This document shows positions 1 through 64,000 of a stretch of 64,000 nt of DNA, piece by piece; the stretch's first letter is position 1, and each line of letters opens with the position of its first letter. Source of the stretch: Sedimenticola sp. (GTDB lineage Bacteria; Pseudomonadota; Gammaproteobacteria; Chromatiales; Chromatiaceae); NCBI GenBank assembly GCA_026196475.1, contig JAPHTA010000014.1, forward strand, positions 934 through 64,933. The letters are read 5' to 3'. The position numbers and the translations under genes are program-made. The notes beneath the pieces were generated by a model. The model did no database searches and had not been told where the DNA came from. It worked only from the letters and a program-made list of their open reading frames with translations.

Positions 1-1364
1 GGCGCATGAACCGTTACGGCATTCTCTCCCGCTACGTGCCCGCGTTTGCCAATATCGTGGGTCGCATGCAGTACGACCTGTTCCACGTGTTCACGGTGGA
101 CAAGCACACCCTGTTCGTAATTCGCAACCTGAGACGGCTCACCGTCCCCGAGTACCGCCACGAGTACCCGCTGTGCAGCGACATCATGGAGAAGCTGCCC
201 AAGCACGAGCTGATCTACCTGGCCGCCCTGTTCCACGATATCGCCAAGGGGCGCGGCGGCGACCACTCCGAGCTGGGGGCCAAGGAGGCGTGGGATTTCT
301 GCAAGCTGCACGACCTGAACGACTACGACAGCCGCCTGGTCTCCTGGCTGGTGGAGAACCACCTGCTGATGTCGATCACCGCCCAGCGCAAGGACACCAG
401 CGATCCCGACGTGATCCAGCATTTTGCCCGCATCGTGAAGAACCCGGTGCAGCTGGACTACCTCTACCTGCTGACCATGGCCGACATCCGCGCCACCGAC
501 CCGGCCAAGTGGAACAGCTGGAAGAACTCGCTGCTGCGGGATCTCTACATCGCCACCAAGCAGGCCCTGCTGCGCGGACTGCACAACCCCCAGGAGCGGG
601 AGGAGATCATCAGCAACAAGCAGGCCGGCGCCCTGCACATGCTGAAATCGGAGGGCATGGACCCGGCCAGCACGGAGGGCCACTGGGCCACCCTCAGCCC
701 GGACTACTTCCTCTACCACACCTGGGAGGAGATCGCCTGGCAGACCCGCATGATCCTCACCTGCGAGCCGGAACAGCTGCCACTGGTACTGCTGCGCAAG
801 TCCAGTACCCGGGGCGGCACCGAGGTATTCCTGTACGGCCCGGACCGGGATGACCTGTTTGCCATCATCACCAGCCAGCTGGACCAGCTGGGCCTGAATA
901 TCGTCAGCGCACGGATCGAGACCCTGGATAACGGCCTGGCCCTGAACAGCTTCCTGGTGCTGGAGAAGGATGGCAGCCCGGTGGAGGAGATAGGACGGCG
1001 GGAGGAGATCTGCGACCTGCTGCGGGAGGCGCTGACCAACCCGGAACCGTCAAACTGGGAGGTATCACGCCGTATCCCGCGTCAGCTCAAGCACTTCTCG
1101 ACCCCGACCCGGATCGACTTCGTGCAGGATCACGGCAACCAGCGCACCATCATGAAGCTGGTCACCGATGACCGCCCGGGACTCCTGTCCCAGGTCGGAT
1201 TCGCCTTCGCCAGCTGCAATATCAAGCTGATCAGCGCCAAGATCGCCACCATCGGCGCCGAGGCGGAAGACACCTTCTTCATCACCGGTACCGACGACAG
1301 GCCGCTCAGCCACCGGGAGCAGTTCGAGGCCCTGGAGCAAGCGATCCAGGAGCGGGTCAACTGA
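1..1364 (+). CDS. glnD: [Protein-PII] uridylyltransferase/uridylyl-removing enzyme, C-terminal part (5' end lies outside the window)
   Basis: The ORF is open to the window edge. It has the HD-domain signature LFHDIAKGRGGDHSELG and two C-terminal ACT-like repeats (VFLYGPDRDDLFAIITSQL, MKLVTDDRPGLLSQVGFAF). Confidence 0.9.
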   Translation, partial: RMNRYGILSRYVPAFANIVGRMQYDLFHVFTVDKHTLFVIRNLRRLTVPEYRHEYPLCSDIMEKLPKHELIYLAALFHDIAKGRGGDHSELGAKEAWDFCKLHDLNDYDSRLVSWLVENHLLMSITAQRKDTSDPDVIQHFARIVKNPVQLDYLYLLTMADIRATDPAKWNSWKNSLLRDLYIATKQALLRGLHNPQEREEIISNKQAGALHMLKSEGMDPASTEGHWATLSPDYFLYHTWEEIAWQTRMILTCEPEQLPLVLLRKSSTRGGTEVFLYGPDRDDLFAIITSQLDQLGLNIVSARIETLDNGLALNSFLVLEKDGSPVEEIGRREEICDLLREALTNPEPSNWEVSRRIPRQLKHFSTPTRIDFVQDHGNQRTIMKLVTDDRPGLLSQVGFAFASCNIKLISAKIATIGAEAEDTFFITGTDDRPLSHREQFEALEQAIQERVN

Positions 1365-1383
1365 GACCCATCCTGAAGACCCG

Positions 1384-1935
1384 TCAGGTGGCCGGCAGGG
1401 TCGAGGCCAACAGGGTGAAGAGCCCGGCTCCAAGAACGGAAACCAGCATCAGCAGGCCAACAAACAAGCGCTCCATATGGCCTGCGATAGAGGCCTCCAT
1501 GCCCTGGTTGTTATTGCACTCCTCGGCACACTTGGCCTGTGCCTGCAGGGCGCCGGTTTCCGGATAGAGGTTGATGCCGAACGATTTCAGGTAGATTTCC
1601 CGAATTGCCTTGTGAACGATACGCAGGCGCAGATCCTCGCCCCCCAGGTAGATCTTACTGCGCCAGATCAGGACAAGATTCAACCCGCATAACGCCCAGG
1701 AGAGCCAGGTCAGAAGGGATACCATCGTCGGGTGCCCTCCATCCATATAACCGTACCCCTTGAGAAAGTGATAGATCACGTAGGGCAGAGAAACGATCAC
1801 CAGGTGGTAGAAAAAGAGCTTGTAATAGGTACTCCAGTAGAAGCGATGCCGGTGCTTGAATATATCGCTCAGGTCCTTGACCACTTCAACTGCGGTGGAC
1901 TCCTGCATGAGCTCCTCTCCTGGTTCAGCCATCAA
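1384..1935 (-). CDS. Hypothetical integral membrane protein
   Basis: This 183-aa ORF has several hydrophobic helices. Its start overlaps the end of the upstream oxidoreductase gene by 11 nt, suggesting an operon with manC. I recognise no family. Confidence 0.5.
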   Translation of the reverse strand: MMAEPGEELMQESTAVEVVKDLSDIFKHRHRFYWSTYYKLFFYHLVIVSLPYVIYHFLKGYGYMDGGHPTMVSLLTWLSWALCGLNLVLIWRSKIYLGGEDLRLRIVHKAIREIYLKSFGINLYPETGALQAQAKCAEECNNNQGMEASIAGHMERLFVGLLMLVSVLGAGLFTLLASTLPAT

Positions 1936-2812
1936 TCCTCTCCAGCATGCGATTAAGCAATCGGCTCACTTCAACTGCGTCGTCCCACTCCAGCAGCGGG
2001 GAGGTGTCCTGCGCCAGGCCGGCAGCAACAACTGCCCGGTAGTCAACCCGGTCAGAGAGATCAAAGCGCCGCCTTGTTCCATCCTGCAACTCCATCTCAA
2101 CCTCCTTGCTCTCTTCTCCCCGCTGGCCCAGGGCCAGAATGACCTGCTTCCCACCCCAGGCAAAAGATAACTGCAGTGCCCGCTCCGCCGCGCCGGGATG
2201 GTCGAAATACTCGACATCACTGAGAGCAATATCGGTGACGTTCGCCAGGCTCTGAAAATCTCCTGCCATTAACCCCAGCAGGGAGACCAGGTGGTGTCCC
2301 AGGTCAAGAATCACCCCGCCATGCCCGGCTCGAGTCCACATCCAGGGACGCTTTTCCCGTCTGAGTTCACACAGCGAGAGGGATATCACCTTTATCCGGC
2401 CGGCATTCAACCGATAATAGTCCACGCAGTCTGCCACTTGCGTCTTGAACAGGTAGTGGTCTATCACCCTCGCCCGTTGCGGATCATGCAGATCTGGTAT
2501 CACGGGCAGTGGTTTTTCACATAACACCCGTGGTACGCCGGCATCCGTCAGCCGCCGCAGGTAACCGGCATGGCTTACCGGAGGGGTCAGTATCAGCGCC
2601 ATATCCAGAAGCGCCAGGTTCGCCTCCAGTTCAGCCTGGTTGTGCTGGTCAATCAGAAGCAGCTGGTAGTGTTGCAGGAGTTGCGCCTGCACCCGCCGAC
2701 CCAGTTCACCGCCGGCACCAATCAGGGCGATCACAAGCCGCCCACCCGCCGCGTCGCCATCAATCGCTCCTGCCGTAGCGGTCTTCAAAACGGACGATAT
2801 CATCCTCGCCAA
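1925..2812 (-). CDS. Gfo/Idh/MocA-type NAD(P)-dependent oxidoreductase
   Basis: It has a Rossmann motif [12 protein letters not shown] and the family EKP motif (LCEKPLP). The start is uncertain because the track start overlaps the manC 3' end by 53 nt. Confidence 0.6.
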
Positions 2813-4166
2813 GGTAGCTGCCGGTCTGCACCTCCACCATCTCCAGCGGGATCACCCCCGGATTCTCCAGGCTATGGGTGGTGCCTATCGGGATGTAGGT
2901 GGACTGGTTTTCGGACAGTAGCAGCACCTCTTCGCCGCGGGTCACGCTGGCGGTACCCTTCACCACGATCCAGTGTTCCGCCCGGTGGTGGTGCATCTGC
3001 AGCGACAGCTTGGCGCCCGGATTGACCACGATGCGCTTGGCCTGGTGCCGCTCACCCAGGTCAATCGAGTCGTAGAAGCCCCAGGGACGGTAGACCTTGC
3101 GGTGCAACTCGCTCTCGCTGCGCCCGGCGGCCTTCAGCTGTTCAACTATCTGTTTTACCTCCTGCACCCGGGATTTCGGTGCCACCATCACCGCGTCGTC
3201 GGTCTCAACCACTACCATATCGCTCAGCCCCACCGCCGCCACCAGCTTATTCTCCGACTGGATGTAGCAGTCCCGGGTGTCCACGCTCAGCACGTCCCCC
3301 TTCAGGGAGTTACCCCGGCCATCCTTGTCTGCCACCTCCCACAGGGCGGACCAGGAGCCGACATCGCTCCAGCCGGCATCCAGCGGCACCACCACTGCCT
3401 GGTCTGTCTTCTCCATCACCGCGTAGTCGATGGAGTCCGCAGGACAGTCGATGAAGGCCTGGCGCTGCATGCGGACGAAATCCGGTGAGACCTGGGCGCC
3501 CTGGTGCGCTTCGCGGCAGGCTTCGAGGATATCCGGACGGTAACGCTCCAGCTCCTGCAGATAACGTCCGGCACTGAACACGAACATGCCACTGTTCCAG
3601 TAGTAGTCCTTGCCATCCAGGTAACCTTTGGCCGTCTCCAGGTCCGGTTTTTCGACGAAGGCATCCACCTCGAAGCAGCCGTCCTGATCGGCGTTCCGCC
3701 CACGCCGGATGTAGCCGTACCCGGTTTCGGGGGATACGGGCACGATACCGAAGGTGACCAGCCGCCCCCGGCCCGCGGCGGATGCCGCCTGCGCGATCGC
3801 CCGGTGGAACGCGCTGATATCGGAAATGACGTGATCCGCGGCCAGCACCAGCAACAGCTCATCCTCCGACCCTGCGGCCAGGGCCGCCATGGCGACCGCC
3901 GGGGCGGTATTGCGCCCGACCGGTTCCAGCAGGATGGCCTGCGCCCTGATTCCCTGCTCGCGCAACTGCTCAGCCACCATGAAGCGGTGATCCTCGTTGC
4001 AGACCACGATTGGCGACTGGAGGTCCGGCAGCCCCTCCAGCCTGGCCACCGTCTCCTGCAGCATGGTGTTATCGGTTACCAGGGGAAGGAACTGCTTGGG
4101 ATACTGACTGCGGGAGAGCGGCCATAACCTTGTACCCGAACCGCCTGACAGAATTACCGGAATCAT
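2760..4166 (-). CDS. manC: Mannose-1-phosphate guanylyltransferase / mannose-6-phosphate isomerase (bifunctional, type II PMI)
   Basis: The N-terminus [19 protein letters not shown] is a nucleotidyltransferase signature, and there is a C-terminal cupin ([13 protein letters not shown]). I moved the start to the internal ATG at 4166, which is preceded by GGGGAG. Confidence 0.9.
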
Positions 4167-4582
4167 TTCATCTCCCCTCGATCTCATATCCCTGAAGACC
4201 GGACCAGACAGCCGCCGCGCGAACCGTTGCATCCAGGCCATGTTGTTGTACCAGCCGCTCTACCCGCCTGTTGCCGGGTCTCCCGACGGCATTCGCTCTA
4301 AGTCTATAGTATTTTCCGCCACCTTGACGACCGTACGCCGCTTGCACACCGTTATGACCCTGTCACATTCTCCTGCTTAACTGGCACATGAATTCCATCC
4401 TGCAAAGCGGTATGATTCCGGCCACTTTGCGTCACGGAACAACGGGAGTACCGGGATCATGATCGGCAGGATGGATGCAACAGGGACCGTTTCAGCAACG
4501 ACGACTGTAACCGGGGATCGACGAATGATATGGGACCGACGTATCCCGCAGGGCGGGCAAGTCCGGGGAACAGACAACCGGC

Positions 4583-5389
4583 ATGGATAGCCTGCAGATA
4601 CTGATTCTTGCCCTGGTTCAGGGTCTGACCGAGTTTCTGCCAATCTCCAGTTCGGCGCACCTGATTCTTACCCCCATGCTGCTGGGCTACCACGACCAGG
4701 GACTGGCGTTCGATGTCGCGGTTCACCTCGGCTCGCTGCTGGCAGTCACCACCTACTTCCGTCACGAACTGGTGCACATGGCGGGGGATTTTTTCCGCTC
4801 CCTGCCCAGGGGCGGGAAGAAGACCGGGAACTCACGCATGGTGTGGATGATCATCATCGCCACCCTGCCCATCATGCTGGCGGGAGAGTTGTTCATCACC
4901 GTGGTGGAACACGACCTGCGCTCGGTCGGGGTGATCGCCACCACCACCATTCTTTTCGGCCTGCTGCTGCTCTGGTATGACCGCCGCGGCGCCCAGAACC
5001 GGGATGAATACACCACCCGCTGGAAGGACGCCCTGATCATCGGGCTGTTCCAGGTGCTGGCACTGATTCCGGGGACCTCCCGCTCCGGTATCACCATGAC
5101 TGCGGGCATGATGCTGGGATTGACCCGGGAGGCCGCCTCCCGCTTCTCATTCCTACTCTCGATTCCCACCATTCTGATGTCCGGCAGCATGGTCACGCTG
5201 GAGCTGGTACTCAATCCGACCCCGGTCAACTGGCTGGCGATGGCCTCCGGCGCGCTGCTGTCGTTCGCCTCGGCCTACCTCTGCATCCACTACTTCCTGC
5301 AACTGATCAGCCGTATCGGCATGCTGCCCTTCGTCATCTACCGGATGCTGCTGGGCGGGGTACTGGTCTGGATCTGGATGGCCCACTGA
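4583..5389 (+). CDS. uppP: Undecaprenyl-diphosphate phosphatase
   Basis: The BacA/UppP N-terminal signature LVQGLTEFLPISSSAHL is present in a 268-aa polytopic membrane protein. Confidence 0.92.
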   Translation: MDSLQILILALVQGLTEFLPISSSAHLILTPMLLGYHDQGLAFDVAVHLGSLLAVTTYFRHELVHMAGDFFRSLPRGGKKTGNSRMVWMIIIATLPIMLAGELFITVVEHDLRSVGVIATTTILFGLLLLWYDRRGAQNRDEYTTRWKDALIIGLFQVLALIPGTSRSGITMTAGMMLGLTREAASRFSFLLSIPTILMSGSMVTLELVLNPTPVNWLAMASGALLSFASAYLCIHYFLQLISRIGMLPFVIYRMLLGGVLVWIWMAH

Positions 5390-5401
5390 ACGCCCGGCAG
5401 A

Positions 5402-5415
5402 CCCCGCATGCGGGG
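5402..5415. terminator. GC-rich palindrome between convergent uppP and lysA (possible bidirectional terminator hairpin)
   Basis: The perfect palindrome CCCCGCATGCGGGG lies in the 27-nt gap between two convergent stop codons. Confidence 0.45.
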
Positions 5416-5416
5416 C

Positions 5417-6676
5417 TTAGTCCGCCGGCGTGTAGAGGTCCGCCTCGTAATCCAGGGTGGCGAACAGATCCTCCAGGGTCTCCTCGCGCCGGATCAGCTC
5501 CACCGAACCATCGCTGCGCAACAACAGCTCCTTGGGGCGTGCCTTTCCGTTGTAGTTGAAGCCCATGGCGTGGCCGTGAGCCCCGGTATCGTGGATACAC
5601 AACAGATCACCATCGCTGACTTTCGGCAGCGTGCGCTGGATGGCGAACTTGTCGTTGTTCTCACACAGGGAGCCGGCCACGTCCACCACCTCGTCCGACC
5701 CGGAGTGGCCGGGTACCGTGATGTGGTGATAGGCGCCGTACATGCCGGGTCGCATCAGGGCGGACATGCAGGCATCGACCCCGACATAGGTGCGGTAGAT
5801 CTCCTTGCGATTGATCGCCCGGGTCACCAGGACACCGTGCGGGCCGGTGATGTAGCGCCCGCTCTCCACGTAGAGTTTCGGGGTATAGCCATGTTTCTGC
5901 CCGAATACCTGGAACAGCTCGGTGATCTCCCGCGCCATGGCGTCGATATCCAGGGCTGTCTCCTCGGGACGGTAGGGTATGCCAAGGCCGCCACCGATGT
6001 TGATAAAATCGAAACGGATGTCCAGCTCTTGGGAAATCCACTCCACACGCTCCAGCAGCATCCGTGCCGTCTCCACCATGTAGGTGTAGTTCAACTCGTT
6101 GGAGGCGAGCATGGTGTGCAGGCCAAACCGTTTCGCACCTCGCGCCTTGGCCCGCCGGTAGGCGTCCAGCAGCTGGTCGTGGGCGACACCGTACTTGGCC
6201 TCCACCGGGGTGCCGATGATGCTGTTACCGGTGCGCCGCTCTCCGGGGTTGTAACGGAAGCAGATCAGCTCCGGCATCTCCGGCACCTTGTCGACAAGCG
6301 AGATATCGTCCAGGTTGAGGACACATCCCCCTTCTGCCGCTGCCCCCTCGAAGTCGGTCTGGCTGGTGTTATTCGAGGTGAACATGATCTCCTCGCCGCG
6401 GGCACCGAGGTCCCGGCACAGGCGCAGCTCCGCCACCGAGCTGCAGTCGAAGCCGAAGCCGAGGGACTGCATGATCTGCAGGATGCGCGGATTGGGCAGC
6501 GCCTTAACCGCGTAGTACTCGCGAAAACCCTCTATCCCCGAGAACACCCGGTTCAGGTGTTCACCGGTATCGCGGATGCCCTGCTCGTCGTAGATGTGGA
6601 ACGGGGTGCCGTAGTGGTCGGCAATACCCTGCAGAAGCGGGTTGAGGCGCTGTTCGAAATCGGCTGACATCGGCAT
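5417..6676 (-). CDS. lysA: Diaminopimelate decarboxylase-family PLP enzyme (Orn/DAP/Arg decarboxylase fold)
   Basis: It has an alanine-racemase-fold decarboxylase N-terminus (YGTPFHIYDE, YAVKALPNP with the PLP lysine) and CENNDKF near the C-terminus. It lies directly downstream of dapL. Confidence 0.8.
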   Translation of the reverse strand: MPMSADFEQRLNPLLQGIADHYGTPFHIYDEQGIRDTGEHLNRVFSGIEGFREYYAVKALPNPRILQIMQSLGFGFDCSSVAELRLCRDLGARGEEIMFTSNNTSQTDFEGAAAEGGCVLNLDDISLVDKVPEMPELICFRYNPGERRTGNSIIGTPVEAKYGVAHDQLLDAYRRAKARGAKRFGLHTMLASNELNYTYMVETARMLLERVEWISQELDIRFDFINIGGGLGIPYRPEETALDIDAMAREITELFQVFGQKHGYTPKLYVESGRYITGPHGVLVTRAINRKEIYRTYVGVDACMSALMRPGMYGAYHHITVPGHSGSDEVVDVAGSLCENNDKFAIQRTLPKVSDGDLLCIHDTGAHGHAMGFNYNGKARPKELLLRSDGSVELIRREETLEDLFATLDYEADLYTPAD

Positions 6677-6766
6677 GATCTGTTTTTTCCGTCTATGTCA
6701 TGGGGGCCGCCCGGACCGGGTCGTCCGTTCCGGGTGGACCGTTCTGTAAGTGGAGAATCGGCTACT

Positions 6767-7993
6767 TCAGAGGTGCTGGCTGATCCGGTCCATGGCGGTC
6801 TTGACGTTCTCGAAGCTGTTGAAGGCACTGATCCGGATATACCCCTCTCCGCACTTGCCGAAACCGGCGCCCGGAGTACAAACCACCGCCGCCTGGTTCA
6901 GCAGCTTGTCGAAAAAGGCCCAGGAGTCTCCCTTGCCGTCGATCCAGATATAAGGAGAGTTCTCACCGCCGATGCACTCGTACCCGAGCGCCTCCATCTT
7001 CTCCCGGATGTAGCGGGCGTTATTGAGATAGTAGGCCACCAGCTCCTTCACCTGCTTCTGGCCAGCCTCGCTGTAGACCGCCTCGGCGGCACGCTGAACC
7101 GGGTAGGAGACGCTGTTGAACTTGGTGGTATGGCGACGGTTCCAGAGGCTGTGCACCGACACCGCCTCGCCGCCCTCGGTATAGGCCATGCACTCTTTCG
7201 GCACCACGGTGAAGGCGCAGCGGGTTCCGGTGAAACCGGCGGTCTTGGAGAAGCTGCGGAACTCGATCGCCACCTCCTTTGCACCCTCCACCTCGTAGAT
7301 CGAGTGCGGCAGGGTCTCGTCCTGCACGAACGCCTCGTAGGCGGCATCGAACAGGATCAAAGCCTTGTTCGCCCGGGCGTAGTCGACCCACTCCTTGAGC
7401 TGGGCTCTGGTGGCGGTGGAGCCGGTCGGGTTGTTCGGGAAGCAGAGGTAGATCAGGTCCACCGGCTCTTCCGGCAGGGCCGGAATGAAGCCGTTCTCCC
7501 GGTTGCCGTCCAGGTAGACCAGGCCATCGTAACGGCCGGTCTCGCTGTTCCAGTCGCCACTGCGACCCGCCATCACGTTGGTATCCACGTAGACCGGGTA
7601 GACCGGATCGGTGATAGCCACCTTGATGTCAGTGGAGAAGATCTCCTGGAAGTTGCCACTGTCGCACTTGGCACCATCACTGACGAACACCTCGTCGGCC
7701 TGGATATCCGCGCCCCGGGCCTGAAAATCGTTCCTGGCGATCGCTTCGCGCAGGAAGTCGTAGCCCTGCTCCGGACCGTAGCCATGGAAAGTGGCATCGC
7801 TGGCCATCTCGTCAACCGCCGCATGGAAGGCGCTGACACAGGCCTCCGGCAGGGCCCGGGTGACATCACCGATACCCAGCTTGATCAGCGCCTTGTCCGG
7901 GTTCGCCTGCTGAAAGGCGGCCACCCGCTTGGCGATATTGGAGAAGAGGTACGAGGCCTGGAGTTTCTGGTAGTGCTGGTTGATCTTGATCAT
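6767..7993 (-). CDS. dapL: LL-diaminopimelate aminotransferase
   Basis: The N-terminus [24 protein letters not shown] and the motifs LGIGDVT and [15 protein letters not shown] (PLP lysine) are typical of DapL. Confidence 0.85.
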
Positions 7994-8263
7994 CTGGTGG
8001 ATACCCCGGTTGCTGCGCTTAACACCTTGTTCAAGCTGTCCTGTAAGGTGATTCGGACCGGAGGAGTGCCGGAATGAGGTCGCCCCGGTGGCCGAATCTG
8101 ACTCTGTCTGAAAGCGGCGTAGTATAGGGTATCCGCGCCGTGCAGACCATATCGGCCGACATGTCCGGTCGTCTTCAAGGCCCCGGAGCAGGGGATAAAT
8201 AACCTGGGCTCAAGAGGGGAATATAACGCTTGCCGACGTTCGATTCGATCCGCGGCCGACCAG

Positions 8264-9070
8264 CTACCGCGTTGCCGTATTCTTACCCACCAGGTCGCTA
8301 TAGGCATGCCAGCTGGCGTGTCCTACCAGAGGCATGAACAGAATCAGGCCAAGAAAGAAGGTTACCAGACCCAGGCCCACGAACATCACTATCAGGGCCG
8401 CCCATAGCATTAACGGACGTGGATTGTGACGCACGCAACGCACGCTGGTGTACACGGCACCCATCACGTCCGCATTGCGGTCGATTATCATCGGGACCGA
8501 GACAACGCTGATACAGAACACGCCAAGGGCGAGCAAACCCCCAACCAGCAAACCGCTGGCCATGAAAGCGGGACTGTCGCCGGAGAAAAAGAGTACCGTG
8601 AGGGCGTTCTCCAAATCGGGCGTCACGCCAGTGAAAGTGATCGCGAACACCAGGTTCGACAACAGCACCCAGATCAGAAATCCGATCAACAGCACCAGCC
8701 CCATTGCCAGCAAGTTGAAGGTGGCACGCCGCCACACCATCAGCGTGCCGCCGAGGGTCGGTTCACCATCCGACGCAAGCACCCGACTCACCTCGTAAAG
8801 CCCCATCGCCAGCAAGGGTGAAAGAAGAAAGAAACCCGCCGCCAGTGCCGGAATGAAAAAAAACATACCGAGCGACACAAACAGTCCGGTCAACAGGAAA
8901 CTGGCAAGCACGAACAGCAGACCATAAGAGAGGCTGAGCAGCGGTACCCGTTTCATATCCTGCCATCCGGCGGCGATCCAGCGCCAGGGATCATCCATCG
9001 TAATGTTGTTGACCTCGGGAACCTGAACCGGCAGATCGCCGTGGAGAAGGGAGTCGTTGCCTGTACTCAT
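8264..9070 (-). CDS. DUF2189-type integral membrane protein (family often found next to cytochrome oxidase genes)
   Basis: This is a polytopic membrane ORF with a family-like N-terminus (DPWRWIAAGWQDMKRVPLLSLSYGLLF). I set the start at the first ATG; the track start is GTG. Confidence 0.65.
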   Translation of the reverse strand: MSTGNDSLLHGDLPVQVPEVNNITMDDPWRWIAAGWQDMKRVPLLSLSYGLLFVLASFLLTGLFVSLGMFFFIPALAAGFFLLSPLLAMGLYEVSRVLASDGEPTLGGTLMVWRRATFNLLAMGLVLLIGFLIWVLLSNLVFAITFTGVTPDLENALTVLFFSGDSPAFMASGLLVGGLLALGVFCISVVSVPMIIDRNADVMGAVYTSVRCVRHNPRPLMLWAALIVMFVGLGLVTFFLGLILFMPLVGHASWHAYSDLVGKNTATR

Positions 9071-9645
9071 TTGCACTATCCTGCTGTCTGCGTTCGGGAG
9101 AGAGACGCCGCGCGTTATCCCCTTATATCAGTACAGCAGTATGCTTCAAGCCCAAATATTTCGGGGTAATAGAGTATTCAACGACTGCATTCCTGCGGGA
9201 ACGAAGCACCAGCCGAATCCTGCCATGTTGCCTTTTCAAGAGCTTGGTCCATACTGAATTCAATGCGTTTTGATCCTGATGGATGCTTAAGGCAATCGCA
9301 GGCAGAACACGTGGTAAGCGGAATTTTCAATCATGATGGTCTACGTGCGCGGGTTTCCATGATTCCCGTGGGGTTGCGAACGGGACCTGCAGACAGGATA
9401 CTGAATCGCAACACAAAGAATAATTCAGGCCAGACCTGAAGCCGGTCCACCCGTTAGATTCATATCAAACGATACTTTATATGGTGGCGCCAGGTTCCGG
9501 ATTACCGACCCGGTTCGGTGGCCCCGGATTCAACATTTGACATACCAAGCGAAAACAACAGCCGTAAGGGGTAAGCAGTCGACTAGATATGCAGCTTGAT
9601 ATCTGACCCGTATTTTTCACTTCGTGACAACAGGGGAAGAGCAGT

Positions 9646-10764
9646 ATGTGCAGCAGATTAACCGGCATGGCAATGCTAATGATCTTCGGGTTAACCGGTA
9701 CGCAACCGGCCCGGGCGGAATACGGCATCAACTTCCCCCCCCCCGCCGCGGATGTCGCGCAGGAGATCTACGACATCCACATGCTGACCATGCAGATCTC
9801 CACATTTCTCCTGCTGGTCGTCTTCTCCATCGTCATCTACTCGATCTACTTTCACCGCAAGAGCCGGGGCTACAAGGCCGACCAGCACTTTCACAACACC
9901 TGGTTTGGTAACTGGTCCTGGGTCATCGTGCCGGCCCTGGTGCTGGGAGTCGACCTCACCATCGCCCACAACGCCGATGCGGTCCTGAAGAAGATCTGGG
10001 ACGTCCCAAAGGGCGAAAAACTGATGGATGTGAAGGTTACCGGCCACCAGTGGTGGTGGGAGTTCGACTACCTGGATCACGGCATCAAGGTGGAGAGCCG
10101 GTATATACCGAAAGAGCAGTCGGGTGATCTCTACCTGCGCGAAGTGGATAACCGGCTGGTCCTGCCCACCAACACCAAGATCCGTTTCCTGCATACCTCC
10201 GCCGACGTACTGCACGCCTTCTGGGTGCCTGAACTGGCCTTCAAGAAGGACGCAATCCCGGGTTACGTTACCGAGACCTGGTCGGAGCTGAACCGCGAGG
10301 GCGTGTTCCGCGGGCAGTGCGCCGAACTGTGCGGTACCTGGCACTCGCGCATGCCCATCGTGGTCGAATCGGTATCACCGGAGAAGTTCCAGGCCTGGGT
10401 TGAAAAGCAGCAGGCCCTGAAAGTCGCCGCAGCCGAAGAGGCCTCCGCCGACAGGACCTGGAGCAGGAACGAGCTGATCAGCAAGGGCAAGGAGCTGTAC
10501 AACACCAAGTGTGGCGCCTGCCACCAGGCCAACGGCATGGGCCTGCCCCCCGCCTTCCCGCCGCTCAACGGATCACCCCTCGTTAGCGGCCCGATAGAGG
10601 CACATCTGGATATCGTGATCAACGGCAAGCCGGGCACCGCGATGCAGGCCTGGAGCAGTCTCAACGACCTGGAGATCGCATCCATCGTCACCTACGAGCG
10701 CAACGCCTGGGACAACAACACCGGCGATGTGGTTCAACCCGCTGATGTCAAGAAGGCGCGCTGA
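9646..10764 (+). CDS. coxB: Cytochrome c oxidase subunit II with C-terminal cytochrome c domain
   Basis: CuA site HAFWVPELAFKKD ... CAELCGTWHSRM and C-terminal haem c motif CGACH are present. A GGGGAAGAG ribosome-binding site lies upstream. Confidence 0.92.
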   Translation: MCSRLTGMAMLMIFGLTGTQPARAEYGINFPPPAADVAQEIYDIHMLTMQISTFLLLVVFSIVIYSIYFHRKSRGYKADQHFHNTWFGNWSWVIVPALVLGVDLTIAHNADAVLKKIWDVPKGEKLMDVKVTGHQWWWEFDYLDHGIKVESRYIPKEQSGDLYLREVDNRLVLPTNTKIRFLHTSADVLHAFWVPELAFKKDAIPGYVTETWSELNREGVFRGQCAELCGTWHSRMPIVVESVSPEKFQAWVEKQQALKVAAAEEASADRTWSRNELISKGKELYNTKCGACHQANGMGLPPAFPPLNGSPLVSGPIEAHLDIVINGKPGTAMQAWSSLNDLEIASIVTYERNAWDNNTGDVVQPADVKKAR

Positions 10765-10771
10765 GGAGCAG

Positions 10772-12385
10772 ATGAGCATGAGCTATACCACCACCGTCAA
10801 TGACCCGGCTCACCACGACCACACACCGACCGGCTGGCGTCGCTGGCTGCTGAGCACCAATCACAAGGATATCGGAACTCTCTACCTGCTGTTCGCCCTG
10901 GCCATGCTGTTCATGGGAGGGGCCAGCGCCATGCTGATCCGCGCCGAGCTGTTCCAGCCCGGCATCCAGCTTCTGGATCCTGATCTCTACAACAACCTGG
11001 TCACCAACCACGCCCTGCTGATGATCTTCGGCGCCGTGATGCCGGCCGCAGCGGGACTCGCCAACTGGATGATCCCGCTGATGATCGGCGCCCCGGACAT
11101 GGCGCTGCCGCGCATGAACAATCTCAGCTTCTGGATTCTGCCGGCCGCTGGCACCATGCTGATCCTCTCATTCGTGGTCCCCTTCTTCCCCGGTGGCGGG
11201 ACCCAGATCAATACCGGCTGGACGCTCTATCCTCCGCTTTCGGTGCAGGTCGGCATGTCGATGGATTTCCTGATCTTTGCCATCCACCTGCTGGGCATCT
11301 CCTCGGTGCTCGCATCGATCAACATCATCGTTACCCTGCTCAACATGCGGGCGCCGGGCATGACCATAATGAAGATGCCGATCTTCTGCTGGACCTGGCT
11401 GGTCACCGCCTTCCTGCTGATCCTGGTAGTCCCGGTACTGGCCGGTGGCGTGACCATGCTGCTGTTTGATCGTCATTTCGGCACCAGCTTCTTCGACGCC
11501 GCCGGCGGTGGCGACCCGGTGCTGTTCCAGCACCTGTTCTGGTTCTTCGGACATCCCGAGGTCTACGTTCTGCTGCTGCCCTCGATCGGCGTGCTTTCGC
11601 ACGTGATACCCACCTTCGCACGCAAGCCACTGTTCGGTTACAAGTCCATGGTTGGTGCCATGATCGCGGTCGGCACCATCGGCATGGTGGTGTGGGCCCA
11701 TCACCAGTACACCATCGGTATGTCTCTTGGCGCGGTGACTTACTTCATGGTAGGCACCATCATCATCTCGATTCCGGTCGGACTGATGATCTTCAACTTC
11801 ATCGCCACCATGTGGCGTGGCGCCATGACCTTCGAGACACCCATGCTGTTCGCGGTAGCGATCATCCTGATGTTCACCTTCGGCGGGCTCAGTGGCGTGA
11901 TGCTGGCCGTGGTGCCCGCCGACATGCAGTACCACGACAGCATGTTCGTAGTGGCCCACTTCCACTACGTGCTGATGCCGGGCGCGGTGTTCGGCCTGTT
12001 CGCCGGGGTCTTCTACTGGCTGCCGAAGTGGACCGGACACATGTACGACGAGCGACTGGCCAAAATCTTTTTCTGGATCAACGTGATTGGCTTTAACCTC
12101 ACCTTCTTCCCGCAGCACTTCCTGGGGCTTGCCGGGATGCCACGCAGGATTATCGACTACAACGTGATGTTTACCGAGTTCAACGCAATCTCCAGCATCG
12201 GTGCCATGATCTTCGGTTTCAGTCACCTGCTGTTCCTTTACATCATCATCAAGACTATTCGCGGTGGCGAACCGGCAACCAGCCGGGTGTGGGAGGGAGC
12301 GAAGGGCCTGGAGTGGGAGGTTGCATCGCCACCTCCGTTCCACACCTGGGAGAGCCCGCCGAAGATCGGCAAGGAGGTCGCATGA
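10772..12385 (+). CDS. ctaD: Cytochrome c oxidase subunit I (A-family, aa3 type)
   Basis: Canonical motifs FWFFGHPEVY, WAHHQYT and VVAHFHYV are all present. The start is set at the ATG after GGAGCAG, immediately following the coxB stop. Confidence 0.95.
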   Translation: MSMSYTTTVNDPAHHDHTPTGWRRWLLSTNHKDIGTLYLLFALAMLFMGGASAMLIRAELFQPGIQLLDPDLYNNLVTNHALLMIFGAVMPAAAGLANWMIPLMIGAPDMALPRMNNLSFWILPAAGTMLILSFVVPFFPGGGTQINTGWTLYPPLSVQVGMSMDFLIFAIHLLGISSVLASINIIVTLLNMRAPGMTIMKMPIFCWTWLVTAFLLILVVPVLAGGVTMLLFDRHFGTSFFDAAGGGDPVLFQHLFWFFGHPEVYVLLLPSIGVLSHVIPTFARKPLFGYKSMVGAMIAVGTIGMVVWAHHQYTIGMSLGAVTYFMVGTIIISIPVGLMIFNFIATMWRGAMTFETPMLFAVAIILMFTFGGLSGVMLAVVPADMQYHDSMFVVAHFHYVLMPGAVFGLFAGVFYWLPKWTGHMYDERLAKIFFWINVIGFNLTFFPQHFLGLAGMPRRIIDYNVMFTEFNAISSIGAMIFGFSHLLFLYIIIKTIRGGEPATSRVWEGAKGLEWEVASPPPFHTWESPPKIGKEVA

Positions 12386-12522
12386 ACCGGCAACAGGATG
12401 ACCTGAAACGAAGGAACATCCGGCTTGCACTGCTGTTTGGTGGATTCGCCCTGCTGGTGTTCGCCACCTCGTTCCCGTTCTGGCAGAACATTTTCAAGGT
12501 TCTCGGGAGCGCGACCCGGTGA
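12382..12522 (+). CDS. Small single-pass membrane protein in the cox operon (46 aa)
   Basis: An ATGA overlap links it to the ctaD stop and a GTGA overlap links it to the ctaG start. It has one hydrophobic helix (LALLFGGFALLVFATSFPFW). Confidence 0.5.
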   Translation: MNRQQDDLKRRNIRLALLFGGFALLVFATSFPFWQNIFKVLGSATR

Positions 12523-13112
12523 ACAGCGAGAGCAACCCGCTGGCCCGAAAGAAGCAACGTACCGTATGGCTGCTATCGCTGCTGGTACTGGGAATGTTCG
12601 GTTTCGGCTTCGCCCTGGTGCCGCTCTACGACCTGCTTTGCCAGGTCACCGGCATCCAGTCGGTGAACGTGAGAAACGCCACCATAAACCGGGCCGAGGT
12701 GTCACAGGCAGATAAACCGCAAGGGATTCAAAGCCGCACGATCACCATCAAGTTTGACACCTCGGTACATCCCAGCCTGCCGTGGGAGTTCGAGCCGATG
12801 CAGCGCAACCTGAAGGTTCACCCGGGACAGCTCTACCAGGTCAACTTCAGTGCCCGTAACCGTAGCAGCGAATCGATCACCGGGCAGGCCATCCCCAGTG
12901 TAGCTCCTTGGCAGGCAACACCGTTTCTCAACAAGCTGGAGTGTTTCTGCTTCAACCAGCAGACGCTTGCGGGCGGCGAATCGGTTGAAATGCCACTCAA
13001 GTTCATGATCTCGAACGACCTGCCCGACGAGGTCCGTTCGCTGACCCTTTCCTACAGCCTGATGAAGCTGGTGCAGCCTGCCGGGAACGCAAGCAGCGGC
13101 AGGAAAGGCTGA
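12519..13112 (+). CDS. ctaG: Cytochrome c oxidase assembly protein CtaG/Cox11
   Basis: It has the Cox11 copper motif LECFCFNQQTL and an N-terminal membrane anchor, and it sits between subunit I and subunit III. Confidence 0.85.
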   Translation: MNSESNPLARKKQRTVWLLSLLVLGMFGFGFALVPLYDLLCQVTGIQSVNVRNATINRAEVSQADKPQGIQSRTITIKFDTSVHPSLPWEFEPMQRNLKVHPGQLYQVNFSARNRSSESITGQAIPSVAPWQATPFLNKLECFCFNQQTLAGGESVEMPLKFMISNDLPDEVRSLTLSYSLMKLVQPAGNASSGRKG

Positions 13113-13142
13113 CCGGTCGCCCAACCAGAGGAATCACGACCC

Positions 13143-14015
13143 ATGTCGACACCACAACAACAAGACGCCTACTTCATACCGGAACCGAGCCCGTGGCCGA
13201 TAATCGGCATGCTATCACTGCTGACCACGTTGATAGGTGCGGTGCTCGCAATGAATGGCGTGATGGTCGGCAAGTTTCTGGTGATCGGCGGCCTGCTTCT
13301 GTTCGCCTATTTGCTCTATGGCTGGTTCCGTGACGTGGTTTCGGAAAACCTGGCCGACCGCTACAACCGCCAGGTGGACCGCTCCTTCCGCATGGGGATG
13401 TTCTGGTTCATCGCCTCCGAGGTGTTCTTCTTCCTTGCCTTCTTCGGCGCCCTTTTCTACATCCGCAATGTGGCACTGCCCTGGCTGGGCGGCGAAGGCT
13501 ACCTTGGGGTGACCCGGGAGATCCTTTACAGCCAGTTCGACCCGATGTGGCCAAGCCATGGACCGGGCGAGCTGGGCGGCCAGTTCCAACCGATGGGGGC
13601 CTGGGGAATCCCGGCTATCAATACCCTGCTGCTGCTCTCCAGTGGTGCGACCATCACCTGGGCTCACTGGGGACTGAAAAAGGATGATAACCGGACCCTG
13701 GTGAGAGGACTGGTCGCAACCATCACTCTGGGCCTGCTGTTTGTCGGTTTCCAGGCCTACGAGTACATCCACGCCTACGGCGATCTCAACCTGACCCTGC
13801 AGTCCGGGGTCTACGGCTCCACCTTCTACATGCTGACCGGGTTCCACGGCTTTCACGTGACCATGGGAGCGATCATGCTGATGGCGATCCTGGGGCGTAG
13901 TATGAAGGGGCACTTCAGTGCCCATAACCACTTCGCCTTCGAGGCCGTGGCCTGGTACTGGCATTTTGTGGACGTGGTATGGCTGGGCCTGTTTATCTTC
14001 GTCTACTGGTTTTAG
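13143..14015 (+). CDS. coxC: Cytochrome c oxidase subunit III
   Basis: This 7-TM protein has subunit III motifs (FYMLTGFHGFHVTMG, AVAWYWHFVDVVWL). Confidence 0.92.
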   Translation: MSTPQQQDAYFIPEPSPWPIIGMLSLLTTLIGAVLAMNGVMVGKFLVIGGLLLFAYLLYGWFRDVVSENLADRYNRQVDRSFRMGMFWFIASEVFFFLAFFGALFYIRNVALPWLGGEGYLGVTREILYSQFDPMWPSHGPGELGGQFQPMGAWGIPAINTLLLLSSGATITWAHWGLKKDDNRTLVRGLVATITLGLLFVGFQAYEYIHAYGDLNLTLQSGVYGSTFYMLTGFHGFHVTMGAIMLMAILGRSMKGHFSAHNHFAFEAVAWYWHFVDVVWLGLFIFVYWF

Positions 14016-14018
14016 GGC

Positions 14019-14234
14019 CTAGAGCCCATGCGGCTGCAACATGCCGCTGAAGTAGCCGAGTATCAGCAGGGAAAAGAGCACGAACGAGAGGACAATACGA
14101 ACGGTTAGCGCCCTGACCACCCGGGTGCGGTCGTTTTTTCCATCGTCCTTGTTCAGGTAGTACATACCCTGGAACAGGGATGCAACAATAAATATGAGTA
14201 GCAGTATGACTGGCAGCTTGAAGAACAGATCCAT
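14019..14234 (-). CDS. Small two-helix membrane protein (DUF2909-like)
   Basis: The internal start MDLFFKLPVILLLIFIV gives a ~71-aa protein with two hydrophobic helices, in the usual position inside proteobacterial cox clusters. Confidence 0.55.
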   Translation of the reverse strand: MDLFFKLPVILLLIFIVASLFQGMYYLNKDDGKNDRTRVVRALTVRIVLSFVLFSLLILGYFSGMLQPHGL

Positions 14235-14306
14235 GACATTCCCTCCCTTCTCGGGAAGTGTAACGGGGCCCATCAGCCGGACGCGCCCATGAGGGAACTA
14301 TAGACC

Positions 14307-15035
14307 GTGATCAATCTCTCCACATTCCAGTTTCAGCCGACCCTGATCAACAGCCTGTTGATCCTCGGCATCATGCTGCCACTGTTCCTGAGTCTCGGTT
14401 TCTGGCAGATCGACCGGGCTCAGCAGAAACGGACACTGGCCAACACCATGGAGAGCCGGCGTAAACTGCCCCCGGCAGTCCTGGACCGGCCGCTCTCTGC
14501 CGGGGAAGCGGCTTTTCGTTCCTTTATTGCACAGGGTGAATTCATTGCCGATGGCCAGGTTCTGATTGCCAACCGCAAGCATCTTGGTAAAAACGGGTTT
14601 CATGTCATTACCCCGTTGCGTATCGACAACAGCAACCGGATCCTGCTGGTCAACCGGGGCTGGGTGGCGGCGGAGAGAAACCGCCCCCCTGTCGTGGAGA
14701 CACCTACCGGCCGCGTCACCCTGACTGGCGAGGCCACGACCCCTTCGCCGCCGGCTATCGAGCTGGAGTTCGATACTCACCAGTCTAACATCTGGCCCTA
14801 CCTGACCCTGCCCAACTACCGCGCCTGGTCGGGCCGGGAGACGCTGCCGTTTATCCTGCTCCTCTCACCCGACTCGGCGCACGGATTCGTGCGTGCCTGG
14901 GAACAGGCGCGACCGGGGCCCGGCATGCATCTTGGATATGCGGTACAGTGGTTTGCCTTTGCCTTTGTCTCTCTTATGTTCTGGCTGCGGCTGTCGCTGC
15001 GACGGCGGGACAGCAACGCGGAGGTGGGGTCATGA
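14307..15035 (+). CDS. SURF1 family cytochrome oxidase biogenesis protein
   Basis: It has the SURF1-like N-terminus LSLGFWQIDRAQQK, two terminal TM helices and a GTG start. It lies in the cox cluster. Confidence 0.8.
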   Translation: MINLSTFQFQPTLINSLLILGIMLPLFLSLGFWQIDRAQQKRTLANTMESRRKLPPAVLDRPLSAGEAAFRSFIAQGEFIADGQVLIANRKHLGKNGFHVITPLRIDNSNRILLVNRGWVAAERNRPPVVETPTGRVTLTGEATTPSPPAIELEFDTHQSNIWPYLTLPNYRAWSGRETLPFILLLSPDSAHGFVRAWEQARPGPGMHLGYAVQWFAFAFVSLMFWLRLSLRRRDSNAEVGS

Positions 15036-15640
15036 ACCGGTCTCCGGACAGACGACGTGGGCAATTCACCCTGGTCCTGCTGGTCCTGCTGTTCGGACTG
15101 CCACCCCTGGCAGGCTGGCTCTTTTATGTTAATCCGCAATGGCTGCCGGACGGGCGCAAAAACCATGGCGTACTGATCTCGCCACCACGCCCCCTGACCT
15201 CCCTGCCGTTGCAGGAAAATGACAACACCCCGTTCGACTGGAACTCCCTGAAGGGACACTGGACGCTGGTCTACCACAACCGGGGAACCTGCGACGCCCC
15301 CTGCCAGGCCCAGCTGCAGCGCCTGCAGCAGATCCGGCGGGCAGTCGGTGGCGAACGCTTTCGAATTCAACGCCTGTTGATACAGGAAGGCCCGACTCTC
15401 AGCAGTAACAGCACGGCCGAAGTACAACAAGGCACCGGCACCCGGGTGCTTTATCTCGATCCCTCACAGCACACGGCGTTCGAACAACTGTTCACCATTC
15501 CCGGAAGAGACGCGGAACCCGCCACCTACCTGGTGGATCCGAACGGGATGCTGATGATGGCGCACGGCCACGAACAGCCGGCGAAAGAGATTCTGCAGGA
15601 CCTTGAGTTTCTGCTCAAGGCATCACGAAACTGGATATAA
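15032..15640 (+). CDS. Membrane-anchored thioredoxin/SCO-like protein (CxxxC)
   Basis: An ATGA overlap joins it to the SURF1 stop. It has an N-terminal anchor and a TCDAPC motif placed like the SCO CxxxC site. Confidence 0.55.
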   Translation: MNRSPDRRRGQFTLVLLVLLFGLPPLAGWLFYVNPQWLPDGRKNHGVLISPPRPLTSLPLQENDNTPFDWNSLKGHWTLVYHNRGTCDAPCQAQLQRLQQIRRAVGGERFRIQRLLIQEGPTLSSNSTAEVQQGTGTRVLYLDPSQHTAFEQLFTIPGRDAEPATYLVDPNGMLMMAHGHEQPAKEILQDLEFLLKASRNWI

Positions 15641-15650
15641 GGAGTCGACT

Positions 15651-16571
15651 ATGGCTACAGGTGAACTCTCGATCAGAAACCAGGAAGGTATCACCTGGCG
15701 GCACTACTACGAGATGACCAAGCCGAAGATCATCCTGCTGATCGCCTTCACGGCGTTGGTTGGCATGCTGCTCTCGACACCCGGGATAGTACCCTGGCAA
15801 CCGTTACTGTTCGGTCTGGCGGGTATCTCTCTGGCAGCGGCCTGCGGCGCGGTAGTAAACCATATCATCGACCAGCGTATCGACGCCCTGATGGAGCGCA
15901 CCAGTCGACGACCGTTTCCCAGTGGTGAGATGGACACCCCGCACGCGGTCAGCTTCGCCCTGCTGCTGGGCGTCGCCTCGATGCTGCTGCTGGGTGTGCT
16001 GGTCAACCTGCTGACTGCGGCACTCACCTTTCTCGCCCTGATCGGCTACGCCTTCATCTACACCCTCTACCTGAAGAGGAACACACCGCAGAACATCGTC
16101 TGGGGCGGCCTGGCAGGTGCGGCGCCTCCCCTGCTCGGCTGGTGTGCGATCACCAACAGCGTACCGATGGAGGCTTTTCTGCTGCTACTGATCATCTTCG
16201 TCTGGACACCGCCCCACTTCTGGCCCCTGGCCATTCACCGCCGCGACGAGTATGCCCGGGCCAATGTCCCCATGCTCCCGGTAACCCACGGTATTCGCTT
16301 TACCAAGCAGCAGATCCTGCTCTACAGCCTGATGCTGCTGGCAGTCTCCCTGATGCCGTTCATGATCCGCATGAGTGGCTATATCTACCTGGCAGGGGCC
16401 CTGCTACTGGGTGGAGGGTTTGTCTACCACGCCTTCGTACTGTGGCGGGGGGAAGGCAGACAGCACGCCATGAAGACCTTCGGCTACTCCATCTTCTACC
16501 TCAGCATGCTGTTCGCCCTGCTACTGACCGATCACTACCTGGTACTGTTTTTTCCGGTACTGGGCGCCTGA
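15651..16571 (+). CDS. cyoE: Protohaem IX farnesyltransferase (haem O synthase), copy 1
   Basis: UbiA-family motifs are present (NHIIDQRIDALMERTSRRP, WTPPHFWPLAI). The ATG at 15651 follows AAGGAG. Confidence 0.9.
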   Translation: MATGELSIRNQEGITWRHYYEMTKPKIILLIAFTALVGMLLSTPGIVPWQPLLFGLAGISLAAACGAVVNHIIDQRIDALMERTSRRPFPSGEMDTPHAVSFALLLGVASMLLLGVLVNLLTAALTFLALIGYAFIYTLYLKRNTPQNIVWGGLAGAAPPLLGWCAITNSVPMEAFLLLLIIFVWTPPHFWPLAIHRRDEYARANVPMLPVTHGIRFTKQQILLYSLMLLAVSLMPFMIRMSGYIYLAGALLLGGGFVYHAFVLWRGEGRQHAMKTFGYSIFYLSMLFALLLTDHYLVLFFPVLGA

Positions 16572-17923
16572 TCGGCCACAGGCCGACGCCCCCGGTAAAA
16601 CGCAAGTAGCATGATCCAGACAAAAAGGATGCCCCCGAGCACCGCCAGCAGACCACCGATGCCCATGATCCCCATGGCCAGCTTGGCCGGGATCGATTCC
16701 AACCCCTGGGCGGCACCGGCGGTCTTGCGTTGAATACCCATGAAACCGGAGAGCGCCAGGCCGCCGATATGCAGCAGCTGACCGCTGCCGTAGAGGATCG
16801 GCTGCAGCGTGGCCAGGCGGCCCTCTACTGCCTCGTAACCCAGCGCCGGCAGCAGCAGGTAGGCGAGCCCCATGAGGGCCAGCGTGACGCCCACGATCGA
16901 GCCGTGGTAATGGGCCGGGATCACCGTATTGACACCGGAGATCAGTATCGCCAGGATTCCGCCGGCTCCGAACAGCAACAGGGAGAACCAGAGCGCCATG
17001 CGCAGGGGTCGCTGCTCCGCGCCGCCCTGCAGAGCTGGACCCCGAAACAGCGCGTAGAGCACCAGCAATCCCACGGGCACGGCGGGGATGCCGCCGCCAA
17101 ACTGCATCAGCCGGGTGAAGGCAACACGCATTTCGGCCGACACCGGGTCGTACTGCGCATAGATCACCAGCGCCCAGAGTACGGGCAGCAGACCGAGCAG
17201 CAGCAGGCCGTTGATGAGCCTGGGAGAGAACGGGATCTCCGTGCCGCTACCGCGCAACAGCATCAGCCAGGCCAGCAGCAGCATCTGGGTATAGGCGAAC
17301 TGCAGCAGGTGACCGCCACCCCAGAACAGGTACTCGTAGAAGGCGGTGCCATCCAGCCCCGGCGGCATCCCGATCCAGGTATGGATAATCGCCAGCAGGG
17401 CACCGAACACCGCCACCGCGACGGTGAAAGCCACCACCTGGCGCTCACCGCTGACCGGACTGAACCAGGCCGCCGGGCGCAGGCGTGGCAACAACAGGAC
17501 CAGGCGCAGCACCACGCCCATACCCACCAGGGCCAGGGCAACAAAGAACAGCGGACGCTGCAGCACCGGTATGTAGTTGTTCATCAAAGGAGCACCCTCA
17601 CCGACAAAGGCTGCGCCGGCAATACCCAGGGTGCCGGCCAGGCTGAGCCAGAAGGCGATATCACCAAACAGGCGTCCGCTGGCAGCGGTGAGGGAACAGA
17701 TCACACCGGCCATGGCCAGGAACCAGATCAGCACCGACTGATCCACGTGTACCACCAGGGCGGTGCGAAAGAAATCGATCCAGGGGAACCAGTCGCCGGT
17801 GACCGGTGCCCGGGAGAGGACCAGCAGGATCGCGAACAGGCCGGCCAGGGCCAGCGCAAAGACGCCCAACAGCAGCCAGCGGACCACTTCACGCCGTTGC
17901 GGTCCGTTCAGGTACTCAATCAC
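16535..17923 (-). CDS. Polytopic membrane protein with partial haem-copper-oxidase subunit I-like motifs
   Basis: It has ~12 predicted helices and motifs resembling HCO helix II (VVHVDQSVLIWF), helix VI (FWGGGHLLQF) and helix X (IPAHYHG). It has no helix VII HH pair. The start is uncertain: the track start is TTG at 17989, and I prefer the GTG at 17923. Confidence 0.5.
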   Translation of the reverse strand: MIEYLNGPQRREVVRWLLLGVFALALAGLFAILLVLSRAPVTGDWFPWIDFFRTALVVHVDQSVLIWFLAMAGVICSLTAASGRLFGDIAFWLSLAGTLGIAGAAFVGEGAPLMNNYIPVLQRPLFFVALALVGMGVVLRLVLLLPRLRPAAWFSPVSGERQVVAFTVAVAVFGALLAIIHTWIGMPPGLDGTAFYEYLFWGGGHLLQFAYTQMLLLAWLMLLRGSGTEIPFSPRLINGLLLLGLLPVLWALVIYAQYDPVSAEMRVAFTRLMQFGGGIPAVPVGLLVLYALFRGPALQGGAEQRPLRMALWFSLLLFGAGGILAILISGVNTVIPAHYHGSIVGVTLALMGLAYLLLPALGYEAVEGRLATLQPILYGSGQLLHIGGLALSGFMGIQRKTAGAAQGLESIPAKLAMGIMGIGGLLAVLGGILFVWIMLLAFYRGRRPVADQAPSTGKNSTR

Positions 17924-17997
17924 TTGTATCCCGCTCCCGTCAGCTATATAACCGGGATACCTATAACAACAAACAGGTACAGACCACAACTTCGGAT

Positions 17998-19020
17998 ATG
18001 TTGAACGGCTCCCTGAGACAAGCCCGCTACGCCCTGCTGGTCACCCTGCTCAGCCTGTCGGTGATCCTGCTGGGTGCCTATGTACGCCTGTCCGATGCCG
18101 GGCTTGGCTGTCCCGACTGGCCCGGCTGCTACGGACAACTGACGGCACCGGACAGCGAGGCGGAGATTGCCTCCGCCAACAGCGCCTACCCGCATCGCCC
18201 CGTGGAGTCGCACAAGGCCTGGAAAGAGATGGCGCACCGTTACCTTGCTGGCACTCTCGGTCTGGCCATCCTGCTGCTGGCAATCAGCACCTGGCGCAAC
18301 CGGCATCTCGCGCAACAACCGTTGCTGCTGGCCTGGCTGTTGCTCCTGGTGGTCCTGTTCCAGGCCGCACTCGGCATGTGGACCGTCGCCCTGCTGGTCA
18401 AGCCGGCCATCGTCACCGCCCACCTTCTGGGCGGGTTTGCCACCCTGGCCCTGCTCTGGATGGTAACCCTTCGCCTGTATGCCCCCCACTGCGACCGCCA
18501 CGTCATCAACCAGCCTGCACACCTGCTCTGGTTGAGCAGGATAGGCCTGCTGATCCTGCTGCTGCAGATCACCCTGGGCGGCTGGACCAGCACCAACCAT
18601 GCCGCCATCGGCTGCACCGAATTTCCCACCTGTCACTCCGGGCTCTGGTGGCCGGAGATGGCGTTCCGGGAAGCCTTCACCCTGTGGCACGGTATTGGTA
18701 TCAACTACGAGTACGGCATTCTCAGCGCCGGGGCGCGCAGCGCCATCCATACGGTGCATCGAATCGGTGCCCTGCTGACCGTTCTCTACCTGCTGTGGCT
18801 GGGCCGTCAACTCTACCGGCGGGGCCGTACAGCGGTGACCCAGCAACTGGCGATCGCCATCTTACTGCTGCTGATGCTGCAAGTGGTCCTGGGCATAAGC
18901 AATGTGCTGGCCAATTTGCCGCTGGCGGTCGCGGTGGCCCACAACGGTGTTGCTGCACTATTGATGCTGGCCCTGCTGACCGCCACCTGGCAGTTAAAGC
19001 GCGCCTACCGAACCCTCTAG
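17998..19020 (+). CDS. ctaA: Haem A synthase (COX15/CtaA)
   Basis: The N-terminus after the internal ATG reads LGAYVRLSDAGLGCPDWPGCYG, a COX15 signature, in a polytopic protein with conserved His residues. Confidence 0.85.
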   Translation: MLNGSLRQARYALLVTLLSLSVILLGAYVRLSDAGLGCPDWPGCYGQLTAPDSEAEIASANSAYPHRPVESHKAWKEMAHRYLAGTLGLAILLLAISTWRNRHLAQQPLLLAWLLLLVVLFQAALGMWTVALLVKPAIVTAHLLGGFATLALLWMVTLRLYAPHCDRHVINQPAHLLWLSRIGLLILLLQITLGGWTSTNHAAIGCTEFPTCHSGLWWPEMAFREAFTLWHGIGINYEYGILSAGARSAIHTVHRIGALLTVLYLLWLGRQLYRRGRTAVTQQLAIAILLLLMLQVVLGISNVLANLPLAVAVAHNGVAALLMLALLTATWQLKRAYRTL

Positions 19021-19053
19021 AGATCATCCCGACATGCGAATTCAACCGACACA

Positions 19054-19734
19054 ATGGACAAGCCGATGAGTGCCGGCCAGGAGAACAGAATAAACAAGGT
19101 CTGGGTGCTGCCCTTAACACTTCTGGCGCTGTTGCTCGGCATTACCGCCTATCTTCTTCTGTTGCCGGGTGAAAAGACGTCACCCGATAGACTGACAACC
19201 GTATCACTTGAAAGTGGAACCCTGATTCCCCGGACCCGTCCAATGACGCCCTTCGCCCTCACCGACCACCGGGGTCGTCCTTTCACCCAGTCCTCGGTAC
19301 AGGGACACTGGCGGCTGCTGTCGTTCGGCTACACCCACTGCCCGGACATCTGTCCCACCACCCTGGCGATGCTGGCGCGGCTGGATGACCAGCTACGGCA
19401 ACAGGCTCCGGAAATCGATATCCGTACGGCCTTTGTCAGCATAGACCCGGAACGGGATACAGAGGAGGTTCTGGCCGACTACGTGCCCTACTTCAACCCC
19501 GATTTTATCGGCGTCACCGGTAGCCCGCCGGAAATCGAAAAGCTCACCGGGCAACTGGGGATACTGTTTCAACGGGTGGACGGCGAGAACAGCGAAATGG
19601 GCTACCTGATGGATCACTCGGCCAGCATCATCCTTCTTAATCCGCAGGGAGAGTTCCAGGCAGTGTTTGGTGCCCCACACCAGGTAAATGCAATGGCGCG
19701 GGACCTGCAGACCCTGGTTCAGCAGCACCCCTGA
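19054..19734 (+). CDS. SCO1/SenC family copper chaperone
   Basis: It has the FGYTHCPDICP CxxxC motif, the downstream DHS histidine and an N-terminal anchor. Confidence 0.88.
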   Translation: MDKPMSAGQENRINKVWVLPLTLLALLLGITAYLLLLPGEKTSPDRLTTVSLESGTLIPRTRPMTPFALTDHRGRPFTQSSVQGHWRLLSFGYTHCPDICPTTLAMLARLDDQLRQQAPEIDIRTAFVSIDPERDTEEVLADYVPYFNPDFIGVTGSPPEIEKLTGQLGILFQRVDGENSEMGYLMDHSASIILLNPQGEFQAVFGAPHQVNAMARDLQTLVQQHP

Positions 19735-19757
19735 TACTCTGGTATCCTCTGCCCACC

Positions 19758-20447
19758 ATGGAACTCCTGCTACCCTATTTAAGCGCCTTTGTCGTCGGCC
19801 TGCTCGGCGGCGTCCACTGTATCGGCATGTGTGGTGGCATTGTCAGCGCGCTCACCTTCGGGCTGCCCGAGGAGCGCCGCACCTCGTTCGGCGCCCAGCT
19901 CCCGTTTCAGCTCGCCTACAACCTGGGCCGCATCCTCAGCTACGTGGTGGCTGGTGCCATCATGGGGGGACTGGGCCTGCTGTTGGCCCAGCTGATGCCG
20001 GTGCAGGTGGCCCAGCAGGTGCTGCTGGCAGTGGCCGGTATCTTCATGATCCTGCTCGGCCTCTACCTGGCGGGCTGGTGGATGGTACTCAACCGGGTGG
20101 AGCAGGCGGGTGGCCTGTTGTGGCGAAGGATTGAACCCCTGGGCAGGCGCCTTCTGCCGGTACATAGCCCGCTGCGCGCACTGACCATCGGCCTGGTCTG
20201 GGGCTGGATTCCCTGCGGCTTGGTCTACACCATGCTGATCAACGCGGTCTCTTCAGGCGGGGCACTGCAGGGGGCCGGCCTGATGCTGGCCTTCGGTCTT
20301 GGCACCCTGCCAAACCTGCTGGCCATCGGCCTGCTGGCGGGCGCCGCGGCCCACCTGGCCCGCTCGCAAACCGCCCGCAGGGTGGCTGGTTTAACGGTAA
20401 TGGCATTCGGCATCTACACCCTCTGGAGCGCGACGCGGTTGATGTGA
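19758..20447 (+). CDS. DsbD_2/TauE-like membrane protein with HCxxMCGG motif
   Basis: The N-terminus is LLGGVHCIGMCGGIV and the protein has six hydrophobic helices. This family often accompanies oxidase metallation genes. Confidence 0.65.
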   Translation: MELLLPYLSAFVVGLLGGVHCIGMCGGIVSALTFGLPEERRTSFGAQLPFQLAYNLGRILSYVVAGAIMGGLGLLLAQLMPVQVAQQVLLAVAGIFMILLGLYLAGWWMVLNRVEQAGGLLWRRIEPLGRRLLPVHSPLRALTIGLVWGWIPCGLVYTMLINAVSSGGALQGAGLMLAFGLGTLPNLLAIGLLAGAAAHLARSQTARRVAGLTVMAFGIYTLWSATRLM

Positions 20448-20530
20448 CGTTGGGTGAGTCACGGGCCGGGATGAGTTCATGTACCGGCTCCATGGGCGAT
20501 TCCATAGCGCTTTCACGGCTGAAGCCTTTC

Positions 20531-21043
20531 CTACTCCTCCAGCACACGGATATCCGGGTTAGGATAACGTTCGATCATCCGCTTGGGCAGCTTGTGCAGT
20601 GCCGCCTGGTGCAGGGCATCCGACTCCATCAGGATCAGCACCAGCACGGTGACCATCACCGGCAACACCCCGGCACCACCGATCATCGCCATCACCGCCA
20701 CCTCTTTCAGACCGAAGTAGGTGAAACCGATCCAGCCGAGAAGCGCGATAGAACCGAGTACGGTCAACATCAGGATAAACACCCGGCTGCGCGCGGCACA
20801 GATCTGCCAGTGACACATCACGTACCAGGAATCGCGTTTTTTTGATTGGCGGGCCCGCCACAGGGTATAGCCGAGAATCAGGATCGACACCACCGGCACC
20901 AGCGCCAGCGGCTGCCAGTAGGACCGCACCAGTCCCAGCGAGGCGATAAACCAGAGGATATGGTTACCCACCAGGTTGGTGAGGAATATCTCGTGTGGCA
21001 CTTTCGCCTTTTTACTTTCCCGTTCAGAGACCTCAAACTTCAT
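20531..21043 (-). CDS. Hypothetical membrane protein
   Basis: This 170-aa ORF has about 4 TM helices and no recognised family. It is the last high-GC gene before the compositional shift. Confidence 0.45.
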   Translation of the reverse strand: MKFEVSERESKKAKVPHEIFLTNLVGNHILWFIASLGLVRSYWQPLALVPVVSILILGYTLWRARQSKKRDSWYVMCHWQICAARSRVFILMLTVLGSIALLGWIGFTYFGLKEVAVMAMIGGAGVLPVMVTVLVLILMESDALHQAALHKLPKRMIERYPNPDIRVLEE

Positions 21044-21351
21044 AACTGCTCCTGTTCTTCAGCGTCACAAAAGTAGCATTAAATCGGTACGGAATACATT
21101 CCTGTCACGCCAAACATCAGTGTGCTTAAGGGTACAGTTCACACGTAAGTTGCGTGGCAGCTCCAACACACTCATCACAGTACCTGAATACTTTTGTTCC
21201 CGGAACTCCCGGTCAAGTAGTCTCTGGCCTGGCCTTTATATAGGGCAACATGGATTTGACCATCAAACATAATTTGCAATGAACATTCATTCTATGCTAA
21301 TTAACAAGGCGTACATGTCCTTTTTTCTTATATGGTAATGGGATATTCCGA

Positions 21352-23283
21352 ATGAGACCCGGCACGAACAAAGCTCACGGTGGTCTGGTTACATCAGCCG
21401 TCCGAGGAACGAACGCAACTCCCATCACTGATTGCATCGTCCAATCCTGGAGACGCTGCCTGGACGAGTATGATCTTGATCCTGAACGACTTCCTGAACC
21501 CATCCTGATCGATCGCTCCGACCTGAAAGAGCGACAGGAGAAATCCTGCCGTCTGGTGGAAATCGCCCGCTCTGAGATGACCAATCTCTATCAACAGGTC
21601 ACCGGTTCAGGACATTCAATCCTGTTGACCGATATTGACGGTGTTGTTCTGAATTACGTGGGTGATCCCATGTTTACCAGTACTGCCGTCAAGACAGCGC
21701 TGCAAACCGGCGCGGTCTGGAGTGAAAAGGCCCAGGGCACTAACGGCATGGGAACCTGCCTTGTGGAAAAGCGCCCGCTGATCATTCACCAGGACGAACA
21801 CTTTTTTTCCAAGAACACACGCCTTACCTGCTCAGCCGCACCTATATTTGACCCCACCGGTCAACTGATAGCCGTACTGGATGCCTCGGGTGAATCGAGT
21901 CAGGCGCAGCAACACACCATGGTGCTGGTCAACATGTCCGCGCAACTGATTGAGAACCGGCTATTCCTCTGCAAGATGCGCGAAAACTACATTCTTCGTT
22001 TCCATAGCCGTCCGGAGTTTATCAGCACCCTGGGTGAAGGGGTTATTGCCTTCGACGAAACGGGCCAGGTTCAGGCAGCCAATCGCAGCGCGCTGTTTCA
22101 ACTGGATATGAAAGACATCATTGGTCGCCCCGTTGAAGAACTGTTTAATCTGCGCACCAACAATGCGCTTGGGAATGCACACAACCAGGCCATGGTGCCG
22201 CTACCGCTGCGGGATGCGAACCAGGGGAGACGTTTCTACGCAAGTTTCCAACCACCTAATCCTGAAAATGCCGCCAAACAGAAGCCCGGCCGGTCAACAC
22301 GGGTCTTCGTACCGGAAGCAGTGAACAATTCACCGACTCTCGAAGGACTTGAGTTTGGTGACAACCGCATGCGTCACAACATTGAACGGGCGAAAAAGCT
22401 TCTCGAACTTGATATACCCTTCATATTGCTTGGAGAGACAGGTACCGGAAAGGATGTCTTCGCCAACGCCGTGCATAAAACGAGTAGCCGGGCAAACAAA
22501 CCATTTATCGCAGTCAACTGCGCATCTTTGCCGGAGACACTGATAGAGAGCGAGCTGTTTGGATATCGGCCTGGAGCCTTTACCGGTGCGAGCAAAGAAG
22601 GATCCAGGGGGAAAATTGCACAAGCCCACGGTGGGACATTATTTCTTGACGAAATCGGTGACATGCCGCTGCATCTCCAGGCACGCCTACTACGGGTACT
22701 GGAAGAGAGGGAAGTCATACCGCTGGGTAGTGAAACACCCATCAAGGTGGATATACGCCTGATCAGCGCGACTCACCGGAATCTTCAGCTGCAGATCGAG
22801 GACGGAAGTTTCCGGGAAGACCTTTTTTACCGGCTGAACGGTATCAGCCTGCAGATGCCCCCACTCCGGGACCGGGAAGACCGACGCTCGCTGATTCAAC
22901 ACATCATGAAGCTGGAGTCAGCGGGTCAAGACAATATCGCTATTCAAGACCAGGCACTGGATGCACTGGAACAGTATGAATGGCCGGGTAATATGCGACA
23001 GCTGCGCAATATCATGCGCACCCTGATTGGCCTATGCGACAACAACCACATTGGTCTGGACGATTTGCCGGAGGAGATATTCAGTGATTGTGGTGACGAT
23101 ACCGGTGAACCAAGACAACGCGCCCGGCCCAGCAACCCCCTGGACATAGCCGAGCGTGATGCAATCATCCGTGAGTTGGAGGCCGCGCACTGGAATGTTA
23201 CGAGGGTTGCCACGAAATTGAACATCAGTCGCAACACTATGTACCGGAAAATGAAACGTTACGATATCAAGCCACCGCGCTAG
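21352..23283 (+). CDS. Sigma-54-dependent transcriptional activator, AcoR-like (N-terminal GAF-type sensor, AAA+ core, Fis-type HTH)
   Basis: It has Walker A GETGTGKD, the sigma-54 contact loop GAFTGA, an arginine-finger region and the C-terminal HTH LNISRNTMYRKMKRY. The ~300-aa N-terminal sensor region resembles AcoR-type regulators. Confidence 0.9.
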   Translation: MRPGTNKAHGGLVTSAVRGTNATPITDCIVQSWRRCLDEYDLDPERLPEPILIDRSDLKERQEKSCRLVEIARSEMTNLYQQVTGSGHSILLTDIDGVVLNYVGDPMFTSTAVKTALQTGAVWSEKAQGTNGMGTCLVEKRPLIIHQDEHFFSKNTRLTCSAAPIFDPTGQLIAVLDASGESSQAQQHTMVLVNMSAQLIENRLFLCKMRENYILRFHSRPEFISTLGEGVIAFDETGQVQAANRSALFQLDMKDIIGRPVEELFNLRTNNALGNAHNQAMVPLPLRDANQGRRFYASFQPPNPENAAKQKPGRSTRVFVPEAVNNSPTLEGLEFGDNRMRHNIERAKKLLELDIPFILLGETGTGKDVFANAVHKTSSRANKPFIAVNCASLPETLIESELFGYRPGAFTGASKEGSRGKIAQAHGGTLFLDEIGDMPLHLQARLLRVLEEREVIPLGSETPIKVDIRLISATHRNLQLQIEDGSFREDLFYRLNGISLQMPPLRDREDRRSLIQHIMKLESAGQDNIAIQDQALDALEQYEWPGNMRQLRNIMRTLIGLCDNNHIGLDDLPEEIFSDCGDDTGEPRQRARPSNPLDIAERDAIIRELEAAHWNVTRVATKLNISRNTMYRKMKRYDIKPPR

Positions 23284-23309
23284 ACTCTCCACCACAACAA
23301 CACCCCGGT

Positions 23310-23325
23310 TGGCCCGGGCCTTGCA
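23310..23325 (+). promoter_or_regulatory. Sigma-54 (-24/-12) promoter motif TGGCCCGGGCCTTGCA
   Basis: The GG-N10-GC spacing is exact, with flanks matching the TGGCAC-N5-TTGCA consensus. It lies in the 70-nt gap between the activator gene and the PTPS-like gene. Confidence 0.6.
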
Positions 23326-23353
23326 ATAGAAGGCTATAGAGTCAACACGCAGG

Positions 23354-23866
23354 ATGCCGAGAATGAATCGTTTTGCCGTGCGCGTTCACCCGGGTGAACT
23401 CCATTTTAACGCAGCGCACTTTATCACCTTCAATCGGAGCTGTGAAAACTTACATGGACATAACTTCCATCTGAGCGTGGAGGCTTGGGGAGAAAAGACC
23501 CCGGATGCCTTCGTCATCGATTTTGTTCTGTTGAACAAGCTTGCCGCCAACATCTGCGAAGAGCTCCATGACGGTGTACTGGTACCAACGGAAAGCGAAG
23601 AGATTACACTCTCCGAACTGGAAAATGACATGCTTGAGATTCGCAGCTATGACAAACGTTTTATCCTGAGTCGAGCCAGCTGTATTCTTTTACCGATAAC
23701 AAATACCACTGCAGAGATGCTCGCGTCCCATATCAGCAACCGTCTTATCGAAAGACTGCGGGCAGATCGGGGAATTGGCAATCTGCAGACACTGAAAGTC
23801 TCTGTAGAAGAAGCGGATCACCAGTGGGGAATCTGTCTGCGGGAGATCACCCATGACCAATACTGA
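23354..23866 (+). CDS. 6-pyruvoyl-tetrahydropterin synthase (QueD/PTPS) family protein of H4MPT clusters
   Basis: The PTPS metal/catalytic motif AAHFITFNRSCENLHGHNFHL is present. The ATG at 23363 has better AGGA spacing and may be the true start. Confidence 0.8.
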   Translation: MPRMNRFAVRVHPGELHFNAAHFITFNRSCENLHGHNFHLSVEAWGEKTPDAFVIDFVLLNKLAANICEELHDGVLVPTESEEITLSELENDMLEIRSYDKRFILSRASCILLPITNTTAEMLASHISNRLIERLRADRGIGNLQTLKVSVEEADHQWGICLREITHDQY

Positions 23867-24404
23867 TCGGGTCGCCTGGGCGATTACTGGCTCCGGACAC
23901 TACCTGAAAGAGTGTATACAGCTGGCCGAACAGCTTCCGGCAGTCGATCTTTTTCTCAGTAAAGCAGCCACCGAGGTGCTCCAGGCCTATGGCATTCCCG
24001 TCAAGCATCTGAAACAGCATTTTCGTATTTTTCATGACAATACCGCCAGTGCGACACCCGTGGGCCTTTTCTATGAGGGAGTCTACAAGCAGTTGATTGT
24101 CGCACCCGCTACATCCAATAGCGTGGCGAAGATGGTTTACGGTATCTCAGACTCACTGGTCACCAACGTTTATGCACAGGCAGGAAAATGCCGGATCCCC
24201 AGTATTGTATTTGCCTGCGACGTCTCACCAACCATGGAGACCGAAGCACCCGGCGGTACCGTCACCGTGTACCCTCGCCGTATTGACCTTGAAAACACGA
24301 AACGCCTGATGGATTTCGAATACACCCGGGTGGTAACCGATCTGCCATCGCTTGAGGCTGCTCTCGACATACCTGCACCATGTCTGAACATCTCCTCTTT
24401 CTGA
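23853..24404 (+). CDS. afpA: AfpA-type flavoprotein (probable dihydromethanopterin reductase)
   Basis: The flavoprotein-fold N-terminus is VAWAITGSGHYLKEC. It overlaps both neighbours and occupies the conserved position in H4MPT biosynthesis clusters. Confidence 0.7.
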   Translation: MTNTDRVAWAITGSGHYLKECIQLAEQLPAVDLFLSKAATEVLQAYGIPVKHLKQHFRIFHDNTASATPVGLFYEGVYKQLIVAPATSNSVAKMVYGISDSLVTNVYAQAGKCRIPSIVFACDVSPTMETEAPGGTVTVYPRRIDLENTKRLMDFEYTRVVTDLPSLEAALDIPAPCLNISSF

Positions 24405-25789
24405 CCGGATCACTGGCCGAAAACAGCCTTCGCCAGGTGCTGCACGAAATGGCGCCGGCGCCGGTCTCCTGGGAAGTGCAACCGCTCAAGGTCAAGGTGG
24501 CGGCGTTGTTGACCGGCGAGATGATAAAACGCCAGTTAGCGGATACCGGAAGCGCCAGCCGCGTGGTGATTCCCGGTCGCTGCCGCGGTAACCTGGTAGG
24601 ATTGAGCGAGCACTATGGCACACCGTTTCAGCGGGGGCCGGATGAACTTCGGGACCTTCCGGAATGGCTGGGGCGGTCAGGACAACCGCCCGATCTGGGT
24701 CAGCACAGTGTGTTGATCTTTGCCGAGATCGTGGATGCCCCCAACCTGACTCCGGCCGCCATCCTGCTCCAGGCCGAACGATTTCGTCAGGATGGTGCTG
24801 ATATCATTGATCTGGGTTGCCTGCCCGATCAGCCATTCACGCACCTGGAAGAGAGCGTCCGGCTTCTCAAGTCAGAGGGGTTCAAGGTCAGTATCGATTC
24901 TCACCGGGAGGAAGAGCTGCTTGCCGGGGGCAAGTCAGGTGCCGATTATCTACTCAGCCTGACTGAAGAGACGTTGTGGATTGCCGATGAAGTAGAGGCC
25001 ACACCCATTATAATTCCTCATACGGCAGGCGACCTGGAGAGCTTGCAGCGCGCATGGGAAAGGCTCCGCTCCAGAGGACGCAGCGGCTTCATAGATCCCA
25101 TTCTTGACCCTATCCATTTCGGTTTTACAGATTCCATTGTCCGCTACCACGAAGTGCGAAAACGTCTCCCGGACGCTCCCATGATGATGGGCGTTGGAAA
25201 TCTGACCGAACTCACAGAGGCGGATACCAGTGGCATCAACGCCTTGCTGTTTGGAATAATATCGGAGTTGCAGGTCGGTGCCGTGCTGACCACCTCGGTC
25301 AGCCCTCATTGCAGGTCCGCGGTGCGGGAGGCTGATCTATCAAGGCGCATCATGTTTCGCGCCAGAACCGACAGCAGCTTGCCGAAACACCTGCATGGCG
25401 GACTCAGTAGCCGCCATGAACGCCACCCTTTTCCTTATGATTCGACGGATATCAGAAAGGCGGCAAACCAGGTTAAAGACCGCAACTATCGTATACAGGT
25501 CAACCAGGAAGGCATCCATGTTTACAATCGCGATGCCCTGCACCAGGCGGAAGACCCATTTGAACTGTTTCCTCATCTTGACGTGGAAGAAGATGGCAGT
25601 CATGCCTTTTATCTCGGCGTAGAGCTGGCTCGCGCCCAGATCGCTCTGCAACTGGGTAAACGCTATACCCAGGACCAGTTACTCGACTGGGGTATCGCCA
25701 CTCGGCCAAAGATAGAGAATCTGCTTGAATACGCCAAACCCGCAAGTACCAAAAAAGGTCGAAAACCTGAATCCAGGAGGAGACGCTGA
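24380..25789 (+). CDS. Dihydropteroate synthase-like pterin-binding protein (H4MPT biosynthesis)
   Basis: The central region is a DHPS-like TIM barrel (DGADIIDLGC, MMMGVGNLTELTEADTSGINA), with an additional N-terminal domain as in methylotroph H4MPT clusters. Confidence 0.7.
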   Translation: MSEHLLFLTGSLAENSLRQVLHEMAPAPVSWEVQPLKVKVAALLTGEMIKRQLADTGSASRVVIPGRCRGNLVGLSEHYGTPFQRGPDELRDLPEWLGRSGQPPDLGQHSVLIFAEIVDAPNLTPAAILLQAERFRQDGADIIDLGCLPDQPFTHLEESVRLLKSEGFKVSIDSHREEELLAGGKSGADYLLSLTEETLWIADEVEATPIIIPHTAGDLESLQRAWERLRSRGRSGFIDPILDPIHFGFTDSIVRYHEVRKRLPDAPMMMGVGNLTELTEADTSGINALLFGIISELQVGAVLTTSVSPHCRSAVREADLSRRIMFRARTDSSLPKHLHGGLSSRHERHPFPYDSTDIRKAANQVKDRNYRIQVNQEGIHVYNRDALHQAEDPFELFPHLDVEEDGSHAFYLGVELARAQIALQLGKRYTQDQLLDWGIATRPKIENLLEYAKPASTKKGRKPESRRRR

Positions 25790-25796
25790 ATGAGGT

Positions 25797-25812
25797 TGGC
25801 CCGGGTTTTGCT
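25797..25812 (+). promoter_or_regulatory. Sigma-54 (-24/-12) promoter motif TGGCCCGGGTTTTGCT
   Basis: It matches the motif at 23310 at 13 of 16 positions and has exact GG-N10-GC spacing. It lies in the 37-nt gap before fhcB. Confidence 0.55.
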
Positions 25813-25826
25813 CCCTCTATTCCACT

Positions 25827-27020
25827 ATGAGTAGACAAAGCAAGCTGAACACTCCGGCATTTATTAGCTGCCCTTTCTGTGCCATGGTCTGTGACGATCT
25901 GTCACTGCCAGCACACAGCGAACCCACGCGCTCACCAGAAATATCCTGCGAGAAAGCCCGCTCCGGTTTTTCCGATGCATTACGGGCCACGCGCAAAACC
26001 CCACTTATCCACGGCAAAGAGGCTACCTGGGAACAGGCGCTGAAACAGGCTGCTAGAATGCTGGCAAATGCCAGCCACCCGCTGATTGATGGTTTGATTG
26101 GCGACTTGCTGGATTGCAAGGCGGCTGCCAGATTGGCGGAAAACTTTGGCGGCACGATCGATCATCTGCATGGTAACGCCATTGCCCGAAACCTGCGCAT
26201 CTACCAGCAAGGTGGTTGGCTAATCAGCAGCATGGGCGAGGTCCGCAATCGCGCTGACCTGGTTATTCTGGTAGGTGAAGAACTGGAAGCAACACACCCG
26301 CGATTGCAGGAGAAACTGTTCGAATCCCCGGAAAGGTTACACGCCAGTGCCCCACCAGCCATCCATCAGCTTGGTCACGACTGCCTCGACCTTCTGTCGG
26401 TAGTGCGCGCCCGCCTTGCCGACAAGCCGGTACAATCCGATATCACTGGAAGTGATGAATTGATCACGCAACTGTCCGCATCTGTCTACCCCGTTTTTGT
26501 CATCGGCTGCCTGCCGGAACAGAGTGCGGAGTTGATTATTCGAACCTGCATCGGGCTGGTGCGTGATATCAATGAGACCCGGCGTGCCGCCCTACTCATT
26601 CTGGGATCGGGTGAGGGCGACACGACCGCACAACTGGGTACCACCTGGAATAACGGTTTCGGCATTCGCACCTCGCATGCCAGGGGTTTCCCGGAACAGG
26701 ATCTGGAGATGCATGCAGGAAGCCGTCTGTTGGAATCCGGGGAGGCCGATCTCCTGGTCTGGATCAGTAGTTTAAGCACGTCACCACCTCCTCAAGTCCG
26801 CCAAAGCACGCTGGTTTTCGGACACCCGGCGATGGTATTCACGCACGGGCCACCGGACATATTTCTGCCGGTTGGCGTGCCCGGTATCCAGCGTGCCGGT
26901 TATCTTCATCGGGCTGATGGGCTTCGAATGGTGCCACTTCACAAGCTTGTCGACAGCACTCTGCCCGGCAGCATCACACTTTGTGAGCACCTGATCTCAC
27001 AGGAACCCAGAACATGTTGA
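25827..27020 (+). CDS. fhcB: Formyltransferase/hydrolase complex subunit B (formylmethanofuran dehydrogenase subunit B homologue)
   Basis: It has the N-terminal CPFCAMVCDDL motif and a FwdB-like fold without a recognisable Mo-binding Cys/Sec context. It is followed by fhcA with an 8-nt overlap. Confidence 0.85.
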   Translation: MSRQSKLNTPAFISCPFCAMVCDDLSLPAHSEPTRSPEISCEKARSGFSDALRATRKTPLIHGKEATWEQALKQAARMLANASHPLIDGLIGDLLDCKAAARLAENFGGTIDHLHGNAIARNLRIYQQGGWLISSMGEVRNRADLVILVGEELEATHPRLQEKLFESPERLHASAPPAIHQLGHDCLDLLSVVRARLADKPVQSDITGSDELITQLSASVYPVFVIGCLPEQSAELIIRTCIGLVRDINETRRAALLILGSGEGDTTAQLGTTWNNGFGIRTSHARGFPEQDLEMHAGSRLLESGEADLLVWISSLSTSPPPQVRQSTLVFGHPAMVFTHGPPDIFLPVGVPGIQRAGYLHRADGLRMVPLHKLVDSTLPGSITLCEHLISQEPRTC

Positions 27021-28648
27021 CACGATTGAAAGGGGCCAGTATCTACGATCCGGTCAATAATCTGAACGGTGTGTGTGGAGATATATGGATCAGGGACGAA
27101 TATATCTGCGAGGCGCCAGACAGCCCGGAAAAGGCGGATGTAACGGTGGACCTGGAAGGCAGAATCCTGATGGCCGGGGCGATTGATATTCACAGTCACA
27201 TTGCCGGCGGGAATGTAAACAATGCCCGTCTGTTGCTCCCTGAGCAGCATATGGCTGAGCGCGGGGCATTTTCCACACTTCCCTTCTCAGCCGCAAAGTG
27301 GTCAGCCCATGATACCGGGTACCGGTATGCGGAGATGGGCTTTACGACGGTGGTTGAACCTGCTGTCTTACCTATCAATGCCGCCCAGGCGCATGCGGAA
27401 TTTGCCGATATACCGATCATCGACACGGCCGGCCTGGCGATTGTCGGCAACGATGACTTTTTGCTTCGCATGTTGCGCCAAAGGGAGGAACAATCCCGAA
27501 TCAATGACTATCTCGCCTGGACACTTCATGCCACACAATGCCTCGGAGTCAAGGTGATCAATGCAGGTGGTGCCACCGCTTTCAAATTCAACCAGAGGCA
27601 ACTTCTTCTGGATGATGAAGTACCCATGTATGGTATGACATCACGCCAGATTCTTAACGCCGTACAGCGCGCTGTTGTTCAACTGGGTATCCGGCACCCG
27701 GTACATGTTCACTGCAATAATCTGGGCATCCCGGGCAACGTAAATACGGCTCTTGACACCATCGAGGCGGCTGATGGTCTGCCCATGCACCTCGCTCATG
27801 TGCAGTTCTATGGTTATGGAAACGACGGAGCGTCTGGCTTTTCATCCGGCGCCAGGGCACTCGCCGATGCCATTATGAAAAACTCCAATATCACGGTTGA
27901 TATTGGGCAAGTGCTATTTGGTCAAACCGTTACCATTTCCGGCGATGTGATGCGTCAGTTCGACGCCCGCCATATCGCGAGCCCCAATAAATGGGTCGTT
28001 TGGGAAGGCGAAGACGGTGGCGGTGGCATTGTACCGTTCCGATATCGACCCAAAAACTTTGTCAATGCCCTGCAGTGGGCGATCGGCCTGGAGCTTTTTC
28101 TGCTGATAGATGATCCCTGGCGGGTCTTTTTTACCACCGACCATCCCAACGGCGCTCCGTTCACCGCGTATCCTGAACTATTCAGATTGCTGATGGACCG
28201 GGATTACAGAAACCAGTGGCTGGATCGAATCAACGCCAAATCGGCAGATATCAGCCTGCTTCCTCACCTGGATCGGGAATATGACTTGAACGAGATCGCG
28301 ATTATGACCCGGGCCGCACCCGCCAGGTTGCTGGGTCTCGATGACCGGGGTCATCTTGCCGCCGGTGCCATTGCCGACATAGCCGTCTATCGGCCGCAAG
28401 CTGACAAGGCCGCCATGTTTGGCAAGGCTGAGTTGGTATTCAAAAACGGCGCCCTGGTCGTTGAAGAGGGGAAGGTCATTCGCTCCGTCCAGGGGAAAAC
28501 CCATGCCGTCTCACCTGAATTCGACAGGCGTATTGAAACCACCATTGGCGACTATTTTGATCGCTATCACCTGATGAAAATGGATCACTACAAACTGGAC
28601 CCGCAGCATCTTCTCGAGACTCTTGGTAGTGAGCTTGTATTCCATTGA
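27014..28648 (+). CDS. fhcA: Formyltransferase/hydrolase complex subunit A (amidohydrolase, FwdA homologue)
   Basis: It has the amidohydrolase signature AGAIDIHSHIAGG and is 544 aa long, typical of FhcA/FwdA. Confidence 0.88.
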   Translation: MLTRLKGASIYDPVNNLNGVCGDIWIRDEYICEAPDSPEKADVTVDLEGRILMAGAIDIHSHIAGGNVNNARLLLPEQHMAERGAFSTLPFSAAKWSAHDTGYRYAEMGFTTVVEPAVLPINAAQAHAEFADIPIIDTAGLAIVGNDDFLLRMLRQREEQSRINDYLAWTLHATQCLGVKVINAGGATAFKFNQRQLLLDDEVPMYGMTSRQILNAVQRAVVQLGIRHPVHVHCNNLGIPGNVNTALDTIEAADGLPMHLAHVQFYGYGNDGASGFSSGARALADAIMKNSNITVDIGQVLFGQTVTISGDVMRQFDARHIASPNKWVVWEGEDGGGGIVPFRYRPKNFVNALQWAIGLELFLLIDDPWRVFFTTDHPNGAPFTAYPELFRLLMDRDYRNQWLDRINAKSADISLLPHLDREYDLNEIAIMTRAAPARLLGLDDRGHLAAGAIADIAVYRPQADKAAMFGKAELVFKNGALVVEEGKVIRSVQGKTHAVSPEFDRRIETTIGDYFDRYHLMKMDHYKLDPQHLLETLGSELVFH

Positions 28649-28655
28649 GGTCTTC

Positions 28656-29228
28656 ATGAGCGAACGGATACATGAAGTTATCGTAGTTACCTGCAATCCT
28701 GATGGATCACCGCATATTGCACCCATGGGCATCCGGCAGCGAGGCAGTCAATTACTGATCGCTCCCTTTCGTCCCTCGAAAACGCTGGACAACCTGCTAC
28801 GGGAGGGGAACGCCAGTATCAACACCACCGATGATGTTCGTGTTTACGCCGGCTGCCTGACCCAACACTTTCAGTGGCCCCTTGTGAAGTGCGAGAGAAT
28901 CGAGGGACTTCGCCTGCGAGATGCGCTGAGCCATGAGGAGATCAGCGTTTATCGGATAAAAGATGATGTCGAGCGACCTGAGCTTGTCTGCGAGCGGATT
29001 CATCATGCCAATCATCGTCCATTCAACGGTTACAACCGTGCACAGGCAGCCGTAATTGAGCTGGCCATACTGGTCAGTCGCTTTCATCTACTCACGCCTG
29101 AAAAACTGGAGAACGAAATCACGTACCTGAAAATCGCCATTGACAAGACAGCAGGTCGTAAAGAGCATGAGGCCTGGGACTGGCTGATGAAGAAGGTTCA
29201 CTCCTATAGGAAGAGGAATTGTGCATGA
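28656..29228 (+). CDS. DUF447 family protein (H4MPT-cluster associated, flavin-reductase-like fold)
   Basis: The N-terminus MSERIHEVIVVTCNPDGSPHIAPMGI is typical of DUF447. The start is at the ATG after GAGG, and an ATGA overlap leads into mfnB. Confidence 0.7.
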   Translation: MSERIHEVIVVTCNPDGSPHIAPMGIRQRGSQLLIAPFRPSKTLDNLLREGNASINTTDDVRVYAGCLTQHFQWPLVKCERIEGLRLRDALSHEEISVYRIKDDVERPELVCERIHHANHRPFNGYNRAQAAVIELAILVSRFHLLTPEKLENEITYLKIAIDKTAGRKEHEAWDWLMKKVHSYRKRNCA

Positions 29229-29941
29229 CCGGTCTGTTGGCCAGCATCTGTTCGACCGAAGAAGCGGCGATAGCTTTGAATGCGTACGCTGACATTATCG
29301 ATTGTAAAGATCCCTCGCGAGGCGCACTGGGCGCACTCGACCCCGGCAAGATCAGGGAAATCGTCAACGCCGTAGATGGGAAACGGCCAGTCAGCGCCAC
29401 CCTGGGGGACCTTCCCCCCGACCCCGAGCGGATAAGAATCGCCATCCGGAAAACAGCTCACTGTGGCGTCGACTACATCAAACTCGGGCTGTTCGATGAA
29501 GCCACCGCAGCCGGCTGCATTGAGGCACTGGAAGAGGTATGCGGACAACATAAACTGATCGCCGTCTGCTTTGCCGACCGATTCGACCCCTCTTCACTCG
29601 TCCCGCTACTCGCCCTGTACGGTTTTTACGGGGTGATGATTGATACTGCGGAAAAGCTATCGGGCCGCCTGACCGATCTCTGGACCCTGGATCGCCTCTC
29701 CCACTTTGTCGACCAGGCTCGACGATATGGACTGGTCTGTGGAGTGGCCGGTCGCCTGACGATTGACGACATTCCCTCTCTGTTGTCGATCAAGGCTGAT
29801 TACCTGGGGTTTCGCAGTGCACTCTGTATCTCTGATCGGACGAGTCGAATTGAACATGAGGCGGTAGTGAAGGCAAGAAATGCCCTGTCGCGTCGCCAGG
29901 ACGCGGCTGCAGTCAGCACACCTCTTCCGTCTGTGCGCTAA
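29225..29941 (+). CDS. mfnB: (5-formylfuran-3-yl)methyl phosphate synthase (methanofuran biosynthesis, DUF556)
   Basis: It is MfnB-like: LLASICSTEEAAIALNAYADIIDCKDPSRGALGAL, including the Schiff-base lysine region. The ATG at 29225 follows GAGGA. Confidence 0.8.
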   Translation: MTGLLASICSTEEAAIALNAYADIIDCKDPSRGALGALDPGKIREIVNAVDGKRPVSATLGDLPPDPERIRIAIRKTAHCGVDYIKLGLFDEATAAGCIEALEEVCGQHKLIAVCFADRFDPSSLVPLLALYGFYGVMIDTAEKLSGRLTDLWTLDRLSHFVDQARRYGLVCGVAGRLTIDDIPSLLSIKADYLGFRSALCISDRTSRIEHEAVVKARNALSRRQDAAAVSTPLPSVR

Positions 29942-30303
29942 TGACAATCTGCCCGCAGATCCGAAGACAGCGCGCCATAATCGAGGGGCTGCATGGTTTG
30001 GAGACGATCACCGATCAGATTGTCAGGCAGGTACTGCAGGCGATGACAAACACACTCGGTATGAAACCGATTGCGGAAACGGTGATCTTCTCTCCGGATC
30101 ATGTCAGTGAATTGCATCATGGCATAGGCGGTTTTCAGGCATGGGCGGAATCCGGTTGTTCACTCTACACCTGGCGTGATTACAGGCTTTTCACTCTGGA
30201 CCTTTACTCGTGCAAACCCTTCGCAGTATCCGATTGTATCCAGAAGCTTGAGGTTATCTTGCTCCCGGAGGCTATTGAGTGGCGTGACATTCGTTCCAGG
30301 TAG
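29941..30303 (+). CDS. Class 1 S-adenosylmethionine decarboxylase-like (SpeH/SpeD fold) pyruvoyl-enzyme homologue, substrate unknown
   Basis: This 120-aa ORF aligns by eye to SpeH. AESGCSLYTWRDYRLFTLDLYSCKP matches [25 protein letters not shown], so the E-S cleavage pair and catalytic Cys are kept. A TAATG overlap joins it to the mfnB stop. Confidence 0.6.
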   Translation: MTICPQIRRQRAIIEGLHGLETITDQIVRQVLQAMTNTLGMKPIAETVIFSPDHVSELHHGIGGFQAWAESGCSLYTWRDYRLFTLDLYSCKPFAVSDCIQKLEVILLPEAIEWRDIRSR

Positions 30304-30369
30304 AAAAAAATGGGCTACGGAGTAGTAACCCTGCGGCCCCAAGCGGAGGTCAGGTAGTCGACGTGTTTT

Positions 30370-30915
30370 CTACGCCGTAATGGGGGCCGGCCAGTCACTG
30401 TACCCATCCCGATGGACCAGCCTGACTTCACCATTCCATAGCCGACGATACCCTTCAAATGCGGAATCCAGAAGATCCGGTCCTGGCATTGTTACCGAAG
30501 CTGATTTTACCAGCAATACACCTTCCGCTCTGACTCCCATCGCAAGCCACAACGCCAGGCTATCAGAAGTCACCCCCCAACTGCGATCAACATCAGGGTC
30601 TTCCGCCGCAGGGAGCCAAATCGCGCTGTGACCGCTGGCAACCATTTTTTTCAGCTGACCCGGTTCGGCGGCTGTTTTCAGGCGTGCTTGAATACCCGCC
30701 ATCAAAAGGCCGTACTGATCCATAGCACAAAGCGCCATACTGTGGGCTGTCGTATCACCAAAATGCCACCGCTGTTGTGCCGCGCGCACCTGATCCGCAA
30801 ACGGCCCGCCTCCGGGGACCAGTATCACGGGATGACCGCCGTTCGCCACTACATTGAGCCAGGCGGCCAGGCTGGGGCTGCCAAACAGACTGCCCCCAAT
30901 CTTAACTACCCACAT
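30370..30915 (-). CDS. mfnE: Amino-acid-kinase-fold protein, probable [5-(aminomethyl)furan-3-yl]methyl phosphate kinase
   Basis: It has the N-terminal kinase motif VVKIGGSLF and VPGGGPFAD. It overlaps the pabB stop by 14 nt and belongs to the mfn gene set. Confidence 0.6.
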   Translation of the reverse strand: MWVVKIGGSLFGSPSLAAWLNVVANGGHPVILVPGGGPFADQVRAAQQRWHFGDTTAHSMALCAMDQYGLLMAGIQARLKTAAEPGQLKKMVASGHSAIWLPAAEDPDVDRSWGVTSDSLALWLAMGVRAEGVLLVKSASVTMPGPDLLDSAFEGYRRLWNGEVRLVHRDGYSDWPAPITA

Positions 30916-32287
30916 GGGACCACCGTCTCTGCTTGATCAAACGCAGCATGGCTGAAGCCTTGTCAAAGGTTTCCTGATATTCCGCATCCGCCTCAGAGGC
31001 ATGTACAATTCCCCCACCTGCCCAACATCGAATCTCGCCCTCGTTATAGACCAGCGTACGTATCGTGATATTGCTGTCCATCCGGCCATCGAAACCTATG
31101 TAGGCAATCGATCCACAATAGAGGCCGCGTCGATCGGGCTCCAGCTCTGCAATGATCTCCATCGCACGTATCTTGGGTGCGCCGGTAATGGATCCTCCGG
31201 GAAAACAGGATCGCATCAGTCCAACCGCATCCTGATTATCCTTGAGTTCCCCCGTTACCGTACTGACCAGGTGATGCACAGTAGCAAAACTCTCGACAGA
31301 GAAGATTTCCGGGACCTTGATTGTTCCAGGCCTGCAGACGTGTCCCAGATCATTGCGCAACAGGTCTACTATCATCAGATTCTCGGATCTGTCTTTGTCG
31401 CTACACGCCAATTCCCGAGCCATGGCGGAATCGCTTTCCGGTGTACTCCCCCGAGGTCGTGTACCTTTAATGGGCCTGGTTTCAACCTGTTTACCCCTGA
31501 GCATCAGGAAGCGCTCCGGTGAAGAGCAGAGAATCTCGGCTTGCGGCGTTTTCAGGTAGGCCGAGTAGGGAGCAGGATTCGTTTTTCTCAGTGCTTTGTA
31601 GGCGCTCCAACCGTCCCCCCTTGCAGACGCGGAAAATCGCTGCGCGATATTCACCTGATAACAGTCACCCTCCTGGATGTAGTGCTTGACTCGCTTGAAA
31701 GCAGCCCTATAGGTGGCCCTGTCCATGTTGCATTTGACCGGGCCGGTAATCTCGAACGGTCGCTCGTCTGGTGGATCGGCAGGGGTGCAGAAGCGTCGGA
31801 TCAGCGACCACCATTTCCCACGGGTACGCGGATCCCTGCCTTGGGTAACCAACCAACTGCGGCGCCGTTCATGATCAACAACAACCGCCCAGTCAAACAA
31901 TCCGATGACCATCTCCGGAAGATGTTCACGATTCCCTGCCTGTTCCGGCAACCGTTCCAAACGCCATGCGAGATCATAGGAGAACCAGCCGATGGCGCCG
32001 CCACAAAACGGTAAGCCAGAACTGTTTTCCGTAACCGCTCCCAACGCATCGCGAAGGAGCTCGAAAGGATCATCCGGACTCAGGCGGATACCCTCATCGC
32101 TGCGTATCTCGGTAATATGCTCCCGCGTAACCAGAGTCAGATAGGGGTCTGCCGCCAGGATGTCATAGCGCCCGACGCTGGTTTTTGGATACCCACTATC
32201 CAGAAACACGGCCCAGGGCATCGCTGCCATGCGCGAGAATAGTTTTGCACTGTCATGCGAATACGGTATTTGTACACTCAGGCACAT
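30902..32287 (-). CDS. pabB: Aminodeoxychorismate synthase component I
   Basis: Chorismate-binding enzyme motifs are present (FPGGSITGAPKIRAMEIIAELE, RGLYCGSIAY). At 461 aa it has the PabB-like N-terminal length. Confidence 0.85.
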   Translation of the reverse strand: MCLSVQIPYSHDSAKLFSRMAAMPWAVFLDSGYPKTSVGRYDILAADPYLTLVTREHITEIRSDEGIRLSPDDPFELLRDALGAVTENSSGLPFCGGAIGWFSYDLAWRLERLPEQAGNREHLPEMVIGLFDWAVVVDHERRRSWLVTQGRDPRTRGKWWSLIRRFCTPADPPDERPFEITGPVKCNMDRATYRAAFKRVKHYIQEGDCYQVNIAQRFSASARGDGWSAYKALRKTNPAPYSAYLKTPQAEILCSSPERFLMLRGKQVETRPIKGTRPRGSTPESDSAMARELACSDKDRSENLMIVDLLRNDLGHVCRPGTIKVPEIFSVESFATVHHLVSTVTGELKDNQDAVGLMRSCFPGGSITGAPKIRAMEIIAELEPDRRGLYCGSIAYIGFDGRMDSNITIRTLVYNEGEIRCWAGGGIVHASEADAEYQETFDKASAMLRLIKQRRWSHVGS

Positions 32288-33312
32288 ACATCACTCCGTC
32301 GCCGATCCAGGTGCAGCAATGCAACTGCCGGAGCACAATTTGCGGCAATTACTCCGTAGTCGGTATTTTCCGCTAGCAGCTTCTCCATATCGATATAGGA
32401 GTGCCCCAGGCGATCTGCCACCCGCTCTACCAGAAAACGGCCCACGCCAGCCCCTATCAACACTGTAGAGGGGTTTGGACTGAGACTTGACAGTCGCTGA
32501 CATGCCAGGGAAAGCATATCCATTTGTCGATCGGCAAAAAAAGCTGCTAACCGGTACCAGTCAATGTCGCTTCCGTCAGCCCTATCGGCACCGATCATTC
32601 GGGCCAAGCGTCTCATGCTCCCGGGGACCGAGTGATCCTTGCCATCTGCCGACGGATAGAGGTCGGCATCTTCTGGCAGTTCGCCCAAAATGCGGTAGAC
32701 ATCGGCAGTCGTCGCGAAATGCTCGCTGGCAAGTGAAACCCATTCTCCTCTGAATGGTACCCTGCGGGTCACAGCCATCAACGGTGTACGCACAACTCCC
32801 GCGTAAATCATTTCACCGTATGAAAGGCGTTCACGATCGGTGAAACCCCTGTTTCGCAGGTGATGTTTCTCGAACGGTAGCAGATCACTCGTGGTACTGC
32901 CGACGTCAATTACTATGCCGGCTGAAACCGCTGAGGCCGCAAAAGAGGCTGTAGCCAACCAGTTTGCCGAGGCGATCTGATCAGCATGCGCACTCGCTTC
33001 CGCTGCCGGCACGAACCCTTTAGGGCCGGCATAAAAGAGCAAGGTATCTGAGGGTAACAGGGTTCGCAACTGACCAACCAGCTCACGAACACCCGACTGC
33101 CGGTCGTTAAACAGGTCAACAAGCTCTGCTGTCATGGTTACTCGGTGTTCACACTGTCCGACCGGAAGCTCTTTCGCAATCTCCCGTATCGCCTGACCCA
33201 ATGACTCCAGACCTTGCCACAAAGGCGTGGCACGAATCTCTACATGACGTAGCACATCATGCCCGTCTTTCCATGCCATTTTCAGGTGGGCCCCGCCTAC
33301 ATCCCAGCCCAT
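32278..33312 (-). CDS. mfnF: Hydantoinase-A-like H4MPT-linked C1 transfer pathway protein, probable methanofuran synthase MfnF
   Basis: It has the ASKHA-fold N-terminus MGWDVGGAHLK and DVGSTTSD. I set the start at the first ATG; the track start is GTG. Confidence 0.65.
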   Translation of the reverse strand: MGWDVGGAHLKMAWKDGHDVLRHVEIRATPLWQGLESLGQAIREIAKELPVGQCEHRVTMTAELVDLFNDRQSGVRELVGQLRTLLPSDTLLFYAGPKGFVPAAEASAHADQIASANWLATASFAASAVSAGIVIDVGSTTSDLLPFEKHHLRNRGFTDRERLSYGEMIYAGVVRTPLMAVTRRVPFRGEWVSLASEHFATTADVYRILGELPEDADLYPSADGKDHSVPGSMRRLARMIGADRADGSDIDWYRLAAFFADRQMDMLSLACQRLSSLSPNPSTVLIGAGVGRFLVERVADRLGHSYIDMEKLLAENTDYGVIAANCAPAVALLHLDRRRSDVCA

Positions 33313-33322
33313 TGTTCCGCGA

Positions 33323-34321
33323 TCAGGCAACACGACCCAACTCCAGGTCGATATGTACACATTCACCGGTGATCAGACCGGTTGGCAGTGCGTCCGGGGA
33401 TTCCGCAAGTTGCATTATCATCTCTGCAAGATTTCTGCCCGTCGACTGGGTTAATCCAACATAGGCAGTAGTTAAGCGGGGATTAATCTCAAGAACAACG
33501 GGCCCCTGGTCGGTAAGAATAAGGTCGACACCGACATAACCCCAAAGACCCGGTATCGCCTCGCAGATTCGTTTCGAAATACCAAGTAATTCTGCCTGGT
33601 GGCTCTGGAGACCGTTGACAACGCAACCCAGCAAGTCAAAGCCGTCATTCATCTGTACTACCTGCTGAATATTGGTTCCGACAAGACAGACACGACAGTG
33701 ACCGACCATGACAGACATGCTTATGGACTGCCCTGCCAGGTAGGGCTGAACCACCCACTCGATCAGCGGATCCCGACTCTCCACGTACGCCTGAAGCGCG
33801 TTGTCATTCGCAATGATGTGGATATCCCGGCATCCAACACCATGATCCGGCTTTACCACCAGCGGCTGGCTGGAAAAAATGGGATGACTTCCATATCGCC
33901 AGGTAGGTATCACTGGTACGCCCTGCATTGCCAGGCAATCGACGGTGGCCTTTTTGCTGGATGCTATCGCTACGGCCTCTGCACTGCTATTCAGTAACAG
34001 TTTTCCTGACGCCTCCACTGAGCGACACAGAGACTCCAGAACACCATGGGTTTCCGGCGCGATGGGTAACACGGCATCCGCTTCTTCCAGGCACAATAAC
34101 CATGCGCTCCACCAATCGTTGTCTACCCAGTGGATACTGCTTGCCAGAGAAAGCGCATCGAGGCGAGCATCCCGACAAATCAACACCTCAATCGATTCAA
34201 GCTGGCTAAAGTCGCTGACGACCGCATCAAGCATCATGTCGCCTTCGGCCTTAAGGCTTGGTATCATCTCCTCGTTGACACAACCACCACCGGTTATGTA
34301 CTCAAATACAAAGATCCGCAT
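33323..34321 (-). CDS. mfnD: ATP-grasp enzyme, probable tyramine/tyrosine-glutamate ligase
   Basis: The N-terminus MRIFVFEYITGGG and an ATP-grasp core (GYVGVDLILTDQGPVVLEINPR) are typical of MfnD-like proteins in C1 clusters. Confidence 0.65.
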   Translation of the reverse strand: MRIFVFEYITGGGCVNEEMIPSLKAEGDMMLDAVVSDFSQLESIEVLICRDARLDALSLASSIHWVDNDWWSAWLLCLEEADAVLPIAPETHGVLESLCRSVEASGKLLLNSSAEAVAIASSKKATVDCLAMQGVPVIPTWRYGSHPIFSSQPLVVKPDHGVGCRDIHIIANDNALQAYVESRDPLIEWVVQPYLAGQSISMSVMVGHCRVCLVGTNIQQVVQMNDGFDLLGCVVNGLQSHQAELLGISKRICEAIPGLWGYVGVDLILTDQGPVVLEINPRLTTAYVGLTQSTGRNLAEMIMQLAESPDALPTGLITGECVHIDLELGRVA

Positions 34322-34330
34322 ACAAACTCC

Positions 34331-35014
34331 TTGAATATCATCCCTGTCATAGATCTTTTACGAGGCTGCGTGGTTCACGCCGTTCAAGGACGTCGTGCCG
34401 CATACCGCGCGATCAACTCACCACTATGTCATCATGGGGAAGTCATTCCGTTGGTGACCCGGCTTTGCGATGACTTTGGCATACAACAGCTCTACGTAGC
34501 TGATCTGGACGCCATACAGGGGTATGGCGACAACGTTTCCACCCTGCAACTTGTTGCTCATACCTTTCCCCGCCTCGATCTTTGGATTGACGCGGGATTC
34601 TCCTCGCCTGCATCCCTTCAGGTACTGAAGGAAATGCTCGATTTCCGCCCGGTTATCGGTTCAGAAAGCTGGCGATATCTTCGCCGTTTTCCTTTCGGGG
34701 AGGCCATTCTTTCCATTGATTCCACAGACGAAATCCTGCTCGATCCGTCTGGCATCACTCGTGATAGTGACCGGCGTCCGAATACACTCATTCTGATGAA
34801 TCTCTCGCGTGTCGGGTCGCTACAGGGTCCAGATATGAAAGGGCTTGAGTATTGGCGGTCTGCTGCGCCCGGCACCAATCTGTATATGGCTGGCGGAGTG
34901 CGAAACCGACTTGATATCGAAAAACTGCAGTCAGCAGGTGCCACGGGTGTGTTACTGGCAAGTGCGCTGCATAATGGCGCCTTGAATGCCGGGGATTTCA
35001 GGTGTTTCAGCTGA
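34331..35014 (+). CDS. HisA/HisF-family (beta/alpha)8 barrel protein of H4MPT clusters
   Basis: NIIPVIDLLRGCVVHAVQG is the HisA/HisF N-terminal signature, and GGVRN lies near the C-terminus. I infer the start at the TTG at 34331, because the longer track ORF overlaps the divergent mfnD. Confidence 0.6.
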   Translation: MNIIPVIDLLRGCVVHAVQGRRAAYRAINSPLCHHGEVIPLVTRLCDDFGIQQLYVADLDAIQGYGDNVSTLQLVAHTFPRLDLWIDAGFSSPASLQVLKEMLDFRPVIGSESWRYLRRFPFGEAILSIDSTDEILLDPSGITRDSDRRPNTLILMNLSRVGSLQGPDMKGLEYWRSAAPGTNLYMAGGVRNRLDIEKLQSAGATGVLLASALHNGALNAGDFRCFS

Positions 35015-36233
35015 CCGAACATGCTTTCATCCTTGATTTATCTGCCGGCTGAATCAAACGCTGCCTGAGGTCGGTAACCTGACTTGTGGAACGAAATGGA
35101 TACAACACCGACTCGGCACCCTGTACCTGCAGTTCCGACAGCGACCTTCCCTGATAGTCACACCATGAGTGGGTCGTCTCGTACAGGCGCAATCCACTCA
35201 ATCCAGGCAGGTAGTCAATCAGCCTCTCCCAGATATAGACACACAGCATTTCGGTGCTGGAACGCCAGGCCAACGCTTCCGCTGTGTAATTCAGGTGGTG
35301 ATGGTCAAAGCGATCGATAACTTGCCGGTTCACCACGCGTTTAAGATACCCGTAATCCACCACGCACCCGGTTAACGGATCAATACGCCCGGTTACTTCC
35401 ACCTGTAGAACATACCTCCCCCCATGCAGATTGGAGCATTTGGCCGGGTGATCGGTAATAAAATGTGCGGAATCAAATACCAGTTCCTTGGTTACTTTCG
35501 CAGCTGGACCCGTCGCCTGAAATCTCTCCCAGGCCGTAGGCATGTTCATCAGGCGTGCACGCAGTATCTGAAGCAGTTTCTCACCATCTGTGTGCGTCAA
35601 CGTGCGTAATATCAGTGAATCATCGGAATTTGATACATCCAGCACCCGACAACGGATTTGATGGTGACAGGCCAGGTACTCCCTTACTTCATGGGCATAA
35701 CTGGCCTGGTTGAATTCCATAAACAGATAATCCGCATGCCACTCCGCTCGGAAAGCAATATACACGGCCAGGGCATCCAGAAAGGAGGGAGGAGGTTCGG
35801 GCAACGCGCCGACATGAACCAGGTTTCTAAGCGGCGCTCGCAACAGGTTTCTTGCAACCACGCGATGGGTATCCGATCGGTATTCGTACAGCTGGCGGAA
35901 CTGAAAACCATAATCCGCCAGACGATCAAGTGTCCACAACAGCAGGTCAAGGCGCCGGATTTCACCGGGTACCTCGACGAAACCGGCATTCTCCTGTAAT
36001 AGTCCTGCCCACCGTAGCCCCAGTAGCGCCTGTCGTGCTGCCTCGGTTGGTCTGCTCGTGGAACGGGCGTAGTTTTTCACTTGATCAGGTTGATTAATCT
36101 GATCGCCATGAAGCAGCATGTCCAGCGGCAGGTGGTGACGTATCGCGTATTCCTGAAGCGTCAAGCTGCTACATACCAGCAAATGCTCATTATCCAGTTG
36201 AGATACGCTTTCCCCACATTCCAAACAGTGCAT
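35007..36233 (-). CDS. Two-domain protein: unknown ~250-aa N-terminal domain (CxxC start) fused to a PTPS/QueD-like C-terminal domain
   Basis: The C-terminal FDSAHFITDHPAKCSNLHGGRYVLQVEV aligns to the PTPS motif, but reads HGG where PTPS has HGH. The ATG at 36233 is preceded by AGGAG and lies downstream of the fae terminator hairpin. Confidence 0.65.
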   Translation of the reverse strand: MHCLECGESVSQLDNEHLLVCSSLTLQEYAIRHHLPLDMLLHGDQINQPDQVKNYARSTSRPTEAARQALLGLRWAGLLQENAGFVEVPGEIRRLDLLLWTLDRLADYGFQFRQLYEYRSDTHRVVARNLLRAPLRNLVHVGALPEPPPSFLDALAVYIAFRAEWHADYLFMEFNQASYAHEVREYLACHHQIRCRVLDVSNSDDSLILRTLTHTDGEKLLQILRARLMNMPTAWERFQATGPAAKVTKELVFDSAHFITDHPAKCSNLHGGRYVLQVEVTGRIDPLTGCVVDYGYLKRVVNRQVIDRFDHHHLNYTAEALAWRSSTEMLCVYIWERLIDYLPGLSGLRLYETTHSWCDYQGRSLSELQVQGAESVLYPFRSTSQVTDLRQRLIQPADKSRMKACSVS

Positions 36234-36252
36234 AACCGACTCCTGATCCGGA

Positions 36253-36282
36253 GAAAAAGTGTGGGGTCCTGTGGGACCCCAC
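36253..36282 (-). terminator. Intrinsic terminator/attenuator hairpin after fae
   Basis: On the minus strand the sequence is GTGGGGTCC-CACA-GGACCCCAC (perfect 9-bp GC-rich stem) followed by ACTTTTTCT. It starts 10 nt after the fae stop. Confidence 0.65.
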
Positions 36283-36291
36283 AACGATCAT

Positions 36292-36804
36292 TTAGGCATG
36301 TGCAGCAAACGGGTGTTCGTTGGTGGATTTACCCGCTACCACATCTGCCGGAGTGGGTGTGCCTGCGATAGCTCGCTTGATCGACTGCTTGGTCGCCTCG
36401 TAGTTGTAGTCCTGGATCTTGGCATCGTCGGCCGCCTCCCAGTGAATAAATACCCCGACACAGATGAATACGTCATCCGCTTCATCGGCAGGAATGGTAC
36501 CGTCCTCAAGACAATCGGCAACGGCCATGGCCACACCACGCTGTGCCGGGCCAAACATCTGGACAGCCTGTGTGGCGCCCTTGATGGTCACCTTGTTGAA
36601 CATCATTGTATGGGGCTTGCAGGCCAGGTTTGGCGCCACAACAGCCAGCAACGATGTAAACCCATCCTTGTTGTTGACCAGGCCATTGCAGAACGCCGTC
36701 TCCGCGGCCGAGCCGCGTGGCCCCATAATCAGATCAATGTGGGCCACCTCATTGCCGTCACCGACCAGTGATTCACCTACCAAAGTCTTGTTAATAACTG
36801 CCAT
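36292..36804 (-). CDS. fae: Formaldehyde-activating enzyme
   Basis: [32 protein letters not shown] is the canonical Fae N-terminus, and the 170-aa length fits. Confidence 0.95.
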
Positions 36805-37753
36805 AACGGATCTCCTCAGATTGTTGGCTTAGGGTGTTTGCGGTATTTAGGCCTGTATTGGCCTTGTTGTCCGCGGATAGTTCCGGGTAACCCCGGTGAT
36901 GTTGATCGCCTGCTTTTTGCAAACGATGGATCAATACGCCAGCAACACAAAAGTCTGCCGTCGTACCTGGATTTATGCCTTTTTGCTTGAGCAGACGATC
37001 CATTTCGGTCAGCAATCCATGACGAACGTCCTCATCAGCTGCATCGCGATACTGCTGATATACGTTTGCCGCCAACCGGGAGACTCTCATCGCACACTTG
37101 AGTCCATGTTTTCGTCGAATATGGCTGTCGTTATATCGGGTCAGGAGGTACAGGAACAGATCGGTAACAGCGGCCTCTTCATTACCGTATCGATCGACCG
37201 CAGCCGCCAGAAAAGGTAATGCAACGCTCCGCAACTCCCTGAATCCATTCGCATATTGCTGTGCAATCAAATCTCGTCCAGCCGCCACAGCCATCACCTC
37301 CACCAGCGATGTGGTTGCAGCACCCTTCACGTCATTGGAGTCTGATTCACCGAGACCGCCCGGGTTAGCAAGACAGATTGCTGAAAATACCCAATTGGTT
37401 TCATCTATCCCCACCCCGTGCAGAACCTTGATCAGCGCCCTGTCGATACGCTCCCCGGGATAGTCGATGACAGCCTGTAGAATCGGCGCGCAGAGGAGAA
37501 CAATACCCAGGTTGGTATTGCATCCAACCGCCGTCATCGTGGCGTTGACTGCGTCATAGATTCGTTTTCCGAGCACAGCTCCGGGTTTGGCTATCACCTT
37601 TGCGCTGACCTGTGCGCTCTGTATAAACAGTTCGGCATCCATTCCATGGCCCGGCGAGTATCGTGATACATTTCCGGGTTTTAGTGCCGTCACATCCATG
37701 GCACAGGCTGCCAGGTAAGAAGCCTCGAGATATGATGTCGTCACCGGATTCAT
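36791..37753 (-). CDS. Triphosphoribosyl-dephospho-CoA synthase (CitG/MdcB)-like protein of H4MPT clusters
   Basis: It has CitG-family motifs ([36 protein letters not shown]) and overlaps both neighbours. Confidence 0.72.
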
Positions 37754-38664
37754 TGCATCGCCTCAGATGCCGGTGGCTTCTTACAACACTTGATCAGCAC
37801 GTCCTCTGCCAGAATGGCGGCAATACTGCGCGCACTAACCCGTTGAAGACCTCGCCAGGCGGGAATGCTGTTTATCTCAATCACCCACCACCTTCCCTGG
37901 GCGTCGCGCATCATGTCCACCCCGGCATAGTCCATACCGACACAGGCAACCGCTTGCTCTGACAGGGTTTTTAACGCCCCCTCCGGTACCGCGGCATGGC
38001 AGGAACCGCCTTGGGCCACATTTGCCAACCAACCGGGGGCACTCCGGCGCATGGCGGCAACGGCCACCCCGGAAACCACCAGCACCCGCCAGTCACTGCA
38101 CTGACTATCCGGCTGCTCAATAAATCTCTGCAGGTACCAAACATTGTGGATGGCATCGGTGTCGGGTAAGTCAAATCGTGTATTGACCAGTACTATCCCC
38201 TTGCCCTGTGATCCGAACAGCGGCTTGCTGATGAGTCGATGCCCGCGCGCTGCCTCCTGTTCGTGGATGGCTTCGGCCATCGAGCGATCGGCGCAGACCC
38301 AGGTAGCCGGTGTAGGAATTCCCGCTTGAGCCAGACATGCGGTAGTAAATGCCTTATCAACTGAACGCTCAATGGCGCGTCCACTGTTGTAGACGGGGAC
38401 ACCCTGTGCCTCCAGAACGTGAAGAATATTCAGGTGGAATACCACCTGTTGCAGGGTGCCACCCGGAATACCGCGAACGAACACCGCATCCGGATGAGCC
38501 GACTCAAAACCGGGTAGAACCACCTTTACCTGCCGGCCTGTCTGAATACACGCCTGTTTCAGCGAACTGAACTGACAGGCTACTCCCCTGGCCGCAAAGG
38601 CTGCCTGAAGCTGCTTTCCGTGCCAGCCGGGATCATCCGTCACCACTGCTATCTTCAGTGTCAT
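37750..38664 (-). CDS. mptN: RimK-type ATP-grasp ligase, probable tetrahydromethanopterin:alpha-L-glutamate ligase
   Basis: The RimK-like architecture is present (KPLFGSQGKGIVLV, YAGVDMMRDAQGRWWVIEINSIPAW). It lies between mch and the citG-like gene. Confidence 0.72.
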   Translation of the reverse strand: MTLKIAVVTDDPGWHGKQLQAAFAARGVACQFSSLKQACIQTGRQVKVVLPGFESAHPDAVFVRGIPGGTLQQVVFHLNILHVLEAQGVPVYNSGRAIERSVDKAFTTACLAQAGIPTPATWVCADRSMAEAIHEQEAARGHRLISKPLFGSQGKGIVLVNTRFDLPDTDAIHNVWYLQRFIEQPDSQCSDWRVLVVSGVAVAAMRRSAPGWLANVAQGGSCHAAVPEGALKTLSEQAVACVGMDYAGVDMMRDAQGRWWVIEINSIPAWRGLQRVSARSIAAILAEDVLIKCCKKPPASEAMQ

Positions 38665-39644
38665 TTGGAAACTCCGAAGGAGGTTCGCAACAACTCATGA
38701 TCGATAAAGCCGTGGCTAAAACTGTTCCCAGACTCCAGATTGCTTACGGTGACGCGCGCCGGGCTGAACAGCAGCGGATCAATCTTGAAAAAATCATACC
38801 CACAGGCTTTGAACATGTCCGCAAAGGGCTGACCGTAGTCACCTGAGGTACTGCTAGGCAGCGCCCCTGAAAGGGCCTCGGTTGCGCTGTCCATACCGGT
38901 AACGAAAAGGTGAATCTGCCCCGCGAACAGGATGGCATCATTGGTTCGCCCCATTGCCTGCAAAAAGTCAGGAGTGGGCGGCGGCAGAGGTGCCGTCGCC
39001 ACACCGTCCACGATATGTGACAGTTCGAAACCCAGTTCATGTGCCTTGTGCAACGCAACCTCAAGCACCCTGGCAACGATCTGCGTCGTACCGGCGAGAC
39101 TCCGGGTCGGGGTCAATATCAGGCTCAATTGTTCCGGCTGTACACCGCATTCTGACGCTATACGATTGGTCAACTCGATCGGAGGCCGCTGATCCACTTC
39201 CAGCACCAGCGTGGCACAGTCTGCAATATCGTCAATTTCCAGGTGCTCATAGAGTTTTTCCTTTCGCGCCAGTATTCGGCCCGGACCGGAGCCCAATGCA
39301 TGAAAGGCAGATTCTCCCTTACCATGGGACAGGCTCCAGCCGGCATACTGGCTTCCCAGGCAAGCCAGTACCGGCTGGTTACTGTGTACCGCGATATTGG
39401 CCGACCATCCAGGCACCGCTGCTGTGCTCTGCAGTGCGACATGCCCCTGCCCGCCCATACAGATCTCCGCAATCCGCCTGCCCGCTTCCAGTCCGCCAAG
39501 GCAATCAATACCAGCGTCAATCATCATGACACCGTTATCCAGCCGTTCCGGCCGTAGTCTGAGCGACGCCGAGTTCTGCACCAGGGAGTCAACCAGGGTT
39601 CGGGTGGAGCGGTTTAGCGATGGAATCTTGCTATGCTGTGTCAT
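38661..39644 (-). CDS. mch: Methenyl-H4MPT cyclohydrolase
   Basis: Its ~327-aa length and composition are Mch-like (LACLGSQYAGWSL, TNDAILFAG). The start is at the ATG directly after the upstream stop. Confidence 0.88.
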   Translation of the reverse strand: MTQHSKIPSLNRSTRTLVDSLVQNSASLRLRPERLDNGVMMIDAGIDCLGGLEAGRRIAEICMGGQGHVALQSTAAVPGWSANIAVHSNQPVLACLGSQYAGWSLSHGKGESAFHALGSGPGRILARKEKLYEHLEIDDIADCATLVLEVDQRPPIELTNRIASECGVQPEQLSLILTPTRSLAGTTQIVARVLEVALHKAHELGFELSHIVDGVATAPLPPPTPDFLQAMGRTNDAILFAGQIHLFVTGMDSATEALSGALPSSTSGDYGQPFADMFKACGYDFFKIDPLLFSPARVTVSNLESGNSFSHGFIDHELLRTSFGVSK

Positions 39645-39645
39645 T

Positions 39646-40755
39646 TCAGGCCGCCTCCTGATTCGACAAAGCGAAGAGCGCACGAACCTTCAGGTATCTG
39701 TCCCGAAGACAGGCATCGACCTCTTTGCGGGTGCGGCCGTTGGCATGAACACCACACAGCGGCTCCCCCTTCTTGCATTGGTTACCGACCGGTGGTCGGT
39801 CACTGCACCATTCCGGCCATCTTATCCGGCCAACTACCCGATCCCTGTCTGAATAGAGAATACGATATGCCCGTACTCCGCTTTCCCGCGTCGGCTTGTC
39901 AAGCACACCGTGACAGGCAGCAATATGCGCCGTCACGCCACCTTTCGGAAGGTCGCGTTCGTAGAGTTCAAGTGTCGCTGGTGGACGGGCATTCAGCTCC
40001 AGCAGAACTGCCTGGTCACCCCGAATGACACAATCAATTCCATTCGCGCCCCGTAAACGAAGTGCAACGGTCAGCTTCCGAGCCATTTCAACCATCTGCT
40101 GTACGGGCTTCACTCCAGGATTGAATCCGGTGCATGCGCCGGCAAAGCGGAAGTCGCCCTGCGACGGATCAACTGCATGTATTTCATTGATTCCCAGTAC
40201 TTCTATGTTTTTCCCGTTGGCCAGAAAAGTGAGCGAACATACAGGACCTGTAATCCGCCGTTGATAGTAGTGCTCGGTTGAAACGGGGGACTTCATGCCC
40301 GCAAAACGGACTCCCACACCTCCACAACTGCCCGCGGTTTTTCTTAGCCACCCCCGGGGATCGGGAGGTTGCTCGAATAACACCGCTGGATAACGGATCC
40401 CAAGCATATCGAGCAGTTGGAAAAATCTTTCCGGATTCGAAACAAACACCAGCGTCTCTGGCCGATTTCCCAGGCAGACACCCCGAGAGTTCAACTGATA
40501 AAGCAGTTCGGGCTGGGCCTCGAATCCCGCTGCAAATAGCCAACTCATGTTTGTCGCCTTCTCATAACCAAGGCAGGCATCAACCAGGCCCTGTGCGTCT
40601 TGTCGGACGGTGTCGATAACGGTACGACACGCGATCTTCGTATCGGCATCCGAGAACAGGTCCACTCCGGTCACGGCATATCCCCCCCGTGAAGCGGACT
40701 GCGACAGGTAGCGCACGCTATGACCGACAATAAAAAGTGACTGTTGCGGGTTCAT
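39646..40755 (-). CDS. ATP-grasp family protein of H4MPT clusters (COG2232-like carboligase)
   Basis: It has an ATP-grasp C-terminal core (RGANGIDCVIRGDQAVLLELNARP) and occupies the conserved position between mtdB and mch. Confidence 0.68.
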   Translation of the reverse strand: MNPQQSLFIVGHSVRYLSQSASRGGYAVTGVDLFSDADTKIACRTVIDTVRQDAQGLVDACLGYEKATNMSWLFAAGFEAQPELLYQLNSRGVCLGNRPETLVFVSNPERFFQLLDMLGIRYPAVLFEQPPDPRGWLRKTAGSCGGVGVRFAGMKSPVSTEHYYQRRITGPVCSLTFLANGKNIEVLGINEIHAVDPSQGDFRFAGACTGFNPGVKPVQQMVEMARKLTVALRLRGANGIDCVIRGDQAVLLELNARPPATLELYERDLPKGGVTAHIAACHGVLDKPTRESGVRAYRILYSDRDRVVGRIRWPEWCSDRPPVGNQCKKGEPLCGVHANGRTRKEVDACLRDRYLKVRALFALSNQEAA

Positions 40756-40756
40756 A

Positions 40757-41656
40757 TCAGGCCTTGCTCCTGGCCACAGTCAGTGCTTGCGTAAAATCAA
40801 GATAAACCGGCCCGTCGGTATCAATCATCTGCTGCAACATGGCCCGCTGGGTCTGGTACTTTACATTGCCAACCGCCAGCGCCCCGATCCCAAGTGCTCC
40901 AGTCGGTGTCGATGCCATCTCCTTTCCGTTATCCATAACCCCAAGGCCGGCTATACCCTCGGGCGGCACGGCATTGACATCGCAAAACACCTGAACCTCC
41001 AGTGCAGCCTTCAAGTGCTTTTCATTCAATACCTGCACGCCCGCTTTGGCCGCTCCGAAAACCACATTGGCGTTACTCAGCAGCTCGCATATCCCGTCAT
41101 CACTGCTTCCCACTGCACCGGTGATAGATAGCTCGTACTTTTCACTGCATAAGAGCGCGGCCTTATCGGCCTTCTCCCTGTTCTCATGGCTGACAATGAT
41201 TGGGTTTGCCCCGGCCCTGGCTGCAAGCATGGCGCAGGTCAATCCAACCGGACCGGTGCCCCCAAAGACAAGCACCTCTTTTCCCTGCAGCGAATCACCG
41301 GTTCGCTCCAGATAGGCTTTTTCGGCACTGGCTACCATTGCCGCAGCCGTGGTAAACGCACCACTGGGGTCCGCGAATACCGAGACTTCAAACGGCGGCA
41401 CCATCGCCTTTCTGGCAGCATGCAGCATATCCATCGCATGATGGATATCCCGCCCGCCAATAAAGATTCCGGTACGTTTTGCACCCTTGGGACCACGGGA
41501 AAAAATGGCGTCCTGGGTAAAATCCGAGATTTGCTCCAACCTCAACGCGGTGTAGGGGATGCAGTGATTCCATCCTGCGTCAATCGCCATGTTGACATCA
41601 AATGGACTCAGGTTGGGCACTTCCGTGAACATGTGCAGAATGCTTTCGTAATCCAT
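40757..41656 (-). CDS. mtdB: NAD(P)-dependent methylene-H4MPT dehydrogenase
   Basis: The MtdA/MtdB-family N-terminus (SPFDVNMAIDAGW) and Rossmann motif VFGGTGPVG are present in a 299-aa protein. Confidence 0.85.
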   Translation of the reverse strand: MDYESILHMFTEVPNLSPFDVNMAIDAGWNHCIPYTALRLEQISDFTQDAIFSRGPKGAKRTGIFIGGRDIHHAMDMLHAARKAMVPPFEVSVFADPSGAFTTAAAMVASAEKAYLERTGDSLQGKEVLVFGGTGPVGLTCAMLAARAGANPIIVSHENREKADKAALLCSEKYELSITGAVGSSDDGICELLSNANVVFGAAKAGVQVLNEKHLKAALEVQVFCDVNAVPPEGIAGLGVMDNGKEMASTPTGALGIGALAVGNVKYQTQRAMLQQMIDTDGPVYLDFTQALTVARSKA

Positions 41657-41659
41657 GGT

Positions 41660-42670
41660 CTAACGGGTTTCCTTCACGGCCTGACGGTCCGTTTCAACCG
41701 ACACTCGACTTCCCTCGTTACACGCGGCGGTTATTTCAAAACGGAGTGGGGAGAGCTCACCCACGCGCTGACGCGCCTGGGCTCGCAGTTGGACGGCGGA
41801 TGCGTGATCAGGTAACAATACAAAGCCGGTGGGACCCCAGGAACTTTGCCCGACCCCCGCGTATCCTTTTGATTCAACCCAGTTCAATAGATCGGCTACT
41901 GCTGTACTGGTGTACCTTCCCCCCTGGGCAGGGGCGAAATGGTCCCCGACACAGCGCTGCAGTTCAGCAATCCCGGAGGCTACAGGGTCCATCTGCTGCT
42001 CTCTGATACCCGGCAGTATCTGCATTAAGGTCAAATGGCATAGACGCGCAGCGTGCTCGGCTGGAAAAGGTGGTAAGTTGCGGAATGCCTGCACCTCCTG
42101 TCCGCCATGCAGGCCCTGACCACTGCTGTCCATCACCAGAAGTACACGCCAGGAATCCGGGTACGGCATTTGTACTGTCAGAGGTGGGGGACCCTCGCAC
42201 TCACCAATCCCGCTATCGACCATGAATCCACCATGATCGAAACCGCCGATCCCAATCCCCGAGCGGCGCCCCCGCTCCATCTGGCGTGCCACCTGTGCGG
42301 TATTAGATGACAAACCAAACAACCGGTGTATCGCGTACCCTACTGCCAGCGCCATCTGAGTACCCGAGCCCAAACCGGCATGATCAGGAATGGCCTCATC
42401 AATACGGATTTGCACGCCTGCGTCGATACCCAGAAGATCAAGCATTCTTCGGGCATAGCCGGCAGCGCGATCGGCAGAGGGACCAGAGGCAGTGATCGTT
42501 GGCGCCGTCCACATTTGCAGCGTCGTTCTGAAAGCATCGATGCTGAGCCCGAGGCCGCCAAAACGCCGACCCAGAGCGCCACTGATATCGAGAAAGCCAA
42601 GGTGAAGTCTGGCCGACGCACTAACGGAGACACGCCGATGCTGCTGATGATATGACCACTGTTTCCTCAT
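41660..42670 (-). CDS. mptG: Beta-ribofuranosylaminobenzene 5'-phosphate synthase (GHMP-kinase fold)
   Basis: VSASARLHLGFLDISG and GLGSGTQMALAV are MptG/GHMP signatures. I set the start at the first ATG (42670); the track start at 42769 is TTG. Confidence 0.75.
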   Translation of the reverse strand: MRKQWSYHQQHRRVSVSASARLHLGFLDISGALGRRFGGLGLSIDAFRTTLQMWTAPTITASGPSADRAAGYARRMLDLLGIDAGVQIRIDEAIPDHAGLGSGTQMALAVGYAIHRLFGLSSNTAQVARQMERGRRSGIGIGGFDHGGFMVDSGIGECEGPPPLTVQMPYPDSWRVLLVMDSSGQGLHGGQEVQAFRNLPPFPAEHAARLCHLTLMQILPGIREQQMDPVASGIAELQRCVGDHFAPAQGGRYTSTAVADLLNWVESKGYAGVGQSSWGPTGFVLLPDHASAVQLRAQARQRVGELSPLRFEITAACNEGSRVSVETDRQAVKETR

Positions 42671-42681
42671 GCCGACATCAA

Positions 42682-42698
42682 TTGCAAACCCCGTGCCT
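42682..42698 (-). promoter_or_regulatory. Sigma-54 (-24/-12) promoter motif AGGCACGGGGTTTGCAA (minus strand)
   Basis: It matches GGCAC-N5-TTGCA with exact GG-N10-GC spacing. The -12 C lies 14 nt upstream of the mptG ATG. Confidence 0.45.
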
Positions 42699-42864
42699 GT
42701 TTTCACGAGCCAATAAAACGGCGAGGTTTGTAGGGTCTTACATTCATGTGTGCGTCTACCATGTGTCAATGTGTCACGACCCTACGGCGCACCCATGACA
42801 ATCCAGTACCTGTTTATCGGCTGTAGCCGGTCAGACGGGTGGCCTCTGCCACCATCAAGAAGAC

Positions 42865-42880
42865 CGGCATAGCTTTTGCC
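42865..42880 (+). promoter_or_regulatory. Sigma-54 (-24/-12) promoter motif CGGCATAGCTTTTGCC
   Basis: It has exact GG-N10-GC spacing with GGCAT and TTGC flanks, ~40 nt upstream of the fhcD start. Confidence 0.5.
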
Positions 42881-42918
42881 TTACGAAGCCCAATCAGGGA
42901 AACAATACGGTTAACGTG

Positions 42919-43815
42919 ATGCAGATAAATGGGGTGATAATCGACGACACGTTTGCTGAAGCGTTCGGCATGCGAGCGACCCGAATCATAGTAACCGCAA
43001 TAAACCCGGGTTGGGCCCGTCAGGCAGGGCAGACCATGACCGGTTTTGCCACCTCGGTCATCGGCTGTGGCGTTGAGGCAGGTATCGAATCCAGTCTCGA
43101 CAGTGACCAGACACCGGATGGTCGACCCGGAGTGAGCGTCCTGCTCTTTGGGATGTCAACAAAAGATCTGGCCAAGGCGCTGGAAGTGCGTACCGGCCAA
43201 TGTATTCTCACTTGTCCGACCACTGCGGTTTACGCCGGGCTGGAGGGCAGCGACCGCCTGCCCCTGGGAAAGAACCTTCGCTACTTTGGTGATGGATATC
43301 AAATCAGTAAGTTACTGAATAACAAGCGATATTGGAGAATACCTGTAATGGATGGAGAATTCATCGCCGAGCAGGATACTGGATACTGCAAGGCCGTTGG
43401 TGGCGGCAACTTCCTGGTATTGGCCGATGACCTGCCCAGTGCGTTATCAGCCTGTGAGAAAGCAGTTATGGCAATGCGCGAGATCCCGAATATTGTCCTG
43501 CCATTTCCTGGCGGGATAGTACGTTCCGGCTCAAAGGTCGGCTCCAAGTACCCGCGTCTGGTCGCCTCCACCAACGACGCCTACTGCCCCACCCTGCGCG
43601 GCCTTGTCAAATCAAAGCTGGACAAACAGACCGGAGCAGTACTGGAGATTGTCGTCAATGGGCTTACAGCGGATGACATCGCCCGGGCGATGCGCACCGG
43701 CATCGATACTGTCTGCCGTCAGGGCCGCGACAAGGGGATAAGGCGCATATCGGCAGGCAACTATGGCGGCAAGCTCGGGCAGTTTCACTTCCCGTTACAC
43801 GAGATGATGGCATGA
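42919..43815 (+). CDS. fhcD: Formylmethanofuran:H4MPT formyltransferase (Fhc complex subunit D)
   Basis: MQINGVIIDDTFAEAFGMRATRIIVTA is the canonical Ftr N-terminus. I prefer the ATG at 42919 to the GTG at 42916. Confidence 0.92.
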   Translation: MQINGVIIDDTFAEAFGMRATRIIVTAINPGWARQAGQTMTGFATSVIGCGVEAGIESSLDSDQTPDGRPGVSVLLFGMSTKDLAKALEVRTGQCILTCPTTAVYAGLEGSDRLPLGKNLRYFGDGYQISKLLNNKRYWRIPVMDGEFIAEQDTGYCKAVGGGNFLVLADDLPSALSACEKAVMAMREIPNIVLPFPGGIVRSGSKVGSKYPRLVASTNDAYCPTLRGLVKSKLDKQTGAVLEIVVNGLTADDIARAMRTGIDTVCRQGRDKGIRRISAGNYGGKLGQFHFPLHEMMA

Positions 43816-44624
43816 GCATGATACTGAGCCAGACCAGGGAGCAGAGAGGACGTATAGATCTCCGTGGAATCATTCCAGAACGACTTTCTGAATTGGATTT
43901 GTCAGCAATCGAACAGTTGCCAATAACCGCCGACAACCAATCGGTTCCCCTATCGGAGTTCTTCAGTGTACGGGGCAATCCCTCGGATGATCTGACTATC
44001 GTCCCCGGCAACAATCGCTTGGACTATATTGGATGCCTCATGAAGACAGGAACGATAACCCTGTTGGGCGACGCGGGAAACCATGCCGGACTTGAGATGC
44101 AAGGGGGAAAACTGCTTATCAAAGGCAATAGTGGTGACTATACCGGCAGCGCTATACAGGGAGGTGAGATCATTGTACAGGGCGATGCTGGCGACTCTGT
44201 TGGTGCCCCGGGGGCAGGCATGATACGCGGACAGAATGGCGGCGCGATACACGTAAAAGGCAGAGCAGGACATCGTGCAGGTGAGTGCCAGCGGCGTGGC
44301 CTGCTGATTATTGAAGGCAATGTGGGCGATCTGGCAGGATACCGAATGATAGCCGGAACCCTCTATATCGGAGGAAGTACGGGCATACATACGGGACTTG
44401 GCATGCGCCGTGGCACGATTCTACTGCATCAGCACGCCAGCATACTTCCTGTTACCATGAACCATAGCGGATCATTACCACTTACCATGCTTTCCCTGGT
44501 CAATAATCTGCTTCGGTACTACCTGACAGACAACGCACCAACTATTTCTCCAGACCACCATGTAACGCGCTATGTAGGTGACCTGGCCTGCGGTGGCATG
44601 GGTGAAATCATTATTCTTCAATGA
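43812..44624 (+). CDS. fhcC: Formyltransferase/hydrolase complex subunit C (FwdC homologue)
   Basis: An ATGA overlap joins it to fhcD. It has glycine-rich beta-helix repeats (GDAGNHAG, GNSGDYTG, GDAGDSVG, GRAGHRAG, GNVGDLAG). Confidence 0.85.
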   Translation: MSMILSQTREQRGRIDLRGIIPERLSELDLSAIEQLPITADNQSVPLSEFFSVRGNPSDDLTIVPGNNRLDYIGCLMKTGTITLLGDAGNHAGLEMQGGKLLIKGNSGDYTGSAIQGGEIIVQGDAGDSVGAPGAGMIRGQNGGAIHVKGRAGHRAGECQRRGLLIIEGNVGDLAGYRMIAGTLYIGGSTGIHTGLGMRRGTILLHQHASILPVTMNHSGSLPLTMLSLVNNLLRYYLTDNAPTISPDHHVTRYVGDLACGGMGEIIILQ

Positions 44625-45004
44625 CCACCCTGAAGTTTGCATCTCCCTCTGTATTCCTGCCTGACACGACGCCCATCAGGGAAAGAGTATTGTGACCGGT
44701 AATCACACCAGCCGGTAACACGCATCCAACTTGTGAATGAAACAGGCATCCCAGTTCAGCAATAAGTATCTCGTGTACCCCACTCATGCCGGGAACTGAT
44801 GGTCACCCAGGCACTCACCTCTTTCTGTGCCGGTACAACCCGGATCATGACGAAAGCGGGTATCTGACGAATATCAATGACCGACAACGCCCGTGAACAT
44901 CACACGTCTACCATTGCGTCGCCCCTGGGACACATAAACACGCTTTGCACAGCGCCTGTAACACCTCCCGGGTACCGGCCCAGCCAATATCTGCCCCTGG
45001 GAGT

Positions 45005-45020
45005 TGGCACTAAAGCTGCA
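45005..45020 (+). promoter_or_regulatory. Sigma-54 (-24/-12) promoter motif TGGCACTAAAGCTGCA
   Basis: This is the best consensus match in the window (TGGCAC-N5-CTGCA, GG-N10-GC). It lies 27 nt before the SCO start codon, with a GGGAGG ribosome-binding site in between. Confidence 0.65.
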
Positions 45021-45046
45021 TTCAAACAGATAATCGGGAGGTTTTC

Positions 45047-45604
45047 ATGCGTAAACTACTTAAATACCTGGCCTTAACGGCACTGGGATTGATCAACGTC
45101 GGCAATGCATCCGGAGCGGGTGGCAATTTCAGCCTGATCGCAGATAACGGCACACCCTACTCGCTCTCGGATTCCCGGGGAAATATTGTTGTACTTTCGT
45201 TTGGGTACACCTTTTGTCCGGATGTGTGTCCGACAGGACTGGCGACCATCAGCAGCGCCTTGAACAGCATCGGGGAAGCTGCACAACAAATCGATGCCCT
45301 GTTTATATCGGTGGACCCGGACCGTGACACCCCGGAAACCCTGGCAAAATACACCCGCTATTTCCATCCCAGACTGACCGGGCTAACCGGCCATGCTGAA
45401 TCGATTGCTGATGTTGCCAGACGCTATTACGCGCGTTTTGAATTCGTTGGGAAAGGCGAAACACCCAATTACACCATTGATCACACGGCAAGCTTTTACA
45501 TTATTGACAGGAATGGACAGTTGATAAACGTACTTCCTCATAGCGTTCCTCCAGACTCACTGGCAGAAAGTCTTCTTGTTGCTGTCAGGCAGCCAGTCAA
45601 ATAG
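45047..45604 (+). CDS. SCO1/SenC family copper chaperone (secreted or anchored)
   Basis: It has a signal-like N-terminus, the FGYTFCPDVCP CxxxC motif and the DHT histidine. Confidence 0.85.
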   Translation: MRKLLKYLALTALGLINVGNASGAGGNFSLIADNGTPYSLSDSRGNIVVLSFGYTFCPDVCPTGLATISSALNSIGEAAQQIDALFISVDPDRDTPETLAKYTRYFHPRLTGLTGHAESIADVARRYYARFEFVGKGETPNYTIDHTASFYIIDRNGQLINVLPHSVPPDSLAESLLVAVRQPVK

Positions 45605-45683
45605 GTTTTCTGTTGCCAATGGCCTGCTGTCAAGGCAAGTAACGGGGTTCCGAAAACGTCCCAGGCAAAAACATGAGGATAGG

Positions 45684-47360
45684 TTGTTGAGCTCAGAAGA
45701 AAAACAAGGAAAAGCATCCAGACGAGGACGTTCAGCCGCACCTGAAGACCTGGCGGCAATTCGAACGTATCTTGACCAGGAACCCACTCGTCGCGATCTT
45801 CTCATTGAATACCTGCATCGTATCCAGGATGATCGGGGATACCTGGATCGCGGCATACTGACCGCATTAGCCGAGACGCTTCGCCTGTCAATCGCTGAAG
45901 TTTACGAAGTTGCCAGCTTTTACCACCACTTCAACCTGATCAGTGATGAAACGTCTCCACCTCCGGCGGTGACGGTCAGGGTATGTGATTCCATCAGTTG
46001 CGGCCTGGCAGGTGGCGAATCACTCCTGGGCGACTTACAGCATCGTCTGGGTGACAGCGTGCGTATCCAGAGAGTTCCCTGTGTCGGCCGATGTGACAGC
46101 GCTCCCGTTGCTGTCGTCGGCACCAGGTCGATTCCTTTTGCAACCACGGAAAGTGTTTGCCATACCATCGACCAGGATATCCTGCTTGAGCCGATTCCGT
46201 TAACGGCTGATACCTACGCCAGGTACCTGGAATCCGGGGGCTACGAGAGGCTTAAAGCACTGGTCAATGAAGGTAACGAGGAAACCAAAGAGGCCATCAT
46301 ACGGGTCTTGGAAAATGCCAATTTACGGGGACTTGGTGGTGCAGGTTTCCCGGCTGGCCGGAAATGGCGCATCGTACGGGGGTTTCCTGCTCCAAGAATG
46401 ATGGCCGTTAATATCGACGAGGGAGAGCCTGGAACCTTCAAGGACCGATACTACCTGGAGCATAATCCCCATCGCTTTCTGGAGGGTATGCTGATTGCCG
46501 CTACTGTGGTGGATGTTGAAAAGATCTTTATCTACCTGCGTGATGAATACGCCGGTATTCGCGCGCTGCTGCAACAGGAACTGCAGTCGCTGGCGAAAAA
46601 CCCGCCCTGCAGATTGCCTGAAATAGAACTGCGACGAGGGGCGGGTGCCTACATCTGTGGTGAAGAATCCGCCATGATCGAATCGATAGAGGGTAAGCGG
46701 GGAATTCCACGACTGCGGCCACCCTATATCGCAGAAAATGGCCTGTTTGGACGCCCCACGCTCGAGCACAATATGGAGACTCTTTACTGGATCTGCGATC
46801 TTCTGGACAAGGGGGCAGACTGGTTCAGTTCACACGGTCGTAACGGCCGAACCGGATTGCGTAGCTTCTCGGTCAGTGGGCGAGTAAATAATCCAGGAAT
46901 GTATCTTGCTCCGGCCGGCATTTCTCTTGATGAACTGATAGAGGAATATTGTGGGGGCATGCTGCCTGGACACAAACTGAAAGCCTATTTTCCGGGTGGT
47001 GCTTCAGGCGGGATCCTGCCCGCTTCACTAAGCGATGTACCATTGGACTTCGACACGCTGAATGAATATGGCTGCTTTATCGGATCCGCGGCCATTATTG
47101 TACTTTCCGATCAGGATAGCGTGCGTGAACAGGCCTTGAACGCAATGCGTTTTTTTGCCCGGGAATCGTGTGGACAGTGCACACCATGCCGCGTGGGAAC
47201 AACTAAAGCAGCCTCCCTCATGGCCCAATCGGATTGGGATCAATCCCTGCTACAGGAACTCTGCCAGGTGATGTCAGACGCATCCATCTGCGGTTTAGGC
47301 CAGGCCGCTCCCAACCCGCTCCTCTGCGTATTAAAATATTTTCCTGAGGAGTTCTCCTAA
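45684..47360 (+). CDS. fdsB: NAD-dependent formate dehydrogenase diaphorase subunit, fused NuoE-like (gamma) and NuoF-like (beta) domains
   Basis: The N-terminal domain has the NuoE-type 2Fe-2S pattern (CDSISC ... CVGRCDSAP). The NuoF core has GLGGAGFPAGRKW (FMN) and ESCGQCTPCR (4Fe-4S). I infer the start at the TTG at 45684 after GAGGA; the track ORF starts at 45576, overlapping the SCO gene. Confidence 0.82.
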   Translation: MLSSEEKQGKASRRGRSAAPEDLAAIRTYLDQEPTRRDLLIEYLHRIQDDRGYLDRGILTALAETLRLSIAEVYEVASFYHHFNLISDETSPPPAVTVRVCDSISCGLAGGESLLGDLQHRLGDSVRIQRVPCVGRCDSAPVAVVGTRSIPFATTESVCHTIDQDILLEPIPLTADTYARYLESGGYERLKALVNEGNEETKEAIIRVLENANLRGLGGAGFPAGRKWRIVRGFPAPRMMAVNIDEGEPGTFKDRYYLEHNPHRFLEGMLIAATVVDVEKIFIYLRDEYAGIRALLQQELQSLAKNPPCRLPEIELRRGAGAYICGEESAMIESIEGKRGIPRLRPPYIAENGLFGRPTLEHNMETLYWICDLLDKGADWFSSHGRNGRTGLRSFSVSGRVNNPGMYLAPAGISLDELIEEYCGGMLPGHKLKAYFPGGASGGILPASLSDVPLDFDTLNEYGCFIGSAAIIVLSDQDSVREQALNAMRFFARESCGQCTPCRVGTTKAASLMAQSDWDQSLLQELCQVMSDASICGLGQAAPNPLLCVLKYFPEEFS

Positions 47361-50105
47361 ATGACAGATAATCCTGAACCCCTAAACATCGGGGTATCAT
47401 TCATTCTCAATGGCGAAAACATAACCGCACGGGAAGGTGAAACCATCCTGCAAGTTGCCCAACGCCACAATGTTCAGATACCCCGCCTCTGCTATGCCGA
47501 CACACTGCGAGCAGACGGCAATTGTCGATCCTGCGTGGTGGAAATCGCCGGTGAGCGCGTTCTGGCGCCATCCTGCTGCCGCTATCCAACCGAAGGCATG
47601 TCCGTTCAGAGCAACTCCCATCGAGCGACCACAGCGCAAAAAATGGTACTCGAGTTGCTGAAAGCCGACGCGCCAGATACCCATTTGTCAAAATCCAACA
47701 GCGAACTGGATTTCTGGTGCAAAAAAATGGAGGTTGCCAAGCCGCGTTTTGCGTCACGTCGGCAACCGCGTCAGGATACCTCTCATCCAGCCATCACCGT
47801 AAGCATGGCTGCCTGCATTCAATGTGGCCGATGTCTTCGTGCCTGTCGTGAAGAGCAGGCGAATGACGTTATTGGCCTTTCAGGCCGTGGAGGTCACTCA
47901 CTTATCACATTTGATTTGAGTGATCCTCTGGGTGACTCCAGTTGCGTCGGTTGTGGGGAGTGTGTACAGGCCTGCCCCACCGGCGCCCTGATGCCGGCTG
48001 GCGGCACCGGCAATCAGTCAATCGACCGGATGGTCCACTCTATCTGCCCCTATTGTGGGGTAGGCTGTCAGCTGACCTACCATGTAAAAGATAACCGGAT
48101 ACAGTTTGTGGAGGGACGTGATGGCCCCGCAAACCGGGGCCGCCTGTGCGTCAAGGGACGCTATGGTTTTGACTATGTGACTCATCGCCAGCGACTGACC
48201 AGGCCCCTTATTCGTAAACCCGGCGCCTCCAAGCATGAAGAAATGGATATGGATTATGACAATCCATTGCGCGATTTTCGTGAGGCGAGCTGGGAAGAAG
48301 CATTGGAGTATGCCGCAGGGGGGCTGAAACAGATCCGTGACTCCAGGGGACCGGGAGCATTGGCAGGCTTTGGATCTGCCAAGGGATCCAATGAAGAGGC
48401 CTATCTATTTCAGAAACTTATCCGTACGGGCCTAAATACTAACAACGTCGATCACTGCACACGCCTGTGTCATGCATCATCGGTAGCGGCGTTGTTACAA
48501 ATGATTGGATCGGGTGCAGTTTCCAACCCCGTATCCGATGTGGATTCGTGTGAAGTCATGGTTTTGATTGGATCGAATCCCACTGCTAATCATCCTGTAG
48601 CCGCCACCTTCTTCAAGAACGCCGTACGTGACGGAAAGACCCTTATTGTCATGGATCCTAGGATAACCGACATCGCGCGTTACGCGGACCACGTGCTGCA
48701 GTTCAATCCCGACACGGATGTTGCAATGCTCAACGCCATCATGCATGCCGTGATAAAGCTCGACTTGGTTGACAGCGATTTTGTTGAAAAACGTACAGAA
48801 GGATTCGAAGCACTAAGGCGGCATCTGGAAGACTACTCCCCGGAAAGAATGGCGCCAGTATGTGGTATACCCGCTGATACCCTCTACGAAACCGCGAGAG
48901 TCTATGCCAGTTCAAAAGGGTCGATGATATTCTGGGGTATGGGAGTATCACAACACGTACATGGTACCGACAATGCTCGTTGCCTGATTAACCTGGCGTT
49001 GATAAGCGGACAGATCGGCAAAGTAGGCAGTGGGCTGCACCCGCTAAGGGGCCAAAACAATGTCCAGGGTGCTTCCGATGTCGGCCTGATCCCGATGGTT
49101 TATCCGGATTATCAGCGGGTTGACGATATATCTGTACAAAAAAAGTTTGAGGCGCTATGGCAGACCAGGCTTGCGTCAGATCCAGGATTGACAGTGGTCG
49201 AGATCATGCACGCCATACACGATGGATCCATAAGCGGCATGTACATTATGGGGGAGAACCCGGCCATGTCGGATCCCAATCTTAATCATGCCAGGAAAGC
49301 TCTTGCCACCTTGGAACACCTTGTGGTCCAGGATATTTTCATGACCGAGACAGCACACTATGCGGATGTCATCCTGCCGGCTTCTGCCTTTCCTGAAAAA
49401 ACCGGAACCTTCACCAATACGGACAGACGTGTACAGATGGGTCGACAAGCGATAAGTCCACCGGGGGAGGCACGCCAGGACCTCCAGATTATCGTGTCAA
49501 TGGCCAGGAAACTTGGATTAAGTTGGAATTACAGAGAGCCGCGTGACGTTTTCAATGAAATGCGACTGGCCATGCCCAGCATTGCAGGCATTTCCTGGGA
49601 ACGCCTTGATGCCGAGAGTGCTGTCACGTATCCCTGCACTCAGGAGGGTGACCCGGGCGAAGCGGTCATTTTTCAGAAAGTTTTTCCTCGCGATGGCGGA
49701 AAAGCAGCATTGATGCCGGCCACGTTCAACCGAGCCGATGAACTCCCTGATGTAGAGTATCCGAATATCCTGATTACCGGGAGGCAACTGGAGCACTGGC
49801 ATACCGGTGCAATGACACGACGTGCAAGTATACTGAACCGTCTTGAGCCGACGCCGGTTGCCATGCTACACCCGGATCATTTGCAGAAAATTGGATTAAA
49901 ACCCGGTCAATACGTCCTTTTGCAATCAAGACGAGGGGAAGTAGTCACTCAGACACGAAGCGATCGTGGTCTTAAGCCGGGGCAGATATTTCTACCCTTC
50001 TGCTACTACGAGGCGGCCGCTAATCTCTTGACTAACGAAGCATTGGACCCAGACGGAAAGATTCCAGAATTCAAATTCTGTGCCGTTCGCGTCGAGCCTG
50101 CGTGA
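47361..50105 (+). CDS. fdsA: Formate dehydrogenase catalytic subunit (Mo/W-bis-PGD, NAD-linked FdsA/FdhF type, Cys form)
   Basis: It has an N-terminal 2Fe-2S, His/Cys and 2x4Fe-4S ferredoxin modules, and the MopB 4Fe-4S motif CPYCGVGC. The active-site region VDHCTRLCHASS carries Cys, with no in-frame TGA. Confidence 0.92.
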   Translation: MTDNPEPLNIGVSFILNGENITAREGETILQVAQRHNVQIPRLCYADTLRADGNCRSCVVEIAGERVLAPSCCRYPTEGMSVQSNSHRATTAQKMVLELLKADAPDTHLSKSNSELDFWCKKMEVAKPRFASRRQPRQDTSHPAITVSMAACIQCGRCLRACREEQANDVIGLSGRGGHSLITFDLSDPLGDSSCVGCGECVQACPTGALMPAGGTGNQSIDRMVHSICPYCGVGCQLTYHVKDNRIQFVEGRDGPANRGRLCVKGRYGFDYVTHRQRLTRPLIRKPGASKHEEMDMDYDNPLRDFREASWEEALEYAAGGLKQIRDSRGPGALAGFGSAKGSNEEAYLFQKLIRTGLNTNNVDHCTRLCHASSVAALLQMIGSGAVSNPVSDVDSCEVMVLIGSNPTANHPVAATFFKNAVRDGKTLIVMDPRITDIARYADHVLQFNPDTDVAMLNAIMHAVIKLDLVDSDFVEKRTEGFEALRRHLEDYSPERMAPVCGIPADTLYETARVYASSKGSMIFWGMGVSQHVHGTDNARCLINLALISGQIGKVGSGLHPLRGQNNVQGASDVGLIPMVYPDYQRVDDISVQKKFEALWQTRLASDPGLTVVEIMHAIHDGSISGMYIMGENPAMSDPNLNHARKALATLEHLVVQDIFMTETAHYADVILPASAFPEKTGTFTNTDRRVQMGRQAISPPGEARQDLQIIVSMARKLGLSWNYREPRDVFNEMRLAMPSIAGISWERLDAESAVTYPCTQEGDPGEAVIFQKVFPRDGGKAALMPATFNRADELPDVEYPNILITGRQLEHWHTGAMTRRASILNRLEPTPVAMLHPDHLQKIGLKPGQYVLLQSRRGEVVTQTRSDRGLKPGQIFLPFCYYEAAANLLTNEALDPDGKIPEFKFCAVRVEPA

Positions 50106-50124
50106 TAAGTAAAAGAATCGAGTC

Positions 50125-50310
50125 ATGATCAAGGTAACCTGGAACAAAGCAGCCTGTACTCATGCGGGTGTATGCGTAAAAACCCTGCCCGATGTATTCA
50201 AGGTCGAACACGATCAACTTGTCATTCGTCCCAATGCCGACGATGAGAAGAAAATTGCAGGCGTTTGTTCCGCCTGCCCCTCAGGCGCACTCCATGTGGT
50301 GAGAGACTAG
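50125..50310 (+). CDS. Small divergent 4Fe-4S mono-cluster (DUF1271/Fer4_19-like) protein
   Basis: This 61-aa ORF has the pattern CTHAGVC ... CSACPSGAL, typical of that family. It lies immediately downstream of fdsA. Confidence 0.55.
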   Translation: MIKVTWNKAACTHAGVCVKTLPDVFKVEHDQLVIRPNADDEKKIAGVCSACPSGALHVVRD

Positions 50311-50425
50311 GCCTCTTTATCACCATGTATCCTCATGATTCGATAATCCGCATTGAAATTCCAACGATTTATCGAATATGCCGCCCCATGCTTTAGCCAA
50401 TGGGCCTTATGACTGGAGAAACTGC

Positions 50426-51223
50426 ATGAACAACCAAGCACTCATCCTGGAAGATATTCAGAATAGTGTTGATGAGCGCCAGATACCCATCAACAAGGTT
50501 GGTGTCAAGGGAATTCGTCACCCTGCCGTGGTCAAAGACAGAAGTGGTGGAGAACAACGTACAATTGCTGATTTCAGCCTTTACGTCAGCCTTCCGAAGC
50601 ATTTCAAGGGTACGCATATGTCTCGTTTTATCGAGATTATCAACGAACACGAAAAGGAGATAACGGTACGCTCGTTTCACGAAATGCTATTCGAGATCAA
50701 CAGTCGGCTGGAGGCAGAGACCAGCCTTGTGGAAATGCACTTCCCCTACTTCATTGAAAAATCTGCCCCGGTCACCGGCGTGAAGAGCCTCATGGACTAT
50801 GACATCAGCTTTATTGGGGAACTGAACCGAAGCAACCTCAGTGTGAGCATTAGAGTTGCCGTGCCTGCTACCAGCCTTTGTCCCTGTTCGAAAGGCATCT
50901 CTGAATACGGCGCACACAATCAGCGATCTCTGATCACGGTCACCGCACGTATCGGTGGTTTCATCTGGATAGAAGAATTGATCGACCTGATCGAGGGAGA
51001 AGCCTCCTGCGACCTGTATTCCGTTCTTAAACGACCCGATGAAAAGTATGTAACCGAGAAGGCGTATGACAATCCCAAGTTCGTTGAGGATATTGTCCGG
51101 GATATTGCGAATCGTCTGAATGTGGACAAACGCGTAACCAGCTATAGCGTCGAGTCTGAAAACTTTGAATCGATACACAATCACTCCGCCTACGCACTGA
51201 TAACCAGGGACAAGACCGGGTAA
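50426..51223 (+). CDS. folE2: GTP cyclohydrolase IB / MptA family (FolE2 type)
   Basis: The family N-terminus is [27 protein letters not shown], and the SLCPCSK metal site is present. The ATG at 50426 follows GGAGAA. Confidence 0.85.
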
Positions 51224-51318
51224 TCTGTCTTTTGTTGACTATTACAATGCGTTACATAGACAACTGATAACAGGTCTTTTTCTATTCAATCTTCAATCAT
51301 AGTTACGGGGGAATTATC

Positions 51319-51597
51319 ATGTTGACAAACTATCCAGAAGATAGCGTCCTGAAACGACATGCCTTGTCGGCGGAATATTTCAAACGCGCAGAGGCCGTTA
51401 ATATGATACCTACTGACTCAATACTGTTACGACACTATCTACAGCGAAACGCGGCCGGGACGATTACAACTGACACGGTAACAGCAGATCAGTTGGTGGA
51501 TGCCGTAGCAACCATAGACCACTCACAACCGGGTTATCCGGATAAGCCAAAAAGGACCGGCCTACCAGGCTTTCTTGCACACCTTTTTGGCCTTTGA
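51319..51597 (+). CDS. Hypothetical 92-aa protein with an internal P-x-DS-[VI]-L-x-RH repeat
   Basis: The ORF lies in an AT-richer stretch. The repeat is PEDSVLKRHAL / PTDSILLRHYL. I recognise no family. Confidence 0.4.
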   Translation: MLTNYPEDSVLKRHALSAEYFKRAEAVNMIPTDSILLRHYLQRNAAGTITTDTVTADQLVDAVATIDHSQPGYPDKPKRTGLPGFLAHLFGL

Positions 51598-51642
51598 TTA
51601 ACCTCTAACATGGTATGCCTGCCTCCTCTCAGGGGATTCTAT

Positions 51643-52140
51643 ATGGACGAATATATTGTACTGGTAGACGCCAACGATCAACGGATTGGTATCGGTGAAA
51701 AGATTGCATCACATCGAAAGGGCCTCAGACATCGCGCTTTTTCTGTCATCTTGGTCAATGGCTCCAATATACTTCTTCAGCGGCGAAGCCCGAATAAATA
51801 TCACTCCCCCGGTTTGTGGGCAAATGCCGCCTGTGGACACCCCCGCCCTGACGAACACCTGCCGGCCGCCGCACACCGGAGACTCGAGGAAGAGATGGGT
51901 ATTCGCTGCGATCTGAGTTGGAAGGCGGTGACACATTACAAGGCCAAAGTCGGACAGGAAATGATCGAAAACGAGATAGTCCATCTCTTTTTTGGTCACT
52001 ACTCTGGTCCTGCGAACCCCGATCCAGACGAAGCTGGCGACTGGGGCTGGTACAGGTTGGAGACTATTCGCGAGCAGATCCAGGCCTCTCACCGGTATAG
52101 CTACTGGCTGAAGGAGTATTTCAGGCAGAGACTTATTTAG
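51643..52140 (+). CDS. idi: Isopentenyl-diphosphate delta-isomerase, type 1 (Nudix)
   Basis: It has LRHRAFSVILVN, the catalytic-Cys motif WANAACGHP and the Nudix-region RRLEEEMGI. The start is at the ATG at 51643. Confidence 0.85.
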   Translation: MDEYIVLVDANDQRIGIGEKIASHRKGLRHRAFSVILVNGSNILLQRRSPNKYHSPGLWANAACGHPRPDEHLPAAAHRRLEEEMGIRCDLSWKAVTHYKAKVGQEMIENEIVHLFFGHYSGPANPDPDEAGDWGWYRLETIREQIQASHRYSYWLKEYFRQRLI

Positions 52141-52186
52141 GCCCAGCATACTCAAAACGATCACATTTCAACTATACGAGAAAACC

Positions 52187-52573
52187 ATGAAGCAGAAGAT
52201 TTTCAAGGAAAAGTACTCTCTGTACGAGATCCGATATGGGAAAGAAGAGATCCGGCACAACAGTGTTGATGAAATAATTGCCGCTCTGAGCCATATGATA
52301 AAGGATCATCCGGTCATTGCTTACATTGACATTTTTGATCAATACCAACACACGAAAAATCTGAACGGTGAAATCGCTCCAAATATCCAGGCAGCCAAGA
52401 ATATCGTCTTCTGCTTCGGCATGGAACTCCCGACTCCCGAAGTATTGGCAGTTCGGCCACGCAGTATCGGTGTTTGTGATTTGGGTGACAGCTATGTCAT
52501 TAACTTCATGGAAGCACCCAATGCCCAAGCCAACAGGACCATGGTTGAAATGATACAGTCACTCAAATCCTAG
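52187..52573 (+). CDS. Hypothetical 128-aa protein
   Basis: This is a clean ORF in the AT-richer segment, convergent with the P-type ATPase gene. I cannot assign a family with confidence; a faint DUF302-like pattern is not enough to call. Confidence 0.4.
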   Translation: MKQKIFKEKYSLYEIRYGKEEIRHNSVDEIIAALSHMIKDHPVIAYIDIFDQYQHTKNLNGEIAPNIQAAKNIVFCFGMELPTPEVLAVRPRSIGVCDLGDSYVINFMEAPNAQANRTMVEMIQSLKS

Positions 52574-52587
52574 CAGTACAAGAGGCA

Positions 52588-54987
52588 TCAGCTTCCGGCA
52601 GTTTCCAGAGGTGCTTCTCTACCCAGCCTGGACCAATCATCAGCCTGGGACGAATGGATCTGTTCCTCTTGAACGTTCCAACTATCCTGCTCCAGTGTCC
52701 TGGAAGAGTTCCACACCACCAGTATACTGCTGGAAGCCATCGCAAGTGCCGCGAACAACGGATTCAGCAGGCCTGACAACGCCAGGGGAATGGCTATTGC
52801 GTTGTACAGTAGTGCCCAGCCCATGTTCTGACGAACCCGCCTGCGCACGGTCTTCAGCAGATCGAGTGCAATGGAAATACGATCCAGCCTGTCTCCCGGG
52901 ATAATCAGATCGGCGGCATCGGCCGCCAGAGACGTAGGCACTCCAAATGCGATGCCCAAATCCGCCGCCGCCAGCGCCGGTCCATCGTTGCTGCCGTCGC
53001 CTATCATGACAACCCCGCCCCGGCCCTGCTCGCGCAGCTGGCTGATTATGGCCGCCTTGGTCTCAGGGGGAACACCTGCATGGTGCATGTCTACAGCGAC
53101 CTCGTAGCCTTCGGTCCGTTCCGCACCCGTTAGCATGACAACACGATACTTTTCGCGTAAACCGGCCACAAACGTCTTCCATGCCGGACGGGGTTGATCA
53201 CCAGTCAAAATCGCACCAACCGCCTCGCCCGACCACCCGACATAGGATGTGACGCTACCCATCGGCTGACTTTTCACCTGGTCCAGCAACGATTTCGGTA
53301 TCGTCCAGCCCAATAACCTGAATAGTGCCTGGCTGCCGACCACCACTCTTTTGCCTTCAACCCACGCCTCTGCCCCTTTTCCGGGATGGATAACCGGATT
53401 CATCGCCTCACACCTGGCATCCAGCCTGGCGATGGCGGTGGCTACAGGGTGGTGCGAAAATCGCTCTACTGCAGCAGCGTTCCACTCCACCTCGGGTGGA
53501 CCGATGACTGCTGTCACCCGCATGACTCCTGTCGACAGGGTTCCGGTCTTGTCGAGAGCAATGGACTTGATATGCGCGGCCTTTTCATAGGCACCCGAGC
53601 GGCCGATTATGATGCCGTGTTTAAGTGCAGTACTGACGGCAGCCGCCGTTGTCAGCGGTACTGCCAACCCAAACGTGCAGGGGCAGGAGACAATCAGGGT
53701 GGCCAATCCAGCCAACAGGGCGGTCCCGGTCGGAGCACCGCTCAGCAATAAACCTGCTGTTACTGCGACTGCAAGAAATAGAACAAGGGGTACGAATATT
53801 CTGGCAAACCGGTCAGCCACTCCGAGTAAACCGTCCGATGTACTCTGCGCGCGCCATAGAATTCTGGCCAATGACTCCATCTGGCTCTCTACCGATTCAC
53901 CTACCGTCACGGTCAGCTCCCCTTCTACCAGGGTTGTCCCTCCAAGTACCTCCTCTCCAGAGCTACGGGTAACTGGATGTGGCTCCCCTGTCATCAGCGA
54001 CTCATCTAGCGCACCCATACCCTGGTAAATGGTTCCATTAACAGGCACGAATTCACCTTGCGAAACAACAAATCGATCCCCGGGAGTTAGCTCTTCCGTT
54101 CCAATTTCAACAAGCTTGTCGCCCTGAATCACCCTTGTCTTAGGATTCCAGGCTGAAATGATTCGGGAAAGTTCGGCGGTTGCAGCGAATTTCGCCTCTT
54201 TTTCAAAATATCGTCCGGCGGTTACTACCGTCACGATTACGGCAGCCACATCAAAATAGAGGTCGTGGGAACCGTGCAACATTTGGTAGGTACTGTAGCC
54301 ATAGGCGGCAAGGATGGCGATGGCGAGCAGATTATCCATGTTCAGAGACCCAGCCCTGATCCCTATCCATGCACCACGAAGAATCGGAAAACCCACGTAA
54401 ACGACCAGCAACGTCGTGAGAATAAACATCACGCGAGGTGCCGCATAGTAGGCCAGCCAATGCATCGAACTCAGATCATCCGCAGCTACCAGGCCCAGGT
54501 TCGTTGGGTAGAAGAAGGCCAGGTACAGCATCATGACAACAGCTGAAAGACTTACCCCCGTTAAAAGCCTGAGTAGCGGAAGGTTATCGCTGGACTGCTC
54601 GGCCATCCCGGACCTGAATCCGGCCTTGTAACCGGTACGAGTCAATATCCCGGGTAGTTCCGACTCGTCAATAATCTCGGGATCGTAGGTGACCCTGGCT
54701 GTGGAAGTCGCATAACAGGCTGTTACTTCCAGTACTCCTCTGGCCCGTTCTCCCAGTTTTTTGAGCATGAACTCACAGGAGGCACAATGCATTCCGTCTA
54801 TACGCAGGTAAGCCTCTCTACCCTCTACAGGGGACGAAGGCGTTTCGTTCTTGACCCGCTTGTAGGAATCCAGTATCTGATCGCCAAAATTTTCATAGAC
54901 CGTTTTACATCCGTAACAGCAAAAGCTATGGCCATCCTTCAGGACAGGCGGATTAGGAGTGGGCAAACCGCACAGTTTGCAGTTCAT
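52588..54987 (-). CDS. Copper-translocating P1B-type ATPase, CcoI/FixI-like paralogue
   Basis: It has an N-terminal CKLCG ... FCCYGCK domain plus an HMA site (GMHCASC), the TM CPC motif (VSCPCTFG), DKTGTLS and GDGSNDGP. Confidence 0.9.
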   Translation of the reverse strand: MNCKLCGLPTPNPPVLKDGHSFCCYGCKTVYENFGDQILDSYKRVKNETPSSPVEGREAYLRIDGMHCASCEFMLKKLGERARGVLEVTACYATSTARVTYDPEIIDESELPGILTRTGYKAGFRSGMAEQSSDNLPLLRLLTGVSLSAVVMMLYLAFFYPTNLGLVAADDLSSMHWLAYYAAPRVMFILTTLLVVYVGFPILRGAWIGIRAGSLNMDNLLAIAILAAYGYSTYQMLHGSHDLYFDVAAVIVTVVTAGRYFEKEAKFAATAELSRIISAWNPKTRVIQGDKLVEIGTEELTPGDRFVVSQGEFVPVNGTIYQGMGALDESLMTGEPHPVTRSSGEEVLGGTTLVEGELTVTVGESVESQMESLARILWRAQSTSDGLLGVADRFARIFVPLVLFLAVAVTAGLLLSGAPTGTALLAGLATLIVSCPCTFGLAVPLTTAAAVSTALKHGIIIGRSGAYEKAAHIKSIALDKTGTLSTGVMRVTAVIGPPEVEWNAAAVERFSHHPVATAIARLDARCEAMNPVIHPGKGAEAWVEGKRVVVGSQALFRLLGWTIPKSLLDQVKSQPMGSVTSYVGWSGEAVGAILTGDQPRPAWKTFVAGLREKYRVVMLTGAERTEGYEVAVDMHHAGVPPETKAAIISQLREQGRGGVVMIGDGSNDGPALAAADLGIAFGVPTSLAADAADLIIPGDRLDRISIALDLLKTVRRRVRQNMGWALLYNAIAIPLALSGLLNPLFAALAMASSSILVVWNSSRTLEQDSWNVQEEQIHSSQADDWSRLGREAPLETAGS

Positions 54988-55031
54988 TCCTGGCCTTCAC
55001 TTTCACCAAAGGAGCGTTCGCTCACGGTTTA

Positions 55032-55886
55032 TCACACAAACAGCACATCGAGTACCGTTCCTATCAGTAGCAGGGAAAGCTGAAGCAGTGATGCAAAGAA
55101 GCTTGCCATGGCATTTCGCCTGCCAGGATCCCTAATCATCAACAGGTTTCGATAGAGGAAATAACAACCCCCGCTCACGGCACCCGTAAGATACAGCCAA
55201 CCCATACCGTAAAAATAGGGCATTACAGAGATCGCCACCAAGATCAATGTGTTGCAAAGCACGACCTTGGCAGCGTATTCGTTACCTGCAATGGCTGGCA
55301 ACATGGGCACACCGGCTGCAGCATAGTCCTTGTTCTGAGCAATCGCCAGACTCCAGAAATGGGACGGTGTCCAGAAGAAGAGCACCAGGGCCAGTTGTAT
55401 TGGTACTGGCGAAAGCACCGGGTCCACGGTTGCGGCCCCCGCCAGTACGGCAAAGCTACCCGATGCCCCACCTATGACGATGTTCATCCAGGTACGCCGC
55501 TTCAGCCATACGGTGTACACTACCGCGTAAAAAAATGCGCCCAGGAAAATGTAGAGTGCCGCCATGCCATTCAGAACAGCAGCAGCTACCGCCACGCTGA
55601 CTAAAAGCAACCCGTTGATAACAATCAGCCAGAAAGGTCCCTTCGTTAGAGCGCCTGTCACAAAGGGTCGGTTTTTGGTCCGTGTCATCAGTGCATCGAG
55701 ATCCGCCTCATAATACTGATTGAACGCTCCCGCGCTGGCGGCCGCGACGAGAACGGCAATTGCCAGTACAGCAATTTCTGCAAGCGTCACCGATCGCCCT
55801 GGCGTAGCAGCCATTGCCACCAGCGCCGTTAACATCATGATAAAGCCTATTCGAAGCTTAAATAGATTAACCAATTGTTTAATCAT
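55032..55886 (-). CDS. Protohaem IX farnesyltransferase (haem O synthase), copy 2
   Basis: UbiA-family motifs are present (YYEADLDALMTRTKNRP, WTPSHFWSLAI). The ATG at 55886 is preceded by GAGGTG. It lies directly downstream of the divergent oxidase genes. Confidence 0.85.
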   Translation of the reverse strand: MIKQLVNLFKLRIGFIMMLTALVAMAATPGRSVTLAEIAVLAIAVLVAAASAGAFNQYYEADLDALMTRTKNRPFVTGALTKGPFWLIVINGLLLVSVAVAAAVLNGMAALYIFLGAFFYAVVYTVWLKRRTWMNIVIGGASGSFAVLAGAATVDPVLSPVPIQLALVLFFWTPSHFWSLAIAQNKDYAAAGVPMLPAIAGNEYAAKVVLCNTLILVAISVMPYFYGMGWLYLTGAVSGGCYFLYRNLLMIRDPGRRNAMASFFASLLQLSLLLIGTVLDVLFV

Positions 55887-56049
55887 GCAATCCCACCTCA
55901 CGCTTCACATCCAACGCTTTCTGTCGGCTGTTGAATATACAGTGCTTTATGTCGAAGCGGGCAGGACAAAGGGAGGTATCTACCTGCCCGCTTGACAAGC
56001 GCAACACCCTATTATGCTGCGACCCTACAAAGGGTTAACACGACCATTT

Positions 56050-57552
56050 TCATGAGATTGCTCTCGATTTGAAGAAGCTCTGCATGTAGGTGAAAAATCC
56101 GGCTATCAGAAAGAGGCCAAATACCAGGATGGCCACACCAACACTCATCCATCCACCTGCGTCCCAATCTGCGAAACGCCTCGGCATACCCATGGCACCA
56201 CCCGCAGCGAATGAATAAAGCAGGCCTACCGCACCAATGGTATAGAGCGTTACAAACCGGTTTCCGAGAACTTTATCGAGCTTTTTTCCTGTAATGACCG
56301 GATAGTGGTGGTAAAGCACACCCATCCACATCAGGGTCATGGCGATCAGAACCGACATCGCATGTCCACCCACCCAGAGGGTACCGTGGATCTGGTAGGA
56401 GACCGCCACATTGGCGGCAACCATGGCATTTACGCCATCCAGGATATAGACAACGAATCCAGCCAGGATCGCCATCAGGCCTGGCTCCGGCTTAATGCCG
56501 TGTTTCCAGATAGTCGCCAGAATCGTAAAGATCGAGAAAGCCGCACCAATACCAGTTCCCCAGCTCATGATGTTGCCATGATACGACAGCGCTGTGGGGA
56601 GGCCTGGGTTTGTCGTATAGAAGTGATGGAAAAAGGAGGTTACCGAAGTAACCAACAGTATCCAAAGTGCAAGATTGGCCAGTTTATCGCTATAAAGCTT
56701 GCGGGTTCCATCAGCCAGGTATAGTGGCAAGGTGGCGTAGACTGCACTGATGACCATGATGGCCATGGCTTCCATCAGATTGTGGGCGAAAATATAGAAC
56801 ACGTACTGGAAGACCACGGGTTCGGAAGCCCAGGTTACGGCTTCCAGTGGAACTATGCCGTACAGTGCGAGCAATAAGGCACCCGCCACAATCATCAGGG
56901 GTGTCCCCGTTACGAGCAGGATCATGATGGACATCACCATGCCGAGCATCCCGGGGTCCTTGAGTGAACGCGCTGAAAGAAGCAACTCTTCACGCTGTTC
57001 ACCGAAAAATGACATACGGATGATCTGGAATGGATACAGGAATATCATGGACGTGAGTACCAGGGCAATTCCGGTAAACCCGAGCACCACCATATTCATG
57101 CTCCAGGCGCCCATCTGCGCACCCACCAACGGAAGGGGGTACATGACAGTGTAGGTGATCTTCAAACCACCCAGTACCGCCAGAGTCAGTAGCACCGCGC
57201 CTCCATTCATGCAGATATAGATCAGCGCGGTCAGTTTCCCGGATGCCGGTTTACCCATACATCCACCAGACCGGTGCAGACTGATGCCCATCATAAACTG
57301 GAACAGGAACGGAAAAGCCAACGCCGCTCCATGCAGTGTGATTGCGGTATAGAACAGATCCGAACCCATTTCTGCCATCTGTATGACCGGCATGCCGACG
57401 CCAAGCAGGATGGCGACGACCAACCAGACGAATGACGTCATGATCATCATCGCCGGCCAGGTGTTGATATCAGACAGCCCTGTACTCTCGTCGACCTCAA
57501 ACATTTTCCCCAGGAGAGGGGTACGCCTTATTGTTGCAGCTAACATAGTCAT
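56050..57552 (-). CDS. Divergent haem-copper oxidase superfamily subunit I (NO-reductase-like active-site motifs)
   Basis: This 12-TM protein has helix II TLHGAALAF, helix VI FYIFAHNLME (H-x3-E, no cross-link Tyr), helix VII SFFHHFYT and helix X HGTLWVGGHAM (Met at the second His position of HxH). A GAGAGGAA ribosome-binding site lies upstream. Confidence 0.8.
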   Translation of the reverse strand: MTMLAATIRRTPLLGKMFEVDESTGLSDINTWPAMMIMTSFVWLVVAILLGVGMPVIQMAEMGSDLFYTAITLHGAALAFPFLFQFMMGISLHRSGGCMGKPASGKLTALIYICMNGGAVLLTLAVLGGLKITYTVMYPLPLVGAQMGAWSMNMVVLGFTGIALVLTSMIFLYPFQIIRMSFFGEQREELLLSARSLKDPGMLGMVMSIMILLVTGTPLMIVAGALLLALYGIVPLEAVTWASEPVVFQYVFYIFAHNLMEAMAIMVISAVYATLPLYLADGTRKLYSDKLANLALWILLVTSVTSFFHHFYTTNPGLPTALSYHGNIMSWGTGIGAAFSIFTILATIWKHGIKPEPGLMAILAGFVVYILDGVNAMVAANVAVSYQIHGTLWVGGHAMSVLIAMTLMWMGVLYHHYPVITGKKLDKVLGNRFVTLYTIGAVGLLYSFAAGGAMGMPRRFADWDAGGWMSVGVAILVFGLFLIAGFFTYMQSFFKSRAIS

Positions 57553-57567
57553 TTCCTCTCGTGTACT

Positions 57568-58146
57568 TTAGCTGGACTTATCCGTCGCTTTTACAACCGT
57601 TAGTTCATCCTGCATGCCGTGATGTGCAATTCCGCAGTACTCCAGACAGCGCACCTTGTACTTACCCGGCTCGGTAAACGTATAAACAAGCGATGAAGCC
57701 TTCTCCAGTCCCGGAATCAACATCATGTTGAAAAGTATTTTTCCGTTAGGGTGATATACGGTAAAGCCATGCATCGTATCCACGCTCTTTACCGAGAAGC
57801 GAACAGGCTTGCCAACTTCAAACTCCCGATCGGAAATTTCGTAGCTCCAGGATCGAGCCGTCACATCCACATCCTGTATAGCCACCCCGGATGCCTCTGT
57901 CGCTGCTGTCTTCGACATCGGCATGTAGCTGATGCTGTATACGTTCGCGATCACGAAAAGCGCTACAGCGCTGAAAATCCAGACTGTTTCAATGCGCGTT
58001 AATTTTCCACGGCCTGTATTGCTCGGTGTTGGGTCAACAAAACACTTTCGATAGACAATGAACGGAAATACAAGCAGGAAAGGAAGTTGAAAAAGAAGCA
58101 TCAAGGTAAACGCTCCCCAACCAGTTTGATATATAAAATCAAGCAT
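57568..58146 (-). CDS. Haem-copper oxidase subunit II with intact CuA centre
   Basis: It has two N-terminal TM helices and a cupredoxin domain with DTMHGF and CLEYCGIAHHGM (C-x3-C-x3-H-x2-M). Confidence 0.8.
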   Translation of the reverse strand: MLDFIYQTGWGAFTLMLLFQLPFLLVFPFIVYRKCFVDPTPSNTGRGKLTRIETVWIFSAVALFVIANVYSISYMPMSKTAATEASGVAIQDVDVTARSWSYEISDREFEVGKPVRFSVKSVDTMHGFTVYHPNGKILFNMMLIPGLEKASSLVYTFTEPGKYKVRCLEYCGIAHHGMQDELTVVKATDKSS

Positions 58147-58459
58147 ATTCTGATATCCCTTTAGTGATTAGTGGATGACTGCATTGTAAAAAAGTGGCAA
58201 TCAGGGCTAATTGCAGCACCTAAGGACAGTACAAAGCTAACAACTCGTTAGTTGGCGGGTTCAGTTGCAACATCAAACCTAGTGTCATGAAGTATCTCCT
58301 CCTCGCAGTGATTATTATTTATTTAAAACCGGCTTCATGGTCTGAATAATCGATAGATTACTCATCCTTCCGCTTCGCCCGGAATGCCGTCATCAAACGG
58401 CACCCCCGGCTGTGTTTTACGACAAGAGCCTACGCACTACCTGTAGGTAATCTCTTTAT

Positions 58460-58489
58460 GACGGCATATGACGCAATTTGTATGCCGTC
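58460..58489. repeat. Perfect 9-bp inverted repeat GACGGCATA-N12-TATGCCGTC in a long non-coding region
   Basis: I read this directly from the sequence; coordinates may be off by 1-2 nt. It lies ~320 nt upstream of the oxidase subunit II start. Confidence 0.6.
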
Positions 58490-58862
58490 TTGTATCTCAC
58501 AACGGATGTCGGTTCCGGAAAACGGTCGGAGGCATCAACCCGGAAACACTCAAACACCCTGAAATATATGGTTTTTTCTTTTTGTGGTAAACAGGAAGTA
58601 GATTAGCCTGGGATGTCAGTTTAACGAGGGAGTAAAACAGGGGATTTTGCAGGAGACAAATCCCATACCAATTCTGGCACAGGATGTAACACTATCTGTC
58701 GGTATACATTAAGAGTGCAGTGACCATACAAGCTATCAGGAACATCGCGTCAAGAATTACTGCATATACTTATACTCTTCATTTCCCGCCCTGCTGCGGG
58801 AATCGAGGGAAAAGAAAGAAAGGATCGTAATCCCGGGCGGGCGGGAGAGCAAAAGGCGGGGC

Positions 58863-59021
58863 TCATGTTGGTCGATCAGAACTCTTTTCCTTGTGACGAG
58901 AATAGAAATAGATCACCAGGTTCTTGGAACCGAACATCACCGCGACAAAAACGAGGCCGATCAGAAACCCGATCCAGGGCTGATCCTTCAGGAGATCGAT
59001 AAACCAGAGTGTGCCACCCAT
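58863..59021 (-). CDS. Possible small membrane protein (52 aa)
   Basis: This is the C-terminal part of a 147-aa track ORF. From the internal Met it reads MGGTLWFIDLLKDQPWIGFLIGLVFVAVMFGSK with one clear TM helix. No convincing ribosome-binding site is present. Confidence 0.3.
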   Translation of the reverse strand: MGGTLWFIDLLKDQPWIGFLIGLVFVAVMFGSKNLVIYFYSRHKEKSSDRPT

Positions 59022-59148
59022 CGCCGTTGCACCATATCCGTGATTGCTGTTGTCCTGTAGAATAGCGCCGTTTGCAGCGTCGACGACATGACAATTCACA
59101 ACCGGCAACACCACTCCTGACACCCGCACCGGCGCAGGTACTTCCCCG

Positions 59149-59814
59149 ATGGAACGAAAACTCTTTCTTGGCATTCTCTCCGTTACCCTGGTCGCACTGG
59201 CCATTGCCCTGTTGTTGCCGGGTGGGCGCACACCTGATCGCGAACCGAGACTCCCCTGGCTGATCGAGGTGAACGAACTGGGCGCCCTGAAGGTGTTCGG
59301 TATCACCCTGGGAGAGAGTACGCTGCAACAGGCCCGGGAGAACCTGCAGGACCAGGGAAAGGTGACCCTGTTCCAGTCGCCAGAGGGTCAATACCGCACC
59401 GAGGCATACTTCCAGCGCCTCTTTCTGAGCGGGCTGAAAGCAGACCTGGTGCTGACCCTGGCGGTAGGTGTAAACGAGGCGCAGGAAATGTTCGAACGAG
59501 GTGAGCGGATCAGCCAGATGGGCAGCGGCACCCGAAAGATCGAGCTATCCAGTCGTGACCTGGAGGCGCTGTCACAAGCGCCGGTCGCCTCCATCACCTT
59601 CATCCCGGCGGCGGACCTGGACGCCGATCTGCTGAGTGGTCGCTTTGGCGAACCGGCGCGGCGGGTGAAAGAGACAGGTTCAGAGATCGTCCACTGGCTG
59701 TACCCGGAGAGAGGTCTGGATATCGCGCTCAACCCGGATGGCAAGGAGGTGTTCCAGTACGTCAAGCCGGCTGATTTCGGGCAGCTCACCGAACCGCTTA
59801 CCGGCCAGGAGTAG
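59149..59814 (+). CDS. Hypothetical membrane-anchored/exported protein
   Basis: This 221-aa ORF has an N-terminal hydrophobic anchor (LFLGILSVTLVALAIALLL) and non-repetitive composition. I recognise no family. Confidence 0.5.
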   Translation: MERKLFLGILSVTLVALAIALLLPGGRTPDREPRLPWLIEVNELGALKVFGITLGESTLQQARENLQDQGKVTLFQSPEGQYRTEAYFQRLFLSGLKADLVLTLAVGVNEAQEMFERGERISQMGSGTRKIELSSRDLEALSQAPVASITFIPAADLDADLLSGRFGEPARRVKETGSEIVHWLYPERGLDIALNPDGKEVFQYVKPADFGQLTEPLTGQE

Positions 59815-59824
59815 ATCACCCGGT

Positions 59825-60148
59825 TCAGTCGTCCGTGGACGCCAACTCCTCCGCAATATAGCGCCGGATTAAACCGTAGGCGTTAAGGGTGCTGGCCAGC
59901 AGCCAGAGCAGAATCACGAGACCGACCAAAAGGATGGCAGCGCGGCTCTGTGGTAACAGCAGAACCAGGATGGCGACCAGAGACAACAGAACCAGTGCGC
60001 CGATCAAGGCCCGTTTCAGCATCCCTTTCAACAGCGCCTCGGCAGCCTCCCTGCGGTCGACACCGGACTCGAGCAGGGATTGGCGCAGGGACTGGTAGCT
60101 GTTCTCTTTTCGCCGCTCGACACGGCCGAAGGGATCGTTCAGTTTCAA
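59825..60148 (-). CDS. Hypothetical two-helix membrane protein co-transcribed with ccoS
   Basis: An ATGA overlap joins it to the ccoS stop. It has two hydrophobic helices. Confidence 0.5.
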   Translation of the reverse strand: MKLNDPFGRVERRKENSYQSLRQSLLESGVDRREAAEALLKGMLKRALIGALVLLSLVAILVLLLPQSRAAILLVGLVILLWLLASTLNAYGLIRRYIAEELASTDD

Positions 60149-60438
60149 GACCCCTTCCCCTGCGACGGCTCCCCTTCCTGCGTCTTCTCTTCAGGGTCTC
60201 CGGTCACCGCCGCGGCGGAGTCGGCAGACGCCTTCTGATCGCCCTGATCAGGGGTACTGCTCCCGTTTTCGTCCTTGCCGTGTGATTTCCGCTGGGACAG
60301 GTCATCATCCATCAGGATACGGTTCGCCTCCCCCTCCAGGTCCTCGAACTGGCCGCTCCTGGCGGCCCAGAAAAATACCGCCACGCCGACCAGTCCGAGG
60401 ATCAGCATGCCGGGAATCAACCCGTAAATCACGTCCAT
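60145..60438 (-). CDS. ccoS: cbb3-type cytochrome oxidase maturation protein CcoS/FixS (with long hydrophilic tail)
   Basis: MDVIYGLIPGMLILGLVGVAVFFWAARSGQFEDLEG is the CcoS signature. Confidence 0.85.
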   Translation of the reverse strand: MDVIYGLIPGMLILGLVGVAVFFWAARSGQFEDLEGEANRILMDDDLSQRKSHGKDENGSSTPDQGDQKASADSAAAVTGDPEEKTQEGEPSQGKGS

Positions 60439-60463
60439 TCAGCCACTCCTGCGTCTGATTCGT

Positions 60464-62947
60464 TCAACCACGCTGGAGACCCCGGAACAGTGTCCGGATA
60501 CGCCCCGCGTTACCGATTACCAGCAGCGAGCTGATCGGCATCGAGACGGCCGCCACCAGAGGTGTGACAAAGGCCGCCATCGCCAACGGTACCATAATCA
60601 GATTATACGTGATCGAGATACCGATATTCTGGCGTATGGTGCGCAGGGTGCGGCGCGACAGCGCGGAGGCCAGACGCACCTTGTCCAGTTCACTGCTCAT
60701 CAGCACGATATCGGCACTGGCGATCGAGACGTCGGTACCGGAGCCGAGGGCGATCCCCACGTCGGCACGCACCAGTGCCGGTGCGTCATTCACCCCGTCG
60801 CCGACCATCGCCACCCGGTGGCTGTGCTGCTGCAGCTGGTCGATCACCCGGTCCTTGTCCTCGGGCAACACCTCGGCAATCACCGTCATGCCGCCAAGAC
60901 GGGCGGCGATCGCCTCCGCCGTGGCCTGCCGGTCGCCACTGAGCATGGTGATACGCATACCCGCCGCCTTCAGGTCCGCCACCAGGGCAGCGGCGTCCTC
61001 CCGCAGCGGGTCCTCGATACCGGCCACTGCCACCAGCCTGCCATCCACCGCGCAGAACAGGCTTCCGCTGCCGGCCTGGTCGAGCGCCTGCGCGGCCTGC
61101 TCCAGCCTGGAGTCCGAAACCACGCCGCTCTCCTCCATCCAGAGCCGGCTGCCAAGCACCACCGGCCTGCCATCAACCCGTCCCGAGACGCCGTATCCGG
61201 GCCGGTTCACAAAGCCGCTGACCCGTTTTCTGTCCGCCTTCAACCCGACGCCTTCGGCTGCCGTGATCAGGGCCCGGGCGATCGGATGCTCGGAGAACTG
61301 CTCCAGCTGCTGGAACTGGTCCAGCAACACCCTGATCCCCGGCTCCGCGGGGTCACCAGGTCGCCACTGCCGATCGGCCAGATCCAGGGAAGTCAACTGC
61401 ATTCTCCCCTGGGTCAGGGTTCCGGTCTTGTCGAACACGAAATGGTCTATGGAAGAGAAACGCTCCAGCACATCACCATTGCGAACCAGGATACCGTGCC
61501 GGGCACCGAGGCCGGTGGCCACCGCGATGGACATCGGCGTGGCCAGGCCAAAGGCACAGGGACAGGTGATAATCAGCACCGCCGTTGCCGCCATCAGGGC
61601 CAGTTCGAAATCGGTATCCAACCACCAGAAGAAGGTCGCCGTGGCCAGTCCGATGGTAATGGCGACGAACCAGGGAACGATGCGATCGGCCACGCACTGT
61701 ATCGGCGCCTTGCTCGCCTGTGCCTCCTCCACCAGGCGGATAATGCGCCCCAGGGCGCTGTCCCTGAGCAGGCCGGTCACCTCGATCTGCAGGGCACCGC
61801 TGCCGTTGATGGTGCCGGCTGAGACCCCATCCCCGGCCTGCTTGGCGATCGGTTGCGATTCGCCAGTGAGCATCGCCTCGTCGACCCGGCTCTCCCCCTC
61901 CTGCACGCAGCCATCCACCGGAATCCGTTCCCCCGGTCGCACCAGTACCCGGTCACCCGGCTTCACCGAGCGAATCGGCACCACCTTCTCGCCCTGTGGC
62001 AGCAGCAGCGTCGCCACCCTGGGCTGCAGGTCCAGCAGGCGCTGGGTGGAGGCCACCGCCTGGCGCTTGGAGATCGCCTCCAGGTAGCGGCCGACCAGGA
62101 TCACGAAGATGAAGTTGACCACCGTATCGTAGTAGACCTCGGCATTGACCGAGCCACTGAGCATGACGTAGACGGAGTAGAGGTAGGTAATGGAGGCGCC
62201 GATGGCGATCGGCACATCCATCCCGAGATGCAGGTTGCGAATACCCGACCAGGCCCCCTTGAAGAAGGGGGACCCGGAGTAGATCAGGGTCGGAGTGGCG
62301 AGTGCGAAGCCGACCCACTGGAAGAGGGACCGAAACTCGCCCTTGTCCGCACCGCTGTAGAGCGCAATGGAGATCCAGAGCAGGTTCATCATGGTGAAAC
62401 CGGCAAAGCCCATGCGATAGAGCAGGTGCCGGTTTTCACGTTTCAGACGGTCCTCAGCGGCATCAGGATCGTAGGGAACCGCGGCGTAGCCGATCTCCCC
62501 CAGTCGACGGATGATCTGCGACAGCTTTATCCGGCCGTTGTCCCAGGTCACGTGCAGCCGGCGACCGGACAGGTTGACCCGGGCGTTAACCACTCCGGCC
62601 ATGCCGAGCAGGGTCTGTTCGATCAGCCAGACACAGGCGGCACAGTGGATTCCCTCCACCAGCAGATGGATCTCCCGGGTCTCTCCCAGGTTCTCAACAA
62701 ACTCCTCCTGCACCTCGTCCAGGTCGTACAGGGCCAGCTCTTTCGGTAGTTCGGGAGGGGGTGCCAGTGGCGTGCCGTCGTACATCCGCTGGTAGAAACC
62801 CTCCAGCCCGGCGCTATAGATCGCCTCGCAGACCGAGCGGCAGCCGTTGCAGCAGAAGCTGCGCGGCTGCCCCTCGATCTCGGCAACAATCTCCTCGTTC
62901 ACCGGCAGCGCGCAGTGAAAACAGTGTTTTTCGACCCGGGTATTCAC
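60464..62947 (-). CDS. ccoI: Copper-translocating P1B-type ATPase CcoI/FixI
   Basis: It has an N-terminal CFHCALP ... FCCNGCR domain, HMA GIHCAACV, ITCPCAFG, DKTGTLT and GDGVNDAP. It sits between ccoH and ccoS. Confidence 0.92.
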   Translation of the reverse strand: MNTRVEKHCFHCALPVNEEIVAEIEGQPRSFCCNGCRSVCEAIYSAGLEGFYQRMYDGTPLAPPPELPKELALYDLDEVQEEFVENLGETREIHLLVEGIHCAACVWLIEQTLLGMAGVVNARVNLSGRRLHVTWDNGRIKLSQIIRRLGEIGYAAVPYDPDAAEDRLKRENRHLLYRMGFAGFTMMNLLWISIALYSGADKGEFRSLFQWVGFALATPTLIYSGSPFFKGAWSGIRNLHLGMDVPIAIGASITYLYSVYVMLSGSVNAEVYYDTVVNFIFVILVGRYLEAISKRQAVASTQRLLDLQPRVATLLLPQGEKVVPIRSVKPGDRVLVRPGERIPVDGCVQEGESRVDEAMLTGESQPIAKQAGDGVSAGTINGSGALQIEVTGLLRDSALGRIIRLVEEAQASKAPIQCVADRIVPWFVAITIGLATATFFWWLDTDFELALMAATAVLIITCPCAFGLATPMSIAVATGLGARHGILVRNGDVLERFSSIDHFVFDKTGTLTQGRMQLTSLDLADRQWRPGDPAEPGIRVLLDQFQQLEQFSEHPIARALITAAEGVGLKADRKRVSGFVNRPGYGVSGRVDGRPVVLGSRLWMEESGVVSDSRLEQAAQALDQAGSGSLFCAVDGRLVAVAGIEDPLREDAAALVADLKAAGMRITMLSGDRQATAEAIAARLGGMTVIAEVLPEDKDRVIDQLQQHSHRVAMVGDGVNDAPALVRADVGIALGSGTDVSIASADIVLMSSELDKVRLASALSRRTLRTIRQNIGISITYNLIMVPLAMAAFVTPLVAAVSMPISSLLVIGNAGRIRTLFRGLQRG

Positions 62948-63090
62948 CTGCGAATCGCCCCTCGCACCCCGTCTGCGGGGTACTGCCGGCGAAGCATACC
63001 GGAGAGCGCTGACCGTCGGCCAACCATCAGGTGGCTGCCGAGGGGCGTGGCATGGCGGGATCGTCAGTCAGTAAACGTGGCACTGTCGAT

Positions 63091-63585
63091 TCAGTTCACC
63101 CCGGCACTGACCCGGTGCGGGAGGTGATACTCGTCCTCCCCGTGTCTGGCACTGATCAGGATGTCCCAGACACCGAGCAGGGGGAAGCTTACCTCAGCCC
63201 GATAGACGCCAGCGTCCCGCACGCTCATCGGGACCGAAAAATCCTGCCTGGCATCAGACGGCCTGTAGGCGTGGAAGGTAACCGAGTCCGGTGCCACCGC
63301 ATTACCCTGCTTGTCCAGGATTCGCACACCGAAGTCGGCCGGCTCGGCAACGCCTACCGACCCGGGTGACAGCAGCTTCATCTCCCAGCCGGGATCCCGG
63401 GCCTGGCGCTTGAGCATGTTTTGCTCGAAATTCTGTCCCCGCTCGTAATAGTCATCCACCACCAGCCCCGGGTTGTTGGTCACCGCCAGGTAAACCATGA
63501 TGAAGTTGGCGATCAGGAAGACCACCAGCAGCCCGATCCAGCCGAGCACCCAGGGGTTGGTCCAGGGGGATTGTTTCTCTGTCAT
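63091..63585 (-). CDS. ccoH: FixH/CcoH family cbb3 oxidase assembly protein
   Basis: From the internal ATG it reads MTEKQSPWTNPWVLGWIGLLVVFLIANFIMVYLA, an anchor followed by a periplasmic domain. The gene order is ccoG-H-I-S. Confidence 0.78.
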   Translation of the reverse strand: MTEKQSPWTNPWVLGWIGLLVVFLIANFIMVYLAVTNNPGLVVDDYYERGQNFEQNMLKRQARDPGWEMKLLSPGSVGVAEPADFGVRILDKQGNAVAPDSVTFHAYRPSDARQDFSVPMSVRDAGVYRAEVSFPLLGVWDILISARHGEDEYHLPHRVSAGVN

Positions 63586-63640
63586 CTCAGTCACGCTGAC
63601 ATCCTCGTACGGTGTTGCGCCAGGTTCCGCCCCGCGGTGG

Positions 63641-64000
63641 TTACCTGGGACCAATAAATACACTTTCCCGTTGCGCGGTGTACACATTTCCGCTGGCATC
63701 ACGGGTCTCGGCATGGAAGGTTATGGGTATAGACTCCGCATCCAGGTTCCTCCTCGGCACCCTGACGAACACGGTGCGCGGGGTCACCATCCCCTTGCCG
63801 GCGTCAACCGGTTCATCGGCACCCACCACCACGAGACCTTCAATACCGCTGGCAGTGATCGTCACCGCCAGCGGTTCGGTCATCTTGTTGAGTACCTTGA
63901 CGGTATACTTGTTCTGGATCGAACCATCACTCTGCAGTACAAACAGGGGCTGCCTGGCGTGGATCACCTTGATCTCGATCGCATCCAGGGTCGACATTCC
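63641..64000 (-). CDS. ccoG: CcoG/FixG C-terminal part (5' end outside the window)
   Basis: The ORF is open to the window end. The Ig-like C-terminal domain sequence and the position upstream of ccoH fit FixG. Confidence 0.7.
   Translation of the reverse strand, partial: GMSTLDAIEIKVIHARQPLFVLQSDGSIQNKYTVKVLNKMTEPLAVTITASGIEGLVVVGADEPVDAGKGMVTPRTVFVRVPRRNLDAESIPITFHAETRDASGNVYTAQRESVFIGPR

Follow-up and report, generated by a model that had tools for sequence, protein, structure and literature searches.

Little is understood of how bacteria control H4MPT-linked formaldehyde oxidation and the production, at high cost, of the two archaeal-type cofactors that it uses, and in model methylotrophs the genes of the pathway look constitutive or sigma-70 driven. 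A 64-kb stretch of DNA from Sedimenticola sp. (hereafter the window) contains a C1 gene island that includes a gene for a sigma-54 activator, raising the question of whether this protein switches on the pathway genes around it. We consider it probable that the gene, at 21352-23283 on the plus strand, encodes a cluster-specific enhancer-binding protein of the AcoR/MimR/DhaR type that switches the whole formaldehyde-to-CO2 module through sigma-54 promoters. The regulatory link between activator and C1 genes proposed in a preliminary description of this DNA holds on sequence comparison, given a complete activator, -24/-12 elements kept across genera, and joint inheritance. That description had also held that sigma-54 control of the H4MPT pathway is not an established paradigm, and our literature search agrees, having found no paper that connects sigma-54 with H4MPT genes.

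The activator gene, identified by Pfam and NCBIfam matches and by motifs in the translation, encodes 643 amino acids and ends with a TAG stop codon at 23281-23283. The protein consists of a sensor region (residues 1-335, nt 21352-22356), an AAA+ sigma-54 interaction domain (residues 337-500, nt 22360-22851; Sigma54_activat, PF00158, E 8e-68), and a C-terminal Fis-type HTH_8 domain (residues 599-637, nt 23146-23262; PF02954, E 2e-12), with AAA_lid_14 also matched. It thus has the hallmarks of bacterial enhancer-binding proteins, namely, the AAA+ domain with Walker A (GETGTGKD) and Walker B (TLFLDEIGD) motifs and an intact GAFTGA, inside GYRPGAFTGASKEG, and the Fis-type HTH; WPGNMRQLRN is present as well. 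The sensor contains a GAF domain (residues 68-204) and a weak PAS_4 match (residues 227-280), with no receiver or V4R/XylR domain, as is typical of the AcoR/MimR/DhaR type (COG3284), and homologs with 52-90% identity are annotated with MimR_N (PF26965) and GAF and carry the JGI name "transcriptional regulator of acetoin/glycerol metabolism." The anticipated fusion of a GAF/AcoR-type sensor to an AAA+ GAFTGA core was recovered, but the epithet AcoR-like is only partly apt: the family is shared, whereas the closest solved relative is DhaR, with its GAF-PAS module. DhaR(N) is the top match of the sensor in sequence searches (E 1.9e-7, residues 24-277) as well as in fold comparison (E 1e-12). The activator resembles Escherichia coli DhaR (PDB 4LRX, 4LRZ) in the N-terminal GAF-PAS module and overall architecture, and it can be aligned with the NCBIfam DhaR model over the full length; however, it differs from DhaR in scoring 328 bits against the NF008485 cut-off of 551, and is therefore not a DhaR orthologue, and in sharing about 17% identity in the fold alignment. 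As proposed, this is the only regulator gene of the block: in profile searches it yielded the sole Sigma54_activat match on the contig, and a scan of about 50 other ORFs in the window recovered no DNA-binding domain. No -24/-12 element was found 5' of the activator itself in the window, leaving autoregulation unsupported; such an element is present in 1 of 21 other loci.

Immediately downstream lies the sigma-54 element P1, TGGCCCGGGCCTTGCA (23310-23325, plus strand; predicted +1 at about 23336), which begins at the 27th nucleotide past the activator stop and displays the exact N10 spacing between GG (23311-12) and GC (23323-24) that had been noted at the outset. P1 is near-consensus and is kept in 12 other loci spanning Sedimenticola, Thiodiazotropha, Chromatiales, Thiohalocapsa, and Thiohalobacter, in which the flanking intergenic DNA is unalignable. 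Between the activator and the next gene, neither a terminator nor, in a simple and insensitive scan, a sigma-70-like promoter was detected. The genes that follow, all on the plus strand, are a PTPS-like gene (23363-23866; PF01242), a gene for an AfpA-like flavoprotein resembling dihydromethanopterin reductase (23853-24404; PF02441, TIGR02699, and TIGR02700, all below cut-off), and a gene for a DHPS-like protein composed of DUF6513 and a pterin-binding tail (24380-25789; PF20123, TIGR00284). Although the PTPS-like ORF was listed as starting at 23354, comparison with orthologs indicates that the true start is probably the ATG at 23363, preceded by the SD sequence AGGA at 23351-54.

The second element, P2, TGGCCCGGGTTTTGCT (25797-25812, plus strand), is located 8 nt past the DHPS-like stop and 14 nt ahead of the fhcB ATG, and its predicted +1 at about 25823 would result in a near-leaderless fhcB mRNA. 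P1 and P2 are identical at 13 of 16 nt, and P2, likewise near-consensus, is kept before fhcB in all eight other fhcB-bearing loci, including that of a cultured Thioalkalivibrio; in one locus (L007), a paralogous activator is encoded directly 5' of fhcB. Downstream of P2, on the plus strand, follow genes for a homolog of formylmethanofuran dehydrogenase subunit B (fhcB, 25827-27020; TIGR03129, below cut-off), fhcA (27014-28648; TIGR03121, 671 bits, above cut-off), a DUF447 protein (28623-29228; PF04289, PF20766), an mfnB-like 4-HFC-P synthase (29219-29941; 4HFCP_synth, PF04476, E 7e-67), and, at the end of the string, an AdoMetDC-fold protein (29941-30303; PF02675). A terminator-like hairpin (30312-30331, minus strand) separates the convergent operons. 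The Pfam and NCBIfam assignments thus reproduce the gene order given in the preliminary description, from the PTPS-like gene through mfnB, and add the AdoMetDC-fold gene. The description had further placed a -24/-12 promoter at the head of a single H4MPT/fhc operon. The promoter itself stands, being near-consensus and conserved, but because of P2 the gene string is not a single operon with a single promoter, and we rejected that arrangement.

Three further sigma-54 elements are found elsewhere in the island. P3, AGGCACGGGGTTTGCA (42683-42698, minus strand), is positioned 12 nt ahead of the mptG ATG (42670), and P4, CGGCATAGCTTTTGCC (42865-42880, plus strand), precedes fhcD (42916) and fhcC, both assigned by NCBIfam; three further genomes of Sedimenticola retain P3 and P4. 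P5, TGGCACTAAAGCTGCA (45005-45020, plus strand), precedes the genes for an SCO-like protein and an NAD-linked formate dehydrogenase (ATG at 45047), and elements resembling it precede fds genes in three other loci; Rfam searches of the window and of two of these loci (L022 and L026) gave no match. The window contains six copies of the pattern TGGC-N7-TTGCW where 1.35 would be expected, a count reached in 0 of 100 shuffles, so that P1 and P2 are enriched over shuffled sequence in addition to being conserved across genera. Genome-wide, 84 sites in 7.0 million positions score at least 19, and 5 of these fall within the window; 4 of the 5 best-scoring sites lie in short intergenic gaps, correctly oriented and immediately 5' of C1 genes. 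The stricter pattern TGGCCC-N5-TTGCW, considered as a promoter type specific to this family and rejected, is represented by seven sites genome-wide, with a clear promoter position only for the two sites in the island; one of the others lies ahead of the gene for a PQQ-repeat lipoprotein that is not a methanol dehydrogenase.

As far as sequence comparison goes, the activator and the C1 genes are inherited together. Of 38 homologs, 28, spread over the whole tree, have fhc or C1 cofactor genes as neighbors, and within Sedimenticola the orthologue is found in exactly the four genomes with full-length fhcD, whereas the five that lack fhcD also lack the orthologue. Exceptions include a class-level relative with fhcD and no activator, and some close paralogs (L008, L011) that are not located beside H4MPT genes.

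In the mechanism that we infer, including the promoters served, the binding place, and the signal, the N-terminal GAF-PAS module would, judging from the protein family, hold back the AAA+ core in the absence of a C1-related signal, which is most likely formaldehyde or a close derivative. A hexamer of the activator would then assemble on enhancer DNA through the Fis-type HTH, with the GAFTGA loop touching sigma-54 RNA polymerase and ATP being used to open the -24/-12 promoters. Transcription from P1 (23310) would cover the genes ascribed to H4MPT synthesis (PTPS-like, afpA-like, and DHPS-like), and that from P2 (25797), fhcB, fhcA, DUF447, mfnB, and the AdoMetDC-like gene for the Fhc complex and methanofuran synthesis. 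P3 (mptG...mch...fae), P4 (fhcDC), and P5 (formate dehydrogenase) are probably targets as well, such that the entire formaldehyde-to-CO2 module would be turned on jointly. More tentatively, the activator may be a sigma-54 master switch sensing formaldehyde or a C1 carbonyl and governing the whole H4MPT/methanofuran module (cofactor synthesis, Fae/Mch/MtdB, Fhc, and formate dehydrogenase) in sulfur-oxidizing Gammaproteobacteria (Sedimenticola, Thiodiazotropha symbionts, Chromatiaceae, and Thioalkalivibrio), with a related form in Burkholderiales. Such a protein would give the pathway its first known transcription factor of its own and would represent a formaldehyde sensor of a new class, with no relation to FrmR, HxlR, NmlR, or EfgA.

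The preliminary description had proposed, by analogy, a sensor of formaldehyde, formate, or a C1 aldehyde. Formaldehyde is our favored guess for the ligand, by analogy with relatives responsive to small carbonyls. A different signal, such as formate, methanol or a methylated compound of sulfur or nitrogen upstream of formaldehyde, an intermediate of H4MPT or methanofuran, or the availability of molybdate or tungstate, is possible, if on balance unlikely. Formate dehydrogenase (P5) belongs to the predicted regulon, a Thiodiazotropha paralogue adjoins a molybdate/tungstate-type ABC transporter, and no PQQ methanol dehydrogenase was found in the assembly as a source of formaldehyde. Nevertheless, a substrate-level signal would seem to best suit a regulon that extends from cofactor synthesis to formate oxidation, and the precedents in the family, small carbonyl compounds, point in the same direction.

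It is rather unlikely that the activator drives the island in response to a partner protein instead of a small molecule, with the GAF-PAS module bound, as in DhaR, by a protein of the pathway, for example an enzyme or a cofactor-loaded protein, that signals the metabolic state. The sole solved relative of the sensor, DhaR(N), was crystallized with DhaK and DhaL, and the low confidence (pLDDT <50) of residues 128-159 in the structure model would fit a surface that becomes ordered only in a complex; this is the most conserved stretch of the sensor, in or near which lie the invariant GTNGxGTC, H146, H150, and C160. C36 and C136 of the sensor are likewise invariant. However, comparison of the loci revealed no obvious conserved gene beside the activator that could encode such a partner, and other characterized members of the family answer externally added small carbonyls, as EatR does acetaldehyde (PMC5821096).

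Distinctly less probable still is a scenario in which the -24/-12 promoters are real but served by another of the approximately 14 remaining enhancer-binding proteins, for instance one responsive to nitrogen, energy, or stress, whereas the adjacent activator controls something else and merely travels with the island. The genome encodes 15 full enhancer-binding proteins, and many distant loci (about half of those at 55-65% identity) have no recognizable -24/-12 element after the activator. Moreover, the motif searches tied no enhancer site to the activator. Neither perfect inverted repeats in the DNA preceding P1 and P2, nor k-mers common to 12 P1 and 7 P2 upstream regions, nor dyads (4-6 nt with spacers of 0-16 nt) in 11 noncoding promoter-upstream stretches from several genera exceeded shuffled controls, so that these searches revealed no shared enhancer motif upstream of P1-P5 or across genera. 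Two candidates emerged from alignment of four Sedimenticola genomes. The better one is a conserved block in the middle of the intergenic DNA between mptG and fhcD, GTGCGTCT..CATGTGTCA.TGTGTCACG......ACGGCGCACCCATGACAATC (42750-42804), which contains dyads and is the best candidate for an enhancer or operator; its words are absent upstream of P1 and P2 and, near P5 and 5' of the activator, did not exceed shuffled controls. The other, which qualifies only weakly as a possible enhancer site embedded in the gene, is a 25-nt run within the HTH-coding part of the activator gene (23204-23228, plus strand), about 85-105 nt upstream of P1, which is identical across the four genomes, third codon positions included. 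Against control by another enhancer-binding protein stand the adjacency of activator and C1 genes across the whole family tree, their strict co-occurrence within the genus, the paralogue directly ahead of the fhcB promoter in L007, and the absence of any other enhancer-binding protein gene on the contig. Finally, it is highly improbable that the motifs arose by chance and have no promoter function, with transcription of the genes coming from unrecognized sigma-70 promoters, which our insensitive scan could have missed, or by read-through from the activator gene. Against this are the excess of exact matches, the placement of four of the five best-scoring sites on the correct strand directly 5' of C1 genes, and the retention of the motifs across genera inside otherwise diverged spacers.

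Sigma-54-dependent control by the activator presupposes rpoN, and lack of this gene from the genome had been named as grounds for abandoning the proposal. Searches of this assembly (91% complete, 399 contigs) with TIGR02395 and PF04552 indeed returned no match. Yet rpoN is present in eight of nine congeners, and the genes flanking it there match the ends of three contigs of our assembly, so that a break exactly at the rpoN locus would explain the missing match. Because the flanking genes sit at contig ends, we do not take failure to detect rpoN as evidence of its absence, and the 15 full enhancer-binding proteins encoded in the genome also speak for sigma-54.

The activator is a known kind of regulator with a new predicted regulon. 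It shares the COG3284 domain family, with MimR_N and GAF, with AcoR, which is induced by acetoin or acetaldehyde, and with AcxR and MimR, which are induced by acetone. The regulons of these proteins comprise acetoin dehydrogenase, acetone carboxylase, or propane/acetone monooxygenase, and no AcoR, AcxR, or MimR protein is known to act on genes for C1 cofactors or Fhc. The partner of DhaR is sigma-70, and its switching depends on DhaK and DhaL, which report the dihydroxyacetone state; unlike DhaR, the Sedimenticola activator has an intact GAFTGA and -24/-12 promoters. Among C1 regulators, MmoR is the sigma-54 activator of soluble methane monooxygenase. Another sigma-54 activator, Mfla_0343, is encoded beside xoxF in Methylobacillus flagellatus (PMC9988556). 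Both resemble the present case in that a C1 oxidation step is under sigma-54 with an adjacent activator, but they serve the first oxidation steps, of methane and methanol, rather than the H4MPT formaldehyde-oxidation module. In Methylosinus sporium, the mapped C1 genes have sigma-70-type promoters, and RpoN sites are found at nitrogen-metabolism genes (PMC12403871). A further parallel, in gene arrangement, is EatR (PA4021) of Pseudomonas aeruginosa, likewise a cluster-encoded sigma-54 activator beside a -24/-12 promoter. EatR works with RpoN and senses acetaldehyde, a toxic intermediate, instead of the substrate used for growth (PMC5821096); unlike in Sedimenticola, its target is ethanolamine catabolism and not H4MPT/methanofuran genes.

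This dedicated sigma-54 activator, encoded within the cluster, and its conserved promoters, at least two and probably five in number, constitute a concrete, testable circuit. It suggests that C1 oxidation is a tightly gated accessory module in facultative sulfur oxidizers and in lucinid-clam symbionts, and, should the sensor bind formaldehyde, it would offer synthetic methylotrophy a ready-made low-background biosensor part. The circuit is found in cultured strains, including Thioalkalivibrio isolates and Sedimenticola selenatireducens DSM 17993, which has the same locus with an activator 92% identical to the one described here.

The candidate regulator of the island, the H4MPT/methanofuran formaldehyde-oxidation genes, is encoded on the plus strand at 21352-23283 and comprises 643 aa, in which Pfam recognizes a GAF domain (68-204), a weakly matched PAS_4 domain (227-280), Sigma54_activat (337-500, E 8e-68), the AAA lid, and HTH_8 (599-637). 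The translation contains Walker A (GETGTGKD), intact GAFTGA, Walker B, and a sensor-II region (WPGNMRQLRN). DhaR was the top full-length curated model, but its score of 328 bits lies below the cut-off of 551 bits, and the protein is therefore not a DhaR orthologue. Among solved structures, the N-terminal 335 aa matched solely DhaR(N) (4LRX, E 1.9e-7); the AlphaFold model of this region has a mean pLDDT of 68.6, with values above 90 in the PAS part, and its best Foldseek matches were DhaR(N) entries 4LRX, 4LRZ, and 4LRY (E ~1e-12). Near homologues carry Pfam MimR_N and GAF and are annotated as 'sigma-54-dependent Fis family' or 'acetoin/glycerol metabolism' regulators. The agreement of the Pfam, motif, DhaR(N), and MimR_N evidence thus upholds the preliminary description of an AcoR-like GAF sensor joined to a GAFTGA core. 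The activator and the DsbD-like gene flank a 170-aa minus-strand ORF (20531-21043) that has no Pfam or NCBIfam match and is 79-88% identical in S. selenatireducens and the Sedimenticola genome G004.

Just past the activator stop, at a distance of 26 nt, lies the -24/-12 element P1 (TGGCCCGGGCCTTGCA, 23310-23325, plus strand), with the exact GG-N10-GC spacing previously claimed for it. Neither a sigma-70-like promoter nor a terminator was found between the activator and the PTPS-like gene. Behind P1 follow, in order, the genes for the PTPS-like protein, an AfpA-like flavoprotein, a DHPS-like protein, fhcB, fhcA, DUF447, and mfnB, as listed in the preliminary description, and then an additional AdoMetDC-fold gene, after which a terminator-like hairpin (30312-30331) closes the string. 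Orthologue comparison places the PTPS-like start at ATG 23363 (MNRFAVRV...), with AGGA ahead of it, and the listed ORF start at 23354 is probably wrong; transcription beginning near 23336 would give a P1 leader of ~27 nt.

The single sigma-54 promoter originally proposed for the island stands at P1, and the prediction now extends to five elements. The pattern TGGC-N7-TTGCW occurs six times in the window versus 1.35 expected, and a weighted consensus score of at least 19 is reached by 84 sites genome-wide, five of them inside the window. Four of these five (P1, P2, P3, and P5) occupy short intergenic gaps in the right orientation, directly upstream of C1 genes. P2 (TGGCCCGGGTTTTGCT, 25797-25812, plus strand) lies between the DHPS-like stop and fhcB, P3 (42683-42698, minus strand) precedes mptG, P4 (42865-42880, plus strand), weaker than the other four, precedes fhcD, and P5 (45005-45020, plus strand) precedes the SCO-like and formate dehydrogenase genes. 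P2 ends 14 nt before the fhcB start and P3 12 nt before the mptG start (25797-25829; 42668-42698), a spacing kept in four Sedimenticola genomes, with no Shine-Dalgarno sequence present; transcripts from both would be near-leaderless. In other genera (L006, L009, and L010), the fhcB spacing behind P2 is longer. Elsewhere in the island, the C1 genes of the minus strand form two transcription units, separated by a plus-strand ORF (34330-35014) that has a HisA/HisF-like N-terminus (IIPVIDLLRGCVVHAVQG...) and is flanked by the mfnD operon and the PTPS-fusion gene.

Homologues were scanned with one genome per species, yielding 48 loci. At identities as low as ~50%, the activator is still followed by PTPS-like/afpA-like/DHPS-like genes and these by fhcBA and/or DUF447-mfnB; this order is seen in Sedimenticola, Thiodiazotropha, Chromatiales, Thiohalocapsa, Thiohalobacter, Thiogranum, and some Burkholderiales MAGs, as well as in cultured Thioalkalivibrio; betaproteobacterial synteny was found at loci L035, L040, and L042. 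P1 is kept in L004, L005, L006, L009, L010, L014, L018, L019, L020, L025, L033, and G004, 19 to ~210 nt past the activator stop and within an otherwise unalignable spacer; among the more distant loci, roughly half have no -24/-12 element behind the activator. P2 is kept ahead of fhcB in all other fhcB-bearing loci (L004, L005, L006, L007, L009, L010, G004, and L063), and in L007 an activator paralogue directly precedes fhcB, with its own TGGCCCGCCAATTGCT. P3 and P4 are kept in three other Sedimenticola genomes, and in L065, L026, and L022, fds genes in the activator's vicinity have elements like P5 ahead of them. Of 38 homologues placed in a maximum-likelihood tree, the 28 that adjoin C1 genes are distributed over all major branches. 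Within Sedimenticola, the genomes that have an activator orthologue (at least 85% identity) are precisely those with full-length fhcD (the genome under study, G003, G004, and G008), and the five without fhcD have none; G007, 78% complete, has only a partial fhcD. Judged by synteny, promoter conservation, tree spread, and co-occurrence, the activator and the island are therefore inherited as one unit.

In a Thiodiazotropha locus (L012, 8100-11715), the genes behind an activator paralogue (69% identity) are, in order, an AdoMetDC-fold gene resembling that at 29941-30303 of the window and those of a molybdate/tungstate-type ABC transporter (SBP_bac_11, BPD_transp_1, ABC_tran-TOBE). In the Chromatiaceae-like L026 (4040-4300, minus strand) and L022 (5000-5300, minus strand), a sigma-54-like element (TGGCAAGCATYTTGCG) precedes a conserved leader of ~200 nt that ends in a GC-rich hairpin and T-run ahead of an fdsG-like gene; it has no Rfam match and is possibly an unclassified leader or attenuator.

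Searches for k-mers, inverted repeats, and dyads revealed no enhancer shared by the promoters above shuffles. Four Sedimenticola genomes share, with very few differences, a block of ~55 nt (42750-42804) halfway between the divergent promoters of mptG and fhcD; it contains TGTCA three times in direct and once in inverted orientation (TGACA), plus long-range dyads including GGTGCG-N33-CGCACC, and none of its words recur upstream of P1, P2, or P5. Four genomes do not differ, not even in third codon positions, over 25 nt of the HTH-coding sequence (23204-23228) that lie ~85-105 nt ahead of P1; G004, however, carries a 200-nt insertion between this run and P1. The assignment of P1-P5 to the activator is thus based on linkage, co-occurrence, and the lack of any other regulator in the island.

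According to the preliminary description, the link would fail in a genome devoid of rpoN, and searches of the draft assembly (399 contigs, 91% complete, with the window on contig C135) with TIGR02395 and PF04552 found no rpoN. Yet several observations argue that an assembly break, and not true absence, accounts for the missing gene: rpoN is present in eight of nine congeners, the genome encodes 15 full sigma-54 interaction domains, and the congener rpoN flanks match contig ends, with one side corresponding to the last 550 nt of C280 and the other to the first 520 nt of contig C1 and the end of C264.

Comparative genomics gives good support, short of proof, to regulation of the island by the activator. 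In line with the earlier statement that sigma-54 control of the H4MPT pathway is not established, full-text literature searches returned no paper tying sigma-54 or RpoN to H4MPT, fae, or fhc genes. The mapped C1 genes of Methylosinus sporium have sigma-70-type promoters, and RpoN sites are found there at nitrogen-metabolism genes (PMC12403871); in Methylobacillus flagellatus, sigma-54 regulators adjoin xoxF (PMC9988556); and the C1 cluster of Thiodiazotropha symbionts has been described, with no sigma-54 regulator mentioned in the portions of that account consulted (PMC6712303). The activator would be a regulator of an ordinary type, acting on a regulon so far without a described dedicated regulator.

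The activator sensor is extremely conserved inside the clade, with C36, GTNGxGTC at 129-136, H146, H150, C160, and H188 invariant. Its most conserved stretch, residues 128-159 (21733-21828; GTNGMGTC...IHQDEHFF, with invariant Cys and His), is also the poorest part of the AlphaFold model (pLDDT <50), which is compatible with a ligand or partner site. Small carbonyl compounds are the inducers of characterized relatives: AcoR senses acetoin/acetaldehyde, MimR and AcxR are acetone sensors, and DhaR reads dihydroxyacetone status via DhaK and DhaL. EatR is an acetaldehyde sensor (PMC5821096). If the activator switches the island on through P1-P5, formaldehyde would be the best-fitting signal, a tentative choice that we hold at somewhat below even likelihood and favor because the regulon spans cofactor synthesis to formate oxidation. 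A search of the whole assembly for a PQQ-dependent methanol dehydrogenase (TIGR03075) yielded none; the best match was a 403-aa PQQ-repeat lipoprotein. In Thioalkalivibrio (L063, 3248-7524) and a Thiodiazotropha paralogue locus (L008, 588-3815), genes for an acyl-CoA-dehydrogenase-like protein and a multi-PAS histidine kinase lie directly upstream of the activator, accompanied in L063 by a GerE-type response regulator; this kinase locus may provide a second sensory input.

Follow-up and report, generated by a model that had tools for sequence, protein, structure and literature searches.

A candidate pyruvoyl-dependent tyrosine decarboxylase of the AdoMetDC fold encoded with methanofuran biosynthesis genes in bacteria and archaea

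In a 64,000-nucleotide stretch of DNA from Sedimenticola sp. (the window), a gene located at positions 29941 to 30303 of the plus strand encodes a 120-residue protein of the S-adenosylmethionine decarboxylase (AdoMetDC) fold. We predict, with moderate confidence, that this protein is a pyruvoyl-dependent tyrosine decarboxylase of methylofuran biosynthesis that stands in for MfnA. The tyramine building block of the cofactor is probably made by a route that is new to description. The protein retains the serine and the cysteine of the AdoMetDC active site, and linkage of its gene to mfn genes occurs in both bacteria and archaea; we infer that it processes itself, uses tyrosine as its substrate, and replaces MfnA. 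A role in the synthesis of methanofuran or methylofuran, and not of polyamines, is the best explanation of the data.

The gene begins on the stop codon of mfnB (29219 to 29941, plus strand; PF04476, 226 bits), which encodes the 4-(hydroxymethyl)-2-furancarboxaldehyde-phosphate synthase. The ATG (29941 to 29943) and the mfnB TAA (29939 to 29941) have one base in common in the sequence TAATG (29939 to 29943, plus strand), an arrangement indicative of translational coupling. Both the 120-residue open reading frame (ORF) and the overlap had been pointed out in a preliminary description of the window, and both were seen in the sequence. Among 34 close homologues of the ORF product, 41 alignment columns are invariant, a degree of conservation that argues against a chance ORF. 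Since the N terminus is conserved in the homologues (R9, R11, E15, and G16), the 120-residue start was preferred to that of the 101-residue recorded version (P0001). The upstream ORF ends 1, 4, or 8 nucleotides beyond the first base of the AdoMetDC-fold gene in 13 of 14 related bacterial loci and also in locus L106. Homologues of the protein are called S-adenosylmethionine decarboxylase in public records.

The sole Pfam match of the 120-residue protein was PF02675 (AdoMet_dc), with a score of 37.6 bits (E = 3e-9) for a gathering cutoff of 25 bits. The AlphaFold2 model (pLDDT of 89, pTM of 0.84) had, as its best PDB matches in Foldseek, the class 1b AdoMetDCs 2iii, 1vr7, 1tlu, and 1tmi, with TM scores of 0.72 to 0.79. 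The class 1b AdoMetDC fold was thus confirmed at the level of the predicted structure, in agreement with the Pfam assignment. The alignment to class 1 SpeH proposed earlier was likewise borne out by Pfam, by the profile alignment to 2iii and 1tlu, and by Foldseek. The protein has in common with class 1b AdoMetDCs (SpeH/SpeD), including those of Thermotoga maritima (1TLU/1VR7) and Aquifex aeolicus (2III), the fold, a size of ca. 120 residues, and the PF02675 domain. However, class 1b AdoMetDC has speE as a partner, whereas the gene described here has a cofactor biosynthesis cluster devoid of speE. The protein is ca. 22% identical to canonical AdoMetDC members, and its score for TIGR03330 (the SAM_DCase_Bsu equivalog), 25.6 bits, is below the cutoff of 75.65.

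Residue equivalences were obtained by profile alignment to 2iii and 1tlu, and residue roles were taken in part from published work (PMC1282579; Li 2023). The predicted self-cleavage site, Glu70-Ser71 (codons at 30148 to 30153, plus strand), aligns with Glu62-Ser63 of T. maritima AdoMetDC, and Cys91 (30211 to 30213, plus strand) aligns with the catalytic proton donor of that enzyme, Cys83. As the preliminary description had it, the Glu-Ser pair (AESG) and the catalytic Cys (YSCK) are therefore kept. Cleavage is predicted to generate a β chain comprising residues 1 to 70 (7.8 kDa) and an α chain comprising residues 71 to 120 (6.0 kDa). Neither Ser71 nor Gly72 varies within the mfn-linked clade, and both are almost invariant in the entire family; Cys91 is likewise invariant in the clade. 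In AdoMetDC, this Cys protonates the decarboxylated intermediate (PMC1282579).

The His residues of the SpeH ESHxxxH motif are replaced (ESGCSLY), again as first described, since Gly72 aligns with T. maritima His64 (Ser+1) and Tyr76 (30166 to 30168, plus strand) aligns with His68 (Ser+5). Tyr is invariant at position 76 throughout the mfn-linked clade, whereas His at Ser+5 is conserved in functional AdoMetDC homologues (legend to Fig. S5 of Li 2023, PMC10407285). A further replacement, additional to those listed previously, is that of T. maritima Ser55 by Gly63. Neither of the processing-assisting residues of AdoMetDC, His68 and Ser55, thus has an equivalent in the mfn-linked clade, and for this reason self-processing may fail, may need a partner, or may use another base. 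His59 (30115 to 30117, plus strand), which is invariant throughout the mfn-linked clade, may be the stand-in for the absent processing His. On the basis of the alignment, we take the ribose-binding Glu of AdoMetDC to be that of the TWPE motif; the corresponding position is occupied by Asp80 in the protein and is unconserved in the mfn-linked clade, where the column contains D, E, P, V, I, H, or A. The Glu of AdoMetDC binds the ribose hydroxyls of SAM (PMC1282579).

Profile annotation of the window recovered all of the neighbors reported in the preliminary description, i.e., mfnB, mfnE, mfnF, mfnD, and pabB. The AdoMetDC-fold gene is convergent with an mfnE-like kinase gene (30370 to 30915, minus strand; best match to NF040622 MfnE; PF00696). 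The same strand carries pabB (30902 to 32287; assigned by annotation), an mfnF-like gene for an H4MPT-linked C1 transfer pathway protein (32278 to 33366; TIGR03123, 329 bits, above the cutoff, with NF040623 MfnF as the second match), and a gene for an MfnD-like ATP-grasp ligase of the tyramine-glutamate ligase type (33323 to 34321; best match to NF040722 MfnD; preATP-grasp_3 and ATP-grasp_3 domains), which is the presumed consumer of tyramine. A terminator-like hairpin with a T-run, located between the convergent genes (30312 to 30331, minus strand), is predicted from a consensus match only to serve the minus-strand operon. A HisA/HisF-related gene (34130 to 35014, plus strand; TIGR00734-like) is also present, and this gene accompanies mfnD-F-E in bacterial islands and in Bathyarchaeia clusters alike. 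At the head of the island, a gene encodes a sigma-54/GAF activator (21352 to 23283, plus strand; assigned by annotation); in "Ca. Thiodiazotropha," the activator orthologue is found immediately upstream of a solitary copy of the AdoMetDC-fold gene.

The window contains the full "archaeal-like" H4MPT/methylofuran island of methylotrophs (orf genes, MyfA/MyfB; Hemmann 2021, PMC8141765), represented by afpA, a DUF6513 pterin-binding gene, fhcABCD, DUF447, mfnB/E/F, fae, mch, mtdB, mptG, and ATP-grasp ligase genes. That study does not name the AdoMetDC-fold gene as part of the methylotroph island; it equates Orf22, Orf21, and Orf9 with MfnB, MfnE, and MfnF and contains no mention of an AdoMetDC-like gene. 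Correspondence of the AdoMetDC-fold gene to the orf19 found in Methylobacterium H4MPT islands was considered and dropped, orf19 being listed without a description in one paper. Among the ORFs of the window that were scanned, no match was found to PF00282 (PLP decarboxylase) or to PF01564 (spermidine synthase), and the earlier statements that the window has no PLP-type MfnA and that no spermidine synthase gene is nearby accordingly hold.

Linkage of the AdoMetDC-fold gene to mfn genes was found in other genomes, both bacterial and archaeal. In bacteria, the gene is immediately 3′ of mfnB in 18 of 21 loci. Scanning of the genome collection with clade-specific patterns retrieved 10 loci, all of which are from Sedimenticola, Thiodiazotropha, or of the Chromatiales type, and the bacterial clade comprises only two clusters at 50% identity. 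The closest relatives are found in Bathyarchaeia; they are ca. 47% identical to the bacterial proteins and form the sister group of the bacterial clade in a neighbor-joining tree. For the archaeal clade, 34 metagenome loci had at least 5 kb of flanking sequence on one side, and 22 of these were linked to mfn genes versus 12 that were not. Ten additional archaeal loci, fetched by protein identity (L011 to L019 and L025), are in mfnD-mfnF-mfnE-mfnB clusters. The archaeal mfn clusters containing the gene display at least five gene orders, the gene being directly beside mfnD in L043 and in L045 to L048. Several Bathyarchaeia clusters consist of mfnB/D/E/F and a HisA/F-like gene, without H4MPT genes. 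Thus, the linkage that spans the two domains is to the methanofuran genes mfnB/D/E/F and not to the H4MPT genes, and its recurrence across bacteria and archaea in differing gene orders is not explained by chance placement. The exceptions are the unlinked loci of the archaeal clade (ca. one-third) and two "Ca. Thiodiazotropha" loci. Neighbors of the gene in the unlinked archaeal loci L053 and L062 are CoA transferase, diphthamide synthase, and radical-SAM genes, with no other functional clue.

PF00282 was absent from the inspected flanks (up to 10 kb) of the clusters encoding MfnB, D, E, and F, and no aminotransferase gene was found in the clusters encoding mfn genes at the inspected loci. PF01564 was absent from the Pfam-annotated related loci, and neither speE, an agmatinase gene, nor other polyamine genes were found nearby in the window or in the related loci inspected. 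A PLP-type MfnA was also sought at the site of the AdoMetDC-fold gene in islands that lack this gene, but the four islands concerned, those of Methylobacillus, Thiohalocapsa, Thiorhodococcus, and a Burkholderiales MAG, simply stop at mfnB. In M. flagellatus, a candidate PLP-type MfnA is encoded elsewhere in the genome (PMC8141765).

Beyond the mfn-linked clade, a wider branch of the AdoMetDC fold, comprising more than 3,700 sequence clusters, has Ser-Gly...Tyr...Cys instead of Ser-His...His...Cys and is distributed in DPANN archaea, CPR bacteria, Bathyarchaeia, and cyanobacteria. Little or no variation is seen at Ser71, Gly72, Tyr76, Trp78, and Cys91 over thousands of members while the residue preceding the Ser varies, indicating an active-site pattern rather than decay. 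None of the inspected loci of distant DPANN and CPR members was linked to mfn genes. Since CPR and DPANN organisms are not expected to make methanofuran, the fold variant does not by itself specify a function. A tandem pair in one CPR bacterium consists of a wider-branch gene and a canonical ESHxxxH paralogue. Within this large, unstudied, His-less branch of the AdoMetDC fold, the mfn-linked clade would be the first to which a role can be assigned.

Formyl groups are carried by methanofuran and methylofuran in methanogenesis and in bacterial formaldehyde oxidation, and the synthesis of the core of these cofactors is regarded as solved in one methanogen (MfnA to MfnF). Conversion of tyrosine to tyramine is the sole decarboxylation in this established pathway (PMC8141765). 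Tyramine-type methylofuran was found in strains without an MfnA homologue, a finding taken by its authors to mean that other tyrosine decarboxylases must exist, and an MfnD-type paralogue goes with most tyramine-type strains (Hemmann 2021, PMC8141765). Methylorubrum extorquens, by contrast, produces methylofuran of the tyrosine type and can accept tyramine (PMC8141765). The published findings argue that an enzyme of the type proposed here is needed. The three MfnA-less strains of that study have no obvious close orthologue of the AdoMetDC-fold protein, given the two 50%-identity clusters of the bacterial clade, and may use something else. The preliminary description had suggested either a tyrosine-to-tyramine enzyme or another decarboxylation step, including one in H4MPT side-chain synthesis. 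The former is favored by the linkage to mfnB/D/E/F, whereas the H4MPT option did not stand, since some clusters contain mfn genes without H4MPT genes. A role in H4MPT or pABA synthesis, prompted by the adjacent pabB and pterin genes, was rejected on the same grounds, as the Bathyarchaeia clusters hold only mfnB/D/E/F and the HisA/F-like gene.

According to the proposed mechanism, the 13.8-kDa chain would cleave itself between Glu70 and Ser71, and Ser71 would be converted into the N-terminal pyruvoyl group of the 6-kDa α chain. This group would form a Schiff base with the α-amino group of l-tyrosine, leading to the loss of CO2, protonation of the carbanion by Cys91, possibly with the assistance of Tyr76, and release of tyramine. 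The adjacent MfnD-like ligase would then join tyramine and glutamate, and MfnF would link the product to the furan unit formed by MfnB, an aminotransferase, and MfnE. The AdoMetDC-fold enzyme would thus be a nonhomologous replacement of the PLP enzyme MfnA. The proposed reaction and place in the pathway, the supply of tyramine to MfnD, are those of MfnA (M. jannaschii MJ0050, PF00282). However, MfnA has an unrelated fold and uses PLP in ca. 390 residues, in contrast to a protein-derived pyruvoyl group in 120 residues. Since the likeness is functional only, the AdoMetDC-fold protein is not a member of the MfnA family.

A precedent for the proposed change of substrate is provided by SpeDA and SpeDC, in which the fold acts on a simple amino acid instead of SAM and the pyruvoyl chemistry is kept. 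The recruitment of AdoMetDC homologues as Arg and Orn decarboxylases, on which the preliminary description had relied, is indeed documented (PMC10407285). SpeDA and SpeDC keep the conserved His and are encoded with polyamine genes, whereas the mfn-linked clade has Tyr and is encoded with mfn genes. The same study makes no mention of tyrosine, methanofuran, or methanopterin, and a literature search found no paper describing a role of the AdoMetDC fold in methanofuran synthesis, in line with the initial view that such a role is undescribed.

The linkage data, which concern the mfn genes as a set, could also reflect a different step or substrate within methanofuran or methylofuran synthesis, such as decarboxylation of a tyrosine-furan ether or an MfnC-type amination, an explanation that we regard as possible but unlikely. 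The tyrosine-furan ether intermediate still has a free α-amine. The tightest bacterial coupling is to the furan-forming mfnB and not to mfnD, and the mfn clusters are as devoid of an aminotransferase as they are of a decarboxylase. Moreover, a glutamate-free core species has been seen, the order of the steps was left open, and the bacterial MfnC is not yet identified (Hemmann 2021, PMC8141765). If the pyruvoyl group were a transamination cofactor converting 4-HFC-P, the product of MfnB, into aminomethylfuran, the protein would be an aminotransferase replacing MfnC; this would explain both the coupling to mfnB in particular and the clusters without an aminotransferase, but we consider it highly improbable. 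Several archaeal loci have the gene directly beside mfnD, which argues against a different step. To our knowledge, all characterized enzymes of the AdoMetDC fold are α-decarboxylases, and we know of no pyruvoyl-dependent aminotransferase. General aminotransferases encoded elsewhere can also serve the MfnC step, five candidates being present in M. extorquens (PMC8141765).

The absence of both processing-assisting residues would fit a nonprocessing, noncatalytic AdoMetDC-like protein that regulates or scaffolds another enzyme of the pathway, comparable to the trypanosomatid prozyme, or a protein dependent on a maturation partner. AdoMetDC-like proteins that are not cleaved are reported from trypanosomatids (PMC3686867), and the tandem arrangement with a canonical paralogue in the CPR bacterium could indicate a heteromer. 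However, the family-wide conservation of Ser71, Gly72, Tyr76, Trp78, and Cys91 next to a variable pre-Ser residue, together with the lack of a second AdoMetDC paralogue in the mfn clusters inspected, makes this explanation quite improbable. We consider it very unlikely that the gene encodes an ordinary polyamine enzyme present in the island by chance, be it a SAM decarboxylase or an Arg/Orn decarboxylase of the SpeDA/SpeDC kind. The TIGR03330 score far under the cutoff, the lack of conservation of the acidic ribose-binding residue, the lack of polyamine genes in the window and in the related loci inspected, and the recurrent linkage to mfn genes in bacteria and archaea outweigh the Pfam AdoMet_dc match, the name under which the homologues are recorded, and the Arg and Orn decarboxylase activities known in the fold (PMC10407285). 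The features of SpeDA/SpeDC (Gly, Ser, His, and Cys, with polyamine neighbors) are not those of the protein, which has Tyr in place of the His and no polyamine genes near.

The source of tyramine in tyramine-type bacteria lacking MfnA was left open by Hemmann 2021 (PMC8141765). If our prediction is correct, a 120-residue pyruvoyl-dependent tyrosine decarboxylase would close this gap for Sedimenticola-type sulfur oxidizers and Bathyarchaeia, and the AdoMetDC fold would gain a third class of amino acid substrates. Since the proteins of bacteria and Bathyarchaeia are ca. 47% identical, a cofactor pathway gene may have been transferred laterally between domains. Assignment of tyrosine decarboxylase activity would also correct a widespread misannotation as S-adenosylmethionine decarboxylase and would provide a first functional foothold in thousands of proteins lacking the His regarded as common to all functional members of the fold.

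The AdoMetDC-fold gene occupies positions 29941 to 30303 of the window (+ strand) and encodes a protein of 120 residues. The gene located in 5′ is mfnB (PF04476, 226 bits), and the TAA stop codon of mfnB overlaps the ATG start codon of the AdoMetDC-fold gene by one base (TAATG, positions 29939 to 29943). The public call of this ORF, P0001, is a protein of 101 residues starting at an internal TTG codon. Residues R9, R11, E15, and G16 of the N-terminal strand, which are invariant across homologues, precede that codon and are missing from P0001, indicating, on the basis of the alignment, that the 120-residue start is correct. The shorter call probably results from the gene caller steering clear of the overlap with mfnB. 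In 13 of the 14 loci examined, the upstream ORF ended 1, 4, or 8 nt inside the AdoMetDC-fold gene. Thus, coupling to the upstream ORF, as reported for the window in the preliminary description, is itself conserved.

The protein matched the Pfam AdoMet_dc model (PF02675) with 37.6 bits for a gathering score of 25 but scored 25.6 bits against the NCBIfam S-adenosylmethionine (SAM) decarboxylase equivalog (TIGR03330), which has a cut-off of 75.65. An AlphaFold2 model computed from 21 homologues (pLDDT of 89, pTM of 0.84) was closest in the PDB to the class 1b AdoMetDCs of Aquifex (2iii) and Thermotoga (1vr7/1tlu/1tmi), with TM scores of 0.72 to 0.79, and the expected fold was thereby recovered. 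Profile alignment to the matched chains placed Glu70-Ser71 on the cleavage pair of Thermotoga maritima AdoMetDC (Glu62-Ser63) and Cys91 on Cys83. Gly72 and Tyr76 replaced His64 and His68, respectively, and Gly63 replaced Ser55, the latter substitution being absent from the preliminary description. That account, in which the Glu-Ser pair and the catalytic Cys were retained and the His residues of the SpeH motif replaced, was otherwise accurate, since the ORF, the Pfam match, the model, and the residue alignment all agree with it. In AdoMetDCs, processing involves abstraction of the α-proton of Ser by a His (PMC1282579). The presence of Tyr at the His position and of Gly at the Ser55 position in the clade calls for caution on self-processing. 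Judging from the alignment, the missing His might be substituted by Tyr76 or by His59, which is invariant in the mfn-linked clade, or processing might depend on a partner protein or on a different chemistry.

The gene is located within a complete H4MPT/methylofuran island (~23.3 to 44.6 kb of the window), preceded by a gene for a sigma-54/GAF activator (21352 to 23283). The island comprises, in this order, a small PTPS-like gene, afpA, a DUF6513-type pterin-binding gene, fhcB, fhcA, DUF447, mfnB, the AdoMetDC-fold gene, mfnE, pabB, an mfnF-like gene, an MfnD-like ATP-grasp gene, a HisA/F-related gene, a long PTPS-like gene, fae, a CitG-like gene, a RimK-type ATP-grasp gene, mch, a second ATP-grasp gene, mtdB, a GHMP-kinase (MptG-like) gene, fhcD, and fhcC. 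Genes for an NAD-linked formate dehydrogenase are found after the island, as is folE2. Among the window ORFs scanned, none matched PF00282 (PLP decarboxylase) or PF01564 (spermidine synthase), in keeping with the reported lack of a PLP-type MfnA and of a nearby spermidine synthase. The long PTPS-like gene (35007 to 36284, − strand) encodes a 425-residue protein in which the PTPS/QueD-like domain is confined to residues 264 to 379, following a long N-terminal region that opens with a weak Ros/MucR zinc-finger-like match; related islands share this architecture. The small PTPS-like gene is located at 23354 to 23866. The HisA/HisF-related gene (34130 to 35014; L011, 3445 to 4176; L015, 8444 to 9169; L025, 3364 to 4101) accompanies mfnD-mfnF-mfnE in bacterial islands and Bathyarchaeia clusters alike, and its nearest model, TIGR00734, scores below the cut-off. 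We know of no step in methanofuran synthesis assigned to this gene.

Association with mfnB extended to other genomes. The AdoMetDC-fold gene was found directly 3′ of mfnB in 18 of 21 bacterial loci, which are not all independent (the window, 10 loci from species-representative genomes, 8 from metagenomes, and 2 retrieved by protein identity). One Chromatiales MAG (CBDUNM01) has the island region twice, in L007 and L010. The L010 copy is decayed, mfnB and fhcA persisting only as fragments while the AdoMetDC-fold gene is intact; this copy may be a decaying duplicate or reflect a strain mix in the bin. Two "Ca. Thiodiazotropha" genomes carry the gene outside any such island (L004, 7887 to 10354; L006, 7698 to 10351), where it stands alone, directly following an orthologue (69% identity) of the window's sigma-54/GAF activator and preceding a ModABC-like transporter, as if the intervening island genes had been lost or moved. 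These symbionts are reported to retain the H4MPT/Fhc pathway (PMC6712303). Four related islands (Thiorhodococcus, a Burkholderiales MAG, Methylobacillus, and Thiohalocapsa) all stop at mfnB and lack the AdoMetDC-fold gene, so that the gene is an addition specific to certain lineages. Its absence is compatible with another source of tyramine in those genomes but is no proof of one; Methylobacillus flagellatus has a PLP candidate, Mfla_2033 (PMC8141765). A pterin-4a-carbinolamine dehydratase gene (PF01329) closely follows the AdoMetDC-fold gene in a single bacterial island (L106, 11189 to 11581), and another, in a Nanoarchaeota locus (L020, 5332 to 5604), closely precedes a distant member of the family, which may be a coincidence. 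Some bacterial MfnB homologues (P0384, P0402, P0405, P0412, and P0418), e.g., in Mesorhizobium, are fused to FolB (dihydroneopterin aldolase, PF02152), and many JGI records designate plain MfnB as "dihydroneopterin aldolase."

In archaea, the 10 loci retrieved through exact protein matches (to four different proteins) were all in mfn clusters containing a HisA/F-like gene, mfnD, mfnF, mfnE, and mfnB. Among 34 archaeal-clade loci from metagenomes that retained a flank of 5 kb or more on one side, 22 were mfn linked, in at least five gene orders: the gene follows a divergent mfnB, heads a hisAF-mfnD-F-E operon, lies 1.2 kb upstream of such an operon, immediately precedes mfnD with mfnF divergent, or immediately precedes mfnD-mfnF. 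The remaining 12, from three subclades, had unrelated neighbors, and no mfn linkage was detected in the DPANN/CPR-type members inspected. Linkage that withstands rearrangement across two domains is strong evidence for a shared function of the AdoMetDC-fold gene and the mfn genes. Several archaeal clusters carrying the gene contain no H4MPT gene, indicating that this function is in methanofuran rather than H4MPT synthesis. Thus, of the two cofactor pathways initially considered, methanofuran/methylofuran synthesis was retained and H4MPT synthesis was not.

The 34 close homologues (52 to 78% identity) all belonged to Sedimenticola, "Ca. Thiodiazotropha," and related gammaproteobacterial MAGs. 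An exhaustive profile search of 1.84 billion representatives returned 637 matches, only four of them below 1e-30; the next-best group came from archaea (Bathyarchaeia), in which P0036 scored 148 bits and was 46.6% identical to the window protein. At an E value of ≤1e-8, the wider family exceeded 3,700 clusters (90% identity), with hosts including Nanoarchaeota, Woesearchaeota, cyanobacteria, Bathyarchaeia, and CPR (Azambacteria, Shapirobacteria, Gracilibacteria). In 150 representatives, the motif was x-Ser-Gly...Tyr..Trp...Tyr-[ST]-Cys-Lys, whereas canonical enzymes have Glu-Ser-His...His-Thr-Trp-Pro-Glu. Crude neighbor-joining distance trees, which are not maximum likelihood, grouped the bacterial and Bathyarchaeia clades together within this family, apart from the canonical enzymes. 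The family (P0036 to P0183 and P0198 to P0313; motif at 30148 to 30213 of the window) is apparently a very large uncharacterized branch of the AdoMetDC fold, and nearly all its records are automatically named "S-adenosylmethionine decarboxylase." Fusions of 277 to 418 residues (P0037, P0064, P0065, P0082, P0084, P0092, P0097, P0113, and P0121) combine an N-terminal domain of this type with an unidentified C-terminal region; P0037 (Gracilibacteria) alternatively displays two matched stretches. In "Ca. Azambacteria" (L022/L023), a canonical AdoMetDC-type gene (LLESHISFHTWP; ESHISFHTWP; 5636 to 5971) precedes a Ser-Gly...Tyr-type paralogue (WVESGASIYVWE; 6001 to 6366) by 30 nt on the same strand, and the two products could act as separate enzymes in one pathway or form a heteromer.

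To our knowledge, all characterized AdoMetDC-fold enzymes are pyruvoyl-dependent α-decarboxylases. Within this fold, arginine and ornithine are known to have taken the place of SAM as substrates (PMC10407285). The established pathway for the methanofuran core relies on six enzymes, MfnA (PLP-dependent conversion of Tyr to tyramine), MfnB (furan aldehyde phosphate), MfnC (transamination), MfnD (tyramine-glutamate ligase), MfnE (kinase), and MfnF (coupling), and the MfnA step is its sole decarboxylation (PMC8141765). Gene-carrying clusters encode MfnB, MfnD, MfnE, and MfnF, and neither a PLP decarboxylase nor an aminotransferase was found within them. An MfnD-type ligase is present in the window, and Hemmann et al. 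found this paralogue in most tyramine-type methylofuran producers and concluded from three tyramine-type strains without an MfnA homologue that other tyrosine decarboxylases exist (PMC8141765). Together, these observations led us to propose that the AdoMetDC-fold protein is a tyrosine decarboxylase replacing MfnA. The protein would cleave itself at Glu70-Ser71 into chains of 7.8 and 6.0 kDa, and the pyruvoyl group so formed would serve to decarboxylate L-tyrosine, with the proton donated by Cys91. Cotranslation with MfnB would keep both moieties of the cofactor core in balance.

A role in methanofuran/methylofuran biosynthesis rather than in polyamine synthesis appears quite probable, an assessment that adds together the tyrosine decarboxylase and a different step or substrate in this pathway and is raised slightly because the linkage is strong. 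Its fold and Pfam match make the protein a member of the AdoMetDC superfamily, but it differs from SAM decarboxylases by its equivalog score, the conserved His, the ribose-binding Glu, and the speE partner and from SpeDA/SpeDC by the conserved His and the polyamine context. For tyrosine decarboxylation specifically, we lean only slightly in favor. The tandem CPR pair with its canonical ESHISFHTWP paralogue keeps alive a role as a partner subunit. A tyrosine decarboxylase of this type would work like MfnA but is unrelated to it. Since the bacterial clade is narrow (two 50%-identity clusters, 10 species-representative loci), it does not by itself explain the three strains devoid of MfnA.

As far as computation reaches, the analysis supports the initial interpretation. 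No description of a methanofuran-pathway role for such a protein was found in the literature searched. We propose that the substrate and pathway role are new for this known fold, whose catalytic set is altered here. A gap that had been stated explicitly for a cofactor pathway thereby becomes directly testable, and the AdoMetDC-fold gene offers a first entry point to a very large misannotated family.

What the first reader, a model, noticed from the sequence alone, without database searches (positions are those of the whole stretch)
52588..58146. A divergent CuA-containing haem-copper oxidase with NO-reductase-like H-x3-E and a Met in the helix-X HxH position has a dedicated Cu-ATPase and haem O synthase
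The operon order is subunit II, subunit I, ctaB copy 2, then a CcoI-like ATPase.
- Subunit II has a complete CuA site (H ... CLEYCGIAHHGM).
- Subunit I keeps the helix II His, the helix VI His and the helix VII HH.
- The canonical GHPEVY is AHNLME, so the cross-linked Tyr position (His+4) is Glu. That is the spacing of the His207/Glu211 FeB ligands in cNOR.
- The universal helix X HxH (AHFHY in the aa3 copy in this window, GHFH in ba3) reads GGHAM, putting Met where the low-spin haem His ligand should be.

This combination suggests a member of the poorly characterised NOR-like branches of the superfamily (sNOR/eNOR-type), possibly with unusual His/Met low-spin haem ligation. It sits next to a formaldehyde/formate oxidation module that could feed it electrons.
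Basis: partly seen in the sequence, partly recalled or inferred. Interest (0 to 1): 0.7.

Follow-up and report, generated by a model that had tools for sequence, protein, structure and literature searches.

The report
nNOR-type nitric oxide reductase operon
This four-gene operon in a Sedimenticola-like bacterium encodes a member of the already described but never purified "nNOR" family of predicted nitric oxide reductases, so the unusual residues are real but they are that family's published hallmarks, not a new discovery.

Summary
On the minus strand lie subunit II with a complete CuA site, a divergent haem-copper subunit I, a second haem O synthase and a CcoI-like Cu+ P-type ATPase.

- **Key residues.** In subunit I, Glu261 takes the place of the cross-linked Tyr (H257-x3-E261). 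Met399 takes the place of the helix X low-spin-haem His (H397-A-M399). Two independent alignments agree, and both residues are invariant in every relative examined.
- **Published family.** This pattern is the published definition of nNOR (Murali et al. 2024): B-family-related, CuA subunit II, cNOR-like three His plus Glu, His/Met low-spin haem. The preprint's table scores two Sedimenticola genomes as nNOR=1, and the window protein is 91% identical to the S. selenatireducens protein.
- **Tree.** It sits in a clade with 100/100 bootstrap support that is distinct from the sNOR-type clade (H-x3-N, HFH). So "sNOR/eNOR-type" is the wrong branch.
- **Function.** NO reduction is predicted only. I found no report that any nNOR has been assayed.

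Beyond the paper's main text: in 80 species-level loci the ATPase is present wherever the contig reaches far enough (70/80), and haem O synthase in 42/80. Glutathione-dependent formaldehyde dehydrogenase (also a GSNO reductase) genes recur next to nNOR in several gene orders. Interest is modest.

The parts
57568..58146 (-). nNOR subunit II: two predicted N-terminal membrane helices plus a cupredoxin domain with a complete CuA site (H127, C167, E169, C171, H175, M178)
   Evidence: Weak hits to PF00116 and TIGR02866 CoxB, both below cut-off. Motifs located. The C-x-E-x-C-x3-H-x2-M motif and an upstream xxHGF/HSF His are present in 79 of 79 loci that include the gene. The two membrane helices are read from the sequence, not predicted by a tool.
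56050..57552 (-). nNOR subunit I: 12-helix haem-copper catalytic subunit. H74 and M399 would be the low-spin haem ligands and H397 the high-spin haem ligand. H257, H309, H310 and E261 form the binuclear-site metal site. Y272, Y278, T343 and T347 are proton-channel candidates. The true start may be two codons downstream (MLAAT...), as in homologues.
   Evidence: AF2 model: pLDDT 80.6, pTM 0.86, 12 long helices. Foldseek best matches are A-family and ba3 subunit I, TM 0.66-0.78.
55032..55901 (-). Second haem O synthase (CtaB/CyoE paralogue) dedicated to the nNOR. The start is possibly at Met6 (55886).
   Evidence: TIGR01473 at 251.9 bits, above the 210.3 cut-off. A haem O synthase lies within about 3 kb of nNOR in 42 of 80 loci. 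The first copy is in the aa3 cluster at 15603-16571.
52588..54987 (-). CcoI/FixI-like Cu(I)-exporting P1B-type ATPase. It is presumed to supply periplasmic Cu for nNOR maturation (CuA and possibly the binuclear site).
   Evidence: TIGR01525 at 407 bits, above cut-off; TIGR01511 (Cu-specific) at 371.5, below its 397 cut-off. HMA domain plus a weak PF12156 N-terminal Cys-rich domain. CPC, YN(x)4P and M(x)2SS motifs (and the sequence). Aligns end to end at 31% identity with the window's canonical CcoI at 60464-62947. Adjacent to nNOR in 70 of 80 loci.
58147..58500 (-). 5' leader and promoter region of the operon. It carries a conserved GAGGAGG-ATG mini-ORF (58220-58288) and repeated ATGACGGCAT/ATGCCGTCAT elements (58384-58396, 58455-58467, 58480-58489). 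Function unknown; possibly regulatory.
   Evidence: Alignment with three Sedimenticola loci, translation, repeats. No FNR-type box and no Rfam match.

Best explanation
The operon encodes an nNOR-family haem-copper oxidoreductase, the family named and described by Murali, Hemp, Gennis and co-workers (2019 and 2021 preprints, PNAS 2024), together with two maturation genes.

Shown here:
- Subunit II is a CuA cupredoxin.
- Subunit I keeps the six canonical metal-ligand positions except that Met399 replaces the helix X low-spin-haem His. Glu261 replaces the cross-linked Tyr four residues after the first metal-binding His.
- The protein sits in a tightly supported clade in which both substitutions are invariant.

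Inferred mechanism:
1. Electrons enter from a periplasmic donor, probably cytochrome c, at CuA.
2. They pass to a His/Met-ligated low-spin haem. The family's describers expect this ligation to raise the potential by about 150 mV.
3. They then reach a binuclear centre made of a high-spin haem and a metal held by three His and one Glu, as in cNOR. Two NO are reduced there to N2O.
4. Without the His-Tyr cofactor, four-electron O2 reduction should be poor.
5. A Tyr/Thr ladder on helices VI and VIII (Y272, Y278, T343, T347) could bring protons from the cytoplasm, which would make the enzyme electrogenic, unlike cNOR.

Accessory genes (inferred roles):
- The linked haem O synthase suggests that the high-spin haem is farnesylated (haem O or a derivative), not haem B as in cNOR.
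- The linked CcoI-like Cu(I) pump supplies copper to the periplasmic side for CuA, and perhaps for the binuclear site.

Confidence that this is an nNOR family member is about 0.93. Confidence that its physiological reaction is NO reduction is about 0.6.
For: - **Residues.** Positions and equivalences. Invariance in 30 homologues, 80 loci and relatives at 32-59% identity.
- **Tree.** The neighbour-joining tree puts the query in the H-x3-E/H-x-M clade with 100/100 bootstrap. The sNOR-type clade (H-x3-N, HFH) is separate, and B- and A-type sequences lie outside.
- **Published description.** The nNOR description matches point for point: B-family related, CuA subunit II, cNOR/qNOR active-site residues, His/Met low-spin haem, conserved proton channel.
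- **Channel residues.** The published nNOR channel residues E242, Y253 and Y259 have spacings +11 and +17, identical to E261, Y272 and Y278 here.
- **Congeneric genomes.** The preprint's Supplementary Table 4 scores S. selenatireducens GCF_000428045.1 and S. thiotaurini GCF_001007875.1 as NNOR=1, alongside two cNORs, nirS and nosZ. The window protein is 91% and 88% identical to proteins of these species. The only nNOR-pattern locus found in the S. selenatireducens DSM 17993 genome has the same gene order.
- **No substitute Tyr.** The cbb3-type helix VII position, six residues before HH, is Ser303. Tyr312 is not conserved.
- **Accessory genes.**
Against: - No nNOR has been purified or assayed. 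The literature search found only genomic mentions, so NO reductase activity is a prediction by analogy.
- Several features are typical of O2 reductases rather than of cNOR/qNOR: CuA, a farnesyl-haem synthase, a CcoI-like Cu pump and a cytoplasmic proton channel.
- The identity of the binuclear-site metal (Fe or Cu) is unknown.
- No denitrification genes and no FNR/DNR-type box adjoin the operon.
- The host already has two cNORs, so a respiratory role would be redundant.
- I could not run the authors' curated family HMMs or include their named reference sequences. The PNAS datasets are not held.
- Met-haem ligation could not be checked geometrically, because model coordinates are not exposed and the model has no cofactors.
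Confidence: 0.8

Rival explanations
1. It is an sNOR- or eNOR-type enzyme.
For: sNOR is the nearest other family. The FIND preprint states that nNOR and sNOR are closely related and are confused by classifiers. The next-best full-length hits after the nNOR clade carry the sNOR-type motif. Some eNORs have a non-His (Lys) low-spin ligand.
Against: sNOR and bNOR have Asn at His+4 and keep HFH. eNOR has Gln there (Suppl. Table 1; residue table). The query has Glu and H-x-M. It is only about 22-28% identical to the sNOR-type proteins. It falls in a separate clade with 100/100 bootstrap support.
Confidence: 0.03
2. It is a specialised O2 reductase, a terminal oxidase that works without the His-Tyr cofactor, not an NO reductase.
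For: It has CuA, a dedicated haem O synthase, a CcoI-like Cu pump and a K-channel-like Tyr/Thr ladder, all of which are oxidase-like features. FixL/FixJ-like regulators adjoin it in 31 of 80 loci. Public annotation calls it 'cbb3-type cytochrome c oxidase subunit I'. No denitrification genes are adjacent.
Against: There is no Tyr at the helix VI cross-link position or at the cbb3-type helix VII position. The HCO literature treats that cofactor as required for four-electron O2 reduction (abstract text). A Glu as fourth ligand is the cNOR/qNOR signature. The 'cbb3' name is an automatic label: no NCBIfam oxidase model comes near its cut-off.
Confidence: 0.1
3. It reduces NO, but as part of a detoxification module for nitrosative and formaldehyde stress, working alongside glutathione-dependent formaldehyde dehydrogenase/GSNO reductase, rather than as a respiratory denitrification enzyme.
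For: - Class III ADH (TIGR02818, 637 bits), S-formylglutathione hydrolase and Gfa, all above NCBIfam cut-offs, lie within 10 kb of nNOR in 19, 12 and 14 of 80 loci.
- They occur in several gene orders. In L073, ADH3, ctaB and the ATPase are tightly spaced on one strand, divergent from subunits II and I. In L077, subunit II, subunit I, ADH3 and gfa lie on one strand. Rhodocyclales have ATPase then ADH3-fghA, with gfa on the opposite strand.
- In this window the neighbour is an H4MPT/formate-dehydrogenase module instead.
- The host already has two cNORs for respiration.
Against: Many of the 19 loci are related Rhodocyclales, so the number of independent events is small, perhaps four to six. No control for background adjacency was possible. 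The GSNO reductase activity of class III ADH is recalled knowledge and was not tested here. Most alphaproteobacterial loci lack these genes. In the window itself the C1 genes are convergent, not co-transcribed.
Confidence: 0.2

Closest known systems
nNOR family of haem-copper oxidoreductases (Murali et al., PNAS 2024; first mentioned in the FIND preprint, 2019)
   Same: Glu at the cross-link Tyr position with three His. Met at the helix X low-spin-haem position. CuA subunit II. Tyr at +11 and +17 from the Glu. Relationship to sNOR and the B family. Sedimenticola genomes are already scored as carrying one nNOR.
   Different: Nothing in the enzyme itself. The window protein belongs to a proteobacterial subclade (at least 60% identity) that has acquired a dedicated CcoI-like ATPase and often a haem O synthase. 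Three deep-branching members (36-40% identity) have only subunits II and I together. The paper's main text does not mention these accessory genes.
sNOR (NorSY type, found in ammonia oxidisers and Bacillus azotoformans)
   Same: It is the closest other family. It has a CuA subunit II, no cross-linked Tyr, Tyr at +11 and +17 on helix VI in most of the sequences examined, and is B-family related.
   Different: sNOR has Asn, not Glu, at His+4 and keeps the bis-His HFH motif. Identity to the query is only about 22-28%.
cNOR (NorBC, e.g. Pseudomonas aeruginosa)
   Same: Both have a His-x3-Glu arrangement giving three His plus Glu around the non-haem metal, and both lack the Tyr cofactor (residue numbers His207/Glu211 are from my own knowledge of the 2010 crystal structure).
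   Different: cNOR is related to the C family, uses a cytochrome c subunit (NorC) instead of CuA, contains no copper, has bis-His haem b and haem b3, and lacks a cytoplasmic proton channel. It gave no sequence hit in the PDB profile search. The resemblance is convergent.
B-family oxygen reductase (Thermus thermophilus ba3)
   Same: The overall fold matches (Foldseek TM 0.66-0.69). Both have a CuA subunit II, a farnesylated-haem requirement and a single K-channel analogue on helices VI-VIII.
   Different: ba3 has the cross-linked Tyr237 and the bis-His GHFH motif. Sequence similarity is too low for a PDB sequence hit.
CcoI/FixI (CopA2-type) Cu(I) ATPase of the ccoGHIS cbb3-maturation cluster
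   Same: Same architecture: N-terminal Cys-rich domain, one HMA domain, and CPC / YN(x)4P / M(x)2SS motifs. It aligns full length at 31% identity with the window's own CcoI.
   Different: It is a separate paralogue linked to nNOR, not to ccoGHS. Its N-terminal PF12156 match is weak (23 bits, below cut-off). Its client enzyme is inferred, not shown.

Membership tests
nNOR | Catalytic subunit of the haem-copper superfamily with 12 membrane helices | tested here: met
   PF00115 at 149.6 bits. AF2 model with 12 long helices, pTM 0.86. Foldseek matches to A- and B-family subunit I with probability 1.00.
nNOR | cNOR/qNOR-like active site: three His plus a Glu in place of the cross-linked Tyr | tested here: met
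   H257-x3-E261 and H309-H310. E261 aligns with the Tyr of GHPEVY. Invariant in the whole clade.
nNOR | Low-spin haem ligated by His and Met (helix X His replaced by Met) | tested here: met
   M399 aligns with the second His of HFH in two independent alignments. It is invariant down to 32% identity. This is met at the sequence level only; actual ligation needs spectroscopy or a structure.
nNOR | CuA-containing cupredoxin subunit II | tested here: met
   H127 and C167-x-E-x-C171-x3-H175-x2-M178. The motif is present in 79 of 79 loci.
nNOR | Conserved helix VI channel residues (E242, Y253, Y259 in the Aigarchaeota reference) | tested here: met
   E261, Y272 (+11) and Y278 (+17) have identical spacing. 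They are invariant across the clade.
nNOR | Conserved helix VIII channel residues ((S/T)324, (N/T)327, T331 in the reference) | tested here: inconclusive
   T343 is at the matching offset (+82) and T347 is invariant. The +85 and +89 offsets give Ala and Lys.
nNOR | Falls in the nNOR clade or is recognised by the authors' nNOR HMM | tested here: inconclusive
   My own tree gives a 100/100 clade defined by the nNOR residues. The authors' table scores two Sedimenticola genomes as NNOR=1. Their HMMs and named reference sequences could not be run here.
nNOR | NO reductase activity | not testable with these tools
   The family's describers propose this activity only from modelling and context. No later biochemical report was found.
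sNOR | Asn at His+4 (same active site as bNOR) and a bis-His low-spin haem | tested here: not met
   The query has Glu and H-x-M. All 17 sNOR-type sequences have N at that position and HFH (reference residues).
eNOR | Gln at the Tyr position (Q245 in R. marinus) with a B-type K channel including Ser318/His321 | tested here: not met
   The query has Glu261, not Gln.
cNOR | Cytochrome c (NorC) partner subunit, no copper, C-family relationship | tested here: not met
   The partner is a CuA cupredoxin. The nearest structures are A- and B-family.
B-family O2 reductase | Cross-linked His-Tyr cofactor on helix VI | tested here: not met
   Glu261 occupies the Tyr position, and there is no conserved substitute Tyr on helix VII.
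P1B-1 Cu(I) ATPase, CcoI/FixI type | CPC in TM4, YN(x)4P in TM5, M(x)2SS in TM6, DKTGT, an HMA domain and an N-terminal Cys-rich domain | tested here: met
   The PF12156 N-terminal match is weak (23.1 bits against a cut-off of 27).
Haem O synthase (CtaB/CyoE) | Scores above the curated equivalog cut-off | tested here: met
   TIGR01473 at 251.9 bits against a cut-off of 210.3.

The most novel reading that the evidence does not exclude
In Proteobacteria the nNOR has become the core of a self-contained module. The module has its own CcoI-like copper pump, often its own haem O synthase, FixLJ-like or IclR-type regulators, and recurrently glutathione-dependent formaldehyde dehydrogenase/GSNO reductase genes, in one case apparently in the same operon as the maturation genes.

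The most novel reading the evidence leaves open is that this enzyme is a haem-O- and copper-dependent catalyst whose physiological job is tied to GSNO/NO or formaldehyde stress rather than to respiratory denitrification. Its binuclear metal might be Cu rather than Fe.
Probability: 0.2. Interest if true: 0.6.

Novelty: new member of a known kind. Interest (0 to 1): 0.3.

Why it matters
nNOR is one of four predicted NO-reductase families that together were estimated to make up a large share of NOR diversity in nature. No member has been purified.

Sedimenticola species are cultivable denitrifiers, so this operon is a practical entry point. It could be used to test whether a His/Met low-spin haem and a three-His-plus-Glu site in a B-family scaffold really make an electrogenic NO reductase. 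That question bears on N2O budgets and on how proton pumping relates to active-site chemistry.

The conserved Cu pump and haem O synthase give concrete, testable predictions about cofactor content. The recurrent formaldehyde dehydrogenase/GSNO reductase neighbours give a new hypothesis about physiological role.

As a discovery in itself it is a re-identification of a published family.

Tried and rejected
- **FNR/DNR/NnrR-type box upstream of subunit II.** I searched TTGAT-N4-ATCAA with up to 2 mismatches. There is no site in 58147-59148.
- **Rfam scan of the roughly 1 kb leader.** No match.
- **Promoter and terminator scans.** Counts are no better than in shuffled sequence.
- **PDB sequence searches.** A single-sequence search and a profile search gave only weak A-family hits, with no B-family or NOR structures. 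The relationship to ba3 rests on fold comparison and on the literature.
- **PNAS supplementary datasets.** They are not held. I used the preprint's tables instead.
- **Thioalbus protein context.** A look-up of the Thioalbus protein found nothing on record.
- **Unbiased neighbour clustering.** My own six-frame ORF calls were confounded by long spurious antisense ORFs in high-GC loci. I relied instead on targeted tblastn with known proteins and on the Pfam-annotated contexts.
- **Alternative low-spin ligands.** I considered the invariant H415-H416 (YHHYP). They lie about 16 residues further along helix X, near the opposite membrane face, and are not conserved in deep family members.
- **Substitute Tyr.** I considered a cbb3-style helix VII Tyr. 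That position is Ser303, and Tyr312 varies.

Full report
**What is there**

Four genes lie head to tail on the minus strand:
- a 192-aa subunit II (57568-58146);
- a 500-aa subunit I (56050-57552), starting 15 nt after subunit II;
- a 289-aa UbiA-family protein (55032-55901);
- a 799-aa P-type ATPase (52588-54987).

Pfam and NCBIfam identify them as follows.
- Subunit II is a weak COX2/CoxB-like cupredoxin.
- Subunit I is a divergent COX1. It scores 149.6 bits on PF00115, but its best NCBIfam oxidase model gives 82 bits against a 670-bit cut-off.
- The third gene is haem O synthase (TIGR01473, 251.9 bits, above cut-off).
- The fourth is a heavy-metal P1B ATPase with an HMA domain and a weak CcoI-type N-terminal Cys-rich domain. 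It passes TIGR01525 and falls just short of the Cu-specific TIGR01511 cut-off.

The window also holds a complete caa3-type oxidase cluster with its own ctaB, ctaA, ctaG, SURF1 and SCO1. It also holds a canonical ccoGHIS set with a second CcoI. "ctaB copy 2" and "CcoI-like ATPase" are therefore both accurate.

**The residues**

Subunit I has H74, H257-N-L-M-E261, H309-H310 and G-G-H397-A-M399. Subunit II has H127 and C167-L-E-Y-C171-G-I-A-H175-H-G-M178, a full CuA ligand set.

A profile-profile alignment of the family against the window's own aa3 subunit I puts AHNLME on GHPEVY and GGHAM on AHFH. A phmmer alignment to B. subtilis aa3-600 (6KOC) gives the same register. So Glu261 sits where the cross-linked Tyr should be. 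His397 is the high-spin-haem ligand, and Met399 sits where the low-spin-haem His should be.

No substitute is visible.
- The cbb3-type helix VII Tyr position is Ser303, and Tyr312 is variable.
- The invariant H415-H416 lie about 16 residues further along helix X and are lost in deep relatives.

**Conservation and placement**

The closest proteins are from Sedimenticola selenatireducens (91% identity), S. thiotaurini (88%) and Thioalbus denitrificans (72%). Hundreds of metagenomic proteins are more than 60% identical. Those that carry an NCBI name are labelled "cbb3-type cytochrome c oxidase subunit I".

In 30 of them H74, H257, E261, H309, H310, H397 and M399 are invariant. The same holds in 80 species-level genomic loci.

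An exhaustive search of 50%-identity representatives falls off sharply:
- one cluster at 59% identity;
- a handful at 32-40%, all with H-x3-E and H-x-M;
- then proteins at about 22-28% that carry H-x3-N and HFH, the sNOR/bNOR signature;
- then B- and A-type sequences with the GHP(L/I/E)VY motif.

A neighbour-joining tree puts the query in the H-x3-E/H-x-M clade with 100/100 bootstrap support. The sNOR-type clade is separate, with 71/100 support. The AF2 model (pLDDT 80.6, pTM 0.86, 12 helices) matches A-family and ba3 subunit I folds.

**This is a published family**

Murali et al. (PNAS 2024, PMC11214002) describe nNOR as follows (same text in the 2021 preprint; first noted in the 2019 FIND preprint):
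- B-family related, with a CuA-type secondary subunit;
[quoted passage not shown] - a conserved proton channel.

Their Supplementary Table 1 lists nNOR channel residues E242, Y253 and Y259. The +11 and +17 spacing is exactly that of E261, Y272 and Y278 here.

Their Supplementary Table 4 scores S. selenatireducens GCF_000428045.1 and S. thiotaurini GCF_001007875.1 as NNOR=1, alongside two cNORs, nirS, nosZ, nap and nar. The S. selenatireducens DSM 17993 locus has the same gene order as the window.

The enzyme is therefore an nNOR, not an sNOR or eNOR. The His/Met ligation is the family's known hallmark. I found no report of any nNOR being purified or assayed, so NO reduction remains a prediction.

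**Accessory genes**

I fetched 80 loci from species-representative genomes and searched them with the window's proteins.
- Subunit II is adjacent in 79 of 80. The exception is cut by the contig end.
- The ATPase is adjacent in 70 of 80. It lies either immediately downstream of subunit I or divergently upstream of subunit II. The ten loci without it are contigs that end within about 2.5 kb of the oxidase genes or right at the subunit II side.
- Haem O synthase lies within about 3 kb in 42 of 80.

The ATPase carries the Cu(I) signature motifs CPC, YN(x)4P and M(x)2SS. It aligns end to end with the window's CcoI at 31% identity. It is a CcoI paralogue that travels with nNOR.

Three deep-branching nNOR members (36-40% identity) have only subunits II and I together, on contigs of 4-16 kb. 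The maturation module is therefore a feature of the proteobacterial subclade.

The main text of the PNAS paper does not mention an ATPase or CtaB, so this linkage seems not to have been highlighted. It predicts a farnesylated high-spin haem and a strict copper requirement. It also leaves open whether the binuclear metal is Fe, as the Glu suggests, or Cu, as a CcoI-type pump might suggest.

**Regulation and neighbours**

The roughly 1 kb region upstream of subunit II has no FNR-type box and no Rfam match. It does have a conserved GAGGAGG-ATG mini-ORF and repeated ATGACGGCAT elements.

In Betaproteobacteria a FixL/FixJ-like two-component pair adjoins nNOR in 31 of 80 loci. The RR scores 242.5 bits on the FixJ model, just under its cut-off of 255. 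In a Maritimibacter locus an IclR-type regulator lies between the ATPase and subunit II.

**The C1 link**

In the window, the genes convergent with the operon are DUF6858, a NUDIX hydrolase, FolE2, an NAD-type formate dehydrogenase (FdsA/FdsB-like) preceded by a SCO1 gene, and H4MPT-pathway genes (Ftr, a GXGXG protein). Nothing shows that they feed this enzyme electrons.

Unexpectedly, bona fide genes of another formaldehyde pathway lie next to nNOR elsewhere. These are glutathione-dependent formaldehyde dehydrogenase/class III ADH (TIGR02818, 637 bits), S-formylglutathione hydrolase and Gfa. They occur in 19, 12 and 14 of 80 loci, in several different arrangements:
- Rhodocyclales: ATPase, then ADH3 and fghA, with gfa on the opposite strand, sometimes followed by fdsBA.
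- L073: ADH3, ctaB and the ATPase tightly spaced on one strand, divergent from subunits II and I.
- L077 (Maritimibacter): subunit II, subunit I, ADH3 and gfa on one strand.

Class III ADH is also the bacterial GSNO reductase. That is my own knowledge and was not tested here. The association could therefore reflect nitrosative-stress defence, or a link with methylotrophic or formaldehyde metabolism.

Many of these loci are phylogenetically related, and I could run no background control. I treat this as a lead, not a result.

**Verdict**

- The object is a new species-level member of a known, genomically described family. Its congeners were already tabulated as nNOR carriers.
- Interest is modest, at 0.3. 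What keeps it above trivial is that nNOR is biochemically untested, that Sedimenticola offers a cultivable host, and that the conserved Cu pump, haem O synthase and formaldehyde dehydrogenase/GSNO reductase neighbourhood yields specific experiments.

Noticed in passing
L073:4492-8912; L077:9414-13543; L003:12157-14803; summary of 80 loci: Glutathione-dependent formaldehyde oxidation genes recur next to nNOR in Beta- and Alphaproteobacteria, in different gene orders. They are class III ADH/GSNO reductase, S-formylglutathione hydrolase and Gfa, sometimes with fdsBA. In L073 the ADH is tightly spaced with the nNOR-linked ctaB and Cu-ATPase on one strand.
   Followed up: partly
window 58220-58304 (minus strand): A strong GAGGAGGAG ribosome-binding site followed by an ATG mini-ORF lies about 75 nt upstream of subunit II. 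The site and start codon are conserved in three Sedimenticola loci. Those loci encode a 12-aa peptide (M-x-I/L-A-L-I/M-F/V-A/T-T-E-P/V-G). A 1-nt difference gives a 22-aa peptide in the window.
   Followed up: partly
window 58384-58396, 58455-58467, 58480-58489: Three copies of ATGACGGCAT/ATGCCGTCAT lie in the operon's leader. Two of them form a 12-bp stem. The block GACGGCATA-AA-TTGC is conserved across Sedimenticola. It may be an operator for an unidentified regulator.
   Followed up: partly
L003:4396-6271 and 31 of 80 loci: A PAS histidine kinase and a FixJ-like response regulator adjoin nNOR in Betaproteobacteria and in one Sedimenticolaceae genome. The RR scores just below the FixJ equivalog cut-off. 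This hints at O2 or NO sensing. The pair is absent from the window.
   Followed up: partly
window 45047-45604: A second SCO1/SenC copper chaperone gene sits immediately upstream of, and slightly overlapping, the FdsB-like formate dehydrogenase gene. That is an odd partner. It may serve CuA assembly of the nNOR about 12 kb away. The first SCO1 copy is in the aa3 cluster at 19054-19734.
   Followed up: no
window 60145-63997 (minus strand): A canonical cbb3-maturation cluster is present: FixG C-terminal part, FixH, CcoI/FixI and FixS. It is separated from the nNOR operon by two unannotated ORFs (59149-59814 on the plus strand, 59825-60148 on the minus strand). GC content rises from about 52% to 62-65% across this boundary.
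   Followed up: partly
homologues P0001-P0120: Every NCBI/UniRef-named homologue of subunit I in the list is labelled 'cbb3-type cytochrome c oxidase subunit I' (JGI entries say 'cytochrome c oxidase subunit 1'). The cbb3 label is a systematic misannotation of the nNOR family in public databases.
   Followed up: yes
L089, L090, L091: Deep-branching nNOR relatives (36-40% identity) keep the subunit II-subunit I pair but have no adjacent Cu-ATPase or haem O synthase on the contigs recovered. The maturation module therefore appears to be a proteobacterial acquisition.
   Followed up: partly
window 52187-52573 (plus strand): A DUF6858 protein (183 bits) lies convergent to the ATPase gene, with the two stop codons 14 nt apart. 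Its adjacency is conserved only within Sedimenticola (3 of 80 loci). Function unknown.
   Followed up: no
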